Shown here: one piece after another, positions 1 through 64,000 of the stretch | Numbering within the stretch: position 1 is the first letter of the stretch | How the letters are laid out: every line of letters begins with the position of its first letter | From: an uncultured Pseudomonadota bacterium | GTDB lineage: Bacteria; Pseudomonadota; Alphaproteobacteria; Acetobacterales; Acetobacteraceae | DNA: 64,000 nt | NCBI GenBank assembly: GCA_963830565.1 | Contig: CAWHMO010000016.1 | Coordinates: 26,763-90,762 of the forward strand | Reading direction: 5' to 3' | Program-made: the position numbers and the translations under genes | The notes under the pieces: generated by a model | Databases searched by the model: none | The model's input: the letters and a program-made list of their open reading frames with translations, nothing else | What the model was told of the DNA's origin: nothing

Positions 1-132
1 GACAGCCTGTTGATGGGTTTCGGCCTGGATGACGACCAGGTGCATAGTCCCAACGAGAAGTTCGAGCAGGTATGCTTCCATCACGGCATCCGCGCTCACG
101 CGCGACTGCTGGGCAGGCTTGCAGGGGTATAG
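1..132 (+). CDS. 3' end of an M20-family metallopeptidase/dipeptidase (partial, enters from the left edge)
   Basis: Frame-1 translation from nt 1 gives DSLLMGFGLDDDQVHSPNEKFEQVCFHHGIRAHARLLGRLAGV*. This contains the conserved C-terminal GFGL.DD..HSPNEKF block of M20 dipeptidases. TAG lies at 130-132. Confidence 0.5.
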   Translation, partial: DSLLMGFGLDDDQVHSPNEKFEQVCFHHGIRAHARLLGRLAGV

Positions 133-758
133 GTGCCGAACTGACGCGGCTCTTGCTGCGGGAACTCCGTAGCCCGCTTGCCGGCCCCTTCAATTTATCG
201 ATCGCAAACGGCGAGTGCGTTGCGATCAGCGGCCCGTCCGGCGCGGGCAAGAGCCTGTTGCTGCGCATGATCGCCGACCTCGACCCGAACGAAGGCGAGG
301 TGTGGCTGGACGGGCGGGAGCGGCGGAGCTGGAGCGCGCCCGCTTGGCGGCGCCAGGCGGTCTATGCCGCCGCCGAGCCGGGCTGGTGGTCCGAGCGCGT
401 ATCCGAGCACTTCACACCCACCACGGCAGAGGCCGCCCGCGCGCTGCTCCCATGCCTGAACCTTCCGCCCGCCATGATGGAAGGGGCCCTGAGCCGGCTG
501 TCCACCGGGGAGCGCCAGCGCCTCGCGCTGGTGCGCGCGCTCGTGCTCGATTCTCCGGTGCTCCTGCTCGACGAACCCACGGGCGCGCTCGACCAGGATG
601 CGACATCACGCGTCGAGGACGCGCTGCGGGCGCGGCTGGCGTGCGGCACGGCGATCCTGATGGTGACGCACAGCGCCGAGCAGGCCGCGCGCCTCGGAAG
701 GCAAAGGCTGCGCATGGCGGAGGGACGGCTGACCGGCCCCCCGGTGTCGCCTGCATGA
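72..758 (+). CDS. fetA: ABC transporter ATP-binding protein, FetA/YbbL-like (putative iron export)
   Basis: Has Walker A GPSGAGKS, signature LSTGERQR and Walker B LLLDEP. It pairs by ATGA overlap with a YbbM/FetB-type permease. The ATG at 72 overlaps the upstream peptidase ORF by 61 nt, so the true start may be internal (e.g. TTG 153). Confidence 0.8.
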   Translation: MLPSRHPRSRATAGQACRGIGAELTRLLLRELRSPLAGPFNLSIANGECVAISGPSGAGKSLLLRMIADLDPNEGEVWLDGRERRSWSAPAWRRQAVYAAAEPGWWSERVSEHFTPTTAEAARALLPCLNLPPAMMEGALSRLSTGERQRLALVRALVLDSPVLLLDEPTGALDQDATSRVEDALRARLACGTAILMVTHSAEQAARLGRQRLRMAEGRLTGPPVSPA

Positions 759-1564
759 GCCCCATCCTGCTGTCCTGGACGGATATCGGCATCGCCGCCT
801 CGCTGCTGTTCGTGGACGGCGTGCTCTCGCTGGCCCTCGGCTTGCGGCTGCACCGCCAGCTTGGCGTCGCGGCGGCGCGCATGGTGCTACAACTCGTCGC
901 CATCGGCTTCGTGCTGCGGACGGTGTTCCGCCTCGCCTCGCCCTGGATCACGGTTGCCGTGCTCCTGGTCATGGCCGCCGTGGCGGCGCGCGAGGTGGCG
1001 GCGCGGCCGGAACAGCGGCTGACCCGGCTCGGCAATGTCGCGGTCGGCGCCTCGGCGGTCGCCTTCGCGACCGTGCTGACCGCCGGCCTGGCGCTGAGCA
1101 CCGCGATCCGCCCGCAGCCCTGGTACGACCCGCGCTACGCCATCCCGCTGACCGGGATCGTGCTCGGCAACGTGCTGAACGGGGCAAGCCTCGCGCTCGA
1201 TTCCCTGCTCGGCGGGGTGGTGCGCGAGCGTGGCCCGATCGAGGCGCGGCTGGCGCTGGGAGCCACCTATGGCCAGGCGATACGCCCCTTGGTGCGCGCC
1301 TCCGTCCGGCGCGCGCTGCTGCCCATCGTCAATCAGATGTCGGCCGCCGGGCTGGTGACGCTGCCGGGGATCATGACCGGACAGATCCTCGCCGGCATGG
1401 ACCCGGTGGAGGCGGTCAAATACCAGATCCTGCTGATGTTCCTGCTGGGCGGCGGCAGCGGACTCGCGGCGGTGGCGGTGGCTTACCTGGCCGCCTGGCG
1501 GTTGAGCGACGACCGCCACCGGCTGCGGTTGGACCGGCTGCATGTGCCTGGGGTTCGCGGGTAG
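755..1564 (+). CDS. fetB: FetB/YbbM (UPF0014) family ABC exporter permease
   Basis: Internal ATG at 755 of ORF 215..1564. MSPILLSW... carries LALGATYGQAIRP...LPIVNQMSAAGLVTLPGIMTGQILAGMDPVEAVKYQILLMF, which matches the E. coli FetB C-terminal blocks. It has a 4-nt ATGA overlap with fetA. Confidence 0.85.
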   Translation: MSPILLSWTDIGIAASLLFVDGVLSLALGLRLHRQLGVAAARMVLQLVAIGFVLRTVFRLASPWITVAVLLVMAAVAAREVAARPEQRLTRLGNVAVGASAVAFATVLTAGLALSTAIRPQPWYDPRYAIPLTGIVLGNVLNGASLALDSLLGGVVRERGPIEARLALGATYGQAIRPLVRASVRRALLPIVNQMSAAGLVTLPGIMTGQILAGMDPVEAVKYQILLMFLLGGGSGLAAVAVAYLAAWRLSDDRHRLRLDRLHVPGVRG

Positions 1565-1666
1565 GCTATGCTGCTATTGGACGAGTCCGGCGCCAGACAC
1601 CCAGAATGCTCCTGCTCGCGCGGGGCCACGGTTCCCCGGCCACCTGCATTGCTGAACGGCAGTTCC

Positions 1667-2872
1667 TCAGAAGGTATCCAGACTCAGAATCCCGTCGTTC
1701 GGATCAATCTTCCCGAACACCCGCCGCGCTACCAGGTCGCGCAGCATGTCGGGTGTGCCGCCGCCCAGCCCCCCGAAGCGGGCGGCGCGGAAAAAGCGGC
1801 TGACCGGATATTCGTCGGTGTAGCCGTAGCCGCCGTGCATCTGCACGGCGTGGCTAGTGACCGTGATCGCCATTTCGTTGCAGTAGATCTTGGCCAGCGC
1901 GGCCTGCATCGGGTCGGGGAACTCCCGCCCGCTGACGCAGGCGCGATACAGCAGGCCGCGCGCCGCCTCGATCTCCTTGTACATGTCCACCAGCTTCCAG
2001 CGCAGCCCCTGGAACTCGGCGATCGGGTGGCCGCCCACCTGGCGCAACTGCATGTAGCGCACGCACTCGTCGAACGCGCCCTCGGCCGAGCCGAGGCAGA
2101 TCGATGAATTGAGGCAGCGCTGCACGTTAAAGGCGTTGAAGAGGCGGCGGATGCCGTTCTCGCGCACGACCAGGTTCTCGACCGGCACCTCCACGTCCTC
2201 GAACCGCACCTCCGACAGCATCTCCCCGCCCATGGTGTGGTACTTGGCTTCGGGGATCAGGCCCTTCGTGCCCTTTTCCACCAGCAGGCAGCCGATGCCC
2301 TCGCCGCCTGGTCTGCGATCGACGCGGGTGAAAACGATGAACAGATCGCCTACATCGGCGCGGCTGATCAGCGTCTTGGCGCCGTTCAGCACCACAAGCT
2401 CGCCGCGAATGTCCGCGTTGGTCCGCATCCGCGCCGCATCGGTCCCGGCATCCGGCTCGGTGATGCAGATGGCGAGAACGCACGCCCCCGCGACGATCCT
2501 CGGCAGGAAGCGCTGGCGCAACGACTCGGGCGCGAAATGCGATATGATGCGGCACTGCACGCCGATCTCGCCCAGCATCATCATCGCCGTCGCGTAACAG
2601 CCCTTGGCGATCTCCTCCAGGACCAGCGCCGATTCCAGCGTGCCGAGCCCGAGCCCGCCATAGGCTTCCGGCACCGTCATGCCGGCCACGCCGAGTTCCG
2701 CCAGAAGTTTCAGATTGTCCCACGGAAAGGCGCCGTCCAGATAACGCAGTGCATCGGGCTTGAACCGATCCTGCGTGACCCGGCGCACGGTCTCGATCAG
2801 CCGGCGCTGCTCGTCGGTCAAGCGGAAGTTCAGCCCCTCGACCGCCTCGGCGCTGCTGCCCGCGATGTCCAT
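1667..2872 (-). CDS. acyl-CoA dehydrogenase family protein
   Basis: Internal start MDIAGSS... lies at residue 109 of ORF 1667..3196. ACAD blocks are present along the whole length (GLGLGTLESALVLEEIAKG, ITEPDAGTD, QMHGGYGYTDEYPVSRFFR). Confidence 0.9.
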   Translation of the reverse strand: MDIAGSSAEAVEGLNFRLTDEQRRLIETVRRVTQDRFKPDALRYLDGAFPWDNLKLLAELGVAGMTVPEAYGGLGLGTLESALVLEEIAKGCYATAMMMLGEIGVQCRIISHFAPESLRQRFLPRIVAGACVLAICITEPDAGTDAARMRTNADIRGELVVLNGAKTLISRADVGDLFIVFTRVDRRPGGEGIGCLLVEKGTKGLIPEAKYHTMGGEMLSEVRFEDVEVPVENLVVRENGIRRLFNAFNVQRCLNSSICLGSAEGAFDECVRYMQLRQVGGHPIAEFQGLRWKLVDMYKEIEAARGLLYRACVSGREFPDPMQAALAKIYCNEMAITVTSHAVQMHGGYGYTDEYPVSRFFRAARFGGLGGGTPDMLRDLVARRVFGKIDPNDGILSLDTF

Positions 2873-2959
2873 TCCACCCTCTCTTTCCGTGCGAGTTCTG
2901 CACGCGGGCTTGGCGCGGCGCAACCGACGGGCTTTGCTGGGCGGATCGGGGAGGAGCGG

Positions 2960-4078
2960 ATGCTGCTGCTGGAGCACGACGCCAAGACGCTGCTGGAGGG
3001 CGCGGGCATCCCGGTGCCGCCGGGTTGCCTGCTCGCGCCAGGCCTGGAGGCGCCGCTGCCGGACGGCCCGTTCGTGGTCAAGGCGCAAGTGCCGACGGGC
3101 GGGCGCGGCAAGGCGGGCGGCATCCGCCTGGCCGATAGTCCTGAGGAGGCGCGGGCCGCCGTAGCGGCGCTGCTCGGCATGAGCGTCAAGGGCCACGCGA
3201 TTCGGGCGTGTCGGGTGGAACGGCGGGTGAGCGGGCGCGAGGCCTATCTCAGCCTGTCGATCGACCCGGCGGCAGGCGGCATCCGCCTGCTGTTCGCGCC
3301 CGAGGGCGGCGTCGAGGTCGAGACGCGAGGCTTGGTGCGCGACGCGCTCGCGCCACCCGACGCCGAGGCCACCGCTCGGGAGTTCGCCCGGCTCTTTCCC
3401 TTAACCGATCGCGTAACCGATCGCGCCGCGCTGATCGATGCCGCCGCGCGCCTCTCCGCCGCCTTCTTCCGCCTGGAGGCGACGCTGCTGGAAATCAATC
3501 CGCTGTTCCTGCTCGACAGCGGCGGCTGGGTGGCGGGCGATGCGAAGCTGATCGTGGATGACAACGCGATCCACCGCCAGCCGGTCATCGCCGCGCTGCT
3601 GCGCGCGCGACGCGACGCCTACCCGGCAATCGTCCGCAAGCTGGAGTCCGGGTTCGACTACATCGAGATCGACCCGGAGGGCGAGATCGGCATGGTCACG
3701 ACCGGCGCCGGGCTCTCGATGATGCTGGTTGACGAACTGACGGCACGCGGCCTTCGGCCATTCAATTTCTGCGACATCCGCACCGGCCAGATGCGCGACG
3801 ACCCCAAACGCCTGATCGAGGTGCTGGGCTGGATCGGCGCCGGGCCACACATCCGCGCCATCCTGGTCAACATCTTCGCCGGGATCACCCACCTGGGCGA
3901 GTTCGCGCTCCTGTTCGTGCAGGCAATGGCGGCGGTGGACGTGCGCGCGCCAGTGGTCATGCGGATCATCGGCAACGGGTTCGACGAGGCACGGGACATC
4001 ATCGCCGCTTCCGGTCTCCCCGTCCTGATCGAACCCGACCTCGATCGCGCGATCGCGGCGGTGGCGCGCGCGCGATGA
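2960..4078 (+). CDS. succinate--CoA ligase beta-subunit-like ATP-grasp protein
   Basis: Internal ATG 2960 of ORF 2237..4078. MLLLEHDAKTLLEGAGIPVP...VVKAQVPTGGRGKAGGI is the SucC-type ATP-grasp N-terminus. The C-terminal ligase-CoA domain carries VNIFAGIT. Confidence 0.8.
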   Translation: MLLLEHDAKTLLEGAGIPVPPGCLLAPGLEAPLPDGPFVVKAQVPTGGRGKAGGIRLADSPEEARAAVAALLGMSVKGHAIRACRVERRVSGREAYLSLSIDPAAGGIRLLFAPEGGVEVETRGLVRDALAPPDAEATAREFARLFPLTDRVTDRAALIDAAARLSAAFFRLEATLLEINPLFLLDSGGWVAGDAKLIVDDNAIHRQPVIAALLRARRDAYPAIVRKLESGFDYIEIDPEGEIGMVTTGAGLSMMLVDELTARGLRPFNFCDIRTGQMRDDPKRLIEVLGWIGAGPHIRAILVNIFAGITHLGEFALLFVQAMAAVDVRAPVVMRIIGNGFDEARDIIAASGLPVLIEPDLDRAIAAVARAR

Positions 4079-4954
4079 TCGCACTGGACGCAAGCACGCC
4101 GGTCCTGGTGCAGGGCATGACCGGGCGCACCGGGCAGTCGCACGCGAAGCTGATGCGCCGCTACGGCACGCGCATCGTCGCTGGCACGGGGCGCCGGGCA
4201 GGTGAGCTGGACGGCATCCCGATCTTCACCTCCTGCGGCGCGGCGGTCGCCGCGACCGGCGCGGTCGCCAGCGTGGCGATGGTGCCCGCTCTCGACACTC
4301 TGGCCGCGATCGAGGAGGCGGTTGCAGCCGGCATAAGGCTGATCGTGACCCCGGCCGAGGGCGTGCCGGAGCACGACGCGCTGCACGCGCTGCGCCTGGT
4401 GCGCCAGGCAGGCGTCACCTGGGTCGGTCCCTCGACGCCTGGCATCGCCGTCCCGGGCCAGACCAAGCTCGGCTTCCTGCCCGACGTGGCACTGGCGCCC
4501 GGCCCGCTCGGCGTGATGTCGAAAAGCGGCACGCTCTCCTACGAGATTCTGCCACCGGCTGATCGGCCGGGGGGTCGGCCAGAGCGTGTGGGTGGGCGTC
4601 GGCGGCGATGCCGTGAAGGGCACGCGCTTCGCTGATCTGGTGGAGTTCTTCGCCGCGCACCAGGCAACGCGCGCGGTCCTTGTGGTGGGCGAGATCGGAG
4701 GCACGGAGGAAGAGGAGCTAGCGGCGGTCTTGCGCGCGCAAGACTTCGATAAGCCCGTGTTCGCCCTGATCGCGGGCGCGACAGCGCGGGAGGGCGTGGT
4801 GATGGGTCATGCCGGCGCCCTGATCCACGGCAACGCCGGAACACTGGCGGCCAAGCGCGCTGCCTTGGAGCAGGCCGGCGTGCATGTGGGCGCGAGCATG
4901 GACGAGATCGTGGCCGCTATCGGACGCTGGTCAGCCAGCCGGCATCCCGCGTAA
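4075..4954 (+). pseudogene. succinate--CoA ligase alpha-subunit-like protein, reading frame broken once
   Basis: ORF 4075..4635 (VLVQGMTGRTGQ...MSKSGTLSYEI) continues in ORF 4586..4954 (GQSVWVGVGGDAVKG...GHAGALI). The frame switch lies between about 4545 and 4585, a region containing a G6 run. The start overlaps the beta subunit by ATGA. Confidence 0.75.
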
Positions 4955-4977
4955 CCTTGCCGCAGGGAGGACCGATA

Positions 4978-6015
4978 ATGCCCGCACCGACACGGCGTAT
5001 CTTCGCCGCCAGCCTTGGCGCACTGGCAGCTGCGTCGTTGCTGCCGAACCTGGCGAAGGCCGAAGAGGCCGCGCTCGCCGAGGCCGCGCGCAAGGAAGGC
5101 GGCATTACCTGGTATATCGCCCAGGTCGATGGCGAGACGGCCGAGAACATGGGACGCGCCTTCACGCAGCAATATCCGGGCATCAAGGTCTCGGTGATCC
5201 GGACCACCGGACAGGTCGCCTATGAGCGGCTGATGCAGGATCTGCGGAACAACACGCCGCAATGCGACGTGTTCAGCACCACCGACATCGCGCATATGCC
5301 GGCATTGATGAAGCGCAAAGCGCTGGCACGCTACGTGCCGGACAACGCACAGGCGCTCGCGCCGGCGCTGAAGGGGCTGGGGGAGGACGGGTTCTACTAC
5401 CCAACCACCTACACCTTATTCCTGATCCTGTACAACAGCCAGAAGGTGAAGCCGGACGAGGCGCCGCACGCCTGGACCGACCTGCTCGATCCCAAATGGA
5501 AGGGCCGCATCGCGCTCGGACATCCGGGGTTCAGCGGCTACATGGGCAGCTGGACCCTGGCCATGCGCGACCTCTACAAATGGGATTATTTCGAAAAGCT
5601 GGCGCGCAACAATCCCCGCATTGGCCGGTCGGCGGTCGATCCGGTCACGCTGCTGAACGCCGGAGAAGTCCTGGTCGGCGCCAGCACGCTGTCAAACGGC
5701 CTGCTCAGCGCAAGCAAGGGCAATCCGATCGGCGTGCAGTATCCAACCGACGGGTCGGTGCTGTGCATCGGCCCATCCGGCGTGTTGGCGAACGCGCCGC
5801 ACCCCAACGCGGCGCGGCTGTTCGCCAATTGGCTGCTGAGCCCGGAGTTCGGGAAGATCGCGGTGCAATACTACGTGTTCCCCGCGCGTGCCGACGCACC
5901 CACCGTTCCAGGCGCCAAGCCGCTGGACAGCGTCAAGCTGATCCGGCTCACCACGGCCCAGATCGGCAAGGGCGTGCCCGAGGTCACCGAGCAGTGGCGC
6001 GACACGTTCAGCTGA
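4978..6015 (+). CDS. ABC transporter periplasmic substrate-binding protein, Fe3+/family-1 solute-binding type
   Basis: I chose ATG 4978, which is preceded by GGGAGGA; the table ORF starts at TTG 4957. It has a signal peptide (RRIFAASLGALAAASLLPNLAKA) and an FbpA/AfuA-like body. Confidence 0.85.
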   Translation: MPAPTRRIFAASLGALAAASLLPNLAKAEEAALAEAARKEGGITWYIAQVDGETAENMGRAFTQQYPGIKVSVIRTTGQVAYERLMQDLRNNTPQCDVFSTTDIAHMPALMKRKALARYVPDNAQALAPALKGLGEDGFYYPTTYTLFLILYNSQKVKPDEAPHAWTDLLDPKWKGRIALGHPGFSGYMGSWTLAMRDLYKWDYFEKLARNNPRIGRSAVDPVTLLNAGEVLVGASTLSNGLLSASKGNPIGVQYPTDGSVLCIGPSGVLANAPHPNAARLFANWLLSPEFGKIAVQYYVFPARADAPTVPGAKPLDSVKLIRLTTAQIGKGVPEVTEQWRDTFS

Positions 6016-7718
6016 CCCTACGCCGCCGGCTCCCGGCTCGCTGGAGCGCCGTGGCTGGCGTGCTGCTGCTGCTCGCGATCGCCGGGGTGCTCGTGTTCCT
6101 GGTGGTCAACCCGCTGGCGCGTTTGGTGGCGGTGAGTTTGCAAGACCCCGACACGGGTGCGTTCACCTTCGCCAACTACCTCGCCGCATACGGGCGCCCG
6201 CGCTACGTGCAGGCGCTGTGGAACTCGCTCGCGCTCGGGGGCGTGGTGACGCTGCTTTGTCTCGCCTTCGCGCTGCCGGTGGCTTGGGGCGTGGCCCGCA
6301 CGGACATGCCGGGCAAGCGGCTGGTGCGCTTCCTGGTGCTCGGTGCCTTCGTCACGCCGCCCTATCTCGGTGCGATCGGCTGGATCCTGCTCGCCGGACC
6401 GAATGCCGGCTGGCTCAATCGCATCTGGGCGCTGAGCGGGGTGCAGACGAGCCTGTTCAACATCTACTCGTTCGCCGGCCTTGCCTTCATCATCGCCATC
6501 TACTCCTTCTCCTACCTCTTCATCTTCACCACCGCCGCGCTCGAACTTGTTTCGTCGGAGATGGAGGACGCGGCGAACATCCTGGGCGCCGGCCCGCTGC
6601 GTACGATGCTGCGCGTCACCTTGCCGCTGGTCCTGCCCGCCATCCTGGGCGGCGCCATCGTCACCTTCCTGGAAGCCATCGCCCTGTTCGGCTCGCCGGC
6701 GCTGATCGCGATCCCGGCGCGCTTCAACGTGGTCACGACGCAGCTCCTGCAGTTCTTCTCCATGCCGATCCGGGTCGAGGTGGCGGCGGCCTATGCGATC
6801 CCACTCCTGCTCATCACTCTCGCCCTGTTCGAGGTGCAGCGACGGCTGATCGGGCGCCGGGGCTTCGTGGCGCTCACCGGCAAGGGCGGGGATCGGCGGC
6901 TGATCGCGCTTGGGCCGTGGCGGTGGGTGCTGTTCGGCTACGCCGCCCTGCTGCTCTGCCTATCGGTGCTCCTGCCCTACGCCGCGCTCGCCCAGGCGGC
7001 ACTGTCGCGCGCCTGGGGGCGGGGGTTCAGCCTGTCGAACCTGACGCTCGACAATTTCCACTACCTGCTGTTCGTCCACGACACCGCCGCGCGGTCGGTG
7101 GTCAACAGCTTCACCTTCGCGGCCGCTGCCGCCTGCATTGCGTTGGTCCTGGCACTGGCCGTGGGCTACATCGTCGCCCGCCGGCTGCTGCCCTTCGCCT
7201 GGGTGCTCGGCTTCCTCAGCATGGCGCCTTTCGTTATTCCGGGCATCGTGCTCGCGATCGCCTTCTATTCCGCCTACGCGCCGCCGCCGTTGTCGCTGTA
7301 TGGCACGCCGCTGATCCTGATTCTGGCCTTCGCCACGCGCTTCCTTCCGGTGGGCTACGCCAACACCTCGTCGGCGATCCGCGCCATCAACCCGGAGATG
7401 GAGGAAGCGGTGCGCATCCTGGGCGGCGGACGGCTGCTGGCGATCCGGCGCGTGCTCGCGCCCCTGATGCGCCGCGGTTTGGCCGGGGCGTGGCTGCTGG
7501 TGTTCATCCCCGCCACCCGCGAGCTGTCCACGGCGATGTTCCTCTATGGCCCCAAGACGCGCACCATGTCGGTGATGCTGCTGGACATGAGCGAGGAGGG
7601 AAATTTCGAGCAGCTCGCCGCCCTCGGCTTCATCCTGCTGATCGCGACCTTGGCGATCGTCGCGATCGCCTGGCCGCTGATCGGGCGCGACTTCATGAGC
7701 CGGCGCGACAGCGCGTGA
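5994..7718 (+). CDS. Fe3+-type ABC transporter permease (two fused membrane domains)
   Basis: This is the 3' two-thirds of ORF 5262..7718. The hydrophobic FbpB-like sequence begins at ...LTLRRRLPARWSAVAGVLLLL. The start is uncertain (GTG 5994 or GTG 6051). Two EAA-type loops are present (EDAANILGAG, EEAVRILGGG). Confidence 0.8.
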   Translation: MARHVQLTLRRRLPARWSAVAGVLLLLAIAGVLVFLVVNPLARLVAVSLQDPDTGAFTFANYLAAYGRPRYVQALWNSLALGGVVTLLCLAFALPVAWGVARTDMPGKRLVRFLVLGAFVTPPYLGAIGWILLAGPNAGWLNRIWALSGVQTSLFNIYSFAGLAFIIAIYSFSYLFIFTTAALELVSSEMEDAANILGAGPLRTMLRVTLPLVLPAILGGAIVTFLEAIALFGSPALIAIPARFNVVTTQLLQFFSMPIRVEVAAAYAIPLLLITLALFEVQRRLIGRRGFVALTGKGGDRRLIALGPWRWVLFGYAALLLCLSVLLPYAALAQAALSRAWGRGFSLSNLTLDNFHYLLFVHDTAARSVVNSFTFAAAAACIALVLALAVGYIVARRLLPFAWVLGFLSMAPFVIPGIVLAIAFYSAYAPPPLSLYGTPLILILAFATRFLPVGYANTSSAIRAINPEMEEAVRILGGGRLLAIRRVLAPLMRRGLAGAWLLVFIPATRELSTAMFLYGPKTRTMSVMLLDMSEEGNFEQLAALGFILLIATLAIVAIAWPLIGRDFMSRRDSA

Positions 7719-8794
7719 GCAAGCTCGCGCTGCGCGGCCTGACCCGGCGCTTTGGCGGCACCGCCGCCGTGGACGACGTCACGTTGGAGTTGCAGGAGGG
7801 CGAGTTCGTCTCCCTGCTCGGCCCCTCGGGATGCGGAAAGACCACCACGTTGCGCATGATCGCGGGCTTCATCCCGCCCTCCGCCGGCACGATCGAGATG
7901 GACGGACGGACGCTGTCGGCGCCCGGCTCCGTGCTCGCGCCCGAACGGCGGGGCATGTCGATGATCTTCCAGAGCTACGCGATCTGGCCGAACATGACGG
8001 TCGGCCAGAACGTCGCCTTCGGGTTGAAGCTGCGCCGCCTGCAAGCAGCCGAGACGCGACGGCGCCTCGATGCGATCCTGGAGGTGGTGCGGCTCGGCGC
8101 TTTGCGCGATCGCTATCCGGCGGAGCTGTCGGGCGGCCAGCAGCAGCGTGTCGCGCTGGCCCGCGCCATCGTCATCGAACCGGAGGTGCTGTTGCTCGAC
8201 GAGCCGCTGTCTAACCTGGACGCCGCGCTGCGCGAGGAGATGCGCGGCGAAATCCGCCGCCTGCACGACGCGTTCCGCATCACCACCGTCTACGTAACCC
8301 ACGACCAGGCCGAGGCAATGGTGACATCGGATCGGATCGTGGTCATGAACCGGGGCCGGATCGAGCAGGCGGATGACCCGGTATCGCTCTACACCCGCCC
8401 GCGCACGCGCTTCGTGGCTGGATTCGTCGGCCGCACGAATTTCCTCGACGGCACGGTGCAGGGCGAAGCGATTGCCTTTCCCGGCTTCGTCCTGCCGATC
8501 GCCGGCGTCGCCGACCCGCCCGGCCCAGGCGACAAGGCCAGCTTCTCGGTCCGCCCACAGCAGATCGCGATGCGCGAAGTCCCGCCCGCCGTATCCGACG
8601 GGCGCTGGCGGATCGAGGGCCAGATTACCGAGCGCGCCTATCTCGGCGAGCACTGGGAGTATGTCGTGCGGCCGTCCAACTCCGCGCTGCTGCTGCGTGT
8701 CACCACGCCGCCTTTGGGCCGCCGCGAGGTCGGGCAGGCCGTATGGCTGGAGATTGATCCCCAGGCAATCGCGCGGATACCGCCGCCACCGTGA
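7715..8794 (+). CDS. ABC transporter ATP-binding protein (FbpC/PotA-like with C-terminal TOBE-like domain)
   Basis: GTG 7715 overlaps the permease stop (GTGA). It carries GPSGCGKTT, LSGGQQQRVALARA and LLLDEPLSNLD. Confidence 0.9.
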   Translation: MSKLALRGLTRRFGGTAAVDDVTLELQEGEFVSLLGPSGCGKTTTLRMIAGFIPPSAGTIEMDGRTLSAPGSVLAPERRGMSMIFQSYAIWPNMTVGQNVAFGLKLRRLQAAETRRRLDAILEVVRLGALRDRYPAELSGGQQQRVALARAIVIEPEVLLLDEPLSNLDAALREEMRGEIRRLHDAFRITTVYVTHDQAEAMVTSDRIVVMNRGRIEQADDPVSLYTRPRTRFVAGFVGRTNFLDGTVQGEAIAFPGFVLPIAGVADPPGPGDKASFSVRPQQIAMREVPPAVSDGRWRIEGQITERAYLGEHWEYVVRPSNSALLLRVTTPPLGRREVGQAVWLEIDPQAIARIPPPP

Positions 8795-9693
8795 GTAGCT
8801 ACCTGCTCGTCCAGGCCCTGAACGGGCTGGTCATCGGCGTGATCTACGCGCTGATCGCCGCCGGGCTGACGGTGATCTTCTCGATCCTGAAGATCGTCAA
8901 CTTCGCCCATGGCGAGATCTACATGATGGGGGGCTATTTCGGCTACTTCGTCATCACCTTGCTGGCAATCCCGCCGCTCCCCGCCGTGCTGGTGGCGATG
9001 CTGCTTGCCTTCGCGCTGTCGGTCGCGCTGGAACGCACGCTGCTCTCGCCCTTGTACAGCCCGACCACCGAGCGCAAGGGCGATTACGGCATCCTCGTCA
9101 CCTTCGGCATCTCCATCCTGCTGCGCAATCTCGCCATCATCGTATTCGGCCCGTTCCCGCTTCGCCCGCCGTCATTCTGGCCGGGCGCGCTCGTCGCGGG
9201 CGATCTGATCATGTCATGGGATCGCGTATTCGCCGCTGGCGTCGGCATCGCGATCCTGGTCGCTCTGCTGCTGTTCCTCGCGCGCTCGGCCTGGGGTCAG
9301 GCGCTGAGCGCGGTGAGCCAGTCGCGCGAATCAGCGGCGATCGTCGGCATCAACGACCGGCTCGCCTACACGCTGGCCTTCGCCGTGGGTGGCGCGCTTG
9401 CCGGCGGGGCGGGCGCGCTGGTCGGGCCGATCTACGCGCTGTCGCCCTCCATGGGGTTGGTGCCCGACACCCAGGCCTTCGCCATCGTCGTGCTGGGCGG
9501 CATGGGATCGGTCGGCGGCAGCATCATCGCGGCACTCCTGCTCGGCGTGTCGGAAAACCTGTTCGTCGCCCTGTTCCCCGACCCGACCCGGGGCCTCAGC
9601 TACGCGCAGGCGTTCAGCCTGCTGGTTCTGATGGCGGTGCTGCTGGTCCGTCCGACCGGCCTGTTCGGCCGCGCGCATGTGGCGATGGAATGA
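8791..9693 (+). CDS. livH: branched-chain amino acid ABC transporter permease (LivH family)
   Basis: LivH-type N-terminus LVQALNGLVIGVIYALIAAGLTVIFSILKIVNFAHGE. It overlaps its neighbours by 4 nt. Confidence 0.85.
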   Translation: MSSYLLVQALNGLVIGVIYALIAAGLTVIFSILKIVNFAHGEIYMMGGYFGYFVITLLAIPPLPAVLVAMLLAFALSVALERTLLSPLYSPTTERKGDYGILVTFGISILLRNLAIIVFGPFPLRPPSFWPGALVAGDLIMSWDRVFAAGVGIAILVALLLFLARSAWGQALSAVSQSRESAAIVGINDRLAYTLAFAVGGALAGGAGALVGPIYALSPSMGLVPDTQAFAIVVLGGMGSVGGSIIAALLLGVSENLFVALFPDPTRGLSYAQAFSLLVLMAVLLVRPTGLFGRAHVAME

Positions 9694-10649
9694 CCGCGCG
9701 CCCTGCCCTTCTGGCCTGGATCGCCGTCGCGCTGATCGCGCTGGCCTATCCGTTCGTCGTCGACCCGTATTGGCTCACCGTCGGCATCCTGGCGCTGTTC
9801 TATGCCATCGTCGCCGCGAGCTGGACGCTGCTGGTCGGCTATGCCGGGCAGTTCTCCTTCGGCCATATGGGCTTTGTCGCGCTCGGCGCGTACGCCTCGG
9901 CGCTGCTGGTGCGCTATGCCGGCCTGCCGATCCCGCTCGCCGCGCTGGCGGGGGTCGCGCTGTGCCTGGTGGTTGGGGCGGGGATCGGCGGCATCTGCCT
10001 GCGGATGCGCGGCCCCTATCTCGCCATCTTCACCCTGGCCTTCGCCGAGGTGCTGCGCATCGTGCTGACCACGGAGAACGAGGTCACGGGCGGCTCCGGC
10101 GGGTTCCAGGCGGCGACGCTGTTCCACGGCCGCTCCGACATCCCCTACTATCTGGTCGCGCTGGGGCTGCTGGCCTTCACGCTGGCGGCCCTGGGATGGA
10201 TGGTCGTCTCGCGCTGGGGCCTGTTCTTCCGCGCAATCCGCGAGAACGAACGCGCGGCGGCGGCCTCGGGCGTGCGGGTGGTGCGCTTCCGCATCCTGGC
10301 CTTCGCCGTCTCCAGCAGCTTCGCCGGCCTCGCCGGCGCCTTCTATGCCCATTACATCGGGATGCTGACGCCCGATATCGGCTCGGTCGATCAGATGGGG
10401 CTGGTGGTGGCGATGGCGGTGATCGGCGGCTCCGAAAGCCTGGCGGCTGCCGTGCTCGGCGCGCTCGCGGTGGAGGCGCTGGTCGAGGCACTGCGCGCCT
10501 ACGGGCAGTGGCGGCTGGTGCTGTTCGGCGCGCTGCTGCTGCTGACCATGCGCTTCGCCCGCAACGGGCTGCTGGCGCTGGCCTGGGAGCAGACGCGCCG
10601 CGCGCTGGGCCTGCGCCGACCTCGCCGCACGGTCGAGCCGGCACAGTGA
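9690..10649 (+). CDS. livM: branched-chain amino acid ABC transporter permease (LivM family)
   Basis: Internal ATG 9690 of ORF 9216..10649 (ATGA overlap with livH). Contains LLVGYAGQFSFGHMGFVALGAY. Confidence 0.85.
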   Translation: MTARPALLAWIAVALIALAYPFVVDPYWLTVGILALFYAIVAASWTLLVGYAGQFSFGHMGFVALGAYASALLVRYAGLPIPLAALAGVALCLVVGAGIGGICLRMRGPYLAIFTLAFAEVLRIVLTTENEVTGGSGGFQAATLFHGRSDIPYYLVALGLLAFTLAALGWMVVSRWGLFFRAIRENERAAAASGVRVVRFRILAFAVSSSFAGLAGAFYAHYIGMLTPDIGSVDQMGLVVAMAVIGGSESLAAAVLGALAVEALVEALRAYGQWRLVLFGALLLLTMRFARNGLLALAWEQTRRALGLRRPRRTVEPAQ

Positions 10650-11365
10650 CGGCGCTGATCGAGGCCGCCGGCCTGACCCGCCGCTTCGGCGGCATCGTCG
10701 CGGTGAACGCGCTCGACCTGGCCGTGGAGGAGGGCGAGCTGGTCGGGCTGATCGGCCCCAACGGCTCGGGCAAGACCACCACCATCAATCTGCTGACCGG
10801 CCATCTGCCGCCGAGCGCCGGTCAGGTCCGCCTGCGCGGGCGGCGTGCGGACGGGCTGCCGGCCGATCGGTTTGCCGCGCGAGGCGTGGGGCGCACCTTC
10901 CAGATCACGCAGCTCTTCGGCCGGATGAGCGTGCTCGAGAACATGCTCGTGCCAGGGCTGGCGCGGTCCGGCTCCACCCGCGCCGGGGCGATGCGCGATG
11001 CGTGGCGGTATCTGACGTTCCTCAATCTCGCCGCCCTCGCGGCCCAGCCGGCGCGGAGTCTCTCGGGCGGCCAGCAGAAGCTGCTGGAGCTTGGCCGGGC
11101 GCTGATGCTGGAGCCGGCGATCCTGTTCCTGGACGAGCCGTTCGCCGGGGTGAACCCGTTCCTGCGTGATGAGATCATCGGCTTGGTGCGGTCGCTGCAC
11201 GAAGCGGGCCGGACCTTCGTCGTGGTGGATCACGACCTGGAGGCGATCCAGCGCCTGGTGCGCCGGCTGGTGGTGATGTCGCGGGGCGAGAAGATCGCCG
11301 ACGGCCCGGTTGCCGAGGTGCGCGACAATCCCGACGTGGTGCGCGCCTATACGGGGGCGGCGTGA
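10646..11365 (+). CDS. livG: branched-chain amino acid ABC transporter ATP-binding protein (LivG family)
   Basis: GTG 10646 (GTGA overlap). Carries GPNGSGKTT, LSGGQQKLLELGRAL and a LivG-type C-terminus (VRDNPDVVRAYTG). Confidence 0.9.
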   Translation: MTALIEAAGLTRRFGGIVAVNALDLAVEEGELVGLIGPNGSGKTTTINLLTGHLPPSAGQVRLRGRRADGLPADRFAARGVGRTFQITQLFGRMSVLENMLVPGLARSGSTRAGAMRDAWRYLTFLNLAALAAQPARSLSGGQQKLLELGRALMLEPAILFLDEPFAGVNPFLRDEIIGLVRSLHEAGRTFVVVDHDLEAIQRLVRRLVVMSRGEKIADGPVAEVRDNPDVVRAYTGAA

Positions 11366-12099
11366 TCCCGGCCCTCTCCGCGCGCGGGCTGGTCGCGGGC
11401 TACCTGCCCGGCATCCACATCCTGCACGGCGTCTCGGTCGATGTCATTCCGGGCCAGGTGCGCTGCGTGCTCGGCCCCAACGGCACCGGAAAATCGACCT
11501 TGCTGAAGGTGCTGTTCGGCTTTCTGCCGCCGGAGCAGGGCGAGGTACGCACGGGGGATCGTCCTCTGGCCGGCGTGGCGCCGCACCAGATGGGCGCGCG
11601 CGGCATCGTCTATCTGCCGCAACGCCCGAGCGTATTCCCGTATCTCAGCGTGGACGTGAACCTGCGGCTCGGCACCTGGATCTTCCGCCGCGACCGCGCG
11701 CGAGCGCGGGCGGCGATCGAGGCCGCGTACGGCCGCTTCCCGATCCTGGCGGAGAAGCGCGGCCAGAACGCCGGCACCCTGTCGGGCGGCCAGCAGCGGC
11801 AGCTGGAGATCGCGCGGGCGCTGCTGAACGACCCGGCGGTGTTCCTGATCGACGAGCCGACCGCCAGCATCGAGCCGCGTACCGGCGCGCGCATCTATAC
11901 GCTGATCCGGGATTTGGCGCGCGCCGGCAAGGCGGTTTTGCTGGTGGATCAGAACATCAAGGGCGCGCTGGACATCGCCGATCATGTGTACGTGCTGCGC
12001 ACGGGGACGATGTTCGCGGAGGGACCGCGCGCGGAGTTCACCGACAGCGTGGAAACGCTGGTCAAGACGTGGCTCTACACGGGGGAGCGGGTTTCCTGA
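11362..12099 (+). CDS. livF: branched-chain amino acid ABC transporter ATP-binding protein (LivF family)
   Basis: Carries GPNGTGKST, LSGGQQRQLEIARAL and FLIDEPT. It overlaps livG by 4 nt. Confidence 0.9.
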   Translation: MIPALSARGLVAGYLPGIHILHGVSVDVIPGQVRCVLGPNGTGKSTLLKVLFGFLPPEQGEVRTGDRPLAGVAPHQMGARGIVYLPQRPSVFPYLSVDVNLRLGTWIFRRDRARARAAIEAAYGRFPILAEKRGQNAGTLSGGQQRQLEIARALLNDPAVFLIDEPTASIEPRTGARIYTLIRDLARAGKAVLLVDQNIKGALDIADHVYVLRTGTMFAEGPRAEFTDSVETLVKTWLYTGERVS

Positions 12100-12196
12100 G
12101 CGTGTCCCCGATTTCTGCGAACATCGCACCAGGAGCTTTGATGCAGAAATTAGGTTCTTTGCGCCATTTAGGGTCAATTCTAGCAGCAGGGAAAGC

Positions 12197-13278
12197 ATGG
12201 TCGAACTGGCTGTAGTAGTCGCTGACATCACGGAGAGACCTTGTGATCTTCTCCTTTTGAAGCACGCGGACGGATTCCACGGAGTCGATGCAATCGTCTC
12301 GGAGCGTCTCGGGTTCAGTGCGGGAGCACCCGAGGGCGAGGTGGCCTTCTTGAGCGGGCGGAATATTAAGGCACGGAAAGTTCTATACATCGGAGTCGGC
12401 CCTCTAGGCCAATTTCGCTACCCGCAAATTCGAACGTTCGGACGTAGGGCACTGGAGCTTGCCGCTCGGGGTTCGGGGCGCACCCAAGTCCTTTGCACAC
12501 CCCTTCACGGCCCAGGGTATGGCTTGGACGAACGGGAAGCGTTCCTTTCGCTTGTTGGTGGATTTGGGACGGAATTGAGAGTAGCAACATTCCCAAAGAC
12601 TTGGAGCGCATCGAAATTGTGGAGAGGGACTTAAGAAAAGCGAAACGACTAGGTAAGATATTATCTGAATTCGTTGCTTCATCCTCGCACACCGAAAACA
12701 AGCGAAATCCACTTTATGGCAAGCAAACCTTTAACCTCGCTGCGGTATCACACCAAGGTCTCTCGTCATTCGGAGTTCAAAGCGAACGAAAAACTAAGCT
12801 GTTCGTCGCCATGCCTTTCGCACCTGAACATAGCGATGTGTGGGAGATTGCCATCCAAGAATCCTGCCAGGCCGCGGGAATTATTTGCGAGCGTGTGGAT
12901 GAGCAGGCTTATACGGGCGACATACTTATCCAAATCACGTCTCGCCTGCGAGACGGGAGCGGTGTGTTGGCGCTTCTTAACGATGCCAACCCTAATGTCT
13001 TCCTTGAGATCGGCTTTGCGTGGGGAGCAGGGAAGCCAACCGTCCTAATCGCCAAAAAGGATGCTTCGCTTCCGTTCGATGTGCGAGGCCAAAAGTGCAT
13101 TCTGTACACTTCCATCGCGAATCTCCGTTCTCTCCTAACAGCGGAGCTCATTTCGCTTAAAGCGCAAGGGGTATTCGAATTATACAGGTCCGCGGTCTTC
13201 CCTCTAGCCGGCAGCTACCTAGAGTTGGTGAATGGACTTGCTCTCCGTTACCAGATTGCTGCGGAGGAACATCAATGA
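12197..13278 (+). pseudogene. Macro domain fused to a nucleoside-2-deoxyribosyltransferase/TIR-like domain; frame switches once (possible sequencing indel)
   Basis: ATG 12197 lies within ORF 11984..12634. Macro landmarks are VVADITERPCDLLLLKHADGFHGVDAIV, VLYIGVGP and LCTPLHGPGYGLDEREAF. The sequence continues in ORF 12493..13278 (DGIESSNIPKDLERIEIVERD...). That part carries KLFVAMPF...LALLNDANPNVFLEIGFAWGAGKPTVLI...SLPFDV. The frame switch is at TTTGGGAC, 12563-12570. The gene is visibly A/T-richer than its flanks. Confidence 0.6.
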
Positions 13279-14313
13279 CGCAGAAAGCTGAGCAGAAGGC
13301 TATCGAGCGGGCCGGCCACGATCCAGTTCGCCGCAGCTTCGTTCTCGGCGGCGGCTTGGCCGCCAGCGTGGCCCTTGTCGGCGCCGCAGCCGCGCAGACC
13401 GTCCAAACCTCGCCCGAGCCCCATATGCTCAACGGTCAGCCAATGCCCGAGCCGCCGGCCGACAAGACCGCTGGTCCGGTGCGTCCAGGGCGGGGTTCGG
13501 CGCTGACCGGAAAGATCGCGGTAGTCACGGGTGCGGCGCGCGGCATCGGCCGGGCGATCGCCGTGGAATTGGCGGCGAACGGCGCCGACGTCGCGGTGCT
13601 CGACATCGCCGGCCCGGTCAGCCCGGCCTCGGACGCCGAGCCCGCCACCCCTGCCGAGCTGGCCGCGACCGTGCGCCAGATCCAGGCCTATGGCCGTCGG
13701 AGCCAAGCCATCCGCGCCGACATCCGCGACATCAAGGCGCTGCGCGCCGCCGCCGATCAAGTAGAGCAGGCATACAGCAAGATCGACATCGTTGTTGCCG
13801 ACGCGGCCATCCAGCGCTGGAAGCCTCTCCTCGACATGGAGGACAGCGACTGGTCGGACGTGATCGACAACAACCTGAACGGCACTGCCAACACCATCCG
13901 CGCCTTCGCGCCGAAGATGGTGGCCCGGCGCGAAGGACGCATCATCGTGCTCTCCTCCATGCAGGGCAAACACGGCACAAGGACGCGTCGACCTACTCGG
14001 CGTCGAAATGGGGCATACTGGGGCTGATGAAGTCGGCCGCGCTGGAACTGGGCCAATACAACGTCACGGTGAACGCGCTCATCCCCGGCCTCGTGGACAC
14101 GCCGCTCACGCGCTACGAGAAGCGCCTGAAGGAAAGCATGGAAGAGACCGGCCAGAAGCCTCCCGAGCGGCCGACGCGCAACAGGCATGGGACACACGCG
14201 CGCCAACCGTGCCCCTGAAGGTCGGCTGGCCGCAACCCGACGACATCTCCCCAGCCGCCGTGTTCCTGGCCTCCGACGCCGCGGCTATGGTGACGGGGGC
14301 GGAGAACAAGTGA
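13275..14313 (+). pseudogene. Tat-signal SDR-family oxidoreductase, at least two frameshifts
   Basis: Twin-arginine leader (PVRRSFVLGGGLAASVALVGAAAAQ), Rossmann motif VVTGAARGIGRA, and S...YSASK in a second frame. The frames run 13275->(~13978) 14027-frame ->(~14165-14182) 14008-frame, ending FLASDAAAMVTGAENK*. A third shift may extend it to TAG 14340-14342. Confidence 0.7.
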
Positions 14314-14477
14314 CCGAGGGTGACAGCGCGAAGGATGTTTAGGGCTTTATGACGTTCTGATCGTTGGCCCCGGCATCAAGTGCGTGCGAACCATGCCTGC
14401 CGGCTGGCGCCGGCACCATCCCTGACGCCGCGAGACGAGGGACTGTGCCTTTGGCGGAGTACGGCCTAACGTTCTGC

Positions 14478-14790
14478 CCCTGGATGATAGATCTCTCGGT
14501 CAATCCCAAGAGGGTCGACATGGACACTGAAGGTTTTCTGGTCCGGCCGCTCCCAAGCGGTGCGGCTGCCCAAGAAGTTCCGATTCGCGACGGGGGAGGT
14601 TCGTATCCGGCGACACGGCCATGGAGTGATCTGGAGCCGATCGCCACTGATTGGGCTTGGCTGGACGCGCTGATCGGCTTGCTCGACAAGGATTTCGTCG
14701 AGGCCACTATCAAGCAACCAGAGGGGCAGGAGTGCGCGCTGCTGAATTTTTTCGAGTGAAATACCTTCTCGACGCCAATGCCGTGATTGG
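14478..14790 (+). repeat. direct repeat copy 1 (vapB-like antitoxin plus vapC 5' stub)
   Basis: It aligns by eye, roughly three-quarters identical, with 15413-15715. Shared strings include GTGCGGCTGCC, TTCCGATTCGCGACGG, TGGCTGGACGCGCTGAT and GATTTT. Confidence 0.7.
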
Positions 14791-14932
14791 GCTGTTGGCC
14801 GGCACTACAAGGCTTCTGTCGCGGGTTCGCCAGCAGACCCGCATGAAGCATCACCCGACGCGATGCGCTTCTGGCCATCATTTCCGGCGATTGGATAGAT
14901 GCATGTCTGACGAGAGGGGGAAAACCCCATGA
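14515..14932 (+). pseudogene. degenerate vapB(AbrB/VagC-type antitoxin)-vapC(PIN) remnant, copy 1
   Basis: One frame reads [36 protein letters not shown] and the other reads [25 protein letters not shown]...LLNFFE*, with the shift near 14628-14633. GTG 14756 (GTGA overlap) opens VKYLLDANAVIGLLAG, a PIN N-terminus that loses homology after about 28 aa. Confidence 0.6.
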
Positions 14933-15258
14933 TTCGATTGACGGTTGCTATAAGCATTTTATGCACAGCGTTGAGTGGTCAGACACTGGCGCAGCAAGGT
15001 GCTCAGCCTCAAACTCTTGAAGAGTTAAACAGGAAATTGGAGGCAGATCTAAAGAAAGTCCCCCCGGGTTCGGTGCAGACCATGTTGGTGCCGTTGAATC
15101 AATCGTTGACAGATTTGTTGAATAGCGGGTGGACTATTTCGAGCGGAGGTCCTGCTACCGGGCTTGTACTTCGACAAGGAAGCAAGTGGGTAGCTTGTCA
15201 GATTAACGACGGTCGGTTTGGGTCGCCGCCAGCTTCACATTGCCTGTCCCTAAATTGA
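14929..15258 (+). CDS. small secreted hypothetical protein (109 aa)
   Basis: ATG ORF with a Sec-type signal (MIRLTVAISILCTALSGQTLAQQ). It is A/T-rich relative to its surroundings, and I recognise no family. Confidence 0.5.
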   Translation: MIRLTVAISILCTALSGQTLAQQGAQPQTLEELNRKLEADLKKVPPGSVQTMLVPLNQSLTDLLNSGWTISSGGPATGLVLRQGSKWVACQINDGRFGSPPASHCLSLN

Positions 15259-15412
15259 TAGGCTCGGGGCGTGGCGATACGGTCCCTCCGGGACGCTCGC
15301 AGGGCAGCGGGTCGCTTTCCATATAGCGACTTCTCCTACGCGGCGACGGGCCAGTTCGGGTTGAGAGCGGGAGTCTCGGCAGCCTTGTATGCAAAGGAGG
15401 GATTGGAACTAC

Positions 15413-15715
15413 GTCCCTGGATGTCCCATCCCGTAGGGTAGATACGGACACTGCCAACGTCGTCTGGTCCAGTCGCTCCCAGGCAGTGCGGCTGCCGAAG
15501 GAATTCCGATTCGCGACGGAAGAGATCCACATCCGGCGACCTGACATCCGGTGATCCTGGAGCGATCGCTACCGATTGGGTTTGGCTGGACGCGCTGATT
15601 GGCCTCCTCGACGAGGACTTTGTTGAGGCCACGACCAAGAAACCGAAGGAGCAGGAAAGCCCGGTGCTGGATTTTTTAGTGAAGCATCTGCTTCGATCCG
15701 ATACCCTCATGTACG
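15413..15715 (+). repeat. direct repeat copy 2 (vapB-like antitoxin plus vapC 5' stub)
   Basis: See copy 1. The two copies bracket the 109-aa secreted ORF. Confidence 0.7.
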
Positions 15716-15741
15716 TTGAGGATTGCGAGTCGGCCAAGTAG
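15440..15741 (+). pseudogene. degenerate vapB-vapC remnant, copy 2
   Basis: One frame reads [29 protein letters not shown] and another reads [38 protein letters not shown]. The shift is near 15560-15566, a different position from copy 1. GTG 15679 opens VKHLL..., which stops after 20 codons (TAG 15739-15741). Confidence 0.55.
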
Positions 15742-15774
15742 CCACCGACTTGGCGCGCAGGCTACGATCCGCCC

Positions 15775-17049
15775 ATGACCGAGTTCCGTTTCCTGCACGC
15801 GGCCGACCTGCACCTCGACAGCCCGCTGCGAGGCTTGGCCGCCGACCGCGAGGCTCCGGCGGAGCGCATCCGCGCCGCGACCCGCGCCGCGTTCACCAAC
15901 CTCGTCGACCTCGCCCTCGCCGAGCGGGTCGCGTTCGTGGTGATGGCGGGCGATCTGATCGACGGAGAGTGGCAGGACTGGCGCACCGGGCATTTCCTGC
16001 TGACCGAGATCGCGCGGCTCAGGGATGCAGGCATCAAGTTCTACGCGATCCACGGCAACCACGACGCCGCCAATCCGGTGCTCGGCCGGCTTCGCCTGCC
16101 CGATGGCGCGGGCACCATCCTCGACGCCGCGAAACCGCGGACCGTGCGTTTGCCGGAGCACGGGGTCTCGATCCACGGCCAGAGCTTTCCCACACGCGAC
16201 GTGCGCACCAATCTCGCCCTCGACTATCCCAAGCCGGAGCCCGGCCACTTCAACATCGGCCTGCTGCACACCGCCGCGACCGGCCGCGACGGGCACGAGA
16301 ACTATGCGCCCTGCACCGTCGACCAGCTCGCGGCGCATGGCTACGAGTACTGGGCGCTCGGCCACGTCCACGCCCGCGAGGAGCTGGCGCGCGATCCGTG
16401 CTGGATCGTCTTTCCCGGCAACACCCAGGGGCGCCATATCCGCGAGACCGGGCCGAAGGGCGCGACGCTCGTGACCGTGCGCGACCGGCGGGTGGCGGCG
16501 GTGGCGCACCGCCCCCTCGATGACGTGCGCTGGGCCATGCTGGACATCGAGCTGGCCCCCGAGCTGGACGAGAGCGCGGTGCTGGACGCCGTGCGCCAGC
16601 GCCTCGGAGCGGCGCTGGACGAGGCCGGGGATCGGCTGCTGGCGGTGCGGCTGATTTTGCGCGGCGCCTGCGGCGCGCACGCGGCGCTGGTCCGCGATCT
16701 CGGCGCGACGCGCGACCGGCTGCACGGCGAGGCGACTGCGCTCGCCGGCGATGCGATCTGGCTTGAGGACGTCCGGCTCCTGACCCGCCCCGCGCTCGAT
16801 CGCGCCGCGACGCGGGCGCGCTCCGATGCCATGGGAAAGCTGCTTGGCCAGATCGACGACATGCGACCGGACGCGCTGGCGCCGCGCCTGCAGGAATACT
16901 GCGCGGCGATGCTCGACCGCGCACGAGGCCTGCGCGAAACGCTGGGGGAGGATCATCCGGCAGTGGCCGGCGCGCGCGGCGAGATCACCCCGGAGATGCT
17001 GGAGCGCGCGCGCCAGTTGCTGCTCGCGCACATGGCGGCGGAAGACTGA
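15775..17049 (+). CDS. metallophosphoesterase, SbcD/Mre11-like DNA repair exonuclease (YhaO-like)
   Basis: Calcineurin-like phosphoesterase motifs are present: FLHAADLHLD, VVMAGDL, IHGNHD, GHVH. Confidence 0.85.
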   Translation: MTEFRFLHAADLHLDSPLRGLAADREAPAERIRAATRAAFTNLVDLALAERVAFVVMAGDLIDGEWQDWRTGHFLLTEIARLRDAGIKFYAIHGNHDAANPVLGRLRLPDGAGTILDAAKPRTVRLPEHGVSIHGQSFPTRDVRTNLALDYPKPEPGHFNIGLLHTAATGRDGHENYAPCTVDQLAAHGYEYWALGHVHAREELARDPCWIVFPGNTQGRHIRETGPKGATLVTVRDRRVAAVAHRPLDDVRWAMLDIELAPELDESAVLDAVRQRLGAALDEAGDRLLAVRLILRGACGAHAALVRDLGATRDRLHGEATALAGDAIWLEDVRLLTRPALDRAATRARSDAMGKLLGQIDDMRPDALAPRLQEYCAAMLDRARGLRETLGEDHPAVAGARGEITPEMLERARQLLLAHMAAED

Positions 17050-17052
17050 GCG

Positions 17053-20000
17053 ATGCGGCTGACCTCGCTCGCGCTGACGAACTACGGTGTCTTCCAGTCC
17101 GAGCGTATCGATCTCGATCCGGCACCGGGCTGCATCAACCTGCTGATCGCGCCGAACGGCGCCGGCAAGTCCATCCTGCGAAGCGCGTTCTGCGACCTGC
17201 TGTTCGGCGTCGGCGCCCAGACCCCGATGGGCTTCCGCTATGGCTATCGCGACATGCGCCTGCTGGCGCACGCCGAGACGCCAAACGGCGCGTTCGTGTT
17301 CGGCCGAAGGAAGGGCCAAGGCAACACGCTGATCGATGCGGATGGGCGGCGCATGGACCCGGCCGTGCTCGCTTCGTTGCTGGGCAGCGCCGACCGCGCA
17401 TTGCTGGAGCGGCTGTTCGCGCTGGATACCGAGAGGCTGCGCCTGGGCGGCCAGGCACTCCTTGCCTCGGACGGCGCGTTGGCCGAGGCGCTGGTGTCCG
17501 CTTCGGGCGGCGTACGCCAGGCGCGCGATATTCGGCTGACGCTGGAGACGGCCCGCGACAGCTTGGCACCCAAGCGGGCATCCCAGAGCCGCCCATTCTA
17601 CCAGGCGCTCGACCGCTTCCTCGGCGCCCGCAAGCGCATCGCCGCGACCATGCTGAAACCCGAGGTGCGGGAGAAGCAGGAGATCGAACTCAAGGCTCTG
17701 CAAAACGAACGTACCCACCAGGATCTGTTGCACAAGCGCGCCACGCGTCTCCTGTCGCGGCTCGACCGCGTGCGCCGGATCCGCGGCGTGCTGGCGAGCC
17801 TGGACCAGCACTCGGCATGGCTCGCCGCCCATCCTGACGCGCCGGCGCTGCCTACGGATGCGGGCGCGTGCCTGGACGGCGCCGAACGCAAGCTGCGTGA
17901 GGCCGAGCAGGCAGCCCAGCACGCAACCGCCACCCACGACGCCATCGCCGCCAAGATCACGTCGGTCGCGGTTGACGGTGCCCTGATCGATGCCGCGGCC
18001 GAGCTGGAGACGTTGGTGCGACGCGCCGGTGCGATGGAAAAGGCAGCGGCGGACCGCCCCGCCCGCCAAGCCGAGCACGACGCCGCCAGCGGCCGCATCG
18101 CCGGGATGCTGCGCCAGCTTGGGGCGCAGCCGACGGACCTCATCCCGTCGCTGCCCGCCATCGCCCGCGCGCGCCAGCTTCTATCGATTCACGACACGCT
18201 GCGCGGCGACCTTGACCGGCTGCCGCGCGACGCCGCCGCCAAGCAGACCGAACGCGACAAGGCAGCCGCCGAGCTTGCCGCGCTGGGGGCGCCGGCCGAG
18301 ACGCGCGGCCTGAAGCGTCTGGTGCGCGAGATCGGCTCCGATCCCGCAACCAGCGCTGCTCAGGCGGTGCGCACGGTGGCGCAGCGGCGAGCTGCGCTGG
18401 AGCAGGCCCTCCGGCGCGTGCCGGGCTGGATCGGCGGAGCGGAGGCGCTGGCCGATCTGAGCCCTCTTCCGCCGAGCGAGTATGAGCGTCTGGGCGCGCG
18501 GCGTGACGCGGCCGAGCAGACACGGGCACGGCTTGCGAGCGATCTCGCGTCCGCTCGCGCCGATGCGGAGGCCGCGCGCGCACGGCTGACGGCGCTTTCC
18601 GGCGACGTGCCGATCCCAGACGCCGCCCAGGTTGCGGCGGCCCGGAGGAGGCGTGACGGCGGCTGGGCGCTGATCTGCCGGCGGCTGTTCGAGGGTACAC
18701 CCGATCCCGCAGCGGAGCGCGCCTGGGCGGGCGACCTGCCGCTGCCCCTGGCCTACGAGCGCGCCGTGACCGCGGCCGACGATCTCGCCGATCGGCGCGG
18801 CAGCGAGGCGGAACGGGTCGAGCGCATGGCCGAGTCGCGGCGGCAGATCGCCGCCACGGAGGCGATCATCGAGGATTTATGTATCCGTCTGGCCGAAGCT
18901 GTCGACGCGTGCGCGCGGATAGAAGCAGCCTGGACCGCGGTGTGCTCCCCGCTCAACCTGCCCAGCGACGCGGGGCTGGGGGCGGTGCGCGATCTGATGG
19001 CGGGTCGAGAGCGCGTGCTCGACCTGCTGCGCGGTGTGGCCGAGGCCGAGGAGGTGAACGACACGCTCCTCGCACGCCATGCCGACTGGGCCGCGCATTT
19101 GGCGGCAGGCTTGAACGTGCCCGCGACCAACGAAGCGGCCGCGCTGCCCGGCCTGCTCGCGCGCGCCGAGGCCGCGATCGACACCGAGGAACGCGCAGAA
19201 AAGGCCCGTGCCAAGCTAGAGACGCGTCTGGCTGCGGCACGCGAGGAGGCCGAACGGCTCGCCCAGGCGCTGACCGAGGCGACCGACCGGCACGCGAGAT
19301 GGCAGGTCGAGTGGACCGACGCGCTCGCCGCGCTGGGCCGCCCTGGCGATGAGGACCCAGACATCACGCGGGCTCTGCTGGACGTGCTGGCTGATCTCGA
19401 CAAGGAGCAGCAGAACGCGACGCAACTTGCCGACCGGCTGCGGGACATGCAGCGGGATTTGGCGGCGTTCCGCGACGATGTGGCGGCCACGGCCCGGCGG
19501 CTGGTACCGGACATCGCCAACGCGGATGCGTTCGAGGTCGTCCATGCCTTGCGCCGGCGCCTGACCGAGCAGCAGAAGGCCGCGCAGCAGCGCGACACGC
19601 TGCTGGCACAGCTTGCCGACGCCGATCGCGGGCTCGTCAGGCTGAACGGCGATCTTGGCAGGCATCGCGCGGCCCTCGGCGCCACATTGGCCGAGCTCGG
19701 CGCCGAGACGATCGGGGTCGCACGAGAGCGCGTATTCCTGGCAGCCGAGCGCGTCCGCGCCGAGGCCGCCATGCATGAGGCTGAACAGAAACTGCGCGAC
19801 GAGGGCGATGGGCTCGACATCGCGACGCTGCGCGAGGAGGTCGCTTCCATCCCGCCCGATGACGTGCCCGCCGAGATCGAGGCGGCGAAGCGGGAGCGCG
19901 ATGCCGGGGTGGCCGCGCTGCAGGACATCGCCGCCCGCATCGCCACGAGCACGGCCGAGCTGGATCGCCAGGCCCGCGAAACCGGGGCCGGCATCGCCGC

Positions 20001-20541
20001 GGCGGAGCAGGAATCGGCGGCGGCGAGCCTCGGCCGCGTGCTCGACGAGGCGACCGTGCTGCACCTAGCCGCTTCGATGCTGGATACGGCGCTCGGGGCG
20101 GTGGAGGGCGCCGGGACCTCGGAGGTGCTGGACCGCATCGGCGCGTTGTTCCGCGCGGTCACCGCCGGCGCCTATGACGGTGTCGCCGCCGAGCCAACAG
20201 AGGACGGTTCGGCACGGCTCATCGCCCTCGAGCACGGCGTTCCCGACGAGCCGAAGCAGGTGATTCAGCTTTCGGAGGGAACTCGCGACCAATTGTTTCT
20301 GGCCCTGCGCATCGCGGCGATCGAGGATTATGCGAAGGCCGCTCCGCCCCTCCCCTTCATCGGCGATGATGTATTGCAGACCTTCGACGACGAGCGGGCG
20401 CTGGCGGCGATGTGCTCGCTGATCGAGCTGAGCCGTACCACCCAGGTGATCCTGCTCAGCCACCACCGCCACCTCCTGGATCTCGCCGCGCGCCTGCCGG
20501 AGGGCTGCGTGCGGGTGGGCGCGATCGCGCGCGCGGCCTAG
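17053..20541 (+). CDS. Rad50/SbcC-like AAA ATPase with long coiled coil (YhaN-like)
   Basis: N-terminal Walker A (LIAPNGAGKS), about 900 aa rich in A/E/R/L coiled coil, then a C-terminal signature/Walker B region (QLSEGTRDQLFLALRIA...PFIGDDVLQTFDDER). It lies 3 nt after the phosphoesterase gene. Confidence 0.85.
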   Translation: MRLTSLALTNYGVFQSERIDLDPAPGCINLLIAPNGAGKSILRSAFCDLLFGVGAQTPMGFRYGYRDMRLLAHAETPNGAFVFGRRKGQGNTLIDADGRRMDPAVLASLLGSADRALLERLFALDTERLRLGGQALLASDGALAEALVSASGGVRQARDIRLTLETARDSLAPKRASQSRPFYQALDRFLGARKRIAATMLKPEVREKQEIELKALQNERTHQDLLHKRATRLLSRLDRVRRIRGVLASLDQHSAWLAAHPDAPALPTDAGACLDGAERKLREAEQAAQHATATHDAIAAKITSVAVDGALIDAAAELETLVRRAGAMEKAAADRPARQAEHDAASGRIAGMLRQLGAQPTDLIPSLPAIARARQLLSIHDTLRGDLDRLPRDAAAKQTERDKAAAELAALGAPAETRGLKRLVREIGSDPATSAAQAVRTVAQRRAALEQALRRVPGWIGGAEALADLSPLPPSEYERLGARRDAAEQTRARLASDLASARADAEAARARLTALSGDVPIPDAAQVAAARRRRDGGWALICRRLFEGTPDPAAERAWAGDLPLPLAYERAVTAADDLADRRGSEAERVERMAESRRQIAATEAIIEDLCIRLAEAVDACARIEAAWTAVCSPLNLPSDAGLGAVRDLMAGRERVLDLLRGVAEAEEVNDTLLARHADWAAHLAAGLNVPATNEAAALPGLLARAEAAIDTEERAEKARAKLETRLAAAREEAERLAQALTEATDRHARWQVEWTDALAALGRPGDEDPDITRALLDVLADLDKEQQNATQLADRLRDMQRDLAAFRDDVAATARRLVPDIANADAFEVVHALRRRLTEQQKAAQQRDTLLAQLADADRGLVRLNGDLGRHRAALGATLAELGAETIGVARERVFLAAERVRAEAAMHEAEQKLRDEGDGLDIATLREEVASIPPDDVPAEIEAAKRERDAGVAALQDIAARIATSTAELDRQARETGAGIAAAEQESAAASLGRVLDEATVLHLAASMLDTALGAVEGAGTSEVLDRIGALFRAVTAGAYDGVAAEPTEDGSARLIALEHGVPDEPKQVIQLSEGTRDQLFLALRIAAIEDYAKAAPPLPFIGDDVLQTFDDERALAAMCSLIELSRTTQVILLSHHRHLLDLAARLPEGCVRVGAIARAA

Positions 20542-20792
20542 GCGCCGGCCGCCGCCCTTCCCTGCTTGCGCGCGATCAGCGAGGCCAGGTCGCTCACGTT
20601 CTTCAATGCCTCGATCTCGACGGTGCCGAACCTGATCCCGAACCGGACCTCGACCGCGACGATGAGATTGATGTGGTTGAAGGAGTCCCATTCCGGGATG
20701 TCCGCCGCGGTGGTCTCCGGGCGCAGGCTGATCACTTCGTCACCGAACAGATCGCGGAAGATCTCGTTCAAGCCGGCATAGATCTGGTCCAT
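20538..20792 (-). CDS. acyl carrier protein (stand-alone)
   Basis: 84 aa. DIPEWDSFNHINLIVAVEVRFGI contains the DS(F/L) phosphopantetheinylation motif and the helix II pattern. Its stop shares the palindrome CTAG with the yhaN-like stop. Confidence 0.75.
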   Translation of the reverse strand: MDQIYAGLNEIFRDLFGDEVISLRPETTAADIPEWDSFNHINLIVAVEVRFGIRFGTVEIEALKNVSDLASLIARKQGRAAAGA

Positions 20793-20855
20793 GACCGTCT
20801 ATTGCCATTTTTGGTCCGGACTTGTCACGAAATATCACCCCGGCGCTGTCTCGAT

Positions 20856-21731
20856 CTAGCGTGGAGATTGGACCCCGGTGCCAATCAACCGCCGTGCGCC
20901 GACGCTGACTACCAGGACGAAGGCAGTAATGATCAGCGCCCCGGCCCAGGCCAGCGCGTGCCAGTCGTCGTAGGGACTGAGCGCGAACTGGAAGATCACC
21001 ACCGGGATGTTTGCCATCGGGTGCGCCGGATTGGCGGTCCAGAACTGGTTGCTGAGCGCCGTGAACAGCAACGGCGCGGTTTCGCCGCTGATGCGGGCAA
21101 CCGCGAGCAGGATGCCGGTGGTGATGCCAGTGCGCGCGGCGGGCCAGATCACCAGCGTGATCATGCGCCAGCGCGGCGCGCCAAGGGCCAGCGCGGCCTC
21201 GCGGAGCGACATGGGCACCAGTCGCAGCGTCTCGTCGCTGGTCCGCACCACGACCGGCAGCAGGATCAGCGACAGCGCGACCGCGCCCGCCCAGCCGGAG
21301 AAATGCCCGGTTGGACGGACCACCACCTCGTAGACGAACAACCCGATCACGATCGACGGGGCCGAGAGCAGGATGTCGTTGATGAAACGGATCGTCTCCG
21401 CCAGCCATCTCAGCCGCGCGTATTCGGCAAGCCAGGTGCCGGCCATCACCCCCACCGGGGTGCCGATCACGGTGCCGATGACGACCATCAGAAGGCTTCC
21501 GAACAGCGCGTTCAGCAGGCCGCCGGTCGCACCCGGCGCCGGGGTCATCTCCGTGAACAGGCGCGGGCTGAGCGCCGCCGCGCCGTTGACGATCGTCGCC
21601 CCCAGGATCCAGAACAGCCAGAACACGCCGAACAGTGTCGCCACCGCCGACAGGAAGAGGGCGATCCGGCTGTAGATGGCACGCCGCCGCCGCAAGGCGC
21701 GGGAGGCCGTGCCACGCGACACCGACGCCAT
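20856..21731 (-). CDS. pstA: phosphate ABC transporter permease PstA
   Basis: Internal start [10 protein letters not shown]... at residue 108 of ORF 20856..22052. ATGA overlap with pstC, PstA-type EAA loop ([12 protein letters not shown]). Confidence 0.9.
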
Positions 21732-22699
21732 CAACGCCCGCCCTGCCGGGCCACGCGCATCAGCATCAGCTTGCCGAAGCACAGCACCACGAAGGTGATG
21801 ACGAAGAGCAGGAAGCCGAGCGCGATCAGCGAGGAGACGTAGAGCGGCGAGTCCGCCTCGGTGAACTCGTTGGCGATCGCCGCGGAGATACTGTTGCCCG
21901 GCATCAGCAGCGATGCGCTGAGGTCGTGCGCATTGCCCAGCACGAAGGTCACCGCCATCGTTTCGCCGAGCGCGCGGCCGAGGCCGAGGAAGATGCCGCC
22001 GATCACGGCGCCGCTGGTGTAGGGCAGCACGACCTTGCGCACCACCTCCCACCGTGTCGCGCCGACCGCGAACGCCGCCTCGCGGAGCTGTCCCGGCACC
22101 AGCGCGAACACGTCACGCATCACCGATGAGATGAACGGGATCACCATGATCCCCAGGATGATTCCCGCCGTCAGCATGCCGATGCCGAGCGGCGGGCCGC
22201 TGAACAGCACGCCGATGCCGGGGATCGGGCCCAGGGTATCGTTCAGCCAGGGCTCGACGTGGTCGGCCATGAACGGGACGAACACGAACAGGCCCCACAT
22301 GCCGAAGATGATCGAGGGCACGCCGGCCAGCAGCTCGATCGCGGCGGCGACCGGGCCGCGCATCCAGGCGGGCGCGACCTCGGTCAGGAAGACGGCAATG
22401 CCGAAGCTGACCGGCACCGCGATCAGCATGGCGATCAGGGAGGATACCAGGGTTCCGTATATCGCCACGCCGGCGGCGAACTGCTTGGCGACTGGATTCC
22501 AGACCGTGCCATAGATGAAGGGCAGGCCAAAGGCGCGGAACGCGGGCAGACCGCCTATGAACATCGAGGCCGCCGTGGCGGTGAGCACGGCCAGCACCAG
22601 AGTCGCCGCGCCTCCCGCCGCGAGGCGGAAGGCGATGTCCGGAGCAGCGGAGCGCCTCACGCGCGGGATGTCACGGGCTGTCGCTTGTGTGACCGACAC
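21731..22699 (-). CDS. pstC: phosphate ABC transporter permease PstC
   Basis: 322 aa. Carries PstC blocks (FGTVWNPV..., [13 protein letters not shown]). Confidence 0.9.
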
Positions 22700-22719
22700 G
22701 ATGACCTCAACGCTGCGGG

Positions 22720-23745
22720 CTAGGGGTGAATATGCGAGCCGACATAGCTCTCGATCTGTGCCACCAGCGCGGGCGGCAGCGGCACGTAGTCAAGGCTCTC
22801 GGCCAGGTTCTGACCATGGTCCAGAGCCCACGCGAAGAAGTCGAGCGCCGTCTTGGAAGCCTGCGGGTTCTTCGGCTGGGTGCGCATCAGGACGAAGGTG
22901 CTTGCCGCGAGCGGATAGGCGTCCTTGCCGGGCGCGTTGGTCATCACGAGGTCGAAATCCTGAACCGACTTCCAGTCCGCGCTCGCGGCGGCGGCCTGAA
23001 AGGCGCCGGCGCTCGGCTGCGGATAGTTGCCCGCCGCGTTCTGAATCAGCGCGTACGTCATCTTGTTCTGGATGACGTAGGCGTATTCGATATAGCCGAT
23101 CGAGCCCTTGATGCGTTCGACGTAAGCGGCCACGCCCTCGTTCCCTTTGCCGCCCACGCCGGTCGGCCACGCAACGGCCGTGCCGATGCCGACCTTCTGC
23201 TTCCAGTCGGGGCTGATCTTGGACAGGAAATCGACGAAGTTGTACGTTGTACCGGAACCGTCCGAACGATGCACGACGTAGATCTGCTCATCGGGCAGTT
23301 TGACCCCCGGATTGAGCTTGGCGATTTCCGCATCGTTCCACCTCTTCATCTTGCCGAGATAGATATCGGCGAGCGCGGACCCGCTCAGCTTGAGCTCGCC
23401 CGCCTTCATGCCGGCCAGGTTCACGACCGGGATAATGCCGCCGATCACCACCGGGAACTGCGCCAGCCCTGCCGCCTGCAGGTCAGCGGGCGAGAGGGGC
23501 GCGTCGGTCGCCCCGAAGTCGACCGTCCCCGCCTTGATCTGTGCGATACCGCCGCCGGAGCCGATCGATTGGTAGTTTATCTGCACGCCTTTGGTCTTGG
23601 CGTACTCCGAGGACCACTTGGACAGCACGGGATAGACGAAGGTTGACCCCGCCCCGGTGATCTGCTGCTGCGCCCGTGCCGCGGGGGTGAGCAACGCCCC
23701 AAGCGCGATGGCAACCGCGGCAAGCCCGAGAACCCGTCGTCGCAT
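22720..23745 (-). CDS. pstS: phosphate ABC transporter substrate-binding protein PstS
   Basis: Signal peptide followed by ITGAGSTFVYPVLSKW...SIGSGGGI...GATDAPL, the PstS hallmarks. Confidence 0.92.
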   Translation of the reverse strand: MRRRVLGLAAVAIALGALLTPAARAQQQITGAGSTFVYPVLSKWSSEYAKTKGVQINYQSIGSGGGIAQIKAGTVDFGATDAPLSPADLQAAGLAQFPVVIGGIIPVVNLAGMKAGELKLSGSALADIYLGKMKRWNDAEIAKLNPGVKLPDEQIYVVHRSDGSGTTYNFVDFLSKISPDWKQKVGIGTAVAWPTGVGGKGNEGVAAYVERIKGSIGYIEYAYVIQNKMTYALIQNAAGNYPQPSAGAFQAAAASADWKSVQDFDLVMTNAPGKDAYPLAASTFVLMRTQPKNPQASKTALDFFAWALDHGQNLAESLDYVPLPPALVAQIESYVGSHIHP

Positions 23746-23815
23746 GTCGTCTCTCTCTCTTTCGTATCGTTCGCCGTGCGTGGCGGCACCCTATGGTGCG
23801 CGGCCAGCAAGGCCA

Positions 23816-23833
23816 GTGACATTTCGATGACGG
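23816..23833 (-). promoter_or_regulatory. candidate Pho box upstream of pstS
   Basis: The minus strand reads CCGTCAT-CGAA-ATGTCAC: two 7-nt CTGTCAT-like direct repeats with a 4-nt spacer, about 70-85 nt upstream of the pstS ATG. Confidence 0.45.
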
Positions 23834-23862
23834 GGCGCACACTGAGGCGGAGGGAGGAGCTC

Positions 23863-24666
23863 ATGACCGAGAAGCTGCCCCAGTACGAGCTGTTCGCGAT
23901 CCGCTACGCCACCCGCGAGGCGCGGCGGGCCGACAATTTCATCGGCGGTGATCCCCATGACGCGCCGATGCCGATGGACTATTTCGTCTGGCTCGCGGTC
24001 AGCCTCGGGCGTGGCGTGGTGATCGACGCCGGCTTCACGGAAGAGACGGCCCGGCGGCGCAAGCGCACCTTCCTGCGCTGTCCGATCAGCGCGCTGTCCC
24101 TGCTCGGTGTCGATGCCGCCGGGGTCGAGGATGTCGTGCTGACCCATCTGCACTACGACCATGTCGGCAACTTCCATCGCTTTCCGCACGCGCGCTTCCA
24201 CCTCCAGGAGCCGGAGCTGCACTACGCGGTCGGCCGCTACATGCGTTACCAGCGTCTCGCCCACTCCTTCGAGCTGGAGGACGTGGTCGGCATCGTGCGG
24301 CTGAATTACGCACGCCGGGTCTGGCTGCATAACGGCCGGCACGACCTCGCGCCGGGGATCGAGCTGCACCCGGCACCGGGCCACTCGGCGGGGCTTCAGT
24401 TCGTACGGGTCCACACCAGTCGCGGCTGGGTCGTCATCGCCTCCGACGTGACCCATTACTACGAGAACATGGAGACCGAGCGGCCGTTCACCACGGCGTT
24501 CCACATCGGTCAGATGCTGGAAGGCTACGGCCTGCTGCGAGCCGCCGCCCCCAGCCCCGCCCACATCATTCCCGGCCACGACCCGCTGGTCATGCACCGT
24601 TACCCGCCCCCCCGGCCGGAGTTGGAGGGAATCGCGGTGAGGCTGGATGTCGCGCCCGCCGGCTGA
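23863..24666 (+). CDS. MBL-fold metallo-hydrolase, N-acyl homoserine lactonase family
   Basis: ATG 23863 follows GGAGGAG. HLHYDHVG (HxHxDH), later PGHS, and an AHL-lactonase-family N-terminus (YELFAIRYATRE). Confidence 0.8.
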   Translation: MTEKLPQYELFAIRYATREARRADNFIGGDPHDAPMPMDYFVWLAVSLGRGVVIDAGFTEETARRRKRTFLRCPISALSLLGVDAAGVEDVVLTHLHYDHVGNFHRFPHARFHLQEPELHYAVGRYMRYQRLAHSFELEDVVGIVRLNYARRVWLHNGRHDLAPGIELHPAPGHSAGLQFVRVHTSRGWVVIASDVTHYYENMETERPFTTAFHIGQMLEGYGLLRAAAPSPAHIIPGHDPLVMHRYPPPRPELEGIAVRLDVAPAG

Positions 24667-24694
24667 GGCCGGCGAGGCGCTCTACCCGACAGCG

Positions 24695-25417
24695 TCAGTC
24701 CATGCGCTGCCCGCCATTGATCGACAGCGTGCTGCCGGTGATGAAGTCCGCATCATCGGCAGTCAGGAACGCGACGCCGCGGGCGATATCCTCCGCATGG
24801 CCGAGGCGGCCGACGGGGATGCGGGCCACAATCTTCTGCAGCACGTCGGCCGGCACCGCGCGCACCATGTCGGTATCGACGTAGCCCGGCGCGATGGCGT
24901 TCACGGTGATGCCGAAGCGCGCGCCCTCCTGCGCTAGCGCCTTGGTGAAGCCGTGAATGCCGGATTTCGCGGCGGCGTAGTTGACCTGCCCGTACTGGCC
25001 GGCTTGGCCGTTGATGCTGCCGACGTTCACGATTCTGCCGAATTTCTTCTCGCGCATCCCGTCCCAGGTCAGCTTGCAGAGATTGAAGCAGGAGCCGAGA
25101 TTGGTATCGACCACCTGGTCCCACATCTCGCGGCTCATGCGCGCGAGCGTGGTATCGCGGGTGATGCCGGCGTTGTTGACCAGGATCTCGATCGGTCCCA
25201 CCTCGGCGGCGATCTGCCGCACCGCTTCCTGGCACTGGGCGAGGTCGCTGACATCGAAGCGCATCACCTTCAGGCCAGTCTCGGCGGCGAAGGCTTTCGC
25301 TGCCTCGTCGTTCCCGGCGTAGCTCGCGACGACGGTGCGGCCTTGGGCTTTAAGGGTCTTGCTGATCGATGCGCCGATTCCGCGCGTGCCCCCGGTAACA
25401 AGCGCCACTCGTGCCAT
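24695..25417 (-). CDS. phaB: acetoacetyl-CoA reductase
   Basis: 240 aa. VALVTGGTRGIG, NNAGITRD, SINGQ.GQ.GQVNYAAAKSG and FITGSTLSINGG give a near-canonical PhaB/PhbB pattern. Confidence 0.9.
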   Translation of the reverse strand: MARVALVTGGTRGIGASISKTLKAQGRTVVASYAGNDEAAKAFAAETGLKVMRFDVSDLAQCQEAVRQIAAEVGPIEILVNNAGITRDTTLARMSREMWDQVVDTNLGSCFNLCKLTWDGMREKKFGRIVNVGSINGQAGQYGQVNYAAAKSGIHGFTKALAQEGARFGITVNAIAPGYVDTDMVRAVPADVLQKIVARIPVGRLGHAEDIARGVAFLTADDADFITGSTLSINGGQRMD

Positions 25418-25536
25418 GGTCGTTCTCCCCCGTTGGATTTCCGCTACGGGAACGCTAGCACCCTTGGTTCGGGTACGGGAGCCGGGTTGTGACTGGCTCG
25501 CGAGGATGGCACCTTGCTTGATGAGGGGGAATTGGT

Positions 25537-26244
25537 ATGGCGGTCAACAAGGTCCATTCGAACGCGGGCGACGCGCTCTCTGGCGTGCTGCGGGATAATA
25601 TCACAATTTTGTCAGGAGGCTTCGGCCTGTGCGGCATTCCCGCCGCGCTGGTCGAAGCAATCCGCGAAAGCGGCGTCAGCGGCCTTACCGTCGTTTCGAA
25701 CAACGCGGGAATTGACGACGTGGGCCTGGGCGTGCTGCTGCGCACGCGCCAGATCCGCAAGATGATCAGCTCCTATGTCGGCGAGAACGCCACTTTCGCC
25801 CAGCAATACCTGGCGGGCGAGCTGGAGATCGAGTTCAACCCGCAAGGCACCCTGGCGGAACGCATCCGCGCTGGCGGCGCGGGCATACCCGGTTTCTATA
25901 CCGCGACCGGAGTCGGCACGCAGATCGCCGAGGGCAAGGAGACCAAGGTCTTCGATGGCCGAACCTACATCCTGGAGCGCGGGCTGCGCGGCGACCTCGC
26001 CGTGATTCACGCCTGGAAGGCCGATCCCGAAGGCAACCTGATTTATCGAAAGACGGCGCAGAACTTCAACCCGATCATGGCGACCGCCGCCGCGGTCACG
26101 GTCGTCGAGGTGGAGGAGCTGGTGCCGGCCGGGGCGCTCGATCCCGACTGCATCGTCACTCCGGGCATCTTCGTCGATCGAATCGTGAAGCTGGAGCGCG
26201 TCGAGAAGCGGATCGAGCAGCGCACCGTCCGCAAGCGGAGCTGA
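25537..26244 (+). CDS. scoA: 3-oxoacid CoA-transferase subunit A
   Basis: GGFGLCGIP, SNNAG, EFNPQGTLAERIRAGGAGIPGFYT. Confidence 0.92.
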   Translation: MAVNKVHSNAGDALSGVLRDNITILSGGFGLCGIPAALVEAIRESGVSGLTVVSNNAGIDDVGLGVLLRTRQIRKMISSYVGENATFAQQYLAGELEIEFNPQGTLAERIRAGGAGIPGFYTATGVGTQIAEGKETKVFDGRTYILERGLRGDLAVIHAWKADPEGNLIYRKTAQNFNPIMATAAAVTVVEVEELVPAGALDPDCIVTPGIFVDRIVKLERVEKRIEQRTVRKRS

Positions 26245-26256
26245 GGGGAGCACATC

Positions 26257-26907
<651 letters not shown>

Positions 26908-27648
26908 AGAAGCTCAGCGGCGGGCCAGGGCGGGCCGGCACCGGGTCGAGCGCGCTGCCCCACAGGCGGTCTCCGGCGCGGGCGAGCAGCAGCACGTCGG
27001 ACTTGAGCCACGTGTAGATCCGCGTGCGCGCCTCCGGCGCCAGCGGCCCGCCCAGGGCGATGATGCAGCGCAGCCGCGACAGGTCGGGCCGCCGACCGGC
27101 GCGCTGGAAGGCCGCGTCCGGCAGCGCCGTCGCGTCCGCGACCAGGATCGTCGCCCGCTCTTCGGCCGCTATCGCCAGGAGCGCCGGGGGAGATGGTGGC
27201 GGCGCGAGAACGAGTTCGCTACCTTGCCGCAATGCCAGCAGCCAGGGCCAGGGCGGGCCGGCGGCGACGAGCACGCGGTCATCCGGGCGCAAATCGGCGT
27301 GCAGCAGCACCTCGGCGGCAGGGCGGATCAGGCGCGCGCGGGGCCATACACGCCGCACCATCGCCGCCGCTTCGGGAAAATCGGCGGCATCTTCGCGCCT
27401 TCCGTCGGCGCGGCGCAGCACCAGCGCCGGTGATGTCTCGGGAGCCAACAGCGGCGCGGGTGCGGCGGGTAGCCCGGCAAAGCCGGCCAGCGCGTCGCTG
27501 AACCCGACGGGATCGGCGGCCGACCAGGCGATCAGCTCCTCCCAGCCGCCGTAGTCGCCACGCTCCGTCGCGCGCAACCAGTGCAGGAAGGCCCAAACGT
27601 TGCTGGTGGCGACCTGCTCGGGGTGGGGAACATGCAGCGTGCCGGCGC

Positions 27649-28437
27649 TCATAGCGGAGGCGCGTCCAGGGGCGCATTTGGGAGTTCCGTCGCGGGCACG
27701 GCCAACAGACCGCCCAGGCTGCTGGCCATCTCGGTGGGGATGAGAATCGTCGCCCCGCGATCCTTGTTCATCTCGTACAGCAGGTTCATCTGACGCAGCC
27801 GCAATGCCGTGGGGTCGGCGCCATACAGCCGCGCCGCCTCCAGCACTTGCTCGGCGATGGCCCGCTCGGCCGAGGCCAGGGTCACGCGCGCGACCCGCTC
27901 GCGCTCGGCCTGCGCCTGACGGCTCATCGCATCCTGCAGGTCGCGCGGGATGGAAACGTCGCGGATCTCCACGCTGCGCACCGTCATGCCCCAGTCGATG
28001 GTCTTCTCGGCGATCACCGCGCGCAATTGTTCGTCGGCGGACCGCCGATCCGACAACAGGCGCGCGAGGTCGGAGGCGCCGATCATCTCGCGCAGGCTGG
28101 TCTGCGCCACCCGCTCGATCGCCTCGCGGTAATTGGCGATGCGGACGGCCGCCGCGGCCGCGTCGGCCACCTGCCAGAAGACGATCGCATCGACGCCGAC
28201 CGCCACCGTATCGCGCGTCAGCGCCTGCTCGGCGCTGATCGTGCTGGTCTGGATGCGCAGATCGATCACCTGCGCGGCGCGGTCGATGAGCGGGAGCAGC
28301 AGATAGAGGCCCGGCCCCTTCACCTTGTGCAACCGCCCCAGGCGCAGGATGACCGCGCGCTGCCATTCGGTGGCGATGCGCACGGACAGCACCAGGAGGA
28401 CGGCGATCACCGCGACGATCACGTAAAGCGCGATCAC
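27649..28437 (-). CDS. SPFH/band-7 (stomatin/slipin-like) membrane protein
   Basis: N-terminal TM helix followed by VRIATEWQRAVILRLGRLHKVKGPGLYLLLPLIDR...TRD...VDAIVFWQV, the typical slipin pattern. GTG start overlaps the upstream stop. Confidence 0.88.
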   Translation of the reverse strand: MIALYVIVAVIAVLLVLSVRIATEWQRAVILRLGRLHKVKGPGLYLLLPLIDRAAQVIDLRIQTSTISAEQALTRDTVAVGVDAIVFWQVADAAAAAVRIANYREAIERVAQTSLREMIGASDLARLLSDRRSADEQLRAVIAEKTIDWGMTVRSVEIRDVSIPRDLQDAMSRQAQAERERVARVTLASAERAIAEQVLEAARLYGADPTALRLRQMNLLYEMNKDRGATILIPTEMASSLGGLLAVPATELPNAPLDAPPL

Positions 28438-28832
28438 GCCGCTGGTTCCCGCCGGGCGGGAACGCGTAACACCGCCTGAAGCTCCGCGAGGTCTGGTTCA
28501 CCAGCCGCGGCCGCCGCATCCTCTAGCCGGCGATAGGCCGCGAGCACCCGCGCGCCGAGCGAGGTGAGTGCCGCCCCACCGCCGCCGGCGCCTCCCTTGG
28601 CGGCATCCACCAGCGGGCTGGCGAACATGGCGTTCATCTCCTCGGCCAGGGACCAGGCGCGCTTGTAGCTCATCCCCATGCGCCGGCCGGCAGCGGCGAT
28701 CGAGCCGGTCTCGGCGATGCTCTGCAGCAGCTCGGCCTTGCCCGGACCGATGGCGACGGCCTTTCCCAGCACCACGCGCAAGTGGAGGCCGAGACGCTCA
28801 GGATGACGCACGCGCCGCATGCGGCGGAGCAA
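28434..28832 (-). CDS. winged-helix DNA-binding protein, ModE N-terminal-domain-like
   Basis: IGPGKAELLQSIAETGSIAAAGRRMGMSYKRAWSLAEEMN matches the ModE/LysR-type wHTH. There is no TOBE domain. Confidence 0.65.
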   Translation of the reverse strand: MLRRMRRVRHPERLGLHLRVVLGKAVAIGPGKAELLQSIAETGSIAAAGRRMGMSYKRAWSLAEEMNAMFASPLVDAAKGGAGGGGAALTSLGARVLAAYRRLEDAAAAAGEPDLAELQAVLRVPARREPAA

Positions 28833-28870
28833 AGCACGCGCTCCCTGGGCCCGGCTAGGGCAACGCGGCG

Positions 28871-29461
28871 CTAACCCGGTTCTGCGAGCGGCAGCGTGAC
28901 CCCGATCATGTCGCCCTCATGCACGATCGACGCCAAGCGGGCCTCGTCCCAGCCCTCCGTGCCGGCGGGGCGGACCGGCAACACCATCCAACGGTAGTCG
29001 GCGGTGGAATCCACCACGCGCACCGTCACCCCATCCGCCAGAACAGTGCCCCATTCCGCCAGCAGCCCGCGCGGGTCGCGGACGGCACGGGCGCGATACG
29101 CGGCCGACTTGTACCAGAATGGCGGATATCCAAGCACGGCGCGCGGGTAGCAACTGCACAGCGTGCAGACGACGAGGTTATGGACCGTCTCGGTATTCTC
29201 CAGCACCCCGAGCGGCGGAGCGCCCCGCATCGGAATGCCCAACATCTCGGTGGCCTTGGTGCCGTCCTCGAGCATCAGCGCGCGATACTGCGGATCGAGC
29301 CACGCCCTGGCGACCATGCGCGCGCCCTGGCCGGGCACGGCGGCATCGGTCGCGGCGCGGCTCTCGGCGATCTCGGCCTCGGTCACGAGGTTCTTCTCCG
29401 CCAGCAACGCGCGCAACGCGGCCAGCATCCGTTCGCCATCGGTTTGAAGAATGGTGCTCAT
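28871..29461 (-). CDS. nitrile hydratase alpha subunit, cobalt-type motif
   Basis: VVCTLCSCYPRAVLGYPPFWYKSAAYRARAVRDPR contains the CTLCSC metal claw. I prefer the start MSTILQ (ATG 29461), which forms an ATGA overlap with the upstream gene; the table ORF extends to 29476. Confidence 0.88.
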   Translation of the reverse strand: MSTILQTDGERMLAALRALLAEKNLVTEAEIAESRAATDAAVPGQGARMVARAWLDPQYRALMLEDGTKATEMLGIPMRGAPPLGVLENTETVHNLVVCTLCSCYPRAVLGYPPFWYKSAAYRARAVRDPRGLLAEWGTVLADGVTVRVVDSTADYRWMVLPVRPAGTEGWDEARLASIVHEGDMIGVTLPLAEPG

Positions 29462-29742
29462 GCCGGCTCCAGCCAATGTTCGAAGATCTCCACCAGCAGC
29501 TCGTCCCCTGCCCGGCCTTCTTGCCAGACCGTCGGTTGATCGAACGCGACATGGTACAGCGTCCGGGTGGCAGCTTGCCGGCCGAAGGCCAGGTCCTCGG
29601 GGTTCGGGAAGGCACCAAGCCGGCGCACCACGCGACCGCGCATCCCGCGCAGATAGTGCGGCGTGCGGATATGCACCGGCCCGCGCCTTTCCGGCCAGTC
29701 GTCCCTGACGCGCACCGCGAGGCCGGGGGCGAAGTCGGTCAT
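29458..29742 (-). CDS. nitrile hydratase beta subunit, C-terminal-half protein (94 aa)
   Basis: Internal ATG 29742 of ORF 29458..30081. FAPGLAVRVRDDWPERRGPVHIRTPHYLRGMRGRVV...LYHVAFDQPTVW matches the SH3-like C-terminal domain of NHase beta. Confidence 0.8.
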   Translation of the reverse strand: MTDFAPGLAVRVRDDWPERRGPVHIRTPHYLRGMRGRVVRRLGAFPNPEDLAFGRQAATRTLYHVAFDQPTVWQEGRAGDELLVEIFEHWLEPA

Positions 29743-30050
29743 CGTGTCCGCTCCAGCGCCGCTTCCAGCTCGGCCTCGGTGATGACGCCCTTGCGGATCA
29801 GGTTGTCCGCTATGGAGCGAACCCAGCGCCGGTAATAGCTCAATCGATGGTACTCGGCCTCCGGAATGGCCTCGATGCCGCGCCGCAACTCGTCGACCGT
29901 CATGACGCGCTTGCGCCCCAATACCTGGCGCAGCGCGTCCACGTCGCGGTCGAACTCGGTCAGGCCGTGCGGCTGGATGTCCACCGGCTCGCACATAAAT
30001 CGACCGGCACCCCCTAGATCGTGGTGGGCGCGGGGTACGTCCTTTTCCAT
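29739..30050 (-). CDS. nitrile hydratase beta subunit, N-terminal-half protein (103 aa)
   Basis: HHDLGG near the N-terminus and MTVDELRRGIEAIPEAEYHRLSYYRRWVRSIADNLIRKGVITEAEL match the NHase beta N-terminal domain. ATGA overlap with the next gene. Confidence 0.8.
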   Translation of the reverse strand: MEKDVPRAHHDLGGAGRFMCEPVDIQPHGLTEFDRDVDALRQVLGRKRVMTVDELRRGIEAIPEAEYHRLSYYRRWVRSIADNLIRKGVITEAELEAALERTR

Positions 30051-30093
30051 GCGGGGACGATAGCCCGCGGGCCGCGCGCACGCGAGTCGCGGT

Positions 30094-30519
30094 TCAGTCC
30101 TCCACCGGCTGGTGCCGCGCCCGGACGCCCCTTTCGATCGCCGCGGCCACCAGCCGATCCAGGTGTAGCTCCCCCGCCACGAAGGCCAGCATCTCCAGCG
30201 ACTGCTGCCCGGCGACGTCGTCGGCCGCGATCACCTCGCAGGCGAGCGCGTAGGCGGTCTCTCGTAGCCTCGGACTGAGCGCGGTGCGGATCAGGCGGCC
30301 GGCGTGGCGCAACCCATCCTCTTCGTTCAGCAACTCTACGGCAGCTTCAGTCGCGAAATCGAGCGCGCTCGCAGAGAAGTCGCGGAAGGCAGGCAGCGTC
30401 TGAACCTGCCCCGCCATGACCCCGATCTCGCGGTCCGTCATGCCGCCGTCCGCGGCGGCGACCAGCACCATAGTGCAGACCAGCGCCTCGGGCGCATCGA
30501 GTTGCGTGAGCTTAGACAT
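30094..30519 (-). CDS. TerB-like (tellurite-resistance TerB family) protein
   Basis: Internal start MSKLTQL at residue 68 of ORF 30094..30720. Shows the four-helix TerB-like pattern MVLVAAADGGMTDREIGVM...ACEVIAADDVAGQQSLEMLAFVAGEL. Confidence 0.55.
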   Translation of the reverse strand: MSKLTQLDAPEALVCTMVLVAAADGGMTDREIGVMAGQVQTLPAFRDFSASALDFATEAAVELLNEEDGLRHAGRLIRTALSPRLRETAYALACEVIAADDVAGQQSLEMLAFVAGELHLDRLVAAAIERGVRARHQPVED

Positions 30520-30562
30520 AAGAAACGCTCCATGGGGGCGGCCGCGGACGGACCCGTCGCCG

Positions 30563-33355
30563 TTACCGATCAGCCGGCTGCATCGGATGTTCCAGGAAGT
30601 TCCGCACTTCCGCAATCGCCTGGGACAGGCCGATCCGCCGGACCGGAACACCTGGGGGCAACGCCGACAGCAGGCGCGAGGGGGTCTGGCGATCGAGCAG
30701 GACGAAGGCGCCGCGATCACTGCCGCGCCGGATCAGCCGCCCGAATGCCTGGCGCAGGCGCAGCCGGGCGATCCGGTCGTCATAGGCCTTCGGATTGCCC
30801 ATCGCGAGATGGATGCGGCGCTCGCGATGCAGGATGTCGGGACGCGGCCAGGGCACCTTCTCCAGCACCACGAGCCGCAGTGCCCGACCGGGCACGTCAA
30901 CGCCGTCGCGCATCGCGTCCGTCCCCAAAAGACAGCTTTCCTCCTCGGCACGGAAGATGTCGACCAAGGTCGCGTTATCCGTGGCGTCGACGTGCTGGGC
31001 ATAGAGCGGGAGCCCTCGCGCCTCCAGCTCCGGCGCGATGCGGCCGTGGACGGCTCTCAGACGATTGATGGCGGTGAACAAGCCCAGCGCGCCGCCGCCC
31101 GCGGCCAGGAACAGCTCCCGGTAGGCGGCGGCGAGCGCGCCGAGATCGCCGAAAGGCAGGTCGGTGACAATGAAGGCTCGGGTCTGGGCCGCGTAGTCGA
31201 ACGGGCTGGCGACGGTCGCGCGAATGGCGGGCGAAGGAAGGTGCGAGGCACCGACCCGTGCCTCCGCCGCGGCCCAGGAGGTCTCCGTGTCCGCCTCCGC
31301 TCCGTCGCGCAGCGTGGCCGAGGTGACAAGCAGCCCCTGCGCCGGCGCGGCGAGCGTCATGACGAACGGTACCGTGGGGTCCAGCCAGTGGCGGTGCAGT
31401 CCGGCATCCCGGTCCAACGCGTCGCGCCGATCGAGGCGCAGAAACAGGACGTGCTCGGGCCGCTGCCCGGGTTCAGGCGGGACGGCCGCCACGGCGCGCA
31501 GCATCGCCTGCCAGACCGACAGCGGCGCTAGGGCGCGGCGGGCGATCGCGCCGCACATCGCCTCGATTCGCATACGCGTGGCGGCGTCCAGATCGTCGGC
31601 TTCTTCGTCCAGCCGCGCCATGAGCCGAGCCGACAGGGCCACCATGGGCTGGGCGATCCGCGCCAGGGCGCGCTCAAGCCGCAGCGCAGCCTCAGACAGC
31701 TCGATGGCGACCGGGTAGAGGTCGCACTCCACGGTGCCGTGTGCTGGCGGCTCCTCCGCCCGGCGCGCGAGAATTTGCCGACGAATCAGGCGCAAGAACC
31801 CTTCCGTCGGGTTCGGCTGGCCGGCATCGAGCCCGGCGAGTTCCGGCCCGTCCTCGACCAGGCGCGGGGACCAGCCCGGCGCGGGCAACGCACGCGCGGC
31901 CTGCAGGGCGGCGTCCAGCATCGACTCCAGTTTGGGCCGGCCGGCAACGAGATCCTCGACGCGCCGCCGCAGGCCACGCGAGCGCGACCGGCCGCCTTCG
32001 GCGCCCAGCAGCCAGCGCCGCAGCTCGGCCGCTTCAGCGCCGGAGAGGACGCAGGCGAAGGCGCCATCGGCGGCGGCGAACAGATGATGACCTTCGTCGA
32101 ACACGTACCGGCTTGGCACCGTGGCTTCGTCCAGCCCGCCCCAGGCCGCCTGGGACATCACCAGGGCGTGGTTCGCGATCACCAGCTCGGCGTGGCGCGC
32201 GCGGCGAATCGTGTGCTCGACGAAGCAGCGGCGCCAGTGCGGACAGGCGGCATGGATGCACTCGCCGCGCCGGTCCGCCAGGGCGAGGATCGTGCTGGCG
32301 CCGAACAGCTCGGTCATCCAACCGGGCAGATCCCCGCCCTGGATATCCCCGTCCGTGCTTGCCAGCGTCCAGCGCGCGACCAGCCCCACCGGCACTGCTT
32401 CGGACGGCAGGTTGCGTGCAACCGCGTCCTCCAGGTTCAGCAGGCACAGATAGTTCTCCCGCCCCTTGCGCACGACCACGCGCCGGCGCCGCTCGGCGGG
32501 ATCGGGAAACAGGCGCGCTAGCTCGGCGTCGATCTGGCGCTGCAGGTGGCGGGTGAAGGTGCTGATCCAGACGGCACCATGGTTGCGCTCCGCCCAGAGG
32601 CTGGCGGGCGCGATGTAGCCCAGGGTCTTGCCCGTGCCAGTCCCGGCCTCGGCCAGCACCATTCTCGGATCGCCCCGCTGTTCGCGCGGCGTGAAGGCGG
32701 CGGCGGCGGCCCCGGCGTAGTCGGCCTGACCCGGCCGCTGTTCGGCGTCGGGGCCCAGCATGGCGGCGAGCCGCCCCCGCGCCTCGGCTTCCGTGACAGG
32801 ATGTGCCGCTGGCGGCGGTGGGGGCGCGGTCTCCTCCCACTCCGGCAGGCGTTTCCAGACTTTCAACGCATCGCCCGAGACCGCCGCGTTCGGCTCCCGC
32901 AGCGCGGCGAGGACGAATGGCGCCCAGCCCCAGCCGGCCCGACCCATGCGCGCCGCAAGGCCCGCGGCGTCGCGATTGAGGGGCAGGCTTCGCCCCTCGG
33001 CCATTCGGCGCAGCAGCACGGTCGCCAGATCGGGCAACAGGGCCGCGGCCGCCTCGGGGCCATGGGGCGGGGGATCGAGGTCGAGCGCGATCGCCAAGCC
33101 CCGCGGTGTGGGCGCGGCGCTGCGCGCCGGCAGGACGAAGGCGAACAGCTCAAGCAGGTCGTAGCAGGGCATCGACCGCAGCCCGAGCCGTCGCAATGTC
33201 AGCGGTGCATGAACTAGCAGGGGAGGCGGCAGGGTCCGCAAATGGGCACCGGCCTGTTCTTGCGTCAGCAGCAGCATCTCGCCATCCGGCGTGAGCAGGG
33301 CGGCGCGGCCGTGTCCGGCGACCAGAGCCGGGGCCTCGGGCAGAATCAGCGGCAC
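30563..33355 (-). CDS. ATP-dependent DNA helicase, DinG/XPD (Rad3) family
   Basis: 930 aa. Walker A AEAGTGTGKTLGY, an Fe-S Cys cluster region (YLCLLN...CIHAACPHWRRCF), DEGHHL, and C-terminal helicase motifs (LLGTDAMRDGVDVPG). Confidence 0.88.
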   Translation of the reverse strand: MPLILPEAPALVAGHGRAALLTPDGEMLLLTQEQAGAHLRTLPPPLLVHAPLTLRRLGLRSMPCYDLLELFAFVLPARSAAPTPRGLAIALDLDPPPHGPEAAAALLPDLATVLLRRMAEGRSLPLNRDAAGLAARMGRAGWGWAPFVLAALREPNAAVSGDALKVWKRLPEWEETAPPPPPAAHPVTEAEARGRLAAMLGPDAEQRPGQADYAGAAAAAFTPREQRGDPRMVLAEAGTGTGKTLGYIAPASLWAERNHGAVWISTFTRHLQRQIDAELARLFPDPAERRRRVVVRKGRENYLCLLNLEDAVARNLPSEAVPVGLVARWTLASTDGDIQGGDLPGWMTELFGASTILALADRRGECIHAACPHWRRCFVEHTIRRARHAELVIANHALVMSQAAWGGLDEATVPSRYVFDEGHHLFAAADGAFACVLSGAEAAELRRWLLGAEGGRSRSRGLRRRVEDLVAGRPKLESMLDAALQAARALPAPGWSPRLVEDGPELAGLDAGQPNPTEGFLRLIRRQILARRAEEPPAHGTVECDLYPVAIELSEAALRLERALARIAQPMVALSARLMARLDEEADDLDAATRMRIEAMCGAIARRALAPLSVWQAMLRAVAAVPPEPGQRPEHVLFLRLDRRDALDRDAGLHRHWLDPTVPFVMTLAAPAQGLLVTSATLRDGAEADTETSWAAAEARVGASHLPSPAIRATVASPFDYAAQTRAFIVTDLPFGDLGALAAAYRELFLAAGGGALGLFTAINRLRAVHGRIAPELEARGLPLYAQHVDATDNATLVDIFRAEEESCLLGTDAMRDGVDVPGRALRLVVLEKVPWPRPDILHRERRIHLAMGNPKAYDDRIARLRLRQAFGRLIRRGSDRGAFVLLDRQTPSRLLSALPPGVPVRRIGLSQAIAEVRNFLEHPMQPADR

Positions 33356-33419
33356 GATCGGTGGGTAGCAGTCTCCTGGGCGCGCGCGCCATAGCCGCGC
33401 TGTGAGCCAGCCCTCGCAA

Positions 33420-33983
33420 TCAGGGCCATGACGCCGTGAGCCCGCGTCTTCGCGAGCGCGCGGCGCGTCCCAGCAAGGAGACCACGATCTGCCCGATCAA
33501 CGATCCGAGTCCGAGACCGGCCAGTCCATAGATGGCGGAGCTGGTGCTGATGACCACCTCTGGCACATAGGTGTCGAGGGTCGTCCACAGCACCGGCGCC
33601 TTGTAGCCCTTCGGATCGGCGAGCAGGTCCAGCACGGCGGTCACTGGCTGCTGGAGACGAGGAGCCGAATTGATGCGGTCATATGTCGCTTGCAGCACGC
33701 GAGCGCGTTCTACCGAGGCAGCGAGTGTCTGGGCGTTCGACGGCTCGACTGGTCGGAGCGCCGCGATGATATCCTCATCCGTTTCACTAGGCGGAAGGTG
33801 ATAGAACTGGCGACCCGAAGCCTCCCTCTGGTCGATGTCCCGCCGCGCATCCCCCGCCACCTGCAGGATGGCGACGGCGTATTCATGCGTCAGCGCCGGA
33901 ATCTGCATCGCCATGAAGGCCAAGCCGAGCGACAGGGCAAGCCGGATCGTGTCCGACAGCCAGCGGGCGATGAAACCTGCCAT
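33420..33983 (-). CDS. DUF2937-like membrane-associated protein
   Basis: Internal start MAGFIARW at residue 27 of ORF 33420..34061. It has N- and C-terminal hydrophobic helices and a helical middle. The family assignment is from memory only. Confidence 0.45.
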   Translation of the reverse strand: MAGFIARWLSDTIRLALSLGLAFMAMQIPALTHEYAVAILQVAGDARRDIDQREASGRQFYHLPPSETDEDIIAALRPVEPSNAQTLAASVERARVLQATYDRINSAPRLQQPVTAVLDLLADPKGYKAPVLWTTLDTYVPEVVISTSSAIYGLAGLGLGSLIGQIVVSLLGRAARSRRRGLTASWP

Positions 33984-34136
33984 CGACTGCCTCTCCTCCC
34001 CAATGGCGCTTTCAGGCAGCCGGCCGTTGTCCCCCGATGAGTAAGGGATGGCTGCGCCCACGACTGGACACCGTCCGGCGCGCGGGTCATATCCACCCGC
34101 CGCGCTGTCTATTGCAGACCTACAAGGAGCGACGCC

Positions 34137-35360
34137 ATGCGCCTGTTTGCCGGACTACTTGCCAGCGTCGCCGCCGCCGCGATATCGCTTGGCGCGGCGC
34201 GGGCGCAAGGCACCAATGACGGGCCGGTCAAGATCGGCGTACTCACCGACATGTCGGGACTGTACGCCGATATCGGCGGTCCCGGCTCGGTGCAGGCCGC
34301 GAAGATGGCGATCGAGGATTTCGGCGGCAAGCTGCTCGGCAAGCCGATCGAGCTGGTCAGCGCCGATCACCAGAACAAGCCCAACAACGGCGCCTCCATC
34401 GCGCGCCAATGGTATACGCGCGACGGCGTGGACGCGATCGTCGATGTCCCGACCTCGTCCGTGGCGCTCGCCGTGGAAGGCGTCTCGAAGGAGCAGAAGA
34501 AGCTGTTCTTCGCCACCGGCCCCGGCGCCTCAGACATCACCGGCAAGAACTGCTCCCCGTACACCGCGCACTGGGTGTACGACACCTACGCCCTGGCGCA
34601 CGGCACCGGCTCGGCGATCGTCAAGCAGGGCGGCAAGTCCTGGTTCTTCCTGACCGCCGACTACGCCTTCGGCCACGACCTCGAGCGCGACACGGCGGAG
34701 GTGGTGAACGCGAGCGGCGGCAAGGTTCTCGGCCAGGCGCTGGTGCCGCTGAGCACGGCGGACTTCTCCAACTACCTGCTGGAGGCGCAGGGCTCGAAGG
34801 CGCAGATCGTCGGCCTCGCCAATGCCGGTCAGGACACGGTGAACTCGATCAAGCAGGCGGCGGAGTTCGGGCTGACCAAGCAGGGCCAGAAGCTCGCCGG
34901 ACTTCTGGTGTTCATCACCGACATAAACAGCCTCGGCCTGCCGGCGGCGCAGGGCCTGGAGCTCACCTCTGCCTTCTACTGGGACCAGAACCCGCAGGCG
35001 CACGCATGGTCGGAGCGCTTCATGAAGGCGGTGCATCACATGCCGACGATGAACCAGGCCGGAGTATGGAGCGCGCTGCACCACTATTTCGAGGCGGTGC
35101 GGGCGGTGGGCAGCAAGGACCCCGAGAAGGTGATGGCGAAGATGCGCGAGACGCCGATCAACGACTTCATGACCCATGACGGCAAGCTGCGCATCGACGG
35201 GCGCGTGCTGCGCGACCTGTATCTCTTCCAGGTGAAGACGCCGGCCGAGTCGAAGGCGCCGTGGGACTACTACAAGCAGCTTCGGGTCATCCCGTCGGAT
35301 GAGGCATTCCGCCCGCTTGACAAGGGGGGTTGCCCACTGGTCACGGCGGCGCAGAAGTAG
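34137..35360 (+). CDS. ABC transporter substrate-binding protein, Leu/Ile/Val-binding (type 1 PBP) family
   Basis: Signal peptide, then VKIGVLTDMSGLYADIGGPGSVQAAKMAIEDFGGK. It is an orphan, with no adjacent permease. Confidence 0.85.
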   Translation: MRLFAGLLASVAAAAISLGAARAQGTNDGPVKIGVLTDMSGLYADIGGPGSVQAAKMAIEDFGGKLLGKPIELVSADHQNKPNNGASIARQWYTRDGVDAIVDVPTSSVALAVEGVSKEQKKLFFATGPGASDITGKNCSPYTAHWVYDTYALAHGTGSAIVKQGGKSWFFLTADYAFGHDLERDTAEVVNASGGKVLGQALVPLSTADFSNYLLEAQGSKAQIVGLANAGQDTVNSIKQAAEFGLTKQGQKLAGLLVFITDINSLGLPAAQGLELTSAFYWDQNPQAHAWSERFMKAVHHMPTMNQAGVWSALHHYFEAVRAVGSKDPEKVMAKMRETPINDFMTHDGKLRIDGRVLRDLYLFQVKTPAESKAPWDYYKQLRVIPSDEAFRPLDKGGCPLVTAAQK

Positions 35361-35396
35361 AACACTCAAATCGCCGACAAGAGGGAAGGATCCGCC

Positions 35397-36599
35397 ATGC
35401 GTAGCGCCGTCATCGTCTCCACCGCCCGCACCCCGATCGGCAAGGCCTACCGGGGCGCCTTCAACGACACCCAGGCCCAGGCGCTCGGCGGGCACGTCAT
35501 CGCCGAGGCGGTCAAGCGCGCGCGTATCGAGCCCGGCGAGGTGGAGGACGTGGTGATGGGCGCCGCGCTGCAGCAGGGCAGCTCGGGGTTCAACGTCGCC
35601 CGGCAGAGCGCGCTGCGGGCGGGGCTTCCCGACAGCGTGGCCGGGATGTCGGTCGATCGGCAATGCGCCTCCGGCCTGATGGCCATCGCGACCGCCGCCA
35701 AGCAGATCATCGACGACAGCATGAGCATCGTCGTGGGCGGCGGGCTCGAATCCGTCTCGCTGGTGCAGAACGAGCACCGCAACGGCTATCGCGCGGCGGA
35801 CCCCGAGCTGGTTTCCCGCGTCCCGCAGATCTACATGGCGATGATCGAGACAGCGGAGATCGTCGCGGACCGCTACGGCGTCTCGCGGGAGGACCAGGAC
35901 GAGTACTCGCTGCGCTCGCAGCAGCGCACGGCGGCCGCTCAGCAGGCGGGGCGGTTCGACGACGAGATCGTTGCCCTCCCCACCACGATGCTGGTCGCCG
36001 ACAAGGCAACAAAGGAGACCGCGCCCAAGAAGGTTGCGCTCGGCAAGGACGAGGGCAACCGGCCGGAGACGACGCTGGAGGGGCTTGCCTCCCTCAAGCC
36101 CGTGTTCAAGGACGGCCAGCGCGTGAAACAGGGAAAGTTCATCACCGCCGGCAATGCCTCGCAGCTCTCCGACGGTGCCTCGGCCGCGGTGCTGATGGAG
36201 GAGAAGGAGGCCGAGCGGCGCGGCCTTCAGCCGCTCGGCATCTATCGCGGCATCGCGGTCGCCGGCTGCAATCCCGATGAGATGGGCATCGGCCCGGTTT
36301 TCGCCGTGCCCAAGCTTCTGGAGCGGCACGGTCTCAAGGTGGATGACATCGATCTTTGGGAGCTGAACGAGGCCTTCGCCTGCCAGGTGATCTATTGCCG
36401 CGACAAGCTCGGCATCCCGCAGGACAAGCTGAACGTCAACGGCGGGGCGATCTCGATCGGGCACCCGTACGGGATGTCCGGTGCGCGCATGGTCGGGCAC
36501 GCCTTGATCGAAGGCAAGCGGCGCGGCGCCAAGCATGTGGTGGTCACCATGTGCGTGGGCGGCGGGATGGGCGCGGCCGGGCTGTTCGAGGTCGCCTGA
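35397..36599 (+). CDS. acetyl-CoA C-acetyltransferase (thiolase II)
   Basis: VDRQCASGL (active-site Cys), [17 protein letters not shown] and CVGGGMG. Confidence 0.92.
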
Positions 36600-36741
36600 C
36601 CCAATGCTGCCCCTGGTCGAGGCCGCGTAGCCAGTCGAGGCCGTGCTCTAATGTCGCGGCTGGTTTCACGCGTGCCGAAGTAAGCACGACACAATCTTCC
36701 GCTCCCGATGTTCGGGCATGAACACCCTAGGAGGAAGCGCC

Positions 36742-37314
36742 ATGGCCGCGTTGGCATACATGATCTTCAAACAGCAAGATGGCAGCTATCTGAAGTCGGA
36801 GTCGCAAACGGTCTTTCAGGGGCAAGCCGGAATTCCCGAAGCTGCCGATTTCGTCAAAGCATCAAAGCTTGGCGACAATGGGATATTCGAGGTGGAAAAC
36901 TACAGCTTTGAAATCGAGCAAACCCTCAATATCGGAAGCCAGAGCAGCGGCGCAGGGGCCGGCAAGGTCACTTTCAATCCGTTTTCGATTACACGGGAAA
37001 TCGACAAGGCATCGCCGATCCTGCTCCAGATGGCTTCCTCTGGAACGCCCTTCCAGGAAGTCTCCCTGGCCCTGCGGAAGCCCCCAAACGGCGCGATCTT
37101 CCTGGTGTTCAATTTCAAGCTTGTCGCAGTCAAATTGATCTCCTGGGCAGGTGATACTGGGTCGATTAAGGAGGCGATCAGCTTCGAGTACGGCGGATTG
37201 CAGGTTTTCTATGGGCAGCAGAAGCCCGGCGGCGAAATGATGAAAACGGTGGCTGGCGGCTGGAACCGCGTTCTCAACAAGTCGGACACGGACATCAGTG
37301 CGCCCATCCCATAG
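36742..37314 (+). CDS. hcp: type VI secretion tube protein Hcp (orphan copy)
   Basis: ATG 36742 follows AGGAGGA. SSGAGAGKVTFNPFSITREIDKASPILLQMASSGTPFQEVSLALRK and ISFEYGGLQVFYGQQKPGG...GGWN align with the Hcp1 core blocks. The gene is visibly A/T-richer than thiolase and lysK. Confidence 0.8.
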   Translation: MAALAYMIFKQQDGSYLKSESQTVFQGQAGIPEAADFVKASKLGDNGIFEVENYSFEIEQTLNIGSQSSGAGAGKVTFNPFSITREIDKASPILLQMASSGTPFQEVSLALRKPPNGAIFLVFNFKLVAVKLISWAGDTGSIKEAISFEYGGLQVFYGQQKPGGEMMKTVAGGWNRVLNKSDTDISAPIP

Positions 37315-37431
37315 CCCGGACCGCCGGATACAAACGGGCAACCGGCGGGACGTTGCCGGGTCGTTCGCCGCCGCCTGACCCCGCGCTGCTTCTGATTGAC
37401 CCGCCAAGCTGCGTTACATAGGTTCCGCGAA

Positions 37432-39015
37432 ATGGCGGGAAACAAAACGGTGGCGGCAACGCCCAAGGCGTGGCCGTTCGAGGAGGCGGCGAAGGTCGCC
37501 GCGCGGCTGGCACGGTCGGGCAAGGCCGAGGCGCTGTTCGAGACCGGATACGGCCCCTCTGGCCTGCCGCATATCGGCACCTTCGGCGAGGTCGCGCGCA
37601 CCTCCTGGGTGCGGCACGCTTTTATCGAAATGACCGGCCTGGCGTCGCGACTGATCGCGTTCAGCGACGACATGGACGGGCTGCGCAAGGTGCCCGACAA
37701 CGTGCCGCACCGCGACATGCTGGCCCAGTATCTCGGCAAGCCGCTGACCCAAATCCCCGACCCGTTCGGCAGCCATGAGAGCTTCGGCGCGCACAATAAC
37801 GCCCGTCTGCGCGCCTTCCTTGATTCCTTCGGGTTCGACTACGAGTTCGCCTCCTCCACGGAATATTACCGCTCCGGCCGGTTCGACGCCGGGCTGTTGC
37901 GCGTGCTGGCGTGCTTCGACGCGGTGATGGCGGTGATCCTGCCGACACTGGGGCCGGAGCGCCGCGCCACCTACTCGCCGCTGCTGCCGATCCATCCCCG
38001 CACCGGCCGGGTGATGCAGGTGCCGATTGAACGGCGCGACGCCGCCTCCGGCACCATCGCCTGGAGCGATCCCGAGACCGGGGAAGCGTTCGAGACACCG
38101 GTGACAGGCGGGGCGTGCAAGCTGCAATGGAAGGCCGACTGGGCGATGCGGTGGTACGCGCTCGGCGTCGATTACGAGATGTCGGGCAAGGACCTGATCA
38201 ATTCCGTGCGCCTGTCGGGCCGCATCTGCCGCATCCTGGGCGGCACCCCGCCCGAGGGTTTCACCTACGAGTTGTTCCTCGACGAGCACGCGCAGAAGAT
38301 CAGCAAGTCCAAGGGCAACGGGCTCTCGGTCGAGGAGTGGCTGCGCTATGCCCCGCCGGAGGCACTGGGCCAGTTCATGTATCACCAGCCGCAGCGGGCC
38401 AAGCGGTTGTATTTCGACGTAATCCCGCGCGCGACGGACGAGTATATCGCCAACGCCGCGCGGCTCTGCCAGCAGACCGATGACGAGCGTCGGACCAATC
38501 CGGCCTGGCACATCCATGCCGGGCGGCTGCCGAACCAGGGCGGGAGCCCCGTTTCGTTCGCGATGCTGCTCAATCTGGCGAGCGTGGTGAACGCGGAGAC
38601 GCCGGCGATCCTGTGGGGCTTCATCCGCCGCTACAGCCCGGACGCCTCGCCCGAGACGATGCCCTTCCTCGATAAGCTGGTAGGGCACGCGATCGCCTAT
38701 TATCGCGATTTCGTCCGCCCGGCGAAGCGGTATCGCGAGCCCACCGCGATCGAGCGCGCCGCCCTGGCCGACCTCGCCGAGACGCTGCGCGGGATGGAGC
38801 CGAACGCCCACGCCGAGGCCATCCAGAACGCGGTCTACGAGATCGGCAAGCGCCATCCGTTCCCGGAGCTGCGCGCCTGGTTCGGCTGCCTGTATCAGGT
38901 GCTGCTCGGCCAGGCGGAAGGTCCGCGCTTCGGCGGATTTGTCGCGCTGTACGGGCTAGACGAGACAGTGGCCCTGATCGAAGCCGCGCTCGCGCGTTCC
39001 GCCGACGCCGCCTGA
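37432..39015 (+). CDS. lysK: lysine--tRNA ligase, class I
   Basis: [14 protein letters not shown] (HIGH-like) and KISKSKGNG (KMSKS). ATG 37432 gives about 527 aa; the table ORF starts at 37396. Confidence 0.9.
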
Positions 39016-39025
39016 TCCGGCTTCC

Positions 39026-41092
39026 GTGCCAGCTCGCATTTCCGCCCTCTCCCGCCGAGTCAACCGGACGGCGCGGCTCGCCCGCGTGACCCGGCACCTG
39101 CCGGCCGCGCTGGGCGTCCTGCTGCTGTTCGCGGCCGTCTATGCCGTGCAGAAGGAATTCCGCCACCTCCAGCTTGCCGATATCGGGCGCGCGATCCGCG
39201 CCATCCCGCCTCGTCCGCTGGTGCTGGGGTTTCTCTGCACGGTGCTCGCCTATGGCGTGCTCACGCTGTACGACCGGCTGGGCACGATCTATGCGGGCCA
39301 CCGGCTCGGTTACGGTCGGGTGGCATTCGCGTCTTTCTGCGCCTTCGCGCTGTCGCACAATCTGGGATTCGCGGCGGTCTCCGGCGCGGCGGTGCGCTAT
39401 CGCCTCTATTCCCATTGGGGTCTGACGCCGGTCGAGATCGGCAAGACGATCGCATTCTGCAGCCTGACCTTCGGCCTGGGCGGGATGGTGCTGGGCGGGT
39501 CCATCCTGCTCGGAATGCCGACCGCTCTGCCCTATGTGGGCGAGCACGTGCCGCCTTGGGCGCTGTACGCGGTGGGCGCCCTGCTGTGGATCGTGGTCCT
39601 GCTTTATCTCGCCCTGGCTGCCCTGCTCGGCACCTTTCGCGTGCGCGGACACAACGTGACATTGCCGGATCTGCCCATGGCGCTGCTCCAGGTGGGGCTG
39701 GCGGCGGCGGACGTTGCCGTCACGGCGAGCATCCTCTGGGTGCTTCTGCCGCCCGCGCCCCGGCTCGACTGGCTGCTGTTCCTGGGCGTGTATCTGGCCG
39801 CGTTCAGCGCCGGGCTCGCCGCCAACCTGCCGGGCGGACTGGGCGTGTTCGACACCGCCCTTCTATTCGGCCTGTCCCCGTTTCTGCCAGCCTCGCCCAT
39901 CATCGCCGCCATCGCGGTGTTCCGGCTCTACTTCTACGTGATCCCGTTGTTCCTGGCGGGGGCCCTGTTCGCCGCCAACGAGGCACTGATGCGGCGCGAC
40001 TGGCGGGCGCCCGCGCGCGGACCGCGCTGGAGCGAGCCGGACTTCGCCGCCGCCGCGGCCAGCGGGGCGGTGGCGCTGTCCGGAGTGCTGCTGCTCGGGC
40101 TCGGGCTTCTGGCCCCCCGAAGCGTGCCGCCGCCCTCAGGTCAGATCGCCGACATCGCCCGCCAGGCCGGGCAGTTTGTGCCCTCGCTGATCGGCGCCGG
40201 GCTGGTGGTCATGGCCATGGGCCTGATCCGGCGGGTGAACCTGGCGTGGAGTGGCGCCCTGGTGCTGCTGGTCGCCGGCGCGGGCTTCATCCTGGGCGAG
40301 GGCGAGCGGATGTGGCCGATTGGCGTGCTCATTCTCGCCACCCTGGTCCTGGCGCCGTTCCGCGGCTTTTTCTACCGCCCTGCCCGCCTGCTCAGCGCCA
40401 AGCTGGACCGCACGAGTGTCCTGTCGCTGCTCGCGCTCGCGGCTTGCGGGCTCGCGCTCGCCGGCTTTCGGCGCCGGGTCCATGGGATGACCAACAACGC
40501 GTTCTGGGAGGTGCTGCTGTCACCCGCGATGTCCTGGCCCTTGCGCGCCAGCCTCGCCCTGGTGGTTGCCTTGGCGCTGACCGCCGTGTGGCTGCTGCTG
40601 CGTCCGGGGCGGATCGGCTGGCGCCCCTGGGACGTGGAGGCGCGGCTCCGGCTGATGATGCTGGGTGTTCGTCCGCCCGCGCATGCGGATGGCATCCTGT
40701 ACGGCGAGGCGGAGCGCGCCGCCGTGCCGTTCCGCCGGCTGGACGGGCTGCTGCTGGCGCTGGGCGATCCGGCGGGGGCGGAGGCGGATCGGATCTCGGC
40801 GGTATGGCGACTGCGCGACCTCGCCCGCCAGGAGGGGCGCGATCCGGCAATCTATCGCGCCGGATCGCGGCTGTTGAAGGTGTACAACGATCTTGGCCTG
40901 ACGGCGCTGCCGCTGGGGCCTGACGGGCTGCCGGTGCGAGAGGGCTCGCCGGCGTCGCGCGCCAGCCAGCACTATCTGGTCTGCGTCGCCGAACGCGACT
41001 ACGCCGCGCTCTATCCGCTGCTCCCGACGCTGGAGGCGGAGAACGCGATCACGCCCCCGCCGCGCGGCGGGGGAACAGCACCGTCGTCGTGA
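39026..41092 (+). CDS. mprF: MprF-like lysyl-phosphatidylglycerol flippase/synthase, C-terminally short
   Basis: Multi-TM N-terminal region with LTLYDRLG...NLGFAAVSGAAVRYRLYSHWGL. The soluble tail starts like the DUF2156 synthase domain (LLLALGDPAGAE...AIYRAGSRLLKVYNDLGL). It ends after about 160 aa and overlaps the convergent maoC gene by 44 nt. Confidence 0.75.
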   Translation: MPARISALSRRVNRTARLARVTRHLPAALGVLLLFAAVYAVQKEFRHLQLADIGRAIRAIPPRPLVLGFLCTVLAYGVLTLYDRLGTIYAGHRLGYGRVAFASFCAFALSHNLGFAAVSGAAVRYRLYSHWGLTPVEIGKTIAFCSLTFGLGGMVLGGSILLGMPTALPYVGEHVPPWALYAVGALLWIVVLLYLALAALLGTFRVRGHNVTLPDLPMALLQVGLAAADVAVTASILWVLLPPAPRLDWLLFLGVYLAAFSAGLAANLPGGLGVFDTALLFGLSPFLPASPIIAAIAVFRLYFYVIPLFLAGALFAANEALMRRDWRAPARGPRWSEPDFAAAAASGAVALSGVLLLGLGLLAPRSVPPPSGQIADIARQAGQFVPSLIGAGLVVMAMGLIRRVNLAWSGALVLLVAGAGFILGEGERMWPIGVLILATLVLAPFRGFFYRPARLLSAKLDRTSVLSLLALAACGLALAGFRRRVHGMTNNAFWEVLLSPAMSWPLRASLALVVALALTAVWLLLRPGRIGWRPWDVEARLRLMMLGVRPPAHADGILYGEAERAAVPFRRLDGLLLALGDPAGAEADRISAVWRLRDLARQEGRDPAIYRAGSRLLKVYNDLGLTALPLGPDGLPVREGSPASRASQHYLVCVAERDYAALYPLLPTLEAENAITPPPRGGGTAPSS

Positions 41093-41513
41093 ATCGCTGC
41101 ACCGGTTCGTCGCGCTGATTGAGCGTGGCGCAGCGATAGGTGACGACACCGGCACCAGGGCGAGAGCGGGAGATACGCGCAGCCAGGATCTCGATCTCGA
41201 TCCGGAGCGCGTCACCAGCCTGGACCGGGCGAAGCCAGCGCAGTTCCTCCACCCCCGCGCCCATCCCGCCGCGCGCGATCGGCATGGTCTCGCTGATCAG
41301 CCGCATGGTGACAGCCCCGGTATGCCAGCCGCTCGCGCAGAACACGCCGAACATGCTGGAGGCTGCGGTCTCTTCCGAGAGGTGCGCGGGATGAAGGTCG
41401 AACTGGCGCGCGAAGGCGGTGATGCTGTCGCGATCCATCGCGATGGCGCGCGCCGAGCGCAGCACCAGCCCCGGATGCACGTCCTCGAAAAAGAAGGTCT
41501 TGCCTGGCCGCAC
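41049..41513 (-). CDS. MaoC-family (R)-hydratase/dehydratase
   Basis: 154 aa hot-dog fold pattern (FDLHPAHLSEE..., ASGWHT, RWLRPVQAGD). Confidence 0.8.
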   Translation of the reverse strand: MRPGKTFFFEDVHPGLVLRSARAIAMDRDSITAFARQFDLHPAHLSEETAASSMFGVFCASGWHTGAVTMRLISETMPIARGGMGAGVEELRWLRPVQAGDALRIEIEILAARISRSRPGAGVVTYRCATLNQRDEPVQRFTTTVLFPRRAAGA

Positions 41514-41586
41514 CTGCGTCTCTTGTCCGTTCCGGAACGACGAGGTTTAGCCGATAATCGCGACTCGCGCACCCTCAGGAGCAAAG

Positions 41587-42849
41587 ATGTCCGAGTTCGC
41601 CGCCCCACTTGCCGCAGTGGCCGCCTTCATTGCGGTGTACCTGCTGTTGCGCGCGGGGCAGGAGATCCAGCGCCTGCGCATCCTGGCCGAACAAAACCTG
41701 GCTGGTCAGCGCGCCGAATCCGAGACGACGCGCATGGCTATGATGGGAATGGCCAGCGAGGCAGCCGAGCGCATGTCGGCGCTGCGTGGCGCGATGGAAA
41801 TCGGCATCGAGCAGCTTCGCACCGTGCTCTCGCGCGGGCACGGCGAGCTGCGGCTGGCATTGGCCGAGGAGCAGCAACGCGGCGCCTCTGACATGCTGCG
41901 CCAGTCCGAGGCGACCCGCACGCTGCTGGAGACCAAGATTGCCGAAATCCAGCGCACGGTGAACGAGCAGCTGCACGCCGCGGTGGAAAAGCAGATGAAC
42001 GACAGCTTCGCGCGTGTGATCGACCAGTTCGCGGCGGTGCAGAAGGCGATGGGGGACGTGCAGGCCGTGACCGCCCAGATCGGCGACATCAAGCGGCTGT
42101 TCTCGAATGTCAAGACACGCGGCGGCTGGGGCGAGGCGCAGGTGCGCGCGCTTCTGGACGATATCCTGCCGCCTGGCAGCTACGAGACGAACTGCCGGGT
42201 GCGTCCTGACAGCGATGACGCGGTCGAGTTCGCGGTGCGGATGCCGGCGCGCGGGACCGCGCCGGCGCTGCTGCTGCCGATCGATGCCAAATTCCCCGTC
42301 GAAGATTACGAGCGTATCCTGAGCGCCTCCGAGGCGGGCGACGCCGAGGCCGAGCGCGCCGCCCGCAAGGGCCTGGAGCGCACGGTCCGCGAACAGGCCC
42401 GCAGGATCGCGACGAAATACATTGCCCCCCCGGCAACGGTCGAGTTCGCGGTGATGTATCTGCCGACCGACGGGCTGTTCGCCGAGGTGGCCCGCCTCCC
42501 CGGCGCGATCGACGAGATCGGCCGCGCATGCCGCGTCCTCGTGTTGGGACCGAGCCTGTTCCCCGCGCTGCTGCGCACCATCCATCTCGGGATCGTCAGC
42601 CTCACGCTGGAGCAGAAGGCCGATCAGGTGCGCGACCTGCTCGGCGCGACCCGGACGGAGATGCTGCGTATGGACGAGATCCTGGCCAAGCTGCTGAAGA
42701 ACGCCGGCGCGATGGCCAACACGATCGAGGCCGCCCGCCGCCGCACCCGCGCCGTGCAGAAGGTGCTGCGCGGCGTGGAGGCGGTGGACGCGGTGCGGGC
42801 CGACGCGATGCTGGAGATGGATACGGAGGCGGAGATCGAAGAGGCGTGA
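41587..42849 (+). CDS. rmuC: DNA recombination protein RmuC
   Basis: N-terminal TM helix, coiled coil, and the RmuC nuclease-like C-terminus (GGWGEAQVRALLDDILP...DAKFPVEDYE...AVMYLPTDGLFAE). Confidence 0.88.
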   Translation: MSEFAAPLAAVAAFIAVYLLLRAGQEIQRLRILAEQNLAGQRAESETTRMAMMGMASEAAERMSALRGAMEIGIEQLRTVLSRGHGELRLALAEEQQRGASDMLRQSEATRTLLETKIAEIQRTVNEQLHAAVEKQMNDSFARVIDQFAAVQKAMGDVQAVTAQIGDIKRLFSNVKTRGGWGEAQVRALLDDILPPGSYETNCRVRPDSDDAVEFAVRMPARGTAPALLLPIDAKFPVEDYERILSASEAGDAEAERAARKGLERTVREQARRIATKYIAPPATVEFAVMYLPTDGLFAEVARLPGAIDEIGRACRVLVLGPSLFPALLRTIHLGIVSLTLEQKADQVRDLLGATRTEMLRMDEILAKLLKNAGAMANTIEAARRRTRAVQKVLRGVEAVDAVRADAMLEMDTEAEIEEA

Positions 42850-42892
42850 GACAACACCTCCCTCGCCTATTCTAGGCGCGGTGTTCCATTAG

Positions 42893-43216
42893 ATCTTCTC
42901 TGAATCTCCGATGGGTCTTTTCCCGCGCGGCTATGATGCCGGAAAGAAGGTGCTCGGCCGCAAGCGGCACGCGATGGTCGACACCGATGGCCGCCCGCTG
43001 GTGCTGCAAGTGCATCCCGCCTCCGTCCAGGACCGCGACGGTGCCGTCCCGCTGCTGAAGACGTCTCGTCGCAGCTTTCCCTTTGTCGAGCGTGCCTTTG
43101 CCGACACCGCCTATGCGGCCGAGCGCGTCGCCGACGCCACCTGCATCGCCATCGAGATCGTCCGCAAACCCGCTGATCAGGTCGGCTTTGCCGTCCATCC
43201 GCGCCGCTGGGTGGTG
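42893..43216 (+). pseudogene. IS5-family DDE transposase gene remnant, part 1 (5'-truncated, interrupted)
   Basis: PRGYDAGKKVLGRKRHAMVDTDGRPLVLQVHPASVQDRDG...FADTAYAAE...HPRRWVV matches the IS5-family catalytic region. Homology stops abruptly at 43216. Confidence 0.8.
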
Positions 43217-43236
43217 ATCGACTGTACAAATTTGCC
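43216..43236. repeat. left terminal inverted repeat of the serine-recombinase element
   Basis: GATCGACTGTACAAATTTGCC compared with the reverse complement of the right end, GATCGACTGTACAATCTTGCC: 19 of 21 positions are identical. Confidence 0.8.
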
Positions 43237-43357
43237 AAGCCGAGTTTCGAGTGGCTGGAGGCCATCGCGCGCGAGGAACTGCGTGCTCTGGGGTATGCGT
43301 GCCGCCAGGCTGGGTTGAGGCTCCATCGGCTGCCCCCGCCGCCCGGGGGGTCTGCCG

Positions 43358-43555
43358 ATGGAGGAGCGAATGGTCCAAGCCAAGGATCACCCTCGCTTGG
43401 AGCTGCGGGAGTTGTTCGAGACGACCCGATTGGGCCCGCAGTGCCTGATCAAAGCCTACGTCCACTTGATCCCGATCCGGCGCGTGAAGGCCGGATGCAC
43501 CGGGCAGGAACGAGCGGACGCGCTGTCGCGAAAGAGCGGAGGTAAGCATGCCTGA
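43358..43555 (+). CDS. hypothetical 65-aa ORF inside the element, overlapping the recombinase start
   Basis: MEERMVQAKDHPRLELRELFETTRLGPQCLIKAYVHLIPIRR.... I recognise no family. A G6 run just upstream (about 43335-43345) could hide a longer ORF (FAKPSFEWLEAIAREELRALGY...). Confidence 0.3.
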   Translation: MEERMVQAKDHPRLELRELFETTRLGPQCLIKAYVHLIPIRRVKAGCTGQERADALSRKSGGKHA

Positions 43556-45217
43556 GCGTCATGTCGCGTTCTATGCGCGCGTCTCGACCGAGAGCCAGGC
43601 GCACGACAACACCATTGCCAGTCAGGTGAGCGCTCTTCGCGAGCGGATCGCCGCCGATGGCGGGCAACTCGAGCCCGATCACGCCTACACTGATGAGGGT
43701 TACAGCGGCTCTGTCCTGATCCGCCCGGCGCTGGAGCGGCTGCGCGATGCGGTAGCGGCCGCGAGCATCCAGCAGATCTACGTTCTCGCGCCCGATCGCC
43801 TTGCCCGCCGCTATGCCCATCAGGCCTTGCTGATGGAGGAGTTCCATCGTGCGGGCGCCGAGGTGGTGTTCCTGAACCGGCCGATCGGCGGCACGGCCGA
43901 GGACGATCTCTTGTTGCAGATGCAGGGTGTGATCGCCGAGTACCGAGCGTGCCAAGATCCTGGAGCGAGGCCGGCGGGGACGCCGTCACGCGGCGCGTTC
44001 GGGGCTGCTCAGCGCGTTCACCACCGCCCCGTTTGGCTATCGCTACGTGCCCAAGGATCAGGGCGGCGGGATGGCGCGCTTCGAAGTGATTCCGGATGAG
44101 GCCCGCTTCGTGCGGCTCATCTTCGCCTGGATCGGGTTGGAGCGGCTGAGCCTGCGCGAAGTCTGCCGCCGCTTGCAGCAGGCCGGCGTTCCCAACCGAC
44201 GAGGACAGGGGCTGTGGTATGCCTCGACCTTGCACGGCATGCTGACCAACACGGCCTATATCGGGCGGGCCGTCTATGGCCATTCCCGCTACCTGCCTGC
44301 GCGCCCGCGCTCGCGGCCGATCCGGGGGCATCCCCATCCTCCCGTGCGCCCGACGGCGCGCGTCGCTGTGTCACGCGAGGAGTGGATCGAGGTGCCCGTG
44401 CCTGCGTTGGTTGACGAAGCGGTGTTCGCGGCGGCTCGGGCCCAACTCGTCGAGAATCGCCAACGCAAACGCGACGGCCTGCGCGGCCCCCGCTGGCTGT
44501 TGCAGGGACTGACCGTGTGTCGCCAGTGCGGGTATACCTATTATGGCAAGGCCCTCCCGAGGTCGCGTGCGGATCCCTCGAAATGCGGGTATCGCCAGTA
44601 TCGCTGCCTGGGCACGGACGGGTATCGGTTCGGTGGCACCGCACCGTGTAGCAACAGGACCGTCCGAGCCGAGCATCTCGAGCAGGCTGTATGGGAGCGA
44701 GTGTGCGCCCTTCTACAGAACCCCAGCAGGGTTGGAGATGAATACCGACGCCGGGTGCGCCAGGCAGGCGAGGGCGCCGTCAAGTCGGACGAACTGGTGC
44801 AGCTTGAGCGACAAAGGGCAGCCCTGCAGCGCGGAATTGGGCGGCTGATCGACAGCTATGCCGCTGGCGTGATCGATCGTTCCGAGTTCGAGCCGCGCAT
44901 CACCGGGCTCAAAGCGCGCGTCGCTCAGTTGCAGGAGCAACAGCGGGCAGCGGCTGACGTGGCGAACGCGGAGCGTGAGCTGACGCTGGTTATCGGTCAG
45001 CTCGAGGATTTCGCCAGCAAGGTCCGCCACAGCCTGGAGAGCCTCGACTGGCTCAGCATACGGGAAATCATCCGAACCCTCGTCCGGCGGATCGAGATCG
45101 ACGGCGATCAGGTCGAAGTCATCTTTCGGGTTCCCCCACCGGTCGGCTCCGGCGGCCCATCTTGGCCCGGTCCGGCCAGCGGCGAACCACCAGCCAGGCA
45201 AGATTGTACAGTCGATC
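43548..45217 (+). pseudogene. large serine recombinase (resolvase domain + recombinase domain + Zn-ribbon + coiled coil), one frameshift, no in-element stop
   Basis: GGAGG lies 6 nt upstream of ATG 43548. AFYARVSTESQ carries the catalytic Ser. The frame switches after ...GVIAEY at 43943-43946 and resumes as ERAKILERGRRG...FGYRY... in ORF 44047..45921. CRQCGYTYYGK...YRCLG is the Zn ribbon. The ORF stays open through the right end. Confidence 0.8.
45197..45217. repeat. right terminal inverted repeat of the serine-recombinase element
   Basis: GGCAAGATTGTACAGTCGATC. See the left repeat. Confidence 0.8.
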
Positions 45218-45355
45218 GTCGAGAGGACGATCGGTTGGCTCAACCGCTGTCGCCGCCTCGCCAAGGACTTCGAGACTACCATCGAGTCCGCGACAGCCTT
45301 CCTCTACGCCGCCTCAGCCATGCTCCTCATCAGGCGCATTGCTCGTTGCACATGA
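45218..45355 (+). pseudogene. IS5-family transposase gene remnant, part 2 (C-terminus)
   Basis: The same coordinate frame as part 1 reads VERTIGWLNRCRRLAKDFETTIESATAFLYAASAMLLIRRIARCT*, the canonical IS5-family C-terminal tail. TGA at 45353-45355. Confidence 0.8.
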
Positions 45356-45369
45356 GTTCAGAGTCAACT

Positions 45370-46152
45370 TTAGGTGGGGAGCATCCCAGCGCCTGCGGAA
45401 GCCTGGCCGATGATGACGTTGCCAGAAACGCTCCTGCCAAACAGGCTGGCGTTGTGCAGGCTTATGTCGATCGCCTGGGTGGTGATGCCTACTGGCGTGA
45501 TCGTCTTGTCGAGTCCGTTGGAGATGAGGTCGGATACAGTTTGCCGATCGAGGGTCACGGTGACGATCGGGCTCGAGAACAGAACCGTATTGGGCGCGGC
45601 GTCGCCCGAGAACGTCAGGGTCTTTCCGATCAAGGCTCCGCTCAGGCTCAGCGAGCCAAAGCCAGCCTCGCCGCTGACGAAACTCCTGTCCATTCCGTAG
45701 ATATGCGAATACGTCGCACTCGAATGGATGTGGCTTGCCGAGACCGACAATCCCAGCAGCGAGAGAATGCCGCGAGGGAGCAAAGGATTATCGGTGAGCA
45801 GGAATTCGGCCGACCCGACGCTCGCCTCACCGGTCGCGGAAACGGAATCAATGCCCATCCCGGCGGAGGTCGCGTTCGTGCCGAGTCCCGTGGCGTGGAT
45901 CTGCAAGGTCGGATTAAGTGAACTTCCGGGCTCGAGGCTGAGGGTCTGGTCCAGGTGGTCCACGATCTGGGCTTTGTCATAGGTGGGTGGGGCACTACCT
46001 TCGACATGGGCGATCGGACCGAAATCGAGCGCCTTACCACCGGGGGCAAGATGAACGGCAAGTCCGTCTGCAGAACTCGATGCGATTGACACCGGGGTGG
46101 TCCGAGGTATCGGCGGTATCGCGGGCGGCATTTCCGGGAGGGAGGTGGACAT
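45370..46152 (-). CDS. hypothetical protein (260 aa), Ser/Thr/Gly-rich, beta-rich appearance
   Basis: ATG ORF preceded by AAGGTGA, with moderately lower G+C. I see no signal peptide or family. Its stop lies 15 nt from the IS5 remnant. Confidence 0.5.
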   Translation of the reverse strand: MSTSLPEMPPAIPPIPRTTPVSIASSSADGLAVHLAPGGKALDFGPIAHVEGSAPPTYDKAQIVDHLDQTLSLEPGSSLNPTLQIHATGLGTNATSAGMGIDSVSATGEASVGSAEFLLTDNPLLPRGILSLLGLSVSASHIHSSATYSHIYGMDRSFVSGEAGFGSLSLSGALIGKTLTFSGDAAPNTVLFSSPIVTVTLDRQTVSDLISNGLDKTITPVGITTQAIDISLHNASLFGRSVSGNVIIGQASAGAGMLPT

Positions 46153-46249
46153 CGCTCACCTTGTTGCTGATTTGAAACTTACGCGACCTCCTCCTAACTC
46201 ACGTTACCGTGAAGGGCTACTTAAAAACCGCACCTCCCCGGAATTCGGC

Positions 46250-46277
46250 AAAGCCCCGCCATTGCTGGCGGGGCTTT
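46250..46277 (-). terminator. rho-independent terminator downstream of glnA (bidirectional hairpin)
   Basis: AAAGCCCCGCC-attgct-GGCGGGGCTTT forms a perfect 11-bp stem, with T-rich flanks on both strands, about 35 nt after the glnA stop. Confidence 0.6.
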
Positions 46278-46311
46278 CGGTTGTAGGCGGCTTCGTCGCC
46301 GTAGGCGCTGC

Positions 46312-47748
46312 TCAGACCGAGTAGTACATCTCGAACTCGACCGGATGCGGCGTGTGCTCGAAGCGGTACACCTCGCTCCACTTCAGCTCGATGTAGCTCT
46401 CGATCTGGTCGGTGCTGAATACGTCGCCAGCGAGCAGGAACTCGCGGTCGCCCTCGAGCGAGGTCAGCGCCTCGCGCAGGCTGCCGCATACGGTGGGGAT
46501 GCCCTTCAGCTCCTCGGGCGGCAGATCGTAGAGATCCTTGTCCATCGGGTCGCCCGGATGAATCTTGTTGCGGATGCCGTCCAGGCCGGCCATCAGCATC
46601 GCCGCGAAGGCGAGGTAAGGGTTGGCGCCCGGATCGGGGAACCGCACCTCGACGCGCTTGGCTTTCGGGTTCGTGGCATACGGGATGCGGCACGAGGCCG
46701 AGCGGTTGCGCGCCGAATAGGCCAGCAGCACCGGCGCCTCGAATCCGGGGATCAGGCGCTTGTAGCTGTTGGTCAGCGGGTTGGTGAACGCGTTCAGCGC
46801 CTTGGCGTGCTTGATGATGCCGCCGATGTAGTACAGCGCCGATTCGGACAGATCGGCGTAGCCGTTGCCCGCGAACAGCGGTCTGCCGCCCTTCCAGATC
46901 GACTGGTGGACGTGCATCCCCGAGCCGTTGTCGCCGTACACCGGCTTCGGCATGAACGTCGCGGTCTTGCCGTAGCTGTGCGCCACGTTGTGGATGCAGT
47001 ACTTGTAGATCTGCAAGTGGTCGGCCAATTGCACCAGCGGGCCGAACTTCATGCCCAGCTCGTGCTGGCTCTGCGCCACCTCGTGGTGGTGCTTCTCGAT
47101 AACCACGCCCATCTCGCCCATCGTGGACAGCATCTCGGCGCGCAGATCGCTCTCGGAATCCACCGGCGGGACCGGGAAGTAGCCACCCTTCACCAACGGG
47201 CGGTGGCCCATGTTGCCTTCCGGGTAGTCCTTCAGCGACGCTTGCGGCCCCTCCTGGCTGTCGAGCTGGTACATCGCGTAATTGCCGCCGACACCGAACT
47301 TCACGCTGTCGAAAATGAAGAACTCGGCTTCGGGGCCGAAGAAGGCGGTATCGCCGATGCCGCTGGCCTTCAGGTACTGCTCGGCCTTCTTGGCGGTGGA
47401 GCGAGGGTCGCGGTTGTAGGGTTGGCCGGTGGACGGCTCGATGATGTCGCAGAACAGGATCAGGCTGGGCTTGGCGGCGAACGGGTCCATCACCCCCGTC
47501 TGGGGGTCCGGCATCAGGATCATGTCGGACTCGTTGATCGCCTTCCAGCCGGCGATCGAGGAGCCGTCGAACATGATGCCATCGCGGAACGCCTCCTCGT
47601 CGATGGTGGAGACGTGCTGGGCGGTGTGCTGCCACTTCCCGCGCGGGTCGGTGAACCGCAGGTCGACATATTCGGCGGAATGCTCGTTCAGCATTTCCAT
47701 GACGTGGCCGACCGCGTCGGCGTTCCCGCTGCCAGGATTCTTCGCCAT
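46312..47748 (-). CDS. glnA: glutamine synthetase, type I
   Basis: [27 protein letters not shown], the adenylylation-site region NLYDLPPEE (here DLYDLPPEE), and HHHEV. The start may be ATG 47748 or TTG 47763. Confidence 0.93.
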
Positions 47749-47813
47749 CCCTCTTGCCCTCAATCTTCCTGTTTGCGCCGACCGTTTAATCGCTTCCGTT
47801 TCTGCCCGAAAGC

Positions 47814-48155
<342 letters not shown>

Positions 48156-48194
48156 CTAATCGCGCCCGACCGCCGGGCCTCCCTTGCGCATCAT

Positions 48195-48210
48195 TGCACG
48201 TGCCGTGCCA
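48195..48210 (-). promoter_or_regulatory. candidate sigma-54 promoter for glnB-glnA
   Basis: The minus strand reads TGGCACGGCACGTGCA (GG-N10-GC; consensus TGGCAC-N5-TTGCA), 43-58 nt upstream of the glnB ATG. Confidence 0.5.
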
Positions 48211-48360
48211 GCGGGCGCGCCGGCCCGCGCGGCCGGGCGGCGTGATGTTTAGCCCAGCCCATGGGCGACTGACCACTGGCTTGCCCGGAAAACGGGCAGT
48301 TCCCGTTGACCCGCGGCGGACCGCACCCATACTGCGCCCCGCCCTCGAAGGAGCCTCGGC

Positions 48361-49554
48361 TTGAAGCCCGCCAATTCCCTGCTGTCCGGCCTCGGCACGA
48401 CGATCTTCACCACCATGTCGGCGCTGGCGACCGAGCACCGCGCGATCAATCTCGGGCAGGGCTTCCCCGACAGCGACGGCCCCCCCGACATCCTGGATGC
48501 CGCCGACGCGGCCTTGCGCGATGGCCGCAACCAGTACCCGCCGATGCCGGGCGTCCCGGAGCTGCGCCAAGCCGTCGCCGCCGCCAATGCGCGGTTCTAT
48601 GGGATAGAGGTCGAGCCGATGCGCGAGGTGATCGTCACCTCCGGCGCCACCGAGGCGATCACCGCCTGCCTGATGGCGCTGCTCAACCCGGGCGACGAGG
48701 TGGTGCTCATTGAGCCGCTGTATGACACCTATCTGCCGGTAGTCCGGCTGCTGGGCGCAATCCCCCGCCTGGTGCGGCTGGCCCCGCCCGACTGGGTGCT
48801 GCCGCGGGCGGACCTTGCCGCCGCCTTCGGGCCGCGCACCAAGGCGATCATGCTCAACACTCCGATGAACCCCACCGGCAAGGTGTTCACCCAGGGCGAG
48901 CTTGGCTTCATTGCCGATCTCTTGGCACGCCACGACGCTTATGCGGTGTGCGATGAGGTCTATGAGCACCTGACCTTCGATGGCGCGCGGCATATCCCGC
49001 TGATGACGCTTTCGGGGATGCGCGAGCGGGTGATGCGGATCGGCAGCGCCGGCAAGACCTTTTCGCTGACAGGCTGGAAGGTGGGCTACGTCACCGCGCC
49101 CGCGGCGCTCGCCGACCTGGTGGCCAAGGCGCATCAGAACCTGACCTTCACCACGCCGCCCAATTTGCAGCGCGCGGTGGCAGTCGGCCTGGCCAAGGAC
49201 CAGGGGTATTTCGGCGACCTCGCGGCGGCCCTCGCAGCCAAGCGGGACCGGCTGGCGGCGGGGCTGGCGGGGCTCGGGATGGAAGTCCTGCCGTCGCAAG
49301 GCACCTATTTCATCACCGCCGACTTCACCCCGCTCGGTTTTCCGCCGGACGACGAGGCGTTCTGCCACTACATCACCGAACATGCGAAGGTCGCGGCGGT
49401 TCCGGTGACGGCGTTCTACGACGCCCCGGATCCACCGCGGACCTACGCGCGGTTCGCCTTCTGCAAGCGCGAGGAAGTGCTGGACGAGGCGGTGGCGCGG
49501 CTGCGCCGGCACTTCCGCGAGCGCAACACGGGCACGTTGACGACGGCACGCTGA
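48361..49554 (+). CDS. class I/II aminotransferase, YbdL (methionine/kynurenine aminotransferase)-like
   Basis: TTG start after GAAGGAG. LGTTIFTTMSALATEHRAINLGQGFPD and SAGKTFSLTGWKVGY, including the PLP lysine. Confidence 0.85.
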   Translation: MKPANSLLSGLGTTIFTTMSALATEHRAINLGQGFPDSDGPPDILDAADAALRDGRNQYPPMPGVPELRQAVAAANARFYGIEVEPMREVIVTSGATEAITACLMALLNPGDEVVLIEPLYDTYLPVVRLLGAIPRLVRLAPPDWVLPRADLAAAFGPRTKAIMLNTPMNPTGKVFTQGELGFIADLLARHDAYAVCDEVYEHLTFDGARHIPLMTLSGMRERVMRIGSAGKTFSLTGWKVGYVTAPAALADLVAKAHQNLTFTTPPNLQRAVAVGLAKDQGYFGDLAAALAAKRDRLAAGLAGLGMEVLPSQGTYFITADFTPLGFPPDDEAFCHYITEHAKVAAVPVTAFYDAPDPPRTYARFAFCKREEVLDEAVARLRRHFRERNTGTLTTAR

Positions 49555-49580
49555 TGGGCCAGAACCCGCCCGATCCTCGT

Positions 49581-49658
49581 GGCGGGCGTAGCTCAGATGG
49601 TAGAGCGCCAGGTTGTGGTCCTGGATGCCGTGGGTTCGAGTCCCGATCGCTCGCCCCA
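49581..49658 (+). tRNA. tRNA-His (GTG)
   Basis: G-1 plus acceptor GCGGGCG pairs with CGCTCGC-C73, and CCA is encoded. D arm is GCTC/GAGC. The anticodon arm is CCAGG-TTGTGGT-CCTGG. The T arm is GTGGG-TTCGAGT-CCCGA. One unpaired T (49647) sits between the T stem and the acceptor strand. Confidence 0.85.
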
Positions 49659-49737
49659 TTCCCAAGGCACCACGATAGCAGTCGGGCGCGTTCCCGGCCT
49701 TTTCGCACTGGCGCTGGCCGGCGGCGCCGCACGCCGC

Positions 49738-50373
49738 ATGGGCGGCGGCGACAAGCCGCTGCTGGAGGTGGGCGGCCGGACCATGCTGGCACGCGTGGTC
49801 GACGTGCTGGCGGCGGAGGCCGATTCCGTGGCGATCAGCGCCAATGGCGATCCCGCTCGCTTCGCCACCTATGGCGTGAGAGTGCTGGCCGATGGCGCCT
49901 TTGTCGGACGGGGGCCGCTTGCAGGCGTGCTGGCCGGCCTGCAATGGGCTGCGGAGAGTGGCGGGACGGCGCTGCTGACCTTGCCGGGCGACACGCCTTT
50001 CGCACCGCCGAACCTCGCCGCCCGTCTCGCCCCTGCCCCTGCCTGCGCGGAAAGTGCCGGACGCGTGCATCACCTCGTCGCGCTCTGGCCGGTGCCGATA
50101 AAGGACGCGCTGGCCCGGTTCCTCACCTCACCCGGCCCGTATGCGGTGCATGGGTTTGCCCGGACGATCGGGATGCGCACGGTGGCGTTCACAGATTGGC
50201 AGCGCGACCCGTTCGCCAACATCAACACCGTCCAGGACCTGATGACGGCGCGCGACAGAGGAGTGCTCGGACCAATGACCAGGACAGTCAGGTCACGATG
50301 TGGGCCGATCCGTCGCTGGAGCGCAACACGCACACGATCCGTGTCGAGGCCGAGGCGGCGCGCTTCTGCATGA
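49738..50373 (+). pseudogene. mobA: molybdenum cofactor guanylyltransferase MobA-like, no canonical start after the tRNA and 3' end fused to foreign sequence
   Basis: In-frame homology starts at about 49685 (GLFALALAGGAARRMGGGDKPLLEVGG), upstream of the first ATG (49738). No ATG, GTG or TTG lies between the tRNA end and that ATG. After ...NINTVQDLMTAR the ORF reads through for 39 codons into a nadX remnant. Confidence 0.6.
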
Positions 50374-50482
50374 GATCGAAGACGTTCCCAGCCCGGATAA
50401 TCCCCGCACCGGCCAGTTGCCGCCGCTTTCGATGCTGGCTTGCTTGCGTGGGCTGGTCTCGACCTTGAAGGTCGGGAGCTAG
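50262..50482 (+). pseudogene. 3' fragment of an L-aspartate dehydrogenase (NadX/DUF108)-like gene, frameshifted
   Basis: VTMWADPSLERNTHTIRVEAEAARFCM in one frame continues as EIEDVPSPDNPRTGQLPPLSMLACLRGL in another, which is the Asp-DH C-terminal pattern. Nothing 5' of it remains. Confidence 0.55.
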
Positions 50483-50588
50483 AGATGCGGCTGGCGCGCT
50501 CACCGTTCGAAAATCAAGAATTATGCAGCACCTGTGAATGCCCATTATCGACATCGTATTATTTTCCTTTATTAGGGTCTGTTGACAA

Positions 50589-51349
50589 TTACCTCGTTGC
50601 GATGATGGTGGCTGCGAGGCTGATGTTGGCACGGAAGCTTTCGTCGGTCTTGTCGTAGCGGGTGGCGATGGCTCGGAACTCCTTCAGCTTGGCGAAGAAG
50701 TTCTCGATCAGGTGGCGCCAGCGATACATGGCCTTGTCATAGGCGATGATCGTATTGCGGTTGGATTTGGGTGGGATGACGGCGACGGCGCCACGGTCAT
50801 CGAGGTCCGCACGCAGCCAATCGGCGTCAAACGCCTTGTCACCGAGCAGGGCGTCGAAAGTGATGTCTGCGATGAGCGGCGCGACCCCTACGATGTCGTG
50901 GCGCTGTCCGGGCAAGAGCACGAAGCGGACCAGATTTCCAAGCGCGTCCACCAGCGCGACGATCTTGGTCGTCAGCCCGCCTCGCGAGCGTCCGATGGCC
51001 TGATTGTGAGTCCCCCCTTTGCGCCGCTCGCCTTCTGATGGGCGGTGACGATCGTGCCGTCGATCAGGGCGTATTCGAAATCCGGCTCGTCGGACAAGCG
51101 CTCGAAGAGGCGCTCGAAGACGCCCGCCCGCACCCAGCGGCGGAAGCGCTGGAACACGCTGTTCCAGTGCCCGAACTCAGGCGGCAGGTCGCGCCACGGC
51201 GATCCCGCCCGCACGCGCCACAGAACCGCTTCCAGGAACAGCCGGGTGTCCTTCGCCGTCACTCCGCGATCCGACGCCTTGCCCGGCAACAGCAGGGCCA
51301 TCTTCTCCCAAGCCGTGTCGCTGATCACAAATCGTCCCCTGTCCACCAA
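50589..51349 (-). CDS. IS5/IS427-group transposase OrfAB (orfA 50972..51349, orfB 50589..~51017, joined by -1 frameshift)
   Basis: OrfA reads LLPGKASDRGVTAKDTRLFLEAVLWRVRAGSPWRDLP. The -1 frame continues GGTHNQAIGRSRGGLTTKIVALVDALGNLVRFVLLPGQRHD...RWRHLIENFFAKLKEFRAIATRYDK, the DDE region. Confidence 0.85.
51011..51020 (-). promoter_or_regulatory. putative programmed -1 frameshift site of the IS transposase
   Basis: The minus strand reads A-AAG-GGG-GG at exactly the orfA/orfB frame junction. Confidence 0.5.
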
Positions 51350-51803
51350 ACCCTTCGCTCCGCCAAAACGGAGCTTGAATCACGGCTCAGGCCCGAGAGG
51401 AACCCACTCATTGTCAACAGGCCCTAGTCCGCATGATAGACGTTGTGCGATTTGCAAATCGTGCTGGCGCTTGCAAGCTCGAATATTGACGGCGGCGTGA
51501 AGGCGGGCGGCGGCAGCGACGAACTTGTCCGCTTGCGCGTGCGCCTTGCGGGCGAGGCTCTTTTGCAGACGTTCGGAAGGAACTCAACCAGTTGCGGGCG
51601 AAGCAATCTGTATCGGCGACCACGCCTACGCCATCACCAGTTTGACTGCCGCGGGAAGCCACATCCGACTTGATGCCTCGCGCGCTGCGGACGGCAAAAT
51701 TGACTCCTCCCGTCCGGAGGATGACAATCTCCTCAAATGACGCTTGGTGGCAAGCTCGCCGCGACGCAAAAAGGCCGGGACGCGAAGGATCGGAGGAACG
51801 ATC

Positions 51804-53169
51804 ATGCGGATCTCCACGCTGCGGTCAGTCATCCGGACTGTCGAGTTTCTCACGGTCATCAGCCTCGTTTGCGAACCGTCATTGTCTCGCGGCGCTTTTC
51901 CTGACATCCATAACGACACGCCGCAAGTCGCGCCTCTCCCGGAACCCGCGCCGCCAACGCCACCATCGGCAATGCCAACCCAGGACGCCTGGCGCCAGAC
52001 GATGGCGAAGAAGCCCGCGCCGAAAGGCGGATGCTATACCTCCACCTACCCGAGCACCGACTGGCAGGAGGTTCCGTGCGCCACCGATCTTCCGCTGCTC
52101 CCGCATGCGATCCCGGACGTGGGAGGAGGAGGACCCAAGACCGGCTATCTCGAAAGCGTTTCGTTGCCGATAACCTCGGTGCGTGGCTCGTTCTACAGCG
52201 TGACCGGCGTGACGAACGAGTGCAACCAGGCGAACTCCGCCACGACGGCGTGCAACGCGACGCAGCCGCCGAGCTCGCCCAACACGTTCTCGCTGCAACT
52301 GAACCCGAACATGTTCCCAACCCCCCTGTGCCCGGCCAACACACCCTGCATCGGGGCCCAGCAATACATCTACGACAATGACGGCGCTGGCAAGAATAGC
52401 TCGCTCTACATTCAATACTGGTTGCTGAATTACCCGAGCACGACCCCATGCCCGCAAGGATTTCGTCGGTAACACCAAACATACATGGTCTTACATTGCA
52501 GCGCCTGCTGGGTTCCTCTCCGGCTGCGTTGTCAACGGCAATCAGTTCCTAGTCGACGCTCAGCACAACCCCCATCAGACTATCCTGGCGCTGCCCGCGC
52601 TCGTCCTTACCGGCAACAGCACGAGCGCGCAACAACAGGCCATACTCGCAACCCAGTCCACCCTGCTCAGCACGGCGACTGATGACGGCGATCAGCTTGG
52701 CATCGGCAATTCCTGGAAAGCCGCCGAGTTCAATGTGTTCGGCCTCTCCGGCGGCTCAATCGCCGTGTTCAATTTCAACTCGACAATCGTTGTCCAGATG
52801 GACGCGACCGTCGCCGGTGGCGCCGCGGCGCTGCCAACAATCCTCTGGCAGGGCCTAACCGGCGAGAAGAACAATCTCGCCCTGATCCCGCCGCCCTGTC
52901 CGGTGCAGTTTGGGCCCTCGGGTGTTGCGACTACAGCCGTCAACCGCATCCTGTTCACCGAGAGCAATGCGCTCATTCCGCCGACTTCGCTCTGCACCTG
53001 CCAGTCCGGAGCATCATGGTATCCGAGCCTTGAGGCCTGCATCACGCCCGTGACCCAACCACGCTGCCAGAGCCCCGAGCTCTTTTGTCCGCGGCTCGAT
53101 CGCTGCGTGACCCAGCAGCAATACGACCTCGAGTGCCTGTTCCAGAAGCCGACACCGCCGCCACCTTGA
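51804..53169 (+). pseudogene. secreted cysteine-rich hypothetical protein (~455 aa), one frameshift
   Basis: GGAGGA plus ATG 51804, then a hydrophobic leader. ORF 51744..52472 continues in the frame of ORF 52735..53169 (RKDFVGNTKHTWSYIAAPAGF... open from about 52437). It ends CQSPELFCPRLDRCV...KPTPPPP*. The frame switch is near 52440-52470. Confidence 0.55.
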
Positions 53170-53400
53170 GCCACGGCTGGCGACCACCGTGGCGCCATCC
53201 TGACGCCCAGGCCACGCAACCACACTTCGTCGGTCGGCTGCGGCCCGCTCGTCCGCATTCGCAAAGGGGAAAGCCCGCATGACGCCTGTCCCCTTCGCTG
53301 ACGCAAGCGCGCCCGTGTTTCTGTTTTGCACAAATCATATGTGGACGGCCCCCGCCTGCGAAGGGGTTGAGTGCGTTTCCGGCGAAATGGTCAGGTGCAG

Positions 53401-54198
53401 TCATATTCCGGCCTCTCGGTGCGGTGCGACCTTCGGCGAGACGGGCTGCGCTAGGTCCTCCGGCACATAGGCTAAGCCAAATCCGGCCAGGGCGGCATTG
53501 AGCATCTGGAAAGTGCCGTTGAAAACGAGCTGGCCTTCGACATGGACCTTCAGCTCACGTTTGCCTTTCTCGAACTCCCAGGCGTACAGCCCGCCATAGG
53601 TGGGCAGGCGCAGATTGATGCAGTTGCGACCAATCAGGTCCTGCGGCCTCTTTGGCAGTGACCGCTTCAAGAAATACGACGGCGCTCCCACGACCGCTAT
53701 GCGCATGTCCGGCCCGATACGAACGGCGATCATGTCCTTCGCCACTTGCTCGCCGTTTCGCACGCCAGCGTCAAAACGCTGGGCGACGATGTCGGTCAGG
53801 ACAGAGTCGATGATGATCTCGATTTTGATGCCTGGATACTGGCGCAGGAACTTCGTAATTTTCGGCCAGAGGATCGTGTCGGCCGCATAGTCCGTGGCCG
53901 TGATCCGAATGGTGCCGGCGGGCTTCTTCCGAAGCTCACTTAAGGCCGCAAGCTCGGCGTCGATCTCCTCAAACCGAGGGCCCAGGGTGTGAAGCAGGCG
54001 TTCACCCGCCTCCGTTGGCGAGACGCTGCGCGTGGTGCGGGTCAGTAGCCGGAGACCGAGCCGTTCCTCAAGTCCACGGATGGTATGATTGAGGGCCGAC
54101 TGCGAAACGCCGAGCTGCGCTGCTGCCTCGTGAAGCTGCGTTCCTTCGCGACCGCGAGGAAGGCAAGGAGATCAATGAAGCTTTCGCGCGGCATTCAT
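53401..54198 (-). pseudogene. LysR-family transcriptional regulator, frameshifted in the HTH and probably at the C-terminus
   Basis: Reverse-strand reading gives MNAARK.. / ESFIDLLAFLAVAKERSFT / AAAQLGVSQSALNHTIRGLEERLGLRLLTRTTRSVSPTEAGERLL across three frames (shifts near 54175 and 54120-54135). The substrate-binding domain then follows as ORF 53401..53763. Confidence 0.7.
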
Positions 54199-54291
54199 GA
54201 GCCTAGATCATAAGCGCATCTAATCGCATACAGGTGGAAACGCCAATTTGCGGCTCGTATAATGCCTCAGCAGCTACGGGAGGATTAGACC

Positions 54292-54654
54292 ATGACGAAT
54301 TTCGATGCGGACACCCTGCGCGAGTTGCGCGACGTGCCGGAGTCCGTGATCCGGACCGAGAAGCATCCCAAGAGCGCGGTCGTGATCTGGGTGGTGGTGG
54401 CCGACGACGACGTCTTCGTGCGTTCGTGGCGCGGCGCCAAGGGGCGTTGGTACAGGGACCTCGCTGCGGGCGGCCCCGCCACGCTGGAGTTCGCCGGCCG
54501 CCGGTTGGCGGTGCAGGCGATCCCGGCGAGCGACCCCGCTGCGGTCGCCCGGACCAGCCGTGAATTCCTGAGGAAGTATCAGCCGAGCACCCATGCGCAG
54601 GAGATGGTGCGCTCCGAAATCTTGCCGACCACGCTGCGGCTCGAACCGCGCTGA
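54292..54654 (+). CDS. DUF2255-family protein
   Basis: 120 aa. [27 protein letters not shown] matches my memory of the DUF2255 pattern. Confidence 0.55.
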
Positions 54655-54730
54655 CTCGCCGCGCTTGGTTCACCTCCTGCCGCTGCAGAGGCGCCGACCC
54701 CGACTGTCCCTAAAACGGAGTAATGAAACA

Positions 54731-55453
54731 ATGGACATCAAACGAAATGGCTCAGAGCCCTCTGGCAAAGGACCGTCAGAGTATTTCACGGGAAAGGTGC
54801 GTGTTGATCGGCTGTTCAACACGCCCGATCCGGCACGTGTTGCTGGCGCGAGCGTCACATTCGAGCCCGGCGCGCGCACCGCATGGCACACGCATCCACT
54901 GGGTCAGACATTGATCATCACGGCCGGCTGCGGCTGGGTCCAACGCGAGGGCGGACCGGTGGAGGAAATCCGGCCGGGTGACGTGGTCTGGTTCTCGCCG
55001 GGCGAGAAGCACTGGCACGGCGCCACCCCAACCACAGCAATGACCCATATCGCCATTCAGGAAGCGCTGGACGGCATTGCCGCGGCACTGCCGTATATGA
55101 AGCAGCAGAAAGTCGGGCATGTCATCAACGTCTCTTCTGTGGCCGGCCATAAGGTCGGGCCCGGCTTCGCGGTCTATGCGGCCACCAAACACGCCGTGCG
55201 AGCCCTCTCCGAAGGACTGCGCCAGGAAGTGAAGCCTTACAACATCCGCACGACGGTCATTTCGCCGGGCGTGGTAGCCACGGAACTGCCCAAGAGTACA
55301 ACCGAGCCAGATACCGCTGAGAGGGTCCGCAAGGCCTATGAGATCGCGATTCCTGCCGATTTGTTCGCGCGCGCGGTCGTGTTCGCCATCAGCCAGCCGG
55401 ATGATGTGGACGTGAACGAAATCCTGTTCCGGCCCACGCGCCAGGAATACTGA
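54731..55453 (+). CDS. chimeric ORF: cupin domain fused in frame to the C-terminal half of an SDR oxidoreductase
   Basis: [29 protein letters not shown]...[16 protein letters not shown]...[22 protein letters not shown] is the cupin part. From about 55075 it reads [41 protein letters not shown]...[10 protein letters not shown]. That is SDR from the Ser/YxxxK region onward, with no Rossmann N-terminus. Confidence 0.7.
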
Positions 55454-55469
55454 GCGGAAGGACGGAACA

Positions 55470-55700
55470 ATGCCCCACGTGATCGTGAAGCTCTACGCCG
55501 GAAGATCGGAGCGGCAGAAAGCCAGAATTGCGGAGGAGCTTACGAAAGCTGTGATGGCTGGCGCCAATTGTGCGGAGCAATCGGTCTCGGCGAGCATCGA
55601 AGACATCGAGCCGGAGGGTTGGGTCGAAAAGGTCTTTAAGTCGGACGTAATCGCGAAATCGGATAGGCTGTACAAGAAACCCGGATACAACCCTATGTAG
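55470..55700 (+). CDS. 4-oxalocrotonate tautomerase family protein
   Basis: MPHVIVKLYAGRSERQKARIAEELTKAV has the Pro1 tautomerase signature; 76 aa. Confidence 0.8.
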   Translation: MPHVIVKLYAGRSERQKARIAEELTKAVMAGANCAEQSVSASIEDIEPEGWVEKVFKSDVIAKSDRLYKKPGYNPM

Positions 55701-56069
55701 CAGCCGCAAATCGAGGGCTGAATTCTATGCCGCAAGGCCCGCGCGGCGGCACAGGGGCTTTGTCGGAAGTCTCAGGAAAGCAACCAACGAAGGCGAATTC
55801 GGTCCACATTCGTCGCGACAGCGCTGACCCCGCGCCACGGGCACGCGCTCCTAAACCACCGTCCGCCCATGATGCACAAATCAGGACCTCTGGAAAACCG
55901 CCGGAGCCGCGCGCCATCAATGACTTATCGGTTGCAGAAGTCCGGTGCGAAATACCCGCTTCGGGTCGGAAGCCAACATCCAAGCCAAGACACGACCGAT
56001 TTTCCATCCGACTTGACAGGTCCAGCCGCGCCGGCGCGCGATGGAAGAACCGCCAACGGAGATTCGTCC

Positions 56070-56480
56070 ATGCCCGACACAATCGTCCCCCGCAAGCGCC
56101 TGCTCTCCGAGGCGCCCTCGCCGCCCTCTATCTATATCGACGTGGCCAACATGCCCTGGGAGAGGTCGAAATTTCCCGGAATCGAGCACAAGGTGCTCTA
56201 TTCCGACCCGGCGACGGGGATGGCCACGCTGCTGTTCCGCCTCGACCCCGGCGCCGTGGTGCCGCTGCATGAGCATACCGGGGTCGAGTTGACCTATGTC
56301 CTCGAAGGCAGCCTGGAGGATGATGAGGGCGCCTGCACGGAGGGCAATTTCGTCTGGCGCCCGGCGGGCAATACCCATGTCGCCCGGGCGCCGAACGGAG
56401 CTGTCATCCTGGGCGTGTTCATGCGCCCAAACCACTTCGCGGAGGGGCAGAAGTTCTTCACCGACACCGATCCGGGCTGA
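56070..56480 (+). CDS. cupin domain protein (ChrR-like cupin)
   Basis: Internal ATG 56070 of ORF 55869..56480. LHEHTGVELTYVLEGSLEDDEG...RPAGNTHVA. Confidence 0.7.
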   Translation: MPDTIVPRKRLLSEAPSPPSIYIDVANMPWERSKFPGIEHKVLYSDPATGMATLLFRLDPGAVVPLHEHTGVELTYVLEGSLEDDEGACTEGNFVWRPAGNTHVARAPNGAVILGVFMRPNHFAEGQKFFTDTDPG

Positions 56481-56485
56481 CCGCC

Positions 56486-56773
56486 TTACCGGGTCAGGAC
56501 GCCGTCGGCCCAGGCTTCCAGCCGGCGCGCTTGCGCGTGCAGATCGGCGATCCCTTGCTTTGTCATGCCGAGCCGCAAGTTCTGATCCTCAAGCGAGCGA
56601 CCGACTGCGCCGATGCCGAGGCGCAGCCGCTCAAGCTGGCTCCGCCACGCCGCCACCGCAGCACTCTGTTCGGCGAGCGCCGCCCTCAGTCGGGCAAGCG
56701 AGCGGTCCAGAGGCTCCCCAGAGAGGGTCCGGACAGGAAACGGAATGATCTCAGCCATGCTGCGCTCAGCCAT
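56486..56773 (-). CDS. hypothetical small helical protein
   Basis: 95-aa ORF (or 90 aa from MAEIIPFPV). Coiled-coil-like, with no family recognised. Confidence 0.4.
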   Translation of the reverse strand: MAERSMAEIIPFPVRTLSGEPLDRSLARLRAALAEQSAAVAAWRSQLERLRLGIGAVGRSLEDQNLRLGMTKQGIADLHAQARRLEAWADGVLTR

Positions 56774-56873
56774 GGGGCAAAGCCCGCGGAGTGATGATCG
56801 TTAATAAATCATAAAGGTCGTCAAAAATCTAGATGAATCTCGCTTACGCTAACCTGCGCGCTGCGGTCGCCGT

Positions 56874-58196
56874 GTGATGGATTTGGGAGTCGAAATCCTG
56901 GCCGTCCTGGTCCTGATCGGGTTGAATGGGCTGTTCTCCATGAGCGAACTCGCCTTGGTCTCGGCGCGGCGGGCGCGGCTTGCGGTGCTAGAGCGAAAGG
57001 GGCTCGCGGGCGCGGCGTCGGCGCGACGGCTGATCGACGACCCGCAGACATTCCTGCCCACGGTGCAGATCGGTGTTACCCTGGTCAGCGTCTTCACTGG
57101 CGTCCTCGGCGGCGCCCGCATCGCCGAGCGGCTCGCGGTCGCGCTGGCCCGCTTCCCGCTTGTGGCACCGGCGGCTGATACGCTGGCAATCGCGCTCGTC
57201 GTCGTGCTGACGACCTATCTGACGCTGGTGTTGGGCGAGCTGGTGCCAAAACAGCTTGCCTTGCGTCGCCCGGAGCATGTGGCGGCGCGTGTGGCGCGGC
57301 CGATCGCCTGGATTGCGCGCGCCACCGCCCCCGTTGTCTGGCTGCTCGGCTATTCCACCGCGTTTGTGCTTCGCCTGTTCGGCCTATCGCGTGCCGCGAG
57401 GGAGACGGTGACCGAGGAGGAGCTGAAGGCGCTGCTGGCCGAGGGTGCGCGGGCGGGGGTGCTCGAGGTCGAGGAGCGCGACATGATCGAGCGCGTCCTG
57501 CGGCTCGCCGACAAGCCCGTCCGGGCCATCATGACCCCGCGCACCGAACTGGCCTGGATCGACCGCACCGACCCGCCGCGCGATATCGCCCAGACCCTTC
57601 GCGCGGCTCCGCATTCGCGCTTCGTCGTCTGCGACGGGGCGGTGGACAATGTCGTGGGCGTGGTGCAGGCGAAGGATATCCTGGACCGCATCCTCGCCGG
57701 CGGCGAGCTGTCGGTGGCGGCGGCGCTGCGCCAGCCGGTGGTGCTCCCCGACACCGTCACCGCCCTCGATGCGCTGGAGCGGCTGCGTGGGGATGCCCTG
57801 GGCATGGCGCTCATCATGGACGAGTACGGCAGCTTCGAGGGCGTGGTGACGGCGGTTGACGTGCTGCTGGCGATCGTGGGCGACCCGACGGACGCGGCCG
57901 CGCAGCCCGCCGGGCCCGCGAGTCCGGATGGCGAGGCGGCGCTCATGCTGGACGGCTTGATGCCCGTGGATGAAGTGAAGGCGCGGCTCGGCCTGCCGGA
58001 TCTGCCTGGCGAGGGCAGCTATCATACCCTGGCTGGCTTGCTCCTCGCCTTGCTGCGTCGGGTTCCCCGTGCCGGAGACCGCATCGTGTTCGACGGCTGG
58101 AGGTTCGAAGTGGTCGAGATGGACGGCCGCCGCGTCGCCCGCGTGCGCGCGAGCCGTGACGCCCCGGCCATCCCGGTGACTCAGCACGCGGACTGA
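56874..58196 (+). CDS. hemolysin-family/CNNM transporter (DUF21-CBS pair-CorC_HlyC)
   Basis: LNGLFSMSELALVSARRARL (DUF21), a CBS region (VRAIMTPRTEL...VCDGAVDNVVGVV) and a CorC C-terminus (RFEVVEMDGRRVARVR). Confidence 0.88.
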   Translation: MMDLGVEILAVLVLIGLNGLFSMSELALVSARRARLAVLERKGLAGAASARRLIDDPQTFLPTVQIGVTLVSVFTGVLGGARIAERLAVALARFPLVAPAADTLAIALVVVLTTYLTLVLGELVPKQLALRRPEHVAARVARPIAWIARATAPVVWLLGYSTAFVLRLFGLSRAARETVTEEELKALLAEGARAGVLEVEERDMIERVLRLADKPVRAIMTPRTELAWIDRTDPPRDIAQTLRAAPHSRFVVCDGAVDNVVGVVQAKDILDRILAGGELSVAAALRQPVVLPDTVTALDALERLRGDALGMALIMDEYGSFEGVVTAVDVLLAIVGDPTDAAAQPAGPASPDGEAALMLDGLMPVDEVKARLGLPDLPGEGSYHTLAGLLLALLRRVPRAGDRIVFDGWRFEVVEMDGRRVARVRASRDAPAIPVTQHAD

Positions 58197-58326
58197 ACCC
58201 GGCGCGGCGGATGCACCGGAAGTTGAAGCCGCTGCTCCTGTTCGGCCGCGCGTCATACCGTCCGGCGCGCGACTTCGGGAAACGGAGGTGCTTGTCTGCG
58301 CGGGCAACTGGAAGCACTTTACGCGC

Positions 58327-59845
58327 ATGAAGGTCCTGTTCGCGACGAGCGAGTTCGCCGACTTCACCAAGTCGGGCGGCCTGGGGGAAGTTGCCGCCGG
58401 GCTGCCGCGCGCCCTGCGCCGTCTCGGGGCGGATGTGCGCATCCTCATGCCTGGATATCCCGCGGTTCTGGCCAAGGCGCCCGAGATCAGACTGATCGGA
58501 ACCCTTCCGGGGCGTTCCGGGATTCCGCCATGCCGGCTCGGGCAGATCAGGACGGCCGACGGGCTGATCGTCTATGTGCTGCTCGCGCCCTCGCTCTATC
58601 AGCGGCGCGGCGCCGCCTATTCGCGGCCCGACGGGACCGACTTCCCCGACAACGACCTGCGCATGGGCCGGCTCTCGCTGGCCGCCGCCGAGATCGCGCG
58701 CGGGCGAGGCGGAGTCGGTTGGCAACCCGACCTCCTGCACGTGAACGACTGGCCCGGCGCGCTCGCGCCGGCCTATCTACGATGGGAGAATGCCTCCGTT
58801 CCGACCCTTCTCTCGGTGCATAACCTTGCCCACCAGGGTGTGTTCAGTGCCGACCACCGGCACGGGCTGGGCATTCCCGAATGGGCCTTCAGCCATCGAC
58901 GGAGTGGAGTTCCACGGCAACGTCTCGTTCATGAAGGCGGGGCTTTTCTATGCCGACCATGTCTGCGCCGTCAGCCCGACCTACGCGCGCGAGATCACCA
59001 CGGAGGCACTAGGAAACGGCCTGCATGGGCTGACACAGGGCCTGGCAGCGCGCGGCCAGCTCAGCGGCATCGTCAACGGCATCGACGAGAGGCTTTGGGA
59101 TCCCGAGACCGATCCCTATCTGGCGGTCCATTTCGGGCCCGCAGATGCCGTCCGCAAGCGCGCGACCGCCGATCTGGTACGGACCGGCCTCTGCCTGGCG
59201 CCGTCCGAGGGGCCGATGTTCGGGGTGGTGTCGCGCCTTGTGCAGCAGAAGGGGCTCGACCTCGTCGCGGAGGTCGCCCCGGAGATCGTGCGCGGCGGCG
59301 GACAGATCGCCATTCTCGGGCTGGGCGAGCCGCAGACGGAGCTGATGCTGAACCGGCTATCGCGCCGCCATCGCGACCATTTCGGCGTTCTGGTCGGCTT
59401 CAACGAGCCGATGGCGCACAGCATCCTCGCCGCCAGCGACTTCCTGCTGATGCCCTCGCGTTTCGAGCCGTGCGGTCTGACGCAGATGCAGGCGCAGCGG
59501 CTGGGTACATTGCCGATCGCGCACGCGACCGGCGGCCTCGCCGACACGGTCGAGGATGGAGTGACCGGATTCCTGTTCCACGACCTCTCGCCCGAGCGCC
59601 TGTTGGCCGCCTGCCGTCGCGGCTTCGAGGTGTTTCACGAACCGGCGCGGTTCGCGGACATGCGCCGGGCCGCGATGGCCCGTCATTTCGGCTGGGCATG
59701 GGCCGCGAGGGAGTACCTGGCGCTCTATTCCCGCCTTTCTGGCCAGCCCATCCCCGCGCCGCCTCCCGAGCCCGTGCCCGAAGTCGAGCGCGAAGCCGCG
59801 GCCCCGGCGAGGGCGGGCGCGGCGCCCGCTCTGCAAGCCGCCTGA
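58327..59845 (+). pseudogene. glgA: glycogen synthase GlgA, one frameshift (possible sequencing indel)
   Basis: MKVLFATSEFADFTKSGGLGEV...HVNDWPGALAP...SVHNLAHQGVF in ORF 58288.. continues in ORF 58790..59845 as IDGVEFHGNVSFMKAGLFYADHVCAVSPTYAREI...MPSRFEPCGLTQM. The switch is at AGCCATC, 58893-58896. Confidence 0.85.
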
Positions 59846-59851
59846 ACCCGC

Positions 59852-60736
59852 CTACGTGATCTCCCGATTCATCGCCATCTCGTAGACGCGCAGCACGGAG
59901 CTCGAGTCTCCGCTGCCTAGGCCGTGGGCGCGCGCCATGCGCATCAGGTTCATGACCTGGGGCGCGATCATCCCCGGCAGACCGACTTCGTCGGCCATCT
60001 CCAGCGCCAGCCGCAGGTCCTTGTGCGCAAGGTCGAGGGCAAAGCCCGGCTTGAAGTCGCGGGCGAACGCCTTGGAGCCGAGCCCCCGGAACGCGTCGGA
60101 GTTGCCCGAGGCGTTGCAGATCACATCGTACAGCTTGCGGATATCGATCCCGGCCAGCAGCCCGAGCATCATCGCCTCGGACGCGGCAGCGGCGTTGCAG
60201 AAGGCGAGCATGTTGTTGCACAGCTTGGCGACCGATCCCATGCCGACCTCGCCGACATGGATCACCTCCTTGCTGAAGGACTTCAGCAGCGGCAACTGCG
60301 TCTCGAACACCGCCCGGTCGCCGCCGACCATGATGACGATGGTCCCGTCGGTGGCACGCGGCACGCCGCCCGAGACCGGCGCCTCCAGCATGGCGATGCC
60401 CTTAGCCTGCATGCCCGCCTGCACGCGCCTCGCGGTGGCGGGCGAGTTGGTCGAGAGGTCGATGAGTACGGTGCCGGGCCGCGCGCTCTCGGCGATGCCG
60501 CCGGTACCAAGCGCCACCTCCTCGACATGGCGCGGCATGGGCAGCGAGGTGAAAACGATCTCCGAGCCGGCGGCGACCTCGGCCAGCGAGGTGCCGGCGG
60601 CGGCGCCCAGCGCGGTGCAGGCCGCCATGGCGTCTGGATTCAGGTCGTAGGTCGTGACCTGGTGGTTGGTGTTGCGGATGATGTTGCGGCACATGGGGCC
60701 GCCCATGTTGCCGACCCCGATGAACCCGACCTTCAT
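59852..60736 (-). CDS. NAD(P)-dependent 3-hydroxyisobutyrate/2-hydroxy-3-oxopropionate dehydrogenase family oxidoreductase
   Basis: Internal start MKVGFIGVGNMGGPM at residue 70 of ORF 59852..60943. Also MLEAPVSGG and KDLRLALE. Confidence 0.85.
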   Translation of the reverse strand: MKVGFIGVGNMGGPMCRNIIRNTNHQVTTYDLNPDAMAACTALGAAAGTSLAEVAAGSEIVFTSLPMPRHVEEVALGTGGIAESARPGTVLIDLSTNSPATARRVQAGMQAKGIAMLEAPVSGGVPRATDGTIVIMVGGDRAVFETQLPLLKSFSKEVIHVGEVGMGSVAKLCNNMLAFCNAAAASEAMMLGLLAGIDIRKLYDVICNASGNSDAFRGLGSKAFARDFKPGFALDLAHKDLRLALEMADEVGLPGMIAPQVMNLMRMARAHGLGSGDSSSVLRVYEMAMNREIT

Positions 60737-60749
60737 GCGTCCTCTCCCT

Positions 60750-61988
60750 TCATTGTCCGCGGTGGCGCACATTGCCGCTTTGCGCCGGGATGCCCGTCTG
60801 CTCCCAGCACACCCGCGCCAGCGCGGCGACGCCAGCGCGGATCTGGTCGTGACTTGGCAGCGCGAAGCACAAGCGCAGGTGCGAGGCCGCGTGATCCGGG
60901 TCGCAGGCCCATTCGGGGCCGGGGTTGAAGGCGATCCCGGCATCGGCGGCGGGCTTGACCAGCTTGCGCACGTCCACCGCGTCCGGCAGCTTCATCCACA
61001 GAAAGATGCCGCCGCGCGGGCGCCAGGTCTCGACCGCGGCGCCGAACTCGCGCTCGAGTGCCTCCTGCATCGCGCGCAGCTTTTCGTTCAACCCGGCGCT
61101 CAGTTCCCGCACATGCGCGTCGAAGTGGCGCGTGAAATATTCGGCGACCACCATCTGATCCAGCGCCCCGGTGCCACCATCCGATTTCATCGCGACCATG
61201 CGCGACAGCGCCGGCCATTGCGCGATCGCGTAGCCGACGCGCAGCGCCGGGGCCAAGCTCTTGGAGAACGAGCCGATGTGAATCACCTGCGCCGGATCGA
61301 GTGCGTACAGCGCCGCGGGCGCCTCCACCCCGGCCCAGAGCAGGTCGGCGTAGCACTCATCCTCGAACACCACGACGCCGTACTCGCGCGCGAGCCGCAG
61401 CAGGGCGTTGCGCCGGTCGAGGGGCAGAATCGACCCGGTCGGGTTCTGGATCGTCGGGATGGTGTAGATGTATTTGGGGGTCACGCCCTTACGCTTGAGG
61501 TCGCCGAGGATGTTCTCCAGCGCGTCGGGCCGGATGCCCTCCTCGTCCAGCGGCATTCCGACGATGGCGACTCCGGCCTTTCTTAGCTTGTTGATGGCAC
61601 CGCCATAGGAGAATTCCTCCACCAGCACCGTGTCGCCGGGCGCCAGCAGCAGGCGGTTGACGAGATCGATCCCCTGGCCGGAACCCGAGGTGATGAGCAC
61701 GTCCTCCACGCCGCAGGCGATCCCGCGATGCTCACGGGACTTCGCGGCAACGAACTGGCGCAACCCGGCATAGCCTTGCGGCCCGTGCGCGAGATTGTAC
61801 ATCGCGAGCTTCGCGCCATCGCGCCGCAGCACCGATGCCGCCGCTTCGATCAGGGCATCAATCGGGATCAGCGTCGGATCGTTGTGGCCGCCAACGAAGT
61901 TGTAATCCGGGAAGCCGGTGAACCTTGGCGCCGGCTCCGGCAGTCCATCGGCAAACCGCCGCGCGATATCAAACCCGGAACCATCCAT
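60750..61988 (-). CDS. PLP-dependent aminotransferase (class I/II, ARO8/2-aminoadipate aminotransferase-like)
   Basis: YTIPTIQNPTGSILPLDRR, VFEDECYADL, SFSKSLAPALRVGY (PLP Lys). Confidence 0.85.
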   Translation of the reverse strand: MDGSGFDIARRFADGLPEPAPRFTGFPDYNFVGGHNDPTLIPIDALIEAAASVLRRDGAKLAMYNLAHGPQGYAGLRQFVAAKSREHRGIACGVEDVLITSGSGQGIDLVNRLLLAPGDTVLVEEFSYGGAINKLRKAGVAIVGMPLDEEGIRPDALENILGDLKRKGVTPKYIYTIPTIQNPTGSILPLDRRNALLRLAREYGVVVFEDECYADLLWAGVEAPAALYALDPAQVIHIGSFSKSLAPALRVGYAIAQWPALSRMVAMKSDGGTGALDQMVVAEYFTRHFDAHVRELSAGLNEKLRAMQEALEREFGAAVETWRPRGGIFLWMKLPDAVDVRKLVKPAADAGIAFNPGPEWACDPDHAASHLRLCFALPSHDQIRAGVAALARVCWEQTGIPAQSGNVRHRGQ

Positions 61989-62124
61989 CGCTGCCTCCCG
62001 CTCTCGCCCGCATGCTGCGCAGCCTGCGGGCGAGGCGCAAGCTCCGGCCTATCCTATCCTCTCCCGCAAGGGCTGCTCAGGCGACGGACCTGGAAGGGCT
62101 GATCGCGGAAGGGCCGGATGGGCT

Positions 62125-62688
62125 GCCCGTCCCGGCGAGCTGATCCACCTCGACACCAAGAAGCTCGGCCGCATCGAAGGGATCGGCCACCGCATCACCG
62201 GCCATCACACCGGCATGGTGCGCAACCGCGGCATCGGCTGGGACGACCTGCACGTCGCCATCGATGACGCGAGCCGGCTCGCCTACACCGAACTCCTGCC
62301 CGACGAGCGCAAGGAGAGCGCCACGGGCTTTCTCTCCCGAGCGCTCGCCTGGTTCGCTCGCCACGGCGTCACGGTCGAGCGCGTCATGACCGACAACGGC
62401 TCGGCCTACCGCTCGCGCGATTTCGCCGCCGCGCTCGCCGCCGCCAGGCTGCGCCACATCCGCACCCGGCCCTACACGCCGCGCACCAACGGCAAGGCCG
62501 AGCGGTTCATCCAGTCGTCGTTGCGTGAATGGGCTTACGCACAGCCGTTCCAAACCTCCAGCGAACGAGGCACCGCGATGCGGCACTGGATCGACGACTA
62601 TAACCACAGCCGACCCCACTCAGCCCTCGGCGGACTTCCACCCATCAGCCGTATCGCCAGGGACAACCTCCTTGGCAATGACACCTAG
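62125..62688 (+). pseudogene. IS481-family transposase remnant (5'-truncated; integrase core only)
   Basis: RPGELIHLDTKKLGRI...HVAIDDASRLAYTEL...MTDNGSAYRS...TRPYTPRTNGKAERF...YNHSRPHSALGG is the DDE rve core. The roughly 100-aa HTH N-terminus is missing. Confidence 0.8.
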
Positions 62689-63407
62689 CTCGGCGCCTCG
62701 CATGCGTCGGCCAGCGCGGCCAGACTTTCGAAGCGGAAGTCCCAGCGCACGCCGGCCGGGGGTGACGCGGTCGCGCCCCAGCCTTGCGTGCCGGCGCGGC
62801 GGTCGATCCAGGCGGAGGCGAGGCCGGCCTCATTGGCCGGGGCGTGGTCATGAAACAGGCTTTGCGCGACATGCAGGATCGCCTCGGCCGCGATGCCCCG
62901 TTCGGCAAGCCGAGCGATCAGGAACGCGAAGTTGCGCGGATCGGGCTTGTAGGAGCCGATCTCCTGGGCCGTGAACACGTCGTCGAAGGCGACGCCCAGC
63001 CGGGGCAGCGTGCGCGCGAAGCTCGCGTGATCGATGTTGGACAGGATCACCAGCCGATAGCGGCGCTGCAGCCGACGCAGGGCGGAAGCGGTGTCGGCGA
63101 AGGCAGGCCAGTCGCCCACGCTGGCGCCAAAACGGCCCGCCTCCTCCCGGTCCGGTGCGGCGCCCCATGCGGTCGCCAGGCGCCGGTGGACCTCGGCCAG
63201 CACCTCGGCATAGCGCAGCCTTGGCGTCTCGACCTGCACGCGACTCTCGATTTCAGCGAACCGCGCCAGCGCCGCTTCGCGTGCCGGGGTTGCCTCGCAG
63301 CGCGAAAGCAGCGGCTGCAACGCGGCCCACAACCCGGTTTCCCAGTCGATCAACGTGCCGTAGCAATCGAAGGAGAGCGCGGCGAAGTCCTGGAGCCGCT
63401 TCACCAT
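62685..63407 (-). CDS. HAD-superfamily hydrolase, type II haloacid dehalogenase-like
   Basis: LSFDCYGTLIDWE (DxYGT motif), ILSNID, SYKPDPRNF. Confidence 0.85.
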   Translation of the reverse strand: MVKRLQDFAALSFDCYGTLIDWETGLWAALQPLLSRCEATPAREAALARFAEIESRVQVETPRLRYAEVLAEVHRRLATAWGAAPDREEAGRFGASVGDWPAFADTASALRRLQRRYRLVILSNIDHASFARTLPRLGVAFDDVFTAQEIGSYKPDPRNFAFLIARLAERGIAAEAILHVAQSLFHDHAPANEAGLASAWIDRRAGTQGWGATASPPAGVRWDFRFESLAALADACEAPS

Positions 63408-64000
63408 CCGCCAGCCTCCGCGACCTGTGCCAGCCAGGCGCGCACGCCGGCGGGATGCGCAAAGGCATCCGCGACCAGCAATCCCGCCCCGCCCATGGAA
63501 TTGGCCATGCGGATGCCATCATGGTCGGTCACGTCGTCGCCGATGAAGACCGGCAGGCGGCCTGCGAAGGGCGGACGGGCCATCAGCGCGGCGACCGCAC
63601 CGCCCTTGTCCGCGCCGCGCGGGCGGATTTCCCAGGCCATGTTGCCGTCCAGCAGCTCGAACGCGGGAGAATCCGGCCACCAAGCCGCGCAGCAGCGCGC
63701 CGAAGCCGGGGCCGGCGTCAGGCGCCTCCCGATAATGCAGGACAAAGCCGCGCGCCTTGCGCTCCAGCCGCGCGCCGGGATGGGCGGCGGCCGCCCGCTC
63801 GGCTGTGGCCAGCCAAGCTTCCGGAGCAGCGGGCAGCGCCGGCCGCTCGATCGGGCCGCCGGGCCCGTGGCGGATCGCGCCGCCATGCTCGCCCGCGACG
63901 GCGTGCGGCGCGTCCCCGAGCAGCCGATCCACCTGTACGATCTCCCGCCCGCTGATGACGCCCAGCGCACCGTCCAGCAACGGCTTGATCCGGCCGAGAG
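63401..64000 (-). pseudogene. otsB: trehalose-phosphatase OtsB (5' end beyond the window), one frameshift
   Basis: ORF 63519..63980 (GVISGREI...AVAGEHGGAIR...GFVLHYREAP) continues in ORF 63401..63970 as AFELLDGNMAWEIRPRGADKGGAV...VFIGDDVTDHDG. The switch is near 63665-63675. The stop overlaps the HAD start. Confidence 0.8.

Follow-up and report, generated by a model that had tools for sequence, protein, structure and literature searches.

Directly behind the livF-like gene of the window, by which we mean the whole 64-kb stretch of DNA that was analysed, lies a short insert whose reading frame is broken and whose two halves recall a Macro domain and an NDT/TIR-like domain. The locus raises three questions: whether the gene is intact, what its two domains are, and whether such a protein works in bacterial immunity.

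The inserted gene and its reading frame

The insert gene (X) stands in the order livF-X-SDR, and its parts are listed in Table 1. The earlier note had described A/T-rich third codon positions for about 1.2 kb after livF followed by a recovery, and the figures agree with this: livF has a GC of 0.69 and a GC3 of 0.90, the interval 12197-13278 has a GC of 0.51-0.59 and a GC3 of 0.54-0.57, and in the SDR gene GC is 0.69 and GC3 is back up to 0.84-0.91. The overlap that it saw between the end of the gene and the start of the SDR gene is also real, the TGA sharing ATGA (13275-13278) with the SDR ATG. Within the spacer, a purine-rich stretch resembling a ribosome-binding site, AGGGAAAG, stands immediately 5' of ATG 12197. 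Neither a convincing sigma-70-like promoter nor a convincing terminator was found on the + strand of the spacer, and therefore the insert gene is probably transcribed by read-through from the liv operon.

Table 1. Features of the insert and its upstream neighbour, in window positions
Feature	Positions	Strand	Details	Evidence
livF-like ABC ATPase ORF	11362..12099		upstream neighbour of the insert	
Low-GC spacer	12100..12196	+	livF stop to insert-gene ATG; GC 0.505	sequence
Non-canonical Macro-fold domain (N-terminal)	12197..12690	+	residues about 1-165; frameshift inside	AF2, Foldseek, alignments
Missing-base site	12563..12567	+	-1 frame change	DNA and protein alignments with intact homologues
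Linker	12691..12783	+	variable, low-confidence; ends in conserved L-S-S-F-G (G193 invariant)	pLDDT, alignment
NDT/DrHyd-TIR-like Rossmannoid domain (C-terminal)	12784..13182	+	predicted N-glycosidase	AF2, Foldseek, Pfam, PADLOC
Read-through tail	13183..13278	+	31 extra unconserved codons to TGA	DNA and protein alignments

The frame beginning at ATG 12197 runs to a stop at 12634, and the second frame is open from 12493 to 13278. At the join the window reads GGATTT-GGGAC (12560-12570) where intact homologues have GGATTTTTGGAT; it is one base short in the T-run/G-run, and in the protein alignment the switch falls between ...LVGGF and DGIES.... The single missing base that had been proposed for 12563-12570 is thus upheld, but its identity as a G is less sure, as a lost T fits the relatives equally well or better. 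The earlier note was silent on a second difference: codon 13183-13185 is TAC in the window and the stop TAG in homologues. This stop loss is compatible with decay as well as with harmless variation. Programmed -1 frameshifting was considered and rejected, since GGA TTT GGG, read in the zero frame, does not have the slippery pattern X XXY YYZ, and the frame continues unbroken there in hundreds of homologues.

The frame break is probably an assembly artefact, because dN/dS is low on both sides (0.13 upstream, 0.15 downstream), all family-invariant residues are kept in the window copy, and further housekeeping genes of the window are frameshifted as well. A Viterbi frame tracker was used to scan for frameshifts, and at least four such breaks were verified, two in the SDR gene and one each in glgA (about 58.88 kb) and in a sucD-like gene (about 4.54 kb). 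The organism itself therefore probably carries an intact copy. The alternative is a true pseudogene, in which a real 1-nt deletion together with the stop loss inactivated an acquired, possibly costly gene; it would fit any function of the family, and we consider it somewhat unlikely. The missing base and the change from TAG to TAC speak for it, as do the truly disrupted copies of other genomes, with IS insertions at about codon 70, and the two breaks in the adjoining SDR gene, which could mean a decaying region. On the other hand, the sequence after the break has kept its low dN/dS and its invariant residues and is free of in-frame stops, and the splitting of distant core genes such as glgA and the sucD-like gene is biologically unlikely and usual for uncorrected long-read assemblies. 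Moreover, the break sits in a homopolymer, and most of the short family matches inspected on long contigs have a similar break, at which they run into unrelated sequence; these broken-off matches look as frameshifted copies would. The frame break of the window should not be taken as biology until the reads are checked.

The two domains of the encoded protein

From the letters of the window, Macro-domain landmarks had been read downstream of ATG 12197, with the hydrolytic NAAN and GGG positions replaced, and an NDT/TIR-like module had been read after a linker. Structure prediction with AF2 and Foldseek, Pfam and a PDB profile alignment now uphold both folds. The AF2 model of P0001, a relative 84% identical to the window protein, has a pLDDT of 92 and a pTM of 0.91, and the N-terminal domain is predicted to adopt the three-layer alpha/beta/alpha Macro fold. 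Its Foldseek matches (E 3e-7 to 1e-5, TM 0.6-0.7) include YmdB (5cb3, TMt 0.69), macroH2A1.1, TTHA0132, the macros of PARP9/14 and the LAP N-domain.

At the sequence level the relatives of this domain are restricted to the non-nucleotide-binding LAP N-domain family, which matches weakly, and TTHA0132, the sole Macro match by sequence profile (E 0.43). In Pfam, Peptidase_M17_N of the Macro clan matches 35 of 106 family members, and PF01661 does not match the domain even at E<=10, because the NAAN and GGG motifs are replaced. The canonical Macro signature (N-x6-GG[VLI]-D, the G-[IV]-[YF]-G loops and the hydrolytic Asn) is absent; strand 2 carries L-K-H-A-D, loop 1 G-F-Y-G-V-D and loop 2 H-G-P-G-Y-G-L-D instead. 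Residues K22, A24, G29, D31, G66-G68, L70, F73, Y75, H104-G105 and Y108-D111 are invariant in the family and all present in the window copy, and, by the alignment and the AF2 model, they fall on the loops from which the canonical Macro cleft is built. From the fold and the position of these conserved loops, the domain is predicted to bind ADP-ribose or a derivative of it.

The linker is modelled with a pLDDT of 69-85 (residues 160-190) and the read-through tail with about 52-61; the AF2 model of window positions 12760-13275 reaches a pLDDT of 85. Foldseek placed the C-terminal domain nearest to MilB (4jem, E 3e-6), DNPH1 and BcmB, with TM of 0.6-0.76, and only after these to SPARTA, SARM1, SpbK and TIR-STING, the TIRs of SPARTA and SARM1 at E about 1e-3. 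PF05014 matches 104 of the 106 members (best E 4e-6), most of them under its curated cut-off of 28.8 bits; the window protein scores 13.7 bits, and three multi-domain relatives (P0261, P0334 and P0344) exceed the cut-off with 29.5-31.2 bits. PF10137 gives weak matches in 63/106 members (E 0.003-0.02). The PADLOC 'Effector TIR' model PDLC00733 matches the domain at 1e-9 to 1e-11; this is its only PADLOC match, and it falls on the TIR part of the model, at positions about 290-355 of 388. The Pfam families TIR_2 and TIR (PF13676 and PF01582) do not match the C-terminal domain.

Strand 1 of the domain is followed by the motif LFVAMPF, and a second motif reads NPNVFLEIGFA. The Glu of this second motif (codon GAG, 13006-13008) is the putative catalytic residue and is invariant or near-invariant across the family. 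In the PDB profile alignment it stands opposite the Glu of GTHVEIGWA in MilB, which we take to be the catalytic nucleophile of that enzyme. The AF2 model puts the family Glu in helix 266-277, which follows strand 256-260. The predicted domain therefore shows the marks of the NDT/DrHyd group, namely a Rossmannoid fold and a catalytic-type Glu where the helix behind strand 3 begins. Its substrate may be NAD+ or something else, as the nearest structural matches, MilB and DNPH1, are nucleotide N-glycosidases and not NADases.

Fusion partners and proposed function

The joining of the two modules in a single polypeptide, claimed at first for the window alone, recurs in hundreds of intact homologues; more than 350 are full-length, at about 330 aa, the best with 84% identity. 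An exhaustive profile search found the Macro-like domain in 988 clusters at 50% identity, nearly always paired with the NDT/DrHyd-TIR-like domain. The family is patchy across phyla, occurring in Alphaproteobacteria, Acidobacteriota, Actinomycetes, Planctomycetota, Bacteroidota, Cyanobacteria and other groups, and is everywhere annotated as 'hypothetical protein'. NCBIfam gave no match. The impression that this is not a recognised system holds for PADLOC and for the literature searched, where no name for a Macro-TIR or Macro-NDT fusion was found.

Fusions to other domains became visible only in the exhaustive search of representatives; a word-indexed protein search with the N-terminal domain gave short or truncated proteins. 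Among 116 new representatives, 57 have the stand-alone Macro plus C-domain form and 28 carry the module behind an N-terminal extension. A home-made HMM detected an N-terminal TIR in about 17-18 representatives. Pfam confirmed the architectures TIR_2-Macro-NDT (six representatives), EAD7-Macro-NDT (two) and, once each, SEFIR-TIR-Macro-NDT, Macro-EAD7-NDT, bDLD1-Macro-NDT and CHAT-Macro-NDT. The fused TIR of P0247 is ThsB-like (PDLC00420 at 5e-30). In P0236 and P0333 the C-terminal domain is swapped for a canonical TIR_2, that of P0333 matching PDC-S66 and ThsB. Through these fusions and the two swaps the module takes its place among the networked domains of immunity and conflict, and they lend strong independent support to the conflict role that had been suggested for it. 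In NTP-dependent conflict systems, EADs and bDLDs serve as adaptors through which effectors are recruited, and descriptions of DrHyd treat it as a NADase effector on a par with TIR (PMC7159879, PMC8195603, PMC9503650).

The folds and their fusion, conserved residues that are candidates for catalysis and for the pocket, partners of immune type and signs that the gene was transferred horizontally are the basis on which we propose that the window gene encodes a stand-alone, Thoeris-ThsA-like immune effector of the abortive-infection type, in which a Macro sensor governs an N-glycosidase effector. We put the probability of this reading at about 0.5; its ligand, substrate, direction of regulation and phenotype are predicted. 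The Macro pocket would bind an ADP-ribose-derived small molecule arising on infection, and binding would lift autoinhibition or promote oligomerisation. The C-terminal domain would use its conserved Glu to cut the N-glycosidic bond of NAD+, as a TIR-like NADase, or of another nucleotide, and this cleavage would deplete an essential metabolite. The N-terminal ThsB-like TIR of the fused relatives would produce the signal in cis. For the stand-alone forms it would arrive in trans, from another TIR/NADase system, host metabolism or the phage. An effector of this kind has a precedent, because a stand-alone TIR-SAVED effector protects without its cyclase and senses a host signal (bioRxiv 10.1101/2025.06.19.660554). 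More tentatively, and as a possibility rather than an expectation, the family as a whole may be a widespread 'one-protein Thoeris' of about 1000 clusters (50% identity) in many phyla, in which the Macro domain would sense an ADP-ribose-derived alarm molecule and switch on the DrHyd N-glycosidase, the stand-alone forms eavesdropping on the signals of others.

Type II Thoeris is the closest comparison. As in its ThsA, a Macro fold is joined to a domain that, in the family by prediction, harms the cell; in a sizeable subset of the family the polypeptide also includes a ThsB-like TIR and so repeats the generator-sensor-effector logic, and a TIR gene adjoins a few stand-alone family genes. However, the effector of the family is a soluble DrHyd/TIR-like Rossmannoid fold and that of ThsA is transmembrane, an adjacent thsB is missing from the window and from about 94% of loci, and the family Macro motifs are non-canonical and matched by none of the PADLOC ThsA models, including ThsA-Macro. 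The TIR effectors of CBASS and Pycsar (Cap12, PycTIR) share with the family the matches to PDLC00733 and PF10137 (the latter with scores below the curated cut-off), the N-V-x-x-E-x-G motif and, by prediction, the layout of a sensor with a NADase-type effector. Unlike them, the family has Macro as its putative sensor, not SAVED, STING or a cNMP-binding domain, and the cyclase partner is absent. The EAD/bDLD-coupled effectors of Kaur, Burroughs, Iyer and Aravind (2020/2021) resemble those family members that carry an N-terminal EAD7 or bDLD1, and both Macro and DRHyd are counted there among effector/NAD-processing domains; the window gene, in contrast, has no EAD, and the Macro-DrHyd dyad is not described in the portions of their text that were searched. 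DarTG likewise couples a Macro (the antitoxin DarG) with a toxic activity that uses NAD+ (the toxin DarT; in the family this activity is predicted), but the family has no DarT/ART domain, its activities are fused and do not form a TA pair, and the PADLOC DarTG models are not matched.

The protein could instead process NAD+ and ADP-ribose with two enzymes: the C-terminal domain would cleave NAD+ or another nucleotide and the Macro domain would be a second catalyst free of allosteric sensing that acts on the ADP-ribose-type product, for example to generate or remove a signal or a toxic metabolite, or to render the loss of NAD+ irreversible. It would still be a conflict component, and the 'signal-degrading unit' of the earlier note falls under this possibility, which we consider rather improbable. 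The invariant polar residues K22, D31, H104, D111, Y75 and Y108 on the cleft loops would serve catalysis no less than binding, the surveys of the Aravind laboratory class Macro as ADPr-processing and count it among the effector domains of conflict systems, and fusion to EAD7 or bDLD1 identifies the entire module as an effector that is recruited. However, the canonical hydrolytic motifs, the Asn of NAAN and the GGG loop, are replaced, and the TIR-Macro-DrHyd order parallels a generator, a sensor and an effector. Moreover, the only characterised use of Macro in defence, that of type II Thoeris, is as a sensor (PMC11204291).

Genomic surroundings and wider implications

The window gene was probably acquired horizontally. 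In 50 of 80 genomic loci the GC of the family gene is more than 0.03 under that of its flanks, and it is higher in two; insertion sites vary even among close relatives, and IS elements interrupt the gene in two genomes. All-against-all ORF clustering within 6 kb of the 80 loci revealed no conserved partner gene or operon, the largest neighbour cluster occurring in five loci. The 150 immediate neighbours at these loci are heterogeneous and mainly housekeeping in PADLOC and Pfam scans; the few that match PADLOC models match generic ones (UvrD, SbcB, radical SAM), in family counts taken without a background model. Several copies lie within housekeeping operons: the window has livF-X-SDR, Methylobacterium and Lichenihabitans have PDH E2-X-E3, and elsewhere the gene follows rplM-rpsI. 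The 64-kb window is free of TIR genes; within 10 kb of the family gene, strong TIR genes occur at five of the 80 loci, two of them directly downstream, and at none of the other 75. The STAND/vWA-MoxR core was not seen near the inspected loci. The earlier note held that uniformly housekeeping surroundings of the homologues would count against its reading, and the surroundings come close to this: they are mostly housekeeping, with no conserved partner and no evident defence-island signal.

The same surroundings are what a housekeeping or stress enzyme would have, that is, a DNPH1/MilB-like N-glycosidase for nucleotide or NAD salvage or sanitising, with a regulatory domain that binds ADP-ribose and with no part in conflict. 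Such an enzyme agrees with MilB, DNPH1 and BcmB as the top structural matches, with copies inside the PDH and liv operons, with an upstream gene that is co-oriented in 52/72 loci, and with the searches of 50,697 phage records, 2.9 million IMG/VR contigs and 72,556 plasmids, none of which turned up a full-length member. However, it sits badly with the fusions to ThsB-like TIR, SEFIR, CHAT, EAD7 and bDLD1 and with canonical TIR in place of the C-terminal domain, with the patchy phyla, lower GC than the flanks, shifting insertion sites and IS disruption, and with the match of the PADLOC TIR effector model, and we regard it as improbable. In structure, PF05014 match and aligned Glu, the C-terminal domain is indeed most like the NDT/DrHyd N-glycosidases (MilB, BcmB, DNPH1/Rcl, nucleoside 2-deoxyribosyltransferase). 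In contrast to those single-domain metabolic or biosynthetic enzymes, it is fused to Macro and swaps with canonical TIR, and this argues for a role in conflict, possibly with NAD+ as the substrate.

A counter-defence gene of a mobile element, destroying or sequestering ADPR-derived immune signals, would suit the low GC and mobility of the gene and the frequency of Macro domains in phages as ADPr-processing counter-measures (PMC9503650), but it is very improbable, as the phage, IMG/VR and plasmid searches gave only relatives of the C-terminal domain (28-36% identity) and no full-length member, conserved integrase or phage genes are missing from the neighbourhoods of the 80 loci, and the fusion partners are adaptor and effector domains of host immunity.

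Of the themes of NAD+-centred immunity, the sensing of ADP-ribose derivatives and TIR-like N-glycosidase action are the two best known. If the immune effector reading is true, the two would be united in one small soluble protein, and a family of hypothetical proteins would represent a new type of immune effector across many phyla. If the more tentative 'one-protein Thoeris' idea is right as well, the stand-alone forms would make up a novel class of downstream amplifiers that bacterial immune systems share, with a ligand that may be new and a substrate that may be a nucleotide other than NAD+. Such a candidate is invisible to defence-island context alone, and the evidence for it comes from domain fusions. 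The natural series, with stand-alone Macro-DrHyd at one end, Macro-TIR at the other and ThsB-TIR-Macro-DrHyd between them, is a ready experimental system, with which one could probe how Macro domains read immune signals, whether an effector can operate when no cognate generator makes its signal, and whether it is NAD+ or another nucleotide that DrHyd domains would deplete.

The interrupted gene and the nature of the break

Across the insert GC is 0.48-0.59, down from about 0.70, and it rises again at the SDR gene (composition scan); GC3 is 0.90 in livF, 0.57 and 0.54 in the two gene halves and 0.84-0.91 in the SDR gene. The low-GC insert after livF described in the earlier note is therefore evident, as are its two halves in different frames and the stop codon overlapping the SDR start (see table). 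The frame-joined 360-aa translation matches over 350 proteins, about 320-340 aa long (best, 84% identity), all of them uninterrupted and all annotated 'hypothetical', which bears out the claim of a single-polypeptide fusion. In the alignment with homologues, the break sits between ...LVGGF and DGIES..., and one base is missing in the T/G run at 12563-12567, because intact relatives read GGATTTTTGGAT where the window has GGATTT-GGGAC. Of the one-G indel suggested earlier, the single-base loss stands; a lost T suits the relatives at least as well as a lost G. The stop codon TAG of relatives is TAC in the window (13183-13185), and the window copy therefore carries an unconserved tail of 31 codons.

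In a comparison with the closest DNA relative (L081), dN/dS was 0.13 before and 0.15 after the break, this comparison revealed no in-frame stops in the window gene, and the window copy keeps all residues invariant in the family alignment. That it is a true pseudogene in the source organism seems rather unlikely. Further frame switches on the same strand of the window showed up in a frame tracker based on GC3. Joining two frames gave one end-to-end match for glgA at about 58.88 kb (~58885; query 1-470 to 1-476 of a PDB GlgA chain) and for a sucD-like gene at about 4.54 kb (~4540; 2-281 to 2-282 of SucD). The SDR gene needs three frames for a single adh_short_C2 match (positions 1-227 of 236), with changes near 13985 (AAA to AA) and near 14160, and an otsB-like gene near 63.66 kb (~63660) also looks split. 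Four or more verified breaks split housekeeping genes within 64 kb, so the sequence resembles an uncorrected long-read assembly, and these single-base frame changes suggest that the window assembly is error-prone. Likewise, most of the short family matches inspected on long contigs run off into unrelated sequence. All this marks the break in the window gene as recent or artefactual, and an assembly artefact is probable. A programmed -1 shift was rejected, because a slippery heptamer is absent and the homologues are uninterrupted.

Domain architecture and a putative sensor-effector

The AlphaFold2 model of P0001, a relative 84% identical to the window protein, was built with 106 aligned homologues (pLDDT 92, pTM 0.91). 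Foldseek against PDB matched it to Macro domains of PARP14, YmdB, macroH2A1.1, TTHA0132, MacroD1 and PARP9, and to the LAP N-terminal domain, itself of Macro fold (all at E 3e-7 to 1e-5; TM normalised to target 0.6-0.7). This fold is assigned to the N-terminal half because Peptidase_M17_N matches fall within it, TTHA0132 aligns with its profile and the C-terminal domain (C-domain) alone gave no Macro match in Foldseek. In agreement with the non-canonical Macro domain proposed earlier, the Pfam search did not match PF01661 here, and the canonical motifs are replaced: L-K-H-A-D for NAAN, G-F-Y-G-V-D for the GGG loop and H-G-P-G-Y-G-L-D for the second glycine loop. On the model, the invariant residues would lie on the loops building the canonical Macro ligand cleft.

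For a model of the C-domain built on the window sequence (pLDDT 85), Foldseek ranked MilB (E 3e-6), DNPH1 and BcmB first, followed by the TIR domains of SPARTA, SARM1, SpbK and TIR-STING. PF05014 was found in 104 and PF10137 in 63 of 106 family members, and the PADLOC TIR effector model PDLC00733 matches at 1e-9 to 1e-11, so the suspected NDT/TIR-like module was recovered. The NVFLEIG glutamate (codon 13006-13008) lines up with the Glu in the GTHVEIGWA segment of MilB, taken here as the catalytic nucleophile of that enzyme.

Used as sole query in an exhaustive profile search, the Macro-like domain was found in 988 clusters, and the same C-domain nearly always follows it. Many cluster representatives (P-handles) have additional domains of immune type; Pfam confirmed TIR_2-Macro-NDT (six representatives), SEFIR-TIR_2-Macro-NDT (P0250), EAD7-Macro-NDT (P0252, P0260), Macro-EAD7-NDT (P0261), bDLD1-Macro-NDT (P0345), CHAT-Macro-NDT (P0341), and Macro with a canonical TIR_2 replacing the C-domain (P0236, P0333). 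By a home-made HMM, about 17-18 of 116 representatives have an N-terminal TIR; that of P0247 is ThsB-like (5e-30), and P0333 has a TIR matching PDC-S66 and ThsB. In NTP-dependent conflict systems, EADs and bacterial Death-like domains serve as adaptors recruiting effectors, and DrHyd domains have been described as NADase effectors equivalent to TIR (PMC7159879, PMC8195603, PMC9503650). These immune-type partners (TIR, SEFIR, EAD7, bDLD1, CHAT) are the decisive evidence on the family's putative role and support the conflict module proposed earlier.

The best-supported reading is a ThsA-like sensor-effector, its architecture observed and its ligand, substrate, regulation and phenotype predicted. 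The Macro pocket would bind a signal derived from ADP-ribose, upon which the DrHyd/TIR-like domain would cleave NAD+ or another nucleotide. The signal may be made by the own ThsB-like TIR in fused forms, and stand-alone forms may rely on a signal produced elsewhere; as precedent, a TIR-SAVED effector that senses host c-di-AMP gives defence in the absence of its cyclase (bioRxiv 10.1101/2025.06.19.660554). A two-enzyme processing module, in which the Macro domain is catalytic, is an unlikely alternative to this sensor-effector. The Macro-DrHyd module would work like Thoeris ThsA or CBASS TIR effectors but falls outside both, because the thsB or cyclase partner and a ThsA/SAVED match are absent and the effector or sensor differs. 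As the earlier note supposed, no named Macro-DrHyd/TIR single-gene system was found in PADLOC models or in the literature covered. The module is a good, testable candidate, short of a demonstrated system.

Genomic context, mobility and other parts of the window

The family gene is a stand-alone gene, with no conserved neighbour in the 80 genomic loci compared, which span many phyla. The neighbourhood check was mixed for the earlier idea of a defence context: the genes directly beside it are a varied set of housekeeping genes that gave few and generic PADLOC matches, which speaks against it, and strong TIR genes within 10 kb in 5/80 loci, immediately downstream in two, speak for it. In Methylobacterium sp. 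SyP6R and Lichenihabitans, the gene lies between PDH E2 (pdhC) and E3 (lpd), where stop and start codons overlap or abut, the same housekeeping-operon pattern as the window copy after livF. Other sites are after rplM-rpsI, beside an IS3 transposase and beside an MNT/HEPN-like pair. GC of the gene is more than 0.03 below its flanks in 50 of the 80 loci and higher in 2. In two alphaproteobacterial MAGs, different insertions break it at codon ~70-84, around G-P-L codons whose window counterparts contain CTAG; the 295-aa protein of the L004 insertion is a predicted transposase and looks like the IS5 family by eye. The housekeeping context and the MilB/DNPH1 similarity would suit a housekeeping nucleotide N-glycosidase, but the immune-domain fusions and signs of mobility make that quite improbable.

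No full-length member was found in 50,697 phage records, 72,556 plasmids and IMG/VR, only C-domain relatives of 28-36% identity, and this absence from phages and plasmids leaves a counter-defence gene very improbable. These relatives include reverse-oriented 'moron'-like 'hypothetical' genes in temperate phages of Staphylococcus and Streptococcus. Two of their proteins (L087, L088) have an N-terminal domain related to the C-domain, match the same PADLOC TIR effector model as the family at 4e-15 to 5e-12, and are probably the 'distinct TIR of small Firmicute phages' of PMC9503650.

Coordinates of features in the window and in related loci
Feature	Record	Position	Remark
LivF-like ABC ATPase ORF	window	end 12099	ORF listing
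Spacer	window	LivF-like ORF end to ATG 12197	97 nt
Frame A of gene	window	12197-12634	ATG start 12197
Frame B of gene	window	open 12493-13278	TGA overlaps SDR ATG
SDR	window	13275-14313	
Lower-GC stretch	window	14300-15770	GC 0.50-0.62
Direct repeat	window	14530-14752; 15456-15677	~220 nt, ~80% identical, 925 nt apart
Small ORF	window	14929-15258	secreted-looking
Metallophos + AAA_27/SMC_N	window	15775-20541	424 aa; 1162 aa
Nitrile-hydratase-like cluster	window	28790-30090 (-)	CTLCSC in alpha subunit
Stretches lacking host coding GC3 pattern	window	42870-46314; 50257-54308; 54645-56895	frame tracker
Disrupted family gene	L004	8973-10000	~1-kb insertion, IS element
Disrupted family gene	L005	1240-2202	~1-kb insertion, IS element
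Family gene, Methylobacterium sp. SyP6R	L089	10001-11020	PDH operon
Family gene, Lichenihabitans	L127	10001-11002	PDH operon
C-domain-only ORF	L037	336-695	
C-domain-only ORF	L064	4608-4961	
Staphylococcus phage P630 gp47	L087	3995-4645	C-domain relative
Streptococcus prophage 315.2 SpyM3_0974	L088	3899-4678	C-domain relative

The C-domain-only ORFs (30-33% identical) lie 0.4-0.8 kb upstream of a full Macro-DrHyd gene. Elsewhere in the window, the lower-GC stretch between the SDR and metallophosphoesterase genes shows no coding-type GC3 signal, and encloses the small ORF and the two repeat copies. The adjoining gene pair, of SbcCD/YhaO-YhaN type, is probably of DNA-repair type and not a recognised defence system, because its PADLOC matches are only weak (mad3 1e-8; N-terminal ATPase motif of PtuA and AriA). 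The beta subunit of the nitrile-hydratase-like cluster spans two neighbouring ORFs whose frames differ; it is either truly split or broken by one more frameshift. The three multi-kb stretches lacking the host coding pattern may be further foreign or non-coding islands.

Follow-up and report, generated by a model that had tools for sequence, protein, structure and literature searches.

The locus described here raises the question of what kind of unit could consist of a gene for a large serine recombinase (LSR) and one small open reading frame, be framed by short inverted repeats, and lie inside the transposase gene of another mobile element with no stop codon of its own. The window that we analysed, a stretch of 64,000 nucleotides from an uncultured member of the Acetobacteraceae, contains a single copy of this unit, inserted in a gene of the IS5 family, and this copy appears to be a decayed member of a large family of IS-like elements. 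We assign a probability of roughly 0.8 to the reading that such elements are moved by LSR-mediated excision and integration and target IS5 genes; their recombinase gene may be complete only in the circular form. The window copy itself is dead, with a frameshift in its LSR gene and a truncated IS5 gene as host.

The interrupted IS5 gene and its insert

The features on which the following account relies are these:

42926-43213, + strand: upstream piece of an IS5-family transposase remnant, aa ~130-225 (...GYDAGKK...HPRRWV), identified by tblastn, Pfam and NCBIfam
43214-43215, + strand: GT, left copy of the predicted crossover dinucleotide; in the empty site it belongs to the IS5 codon GTC (V)
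43216-45217, + strand: mobile unit of 2,002 bp, bounded by inverted repeats, with GT on either side
43216-43236, + strand: left terminal inverted repeat, GATCGACTGTACAAATTTGCC, P' half of the predicted attP, pairing with the right repeat
43216-43545, + strand: tail segment of 109 codons closed by TAA (43543-43545); its frame carries on from the LSR ORF when right end, GT and left end are joined
43370-43555, + strand: small conserved ORF, 61 aa from the likelier start at 43370, with GGAGG 6 nt upstream (65 aa if the start is 43358)
43548-45217, + strand: LSR gene body, 556 codons after repair, identified by Pfam and PDB matches
45197-45217, + strand: right terminal inverted repeat, GGCAAGATTGTACAGTCGATC, P half of the predicted attP, within the recombinase ORF, where it codes for ...RQDCTVD
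45218-45219, + strand: GT, right copy of the predicted crossover dinucleotide, the same as in the left flank
45220-45355, + strand: downstream piece of the IS5-family transposase remnant (ERTIGWLNRCRRLAKDFE...CT*), placed by alignment to intact IS5

The two repeats are 21 bp each and identical at 19 positions, and their pairing (43216-43236 with 45197-45217) bears out the inverted ends reported in the initial annotation, which had placed the start of the element at 43217 and its length at 2001 bp; the start is 43216 and the length 2,002 bp. A 14-nt core of the repeats occurs at two sites in the window, both of them element ends, against a chance expectation of 0.09 matches. The IS5 frame runs as ...HPRRWVV up to the left repeat and restarts as VERTIGWLNRCRRLAKDFE...CT* at 45218, just as had been described. 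Intact IS5 homologues, on the other hand, read HPRRWVVERT/C at the empty site, encoded by TGGGT[CG]-GT-CGA, so that the RRWVVVERT first proposed has one V too many; this difference shifts the boundary by the 2-bp crossover and leaves the insertion claim unharmed. Since the intact homologues read RRWVVERT, the insertion consists of the element and a duplicated GT (2,002 + 2 = 2,004 bp), and this GT is the expected crossover dinucleotide. Undamaged relatives add 2,001 + 2 = 2,003 bp, so that insertion in frame is not a property of the element, and the in-frame appearance of the window copy is due to the extra C in its recombinase gene.

Once repaired, the IS5 fragment gives a gapless alignment with intact IS5 genes, matches Pfam DDE_Tnp_1 (5e-20) and scores 110 bits, exactly the cutoff, against NCBIfam transpos_IS5_3, over profile positions 114-257 of 258 only. 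Because only these positions are present, what is left of the host gene is truncated at its 5' end and corresponds to aa ~130-268 of a transposase of ~271 aa. By tblastn it covers aa 130-226 of an intact 271-aa IS5 transposase (locus L050) at 82% identity; the upstream piece lacks the first ~130 codons as well as the left IS end, and IS5 DNA homology extends 3' to ~45374. The element's neighbours are housekeeping genes, presumably an rmuC-like gene, glnA and glnB, going by names read off their translations.

The protein encoded by the insert has the make-up of an LSR, with an N-terminal catalytic domain followed by a recombinase domain, a zinc ribbon and a coiled coil. Pfam identifies Resolvase (PF00239, 5.8e-31, residues 6-152), Recombinase (PF07508, 6.4e-17) and Zn_ribbon_recom (PF13408, 8.8e-11), the catalytic motif is YARVSTESQ, and the PDB matches include the catalytic domain of the TP901-1 integrase (1.1e-10). 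Residues 297-524 align to the C-terminal region of the A118 integrase (4KIS), and in an AlphaFold2 model the long helices of the coiled coil span 413-497, with pLDDT >90 at ~420-460. The contents first assigned to the element, a large serine recombinase and a 65-codon ORF, are both confirmed. The window gene is a pseudogene because of one extra C at 43943/43944: deleting one C at either position restores the reading ...VIAEYERAKILERGRR... and accounts for the 1-nt frame break noticed earlier at 43943-43946. The closest relative, at 94% identity, is intact. Once the frame is repaired, the ORF meets no stop codon within the element and stays open to 45921, as the initial annotation had already remarked.

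The stop of the small ORF overlaps the LSR start (ATGCCTGA). Its length ranges from 57 to 67 aa among family members, F16, E17, T19, R20, L26, A29, Y30 and P35 are invariant in an alignment of 13 orthologues, and the DNA alignment of orthologues contains synonymous third-position changes. It matched no Pfam or PHROG family (best PHROG match E = 0.017), and its product could be an accessory or directionality factor.

Family, target site and predicted movement

The initial annotation could not name a family for this element, and we found no description of one in the openly accessible full-text literature. Its proposal to look for further copies with matching termini was well founded: there are 46 homologous loci in one-genome-per-species contigs and more than 7,000 protein matches at E<=1e-20, mostly from 2-4 kb contigs, and each locus with defined ends is a unit of ~2.0 kb, a size shared by ~30 homologous loci. 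Such units are present in several alphaproteobacterial families and in many short metagenome contigs, and plasmids of Nitrobacter, Microvirga, Skermanella and Rhizobium carry copies. Strains with intact copies include Belnapia rosea CPCC 100156, Dankookia rubra JCM30602, Microvirga ossetica V5/3m and Methylobacterium carpenticola ID0610. Those with defined ends measure 1,971-2,062 bp and have homologous TIRs of ~21 bp, and arms homologous to the left repeat (GTACAAT.TTGCC) are found in all relatives. Many copies are decayed, and protein length varies from 557 to 751 aa at the C-terminus within one 90%-identity cluster. One MAG has six related loci, five of them with defined ends and >99.4% identical to each other; four of these five, each on its own contig, have the same IS5 type as host, and the fifth lies in another IS5 (flank 89% identical). 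A second MAG has a copy 99.2-99.4% identical to these units at a non-IS5 site, three loci are found in a MAG other than the one with six, and Nitrococcus mobilis, in a distant clade, has six copies. One 2,005-bp contig from Dankookia consists of nothing but the element and a GT on each side, which we read as a collapsed repeat. The family has the features expected of insertion sequences, with a size below ~2.5 kb, TIRs, a gene content of an LSR and a small ORF of 57-67 aa, and copies at different sites in the same genome.

The targeting of another IS, suspected from the window copy, extends to the family. The IS5 site is occupied at 19 of the 27 DNA loci with defined ends, the other eight lying outside IS5, and ~90% of 89 relatives with classifiable protein tails sit where IS5 transposase genes encode W-[IV]-V-E-R, in both orientations (67 same-orientation, 2 in frame with IS5, 11 opposite-orientation). 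Host site variants are tggattGT, tgggtgGT, tggatcGT, tgggttGT and tgggtcGT. Reconstruction of the att sites, which had been suggested as a way to find a central dinucleotide, gives GT at both flanks here and in most relatives, AC/AC around reversed copies, AT/AT at L002 and L015 and an AC/AT mismatch at L016; a 2-bp core that is the same at both ends is, judged from sequence alone, what LSR-mediated integration calls for. The flanks of the distant clade (Nitrococcus, Mesorhizobium, Opitutales) contained no consistent 2-bp repeat. One and the same site takes the element in both orientations, and the core, read in the direction of the LSR gene, is either GT or AC; this should not occur with a canonical serine integrase and a non-palindromic core.

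The excision and integration steps of the following model are drawn from the way serine integrases work, and those involving a permuted ORF from comparative sequence only. The LSR would cut both ends at the 2-bp core, releasing the element as a circle of ~2,003 bp and restoring the IS5 gene exactly. The joined ends would form a near-perfectly palindromic attP (...TTGTACAG.CG.TC-GT-GA.CG.CTGTACAA...), with a predicted circle junction of ...TTGTACAGGCGGTC-GT-GACCGCCTGTACAA..., and the LSR would then insert the circle at the GT of TGG-RTN-GT-CGA-RCG in another gene of the IS5 type. With insertion at such a site, IS5 elements would thus serve as harmless, multi-copy and horizontally travelling landing pads. 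In the integrated form the LSR ORF would read without a stop into the flank, while in the circle it would cross the left end and gain a helix with a conserved F-E-W, adding ~110 codons in most copies and ending 2-6 nt before its own ATG. The integrated state would consequently yield a tail-less isoform and the excised state a tail-bearing one, a difference that might tip the balance between excision and integration, perhaps with the small ORF taking part.

The recombinase frame across the predicted circle junction

According to the initial annotation, the natural C-terminus of the recombinase might be supplied across the element junction. The ORF does continue over the circular junction, and its translation there is a prediction. 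The tail has a conserved proximal part (DRLYKFAKPSFEWLEAIAREELR), overlaps the small ORF, which lies in another frame, and stops 2 nt before the LSR ATG, so that the permuted ORF would take up 2,001 nt of the ~2,003-bp circle and end 2 nt before its own start codon. No intact member examined has an LSR stop within the element, including those of a clade only 33-45% identical. Of 22 intact copies, 19 keep the junction frame open until 2-6 nt short of the LSR's own ATG; in the first set, all 17 elements have no stop in this frame and 1-2 and 2-6 stops in the other two. With the overlapping small ORF fixed in the null, the chance of such openness is 3-25% per lineage, and the product over seven lineages is 3e-8 if these are independent. 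Counted from the left end, the closing stop of this frame comes after 312-393 nt, and in all intact members this number is divisible by 3, the frame being kept over left ends of six different lengths and the stop always falling in the SD-ATG spacer. Synonymous codon-pair differences number 277 in the junction frame vs 150 and 48 in the others. The first ~36 tail codons are never interrupted and encode a conserved F-[ED]-W...[ILV].R..L.R, of which the Leu is variously CTG, TTG, CTC, CTA or CTT. In a second sample three of five intact copies have a single nonsense codon in the tail (codon 37, 39 or 68), and the distal tail is therefore not always intact; the third-position excess among tail substitutions between close relatives is weak.

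These observations lead us to propose, at slightly less than even odds, that the LSR gene is circularly permuted, its full ORF of ~666 codons existing only in the circle, and that state-dependent isoforms may set the direction of recombination. Two other sources of a C-terminus were considered. A tail encoded by read-through into the target is unlikely to be the true one: because read-through tails are completely different between orientations and targets, they are not the selected C-terminus. Nor does the IS5 frame run on into the tail, since it enters the left end 1 nt out of register and stops at 43318. No protein joining LSR body and tail was found among 154 relatives fetched or 1.84 billion cluster representatives, and a search of the same representatives with the tail only gave 17 matches, all of them ORFs called in integrated copies, of which most are fusions with the upstream flank and not one is an LSR followed directly by the tail. 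Scanning JGI metagenome contigs for an excised circle or attP junction (GGCANNATTGTAC-N18-GTACAATNNTGCC) gave only an unrelated AT-rich hairpin, and a looser form of the pattern gave no match in IMG/VR. Modelled by AlphaFold2 without an alignment, the 666-aa circular protein has a mean pLDDT of 41; its coiled coil alone is confident, and the tail is of low confidence and mostly disordered. A search for a junction promoter detected no sigma-70-like site in the integrated copy. On visual inspection, all that the circle junction has to offer is TTGTAC-N19-TACAAT, in which the -35 is weak and the spacer long.

It is less likely, though by no means remote, that the same LSR-driven IS-like element makes no circle-specific isoform: its ORF would just run into any flank, and the frame left open in the left end would reflect no more than GC-rich composition and the overlap with the small ORF. 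Nonsense codons in the tails of 3 of the 22 intact copies, the weak period-3 signal in close pairs, the 3-25% chance of openness in a single lineage, the disordered, low-confidence tail model and the lack of both the LSR-plus-tail protein and the junction from the public data searched would all sit well with this account. It does not easily explain, however, why the gene is stop-less in every member, even at 33-45% identity, when flank-derived tails differ completely by orientation and target, nor why ~36 proximal tail codons are uninterrupted, with a motif conserved through varied Leu codons, and the frame is preserved in left ends of six lengths with its stop always in the SD-ATG spacer.

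Other explanations would deny the unit its own mobility or its selfish character. We think it very unlikely that the LSR unit is an immobile passenger that entered an ancestral IS5 once and was spread by IS5 transposition; the four copies of one MAG in identical IS5 sequence on separate contigs would fit a composite moved by IS5 transposase in trans, but host IS5 genes vary widely around the site (one flank is just 89% identical), the element is found in both orientations, 99% identical copies occupy a non-IS5 site, eight loci are wholly outside IS5, and the insertion destroys the IS5 transposase gene. Equally little credence can be given to a programmed gene-interrupting element, like skin/SpoIVCA or the fdxN element/XisF, that switches the IS5 transposase on by excision. 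Excision at the GT core would indeed give back the exact IS5 reading frame, and XisF is the second-best NCBIfam match, yet at 83 bits vs a cutoff of 375; the family, moreover, occurs in hundreds of unrelated IS5 variants and non-IS5 sites, is multi-copy with many decayed members, and has no apparent host benefit, a pattern that fits a selfish element. Most characterised LSRs are phage or ICE integrases, which would speak for a recombinase at the edge of some bigger integrated unit, such as a prophage, an ICE or a genomic island, with incidental 21-bp repeats. Empty-site reconstruction refutes this reading, which we consider virtually excluded: IS5 gene halves adjoin the repeats here and in 18 other loci, the flanks rejoin to a gapless IS5 frame, the neighbours are housekeeping genes, and ~30 homologous loci have the same 2.0-kb size.

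Significance and comparison with known systems

An IS-like element moved by its LSR would join IS607 as a second class of insertion sequences built on a serine recombinase. By protein counts the family is abundant in soil and plant-associated Alphaproteobacteria, where its members are annotated only as "recombinase family protein". With a conserved coding motif of another transposable element as its target, it would be a mobile element that parasitises and reversibly silences another, and this bears on the control of IS load and the accumulation of IS5 pseudogenes. The permuted ORF, if true, would be a compact solution to directionality by gene topology, with no separate directionality factor, and the first self-splitting recombinase gene among serine recombinases; it would also be the first for bacteria, since, according to a 2021 review (PMC8371274), only Archaea are known to have recombinases that disrupt their own genes. 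Genome engineering looks for parts of this type, a self-contained integrase module of 2 kb whose attP is a ~44-bp palindrome and whose attB is a defined stretch of ~16 bp. These elements also break assemblies, many relatives lying on 2-4 kb contigs, and their read-through ORFs create spurious recombinase proteins of variable length in databases.

The transposons Tn4451/Tn4453 (TnpX) and Tn5397 (TndX) are moved by an LSR through a non-replicating circle, which is inserted at a 2-bp core that joins ends and target. The present element resembles them in having an LSR as sole transposase and would be expected to follow the same route, an excision circle and then insertion at a 2-bp core. It differs in being 2.0 kb without cargo rather than 6-21 kb with cargo, and in having a mostly GT core and one conserved coding motif as its target, in contrast to their GA core and loose targets. 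In Tn4451 the circle junction builds a promoter, whereas here it appears to complete an ORF. The TndX-like LSR clade is characterised by DUF4368, which is present in 63% of its members (PMC10083194). Pfam finds no match to DUF4368 in the window LSR, and the lack of this domain and of cargo, together with a core of GT, AC or AT, sets the element apart from the TnpX/TndX-like group.

The ~10-kb mycobacterial prophage-like element phiRv1 has an LSR that uses the repeated REP13E12 as attB, and has a separate RDF. Both elements would find several alternative landing sites per genome in a repeated, mobile-like attB, but phiRv1, unlike the present element, is ~10 kb, has a separate excisionase (RDF), and does not target a transposase coding motif. 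IS117 is known as a minicircle, and circle-junction promoters operate in IS911, IS2 and IS30. Small size, a circle stage and a junction that changes transposase expression would be common to these, to IS110/IS1111 and to our element; IS110/IS1111 and IS911/IS2/IS30, however, have DEDD or DDE transposases, some of them RNA-guided, and a junction that makes a promoter, not an ORF. IS110-type elements show target selection, circular intermediates and REP targets (PMC11187229, PMC12288879), and IS110/IS1111 share with the present family site-specific insertion into repeated sequences.

The IS607 family comprises insertion sequences with a serine transposase (PMC6188088) and is thus likewise IS-sized and moved by a serine recombinase. 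TnpA of IS607 is small with an N-terminal DNA-binding domain, and the element has no TIRs and little target specificity, whereas the present LSR (556-666 aa) has an N-terminal catalytic domain, and the element has 21-bp TIRs and a strict target. With its catalytic domain first, a length >550 aa, TIRs, and 28.5 bits vs a cutoff of 110 for NCBIfam transpos_IS607, it falls outside IS607.

The closest parallels to the permuted gene come from recombinase genes that contain their own recombination site, as does intP of the Myxococcus phage Mx8. In the 'suicidal' integrases of SSV1, pTN3 and pT26-2 in archaea the integration site is inside the recombinase gene, which makes gene, site and directionality control an all-in-one module (PMC8371274). 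The present element would share with these and with Mx8 intP a site in the recombinase gene, alteration of the gene by integration and completeness only in the circle: its right TIR falls within the ORF, the element itself supplies no stop, and the frame carries on over the predicted junction, with a nonsense codon in 3 of 22 tails. The archaeal suicidal integrases are, however, tyrosine recombinases (Phage_integr_3) of viruses and plasmids, whereas the present enzyme is a serine recombinase; and while their split removes the catalytic part, integration of the present element would detach the C-terminal tail only, keeping the catalytic and DNA-binding domains together.

Anatomy of the nested element

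The nested element that the initial annotation described is real, and both its inverted ends (19/21 positions pair in the 21-nt repeat) and the split IS5 frame around it are borne out; its anatomy stands as described, with the exact boundaries corrected to a repeat that starts at 43216, a unit of 2,002 bp and a GT dinucleotide on either flank. The 14-nt core of the repeat has no other occurrence in the 64-kb window, where 0.09 matches would be expected by chance.

Features of the window in and around the element
43214-43215: GT outside the left repeat
43216-43236: left inverted repeat
43943/4: one extra C in the recombinase gene
45197-45217: right inverted repeat
45218-45219: GT outside the right repeat
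45370-46152 (-): 260-aa ORF between the IS5 remnant and glnA/glnB
46312-48152: glnA/glnB
51014-51238 (-): weak match to an IS5-family transposase

The transposase reading runs ...GYDAGKK...HPRRWV upstream of the element and ERTIGWLNRCRRLAKDFE...CT* downstream, and removal of 2,002 bp plus one GT joins the two pieces into a 152-aa fragment that matches Pfam DDE_Tnp_1 (5e-20) and NCBIfam transpos_IS5_3 (110 bits, profile positions 114-257 of 258) and aligns without gaps to intact IS5 genes on many plasmids. Direct reading of two such genes, on Novosphingobium pSA3 (HPRRWVVERTFAW over CGCTGGGTCGTCGAGCGC) and on a Rhodovastum plasmid (HPRRWVVERCFAW over CGCTGGGTGGTCGAAAGG), identifies the empty site as ...TGGGTG-GT-CGAG... 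and the insertion as the element plus a second GT; the empty site RRWVVVERT claimed earlier has one V too many by comparison with the intact genes. What is left of the host gene, residues ~130-268 of a ~271-aa protein, begins about 75 nt past an rmuC-like gene. The window copy is an inactive relic within a truncated IS5.

The large ORF has the Pfam domains Resolvase, Recombinase and Zn_ribbon_recom and the motif YARVSTESQ, and matches the catalytic domain of the TP901-1 integrase and, over residues 297-524, the C-terminal region of the A118 integrase. NCBI models assign it to no named family, the top matches (CcrB, XisF) lying far under their cutoffs. The 1-nt frame break reported earlier is the extra C, removal of which restores VIAEYERAKILERGRR; the closest database relative (94% identity) is free of it. 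A small ORF of 57-67 aa is kept in 13 compared elements, with invariant residues F16, E17, T19, R20, L26, A29, Y30 and P35, a GGAGG 6 nt upstream of its ATG and a stop that overlaps the recombinase start; it matches no family in Pfam or PHROG. The integrated copy has no further gene, terminator-like site or sigma-70-like promoter.

Two neighbouring features deserve mention. The 260-aa ORF lies in a stretch with a GC content of 0.59-0.61 versus 0.65-0.70 nearby, and is overlapped on the opposite strand by the out-of-frame read-through of the recombinase to 45921. The match at 51014-51238 covers 83 aa at 34%, falls within the N-terminal region of the transposase (aa 50-131) and may mark a further IS remnant; it does not adjoin the element.

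A family of mobile units in IS5 genes

A DNA search of plasmids revealed 2-kb units about 70% identical to the element in Nitrobacter hamburgensis, Microvirga, Skermanella, Rhizobium and Methylocystis, and 46 loci emerged when one genome per species was scanned. Ends could be defined in about 30 of the 46, delimiting units of 1,971-2,062 bp whose inverted ends are homologous (GTACAAT.TTGCC) and which have the same dinucleotide repeated on their flanks. At the protein level, more than 7,000 relatives came up (E<=1e-20), and the best 120 of these lie mostly on 2-4 kb contigs, as expected of a repeat that breaks assemblies. A contig of Dankookia sp. (L006) is, in its entire 2,005 bp, GT + 2,001-bp element + GT; an assembly ending exactly at the element boundaries is what a multi-copy repeat with differing flanks should produce. 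Within one 90%-identity protein cluster, lengths of 557, 608, 611, 618, 619, 621 and 751 aa reflect the same gene reading out into different flanks.

The IS5 site houses 19/27 DNA loci with defined ends, and is occupied in Belnapia, Dankookia, Microvirga, Methylobacterium, Azospirillum and several MAGs. Strains whose copies are intact include Belnapia rosea CPCC 100156 (L007), Dankookia rubra JCM30602 (L008), Microvirga ossetica V5/3m (L002) and Methylobacterium carpenticola ID0610 (L021). The copy on the Nitrobacter plasmid (67% identical DNA) interrupts a different IS5 gene at KRWIV|ERTFAW and has GT on either flank. An independent census of targets is provided by the read-through tails of the recombinase proteins: among 89 classifiable cluster representatives, the tail translates the IS5 3' end in the +1 frame in 67 and in the IS5 frame in 2, reads the IS5 5' side in antisense in 11 and is something else in 9. 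Some 90% of close relatives therefore occupy TGG-RTN-GT-CGA-RCG in a gene of IS5 type. Other sites are used by L003 and L015-17, a subclade whose ends read CCACAATG. In five loci on longer contigs (L054, L057, L058, L060, L061), the upstream host IS5 has a DUF4096 N-terminal domain followed by DDE_Tnp_1, and host genes in these contigs are often called as two ORFs; the hosts therefore include several IS5 subgroups, some with a layout resembling programmed frameshifting.

It could be argued that a single ancestral insertion has merely been carried along by IS5. One MAG has five copies that are >99.4% identical; four occupy a single IS5 type, each on its own contig, and the fifth occupies another IS5, with a flank that is 89% identical. 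A second MAG has a copy 99.2-99.4% identical to these at a site unrelated to IS5. Near-identical copies in differing IS5 types and at a non-IS5 site count against a single ancestral event and argue for recent independent insertions; spread of the composite by IS5 probably also occurs. The earlier interpretation of an element mobilised solely by a large serine recombinase (LSR) and targeting another IS is supported and can be extended. The members of this family are abundant, target another IS site-specifically and have an unusual structure.

Serine integrases make 2-bp staggered cuts, act by subunit rotation and have a core dinucleotide common to all four recombination sites. Considering this chemistry together with the way integrated copies are built (an inverted arm at each end, a 2-bp direct repeat, a known sequence precisely interrupted and an LSR as sole enzyme), we infer that the element would be excised as a circle of 2,001 + 2 bp, whose joined ends would constitute a near-perfect palindromic attP (...GGCAAGATTGTACAGGCGGTC-GT-GACCGCCTGTACAATCTTGCC... 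predicted for L007/L008). Excision would restore the IS5 gene exactly (predicted as ...TGGATT-GT-CGAGCGC...), and reinsertion would take place at the GT of another IS5 gene. The predicted circle junction was not found in IMG/VR or in JGI metagenome contigs, the latter giving one unrelated match.

Copies in the opposite orientation occur at the same IS5 site in two DNA loci and 11 protein tails.

Opposite-orientation copies in the IS5 site
L005 (Roseicella aerolata), 157-2157
L053, 2102-4163
Protein tails, including P0027, P0037, P0048, P0066-68, P0073-74

Read in the direction of the recombinase gene, the core of these copies is AC in place of GT at both ends, so the target always provides GT on the sense strand of the transposase and the element body is inserted either way. 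With a core that is not palindromic, a canonical serine integrase would be expected to insert in one orientation only, which is not the case here. The arms of the predicted attP are near-perfect palindromes, with asymmetry in the core only, and since GT paired with GT gives two G:T wobbles, ligation in antiparallel synapses might be possible. AT cores are seen in L002 and L015, and a mismatched pair (AC/AT) in L016.

A recombinase frame that continues across the predicted circle junction

In every intact member, the recombinase ORF stays open through the right repeat and ends beyond the element, at a distance that varies. The same lack of an in-element stop characterizes a clade of 2.2-kb LSR-only elements with 33-45% aa identity, which have 22-nt inverted ends (CCCTGAACGCAAAGGGTAACTT or GTACACAAAAGGTAACTTTTGC) and flanks that look partly palindromic.

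Members of the distant clade
Nitrococcus mobilis Nb-231 (six copies in one genome): L031, L032, L036, L040, L041, L043
Meso-/Neomesorhizobium: L034, L035, L037
Opitutales MAGs: L027-L030

When right end, core and left end are joined, the recombinase frame continues (...DCTGGRDRLYNLAR... in the peptide predicted for L007), stop-free for 105-131 codons in 17/17 intact elements of a first set, versus 1-2 and 2-6 stops in the other two frames. Its stop falls in the Shine-Dalgarno-ATG spacer of the recombinase gene (e.g. GGAGGTAAGCATG), at a distance from the left end (312-393 nt) that is divisible by three in all intact members; for the window element, the circular ORF would span 666 codons of a 2,004-nt circle. 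The first 23 codons of this tail are conserved (DR.YN.A...F[ED]W...[ILV].R..LR). YN.A is the terminal repeat itself; past it, F, W, R and L persist through synonymous codon changes (Leu as CTG, TTG, CTC, CTA and CTT), and synonymous codon-pair differences number 277 in the junction frame versus 150 and 48 in the other two. With the overlapping small-ORF protein fixed and its synonymous codons resampled, the frame is open by chance in 3-25% of cases per lineage, giving a product over seven lineages of 3e-8 if these were independent, which they are not fully.

Of five intact copies in a second sample, two tails are open (L053, L060) and three have one nonsense codon each (codon 37, 39 or 68), always opposite a Gln or Arg codon of an open relative; overall, 19/22 tails are open and the first 36 codons are uninterrupted in all. 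Between close relatives, only the Belnapia/Dankookia/Roseicella group has more than a small third-position excess in the tail. When 1.84 billion representative proteins were searched with the tail, the matches were only ORFs called in integrated copies, most fused to upstream flank, and none was a recombinase to which the tail is contiguously joined. An alignment-free AlphaFold2 prediction was uninformative. Weighing the evidence on both sides, we consider it somewhat more probable than not that at least the proximal tail is translated across the junction, and the chances that the whole wrap-around ORF is functional roughly equal either way. If true, the enzyme would lack the tail when made from integrated copies and carry it when made from circles, which would amount to a directionality device built into the element.

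The nonsense codons of L057 (codon 37, TGA) and L061 (codon 39, TAA) occupy the same tail position (AGT-[TGA/TAA]-TTT-GTC) in two different elements, where open relatives have CGA or CAA, and the remaining frame is open; this may be coincidence, a hotspot or a tolerated truncation. The 95-aa metagenomic protein P0166 is a deletion derivative in which the tail start (DRPYNRAKPGFEWSQTIERGQLR...) is fused to the recombinase N-terminus (VAFYARVSTESQ), and internally deleted, possibly non-autonomous, copies therefore exist.

Relation to known systems

We class the element among serine-recombinase-driven transposable elements, a known kind. It is predicted to work like the LSR transposons Tn4451 and Tn5397, but has no cargo, no GA core and none of the DUF4368 typical of their LSR clade, and by NCBI models it is not a member of IS607. 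The full-text literature searched (ISfinder and subscription journals lying outside it) had no description of an LSR-only, IS-sized, IS5-targeting family. Like phiRv1, the family uses a repeated element as attB, and its coupling of a circular state to recombinase expression would resemble that of transposase expression in IS110/IS1111 elements and IS911-type circles. The closest precedent for a permuted ORF is found in the "suicidal" tyrosine integrases of archaeal viruses and plasmids, considered unique to Archaea in a 2021 review (PMC8371274). A permuted recombinase gene, if confirmed, would be new for serine recombinases and, according to the same review, for bacteria.
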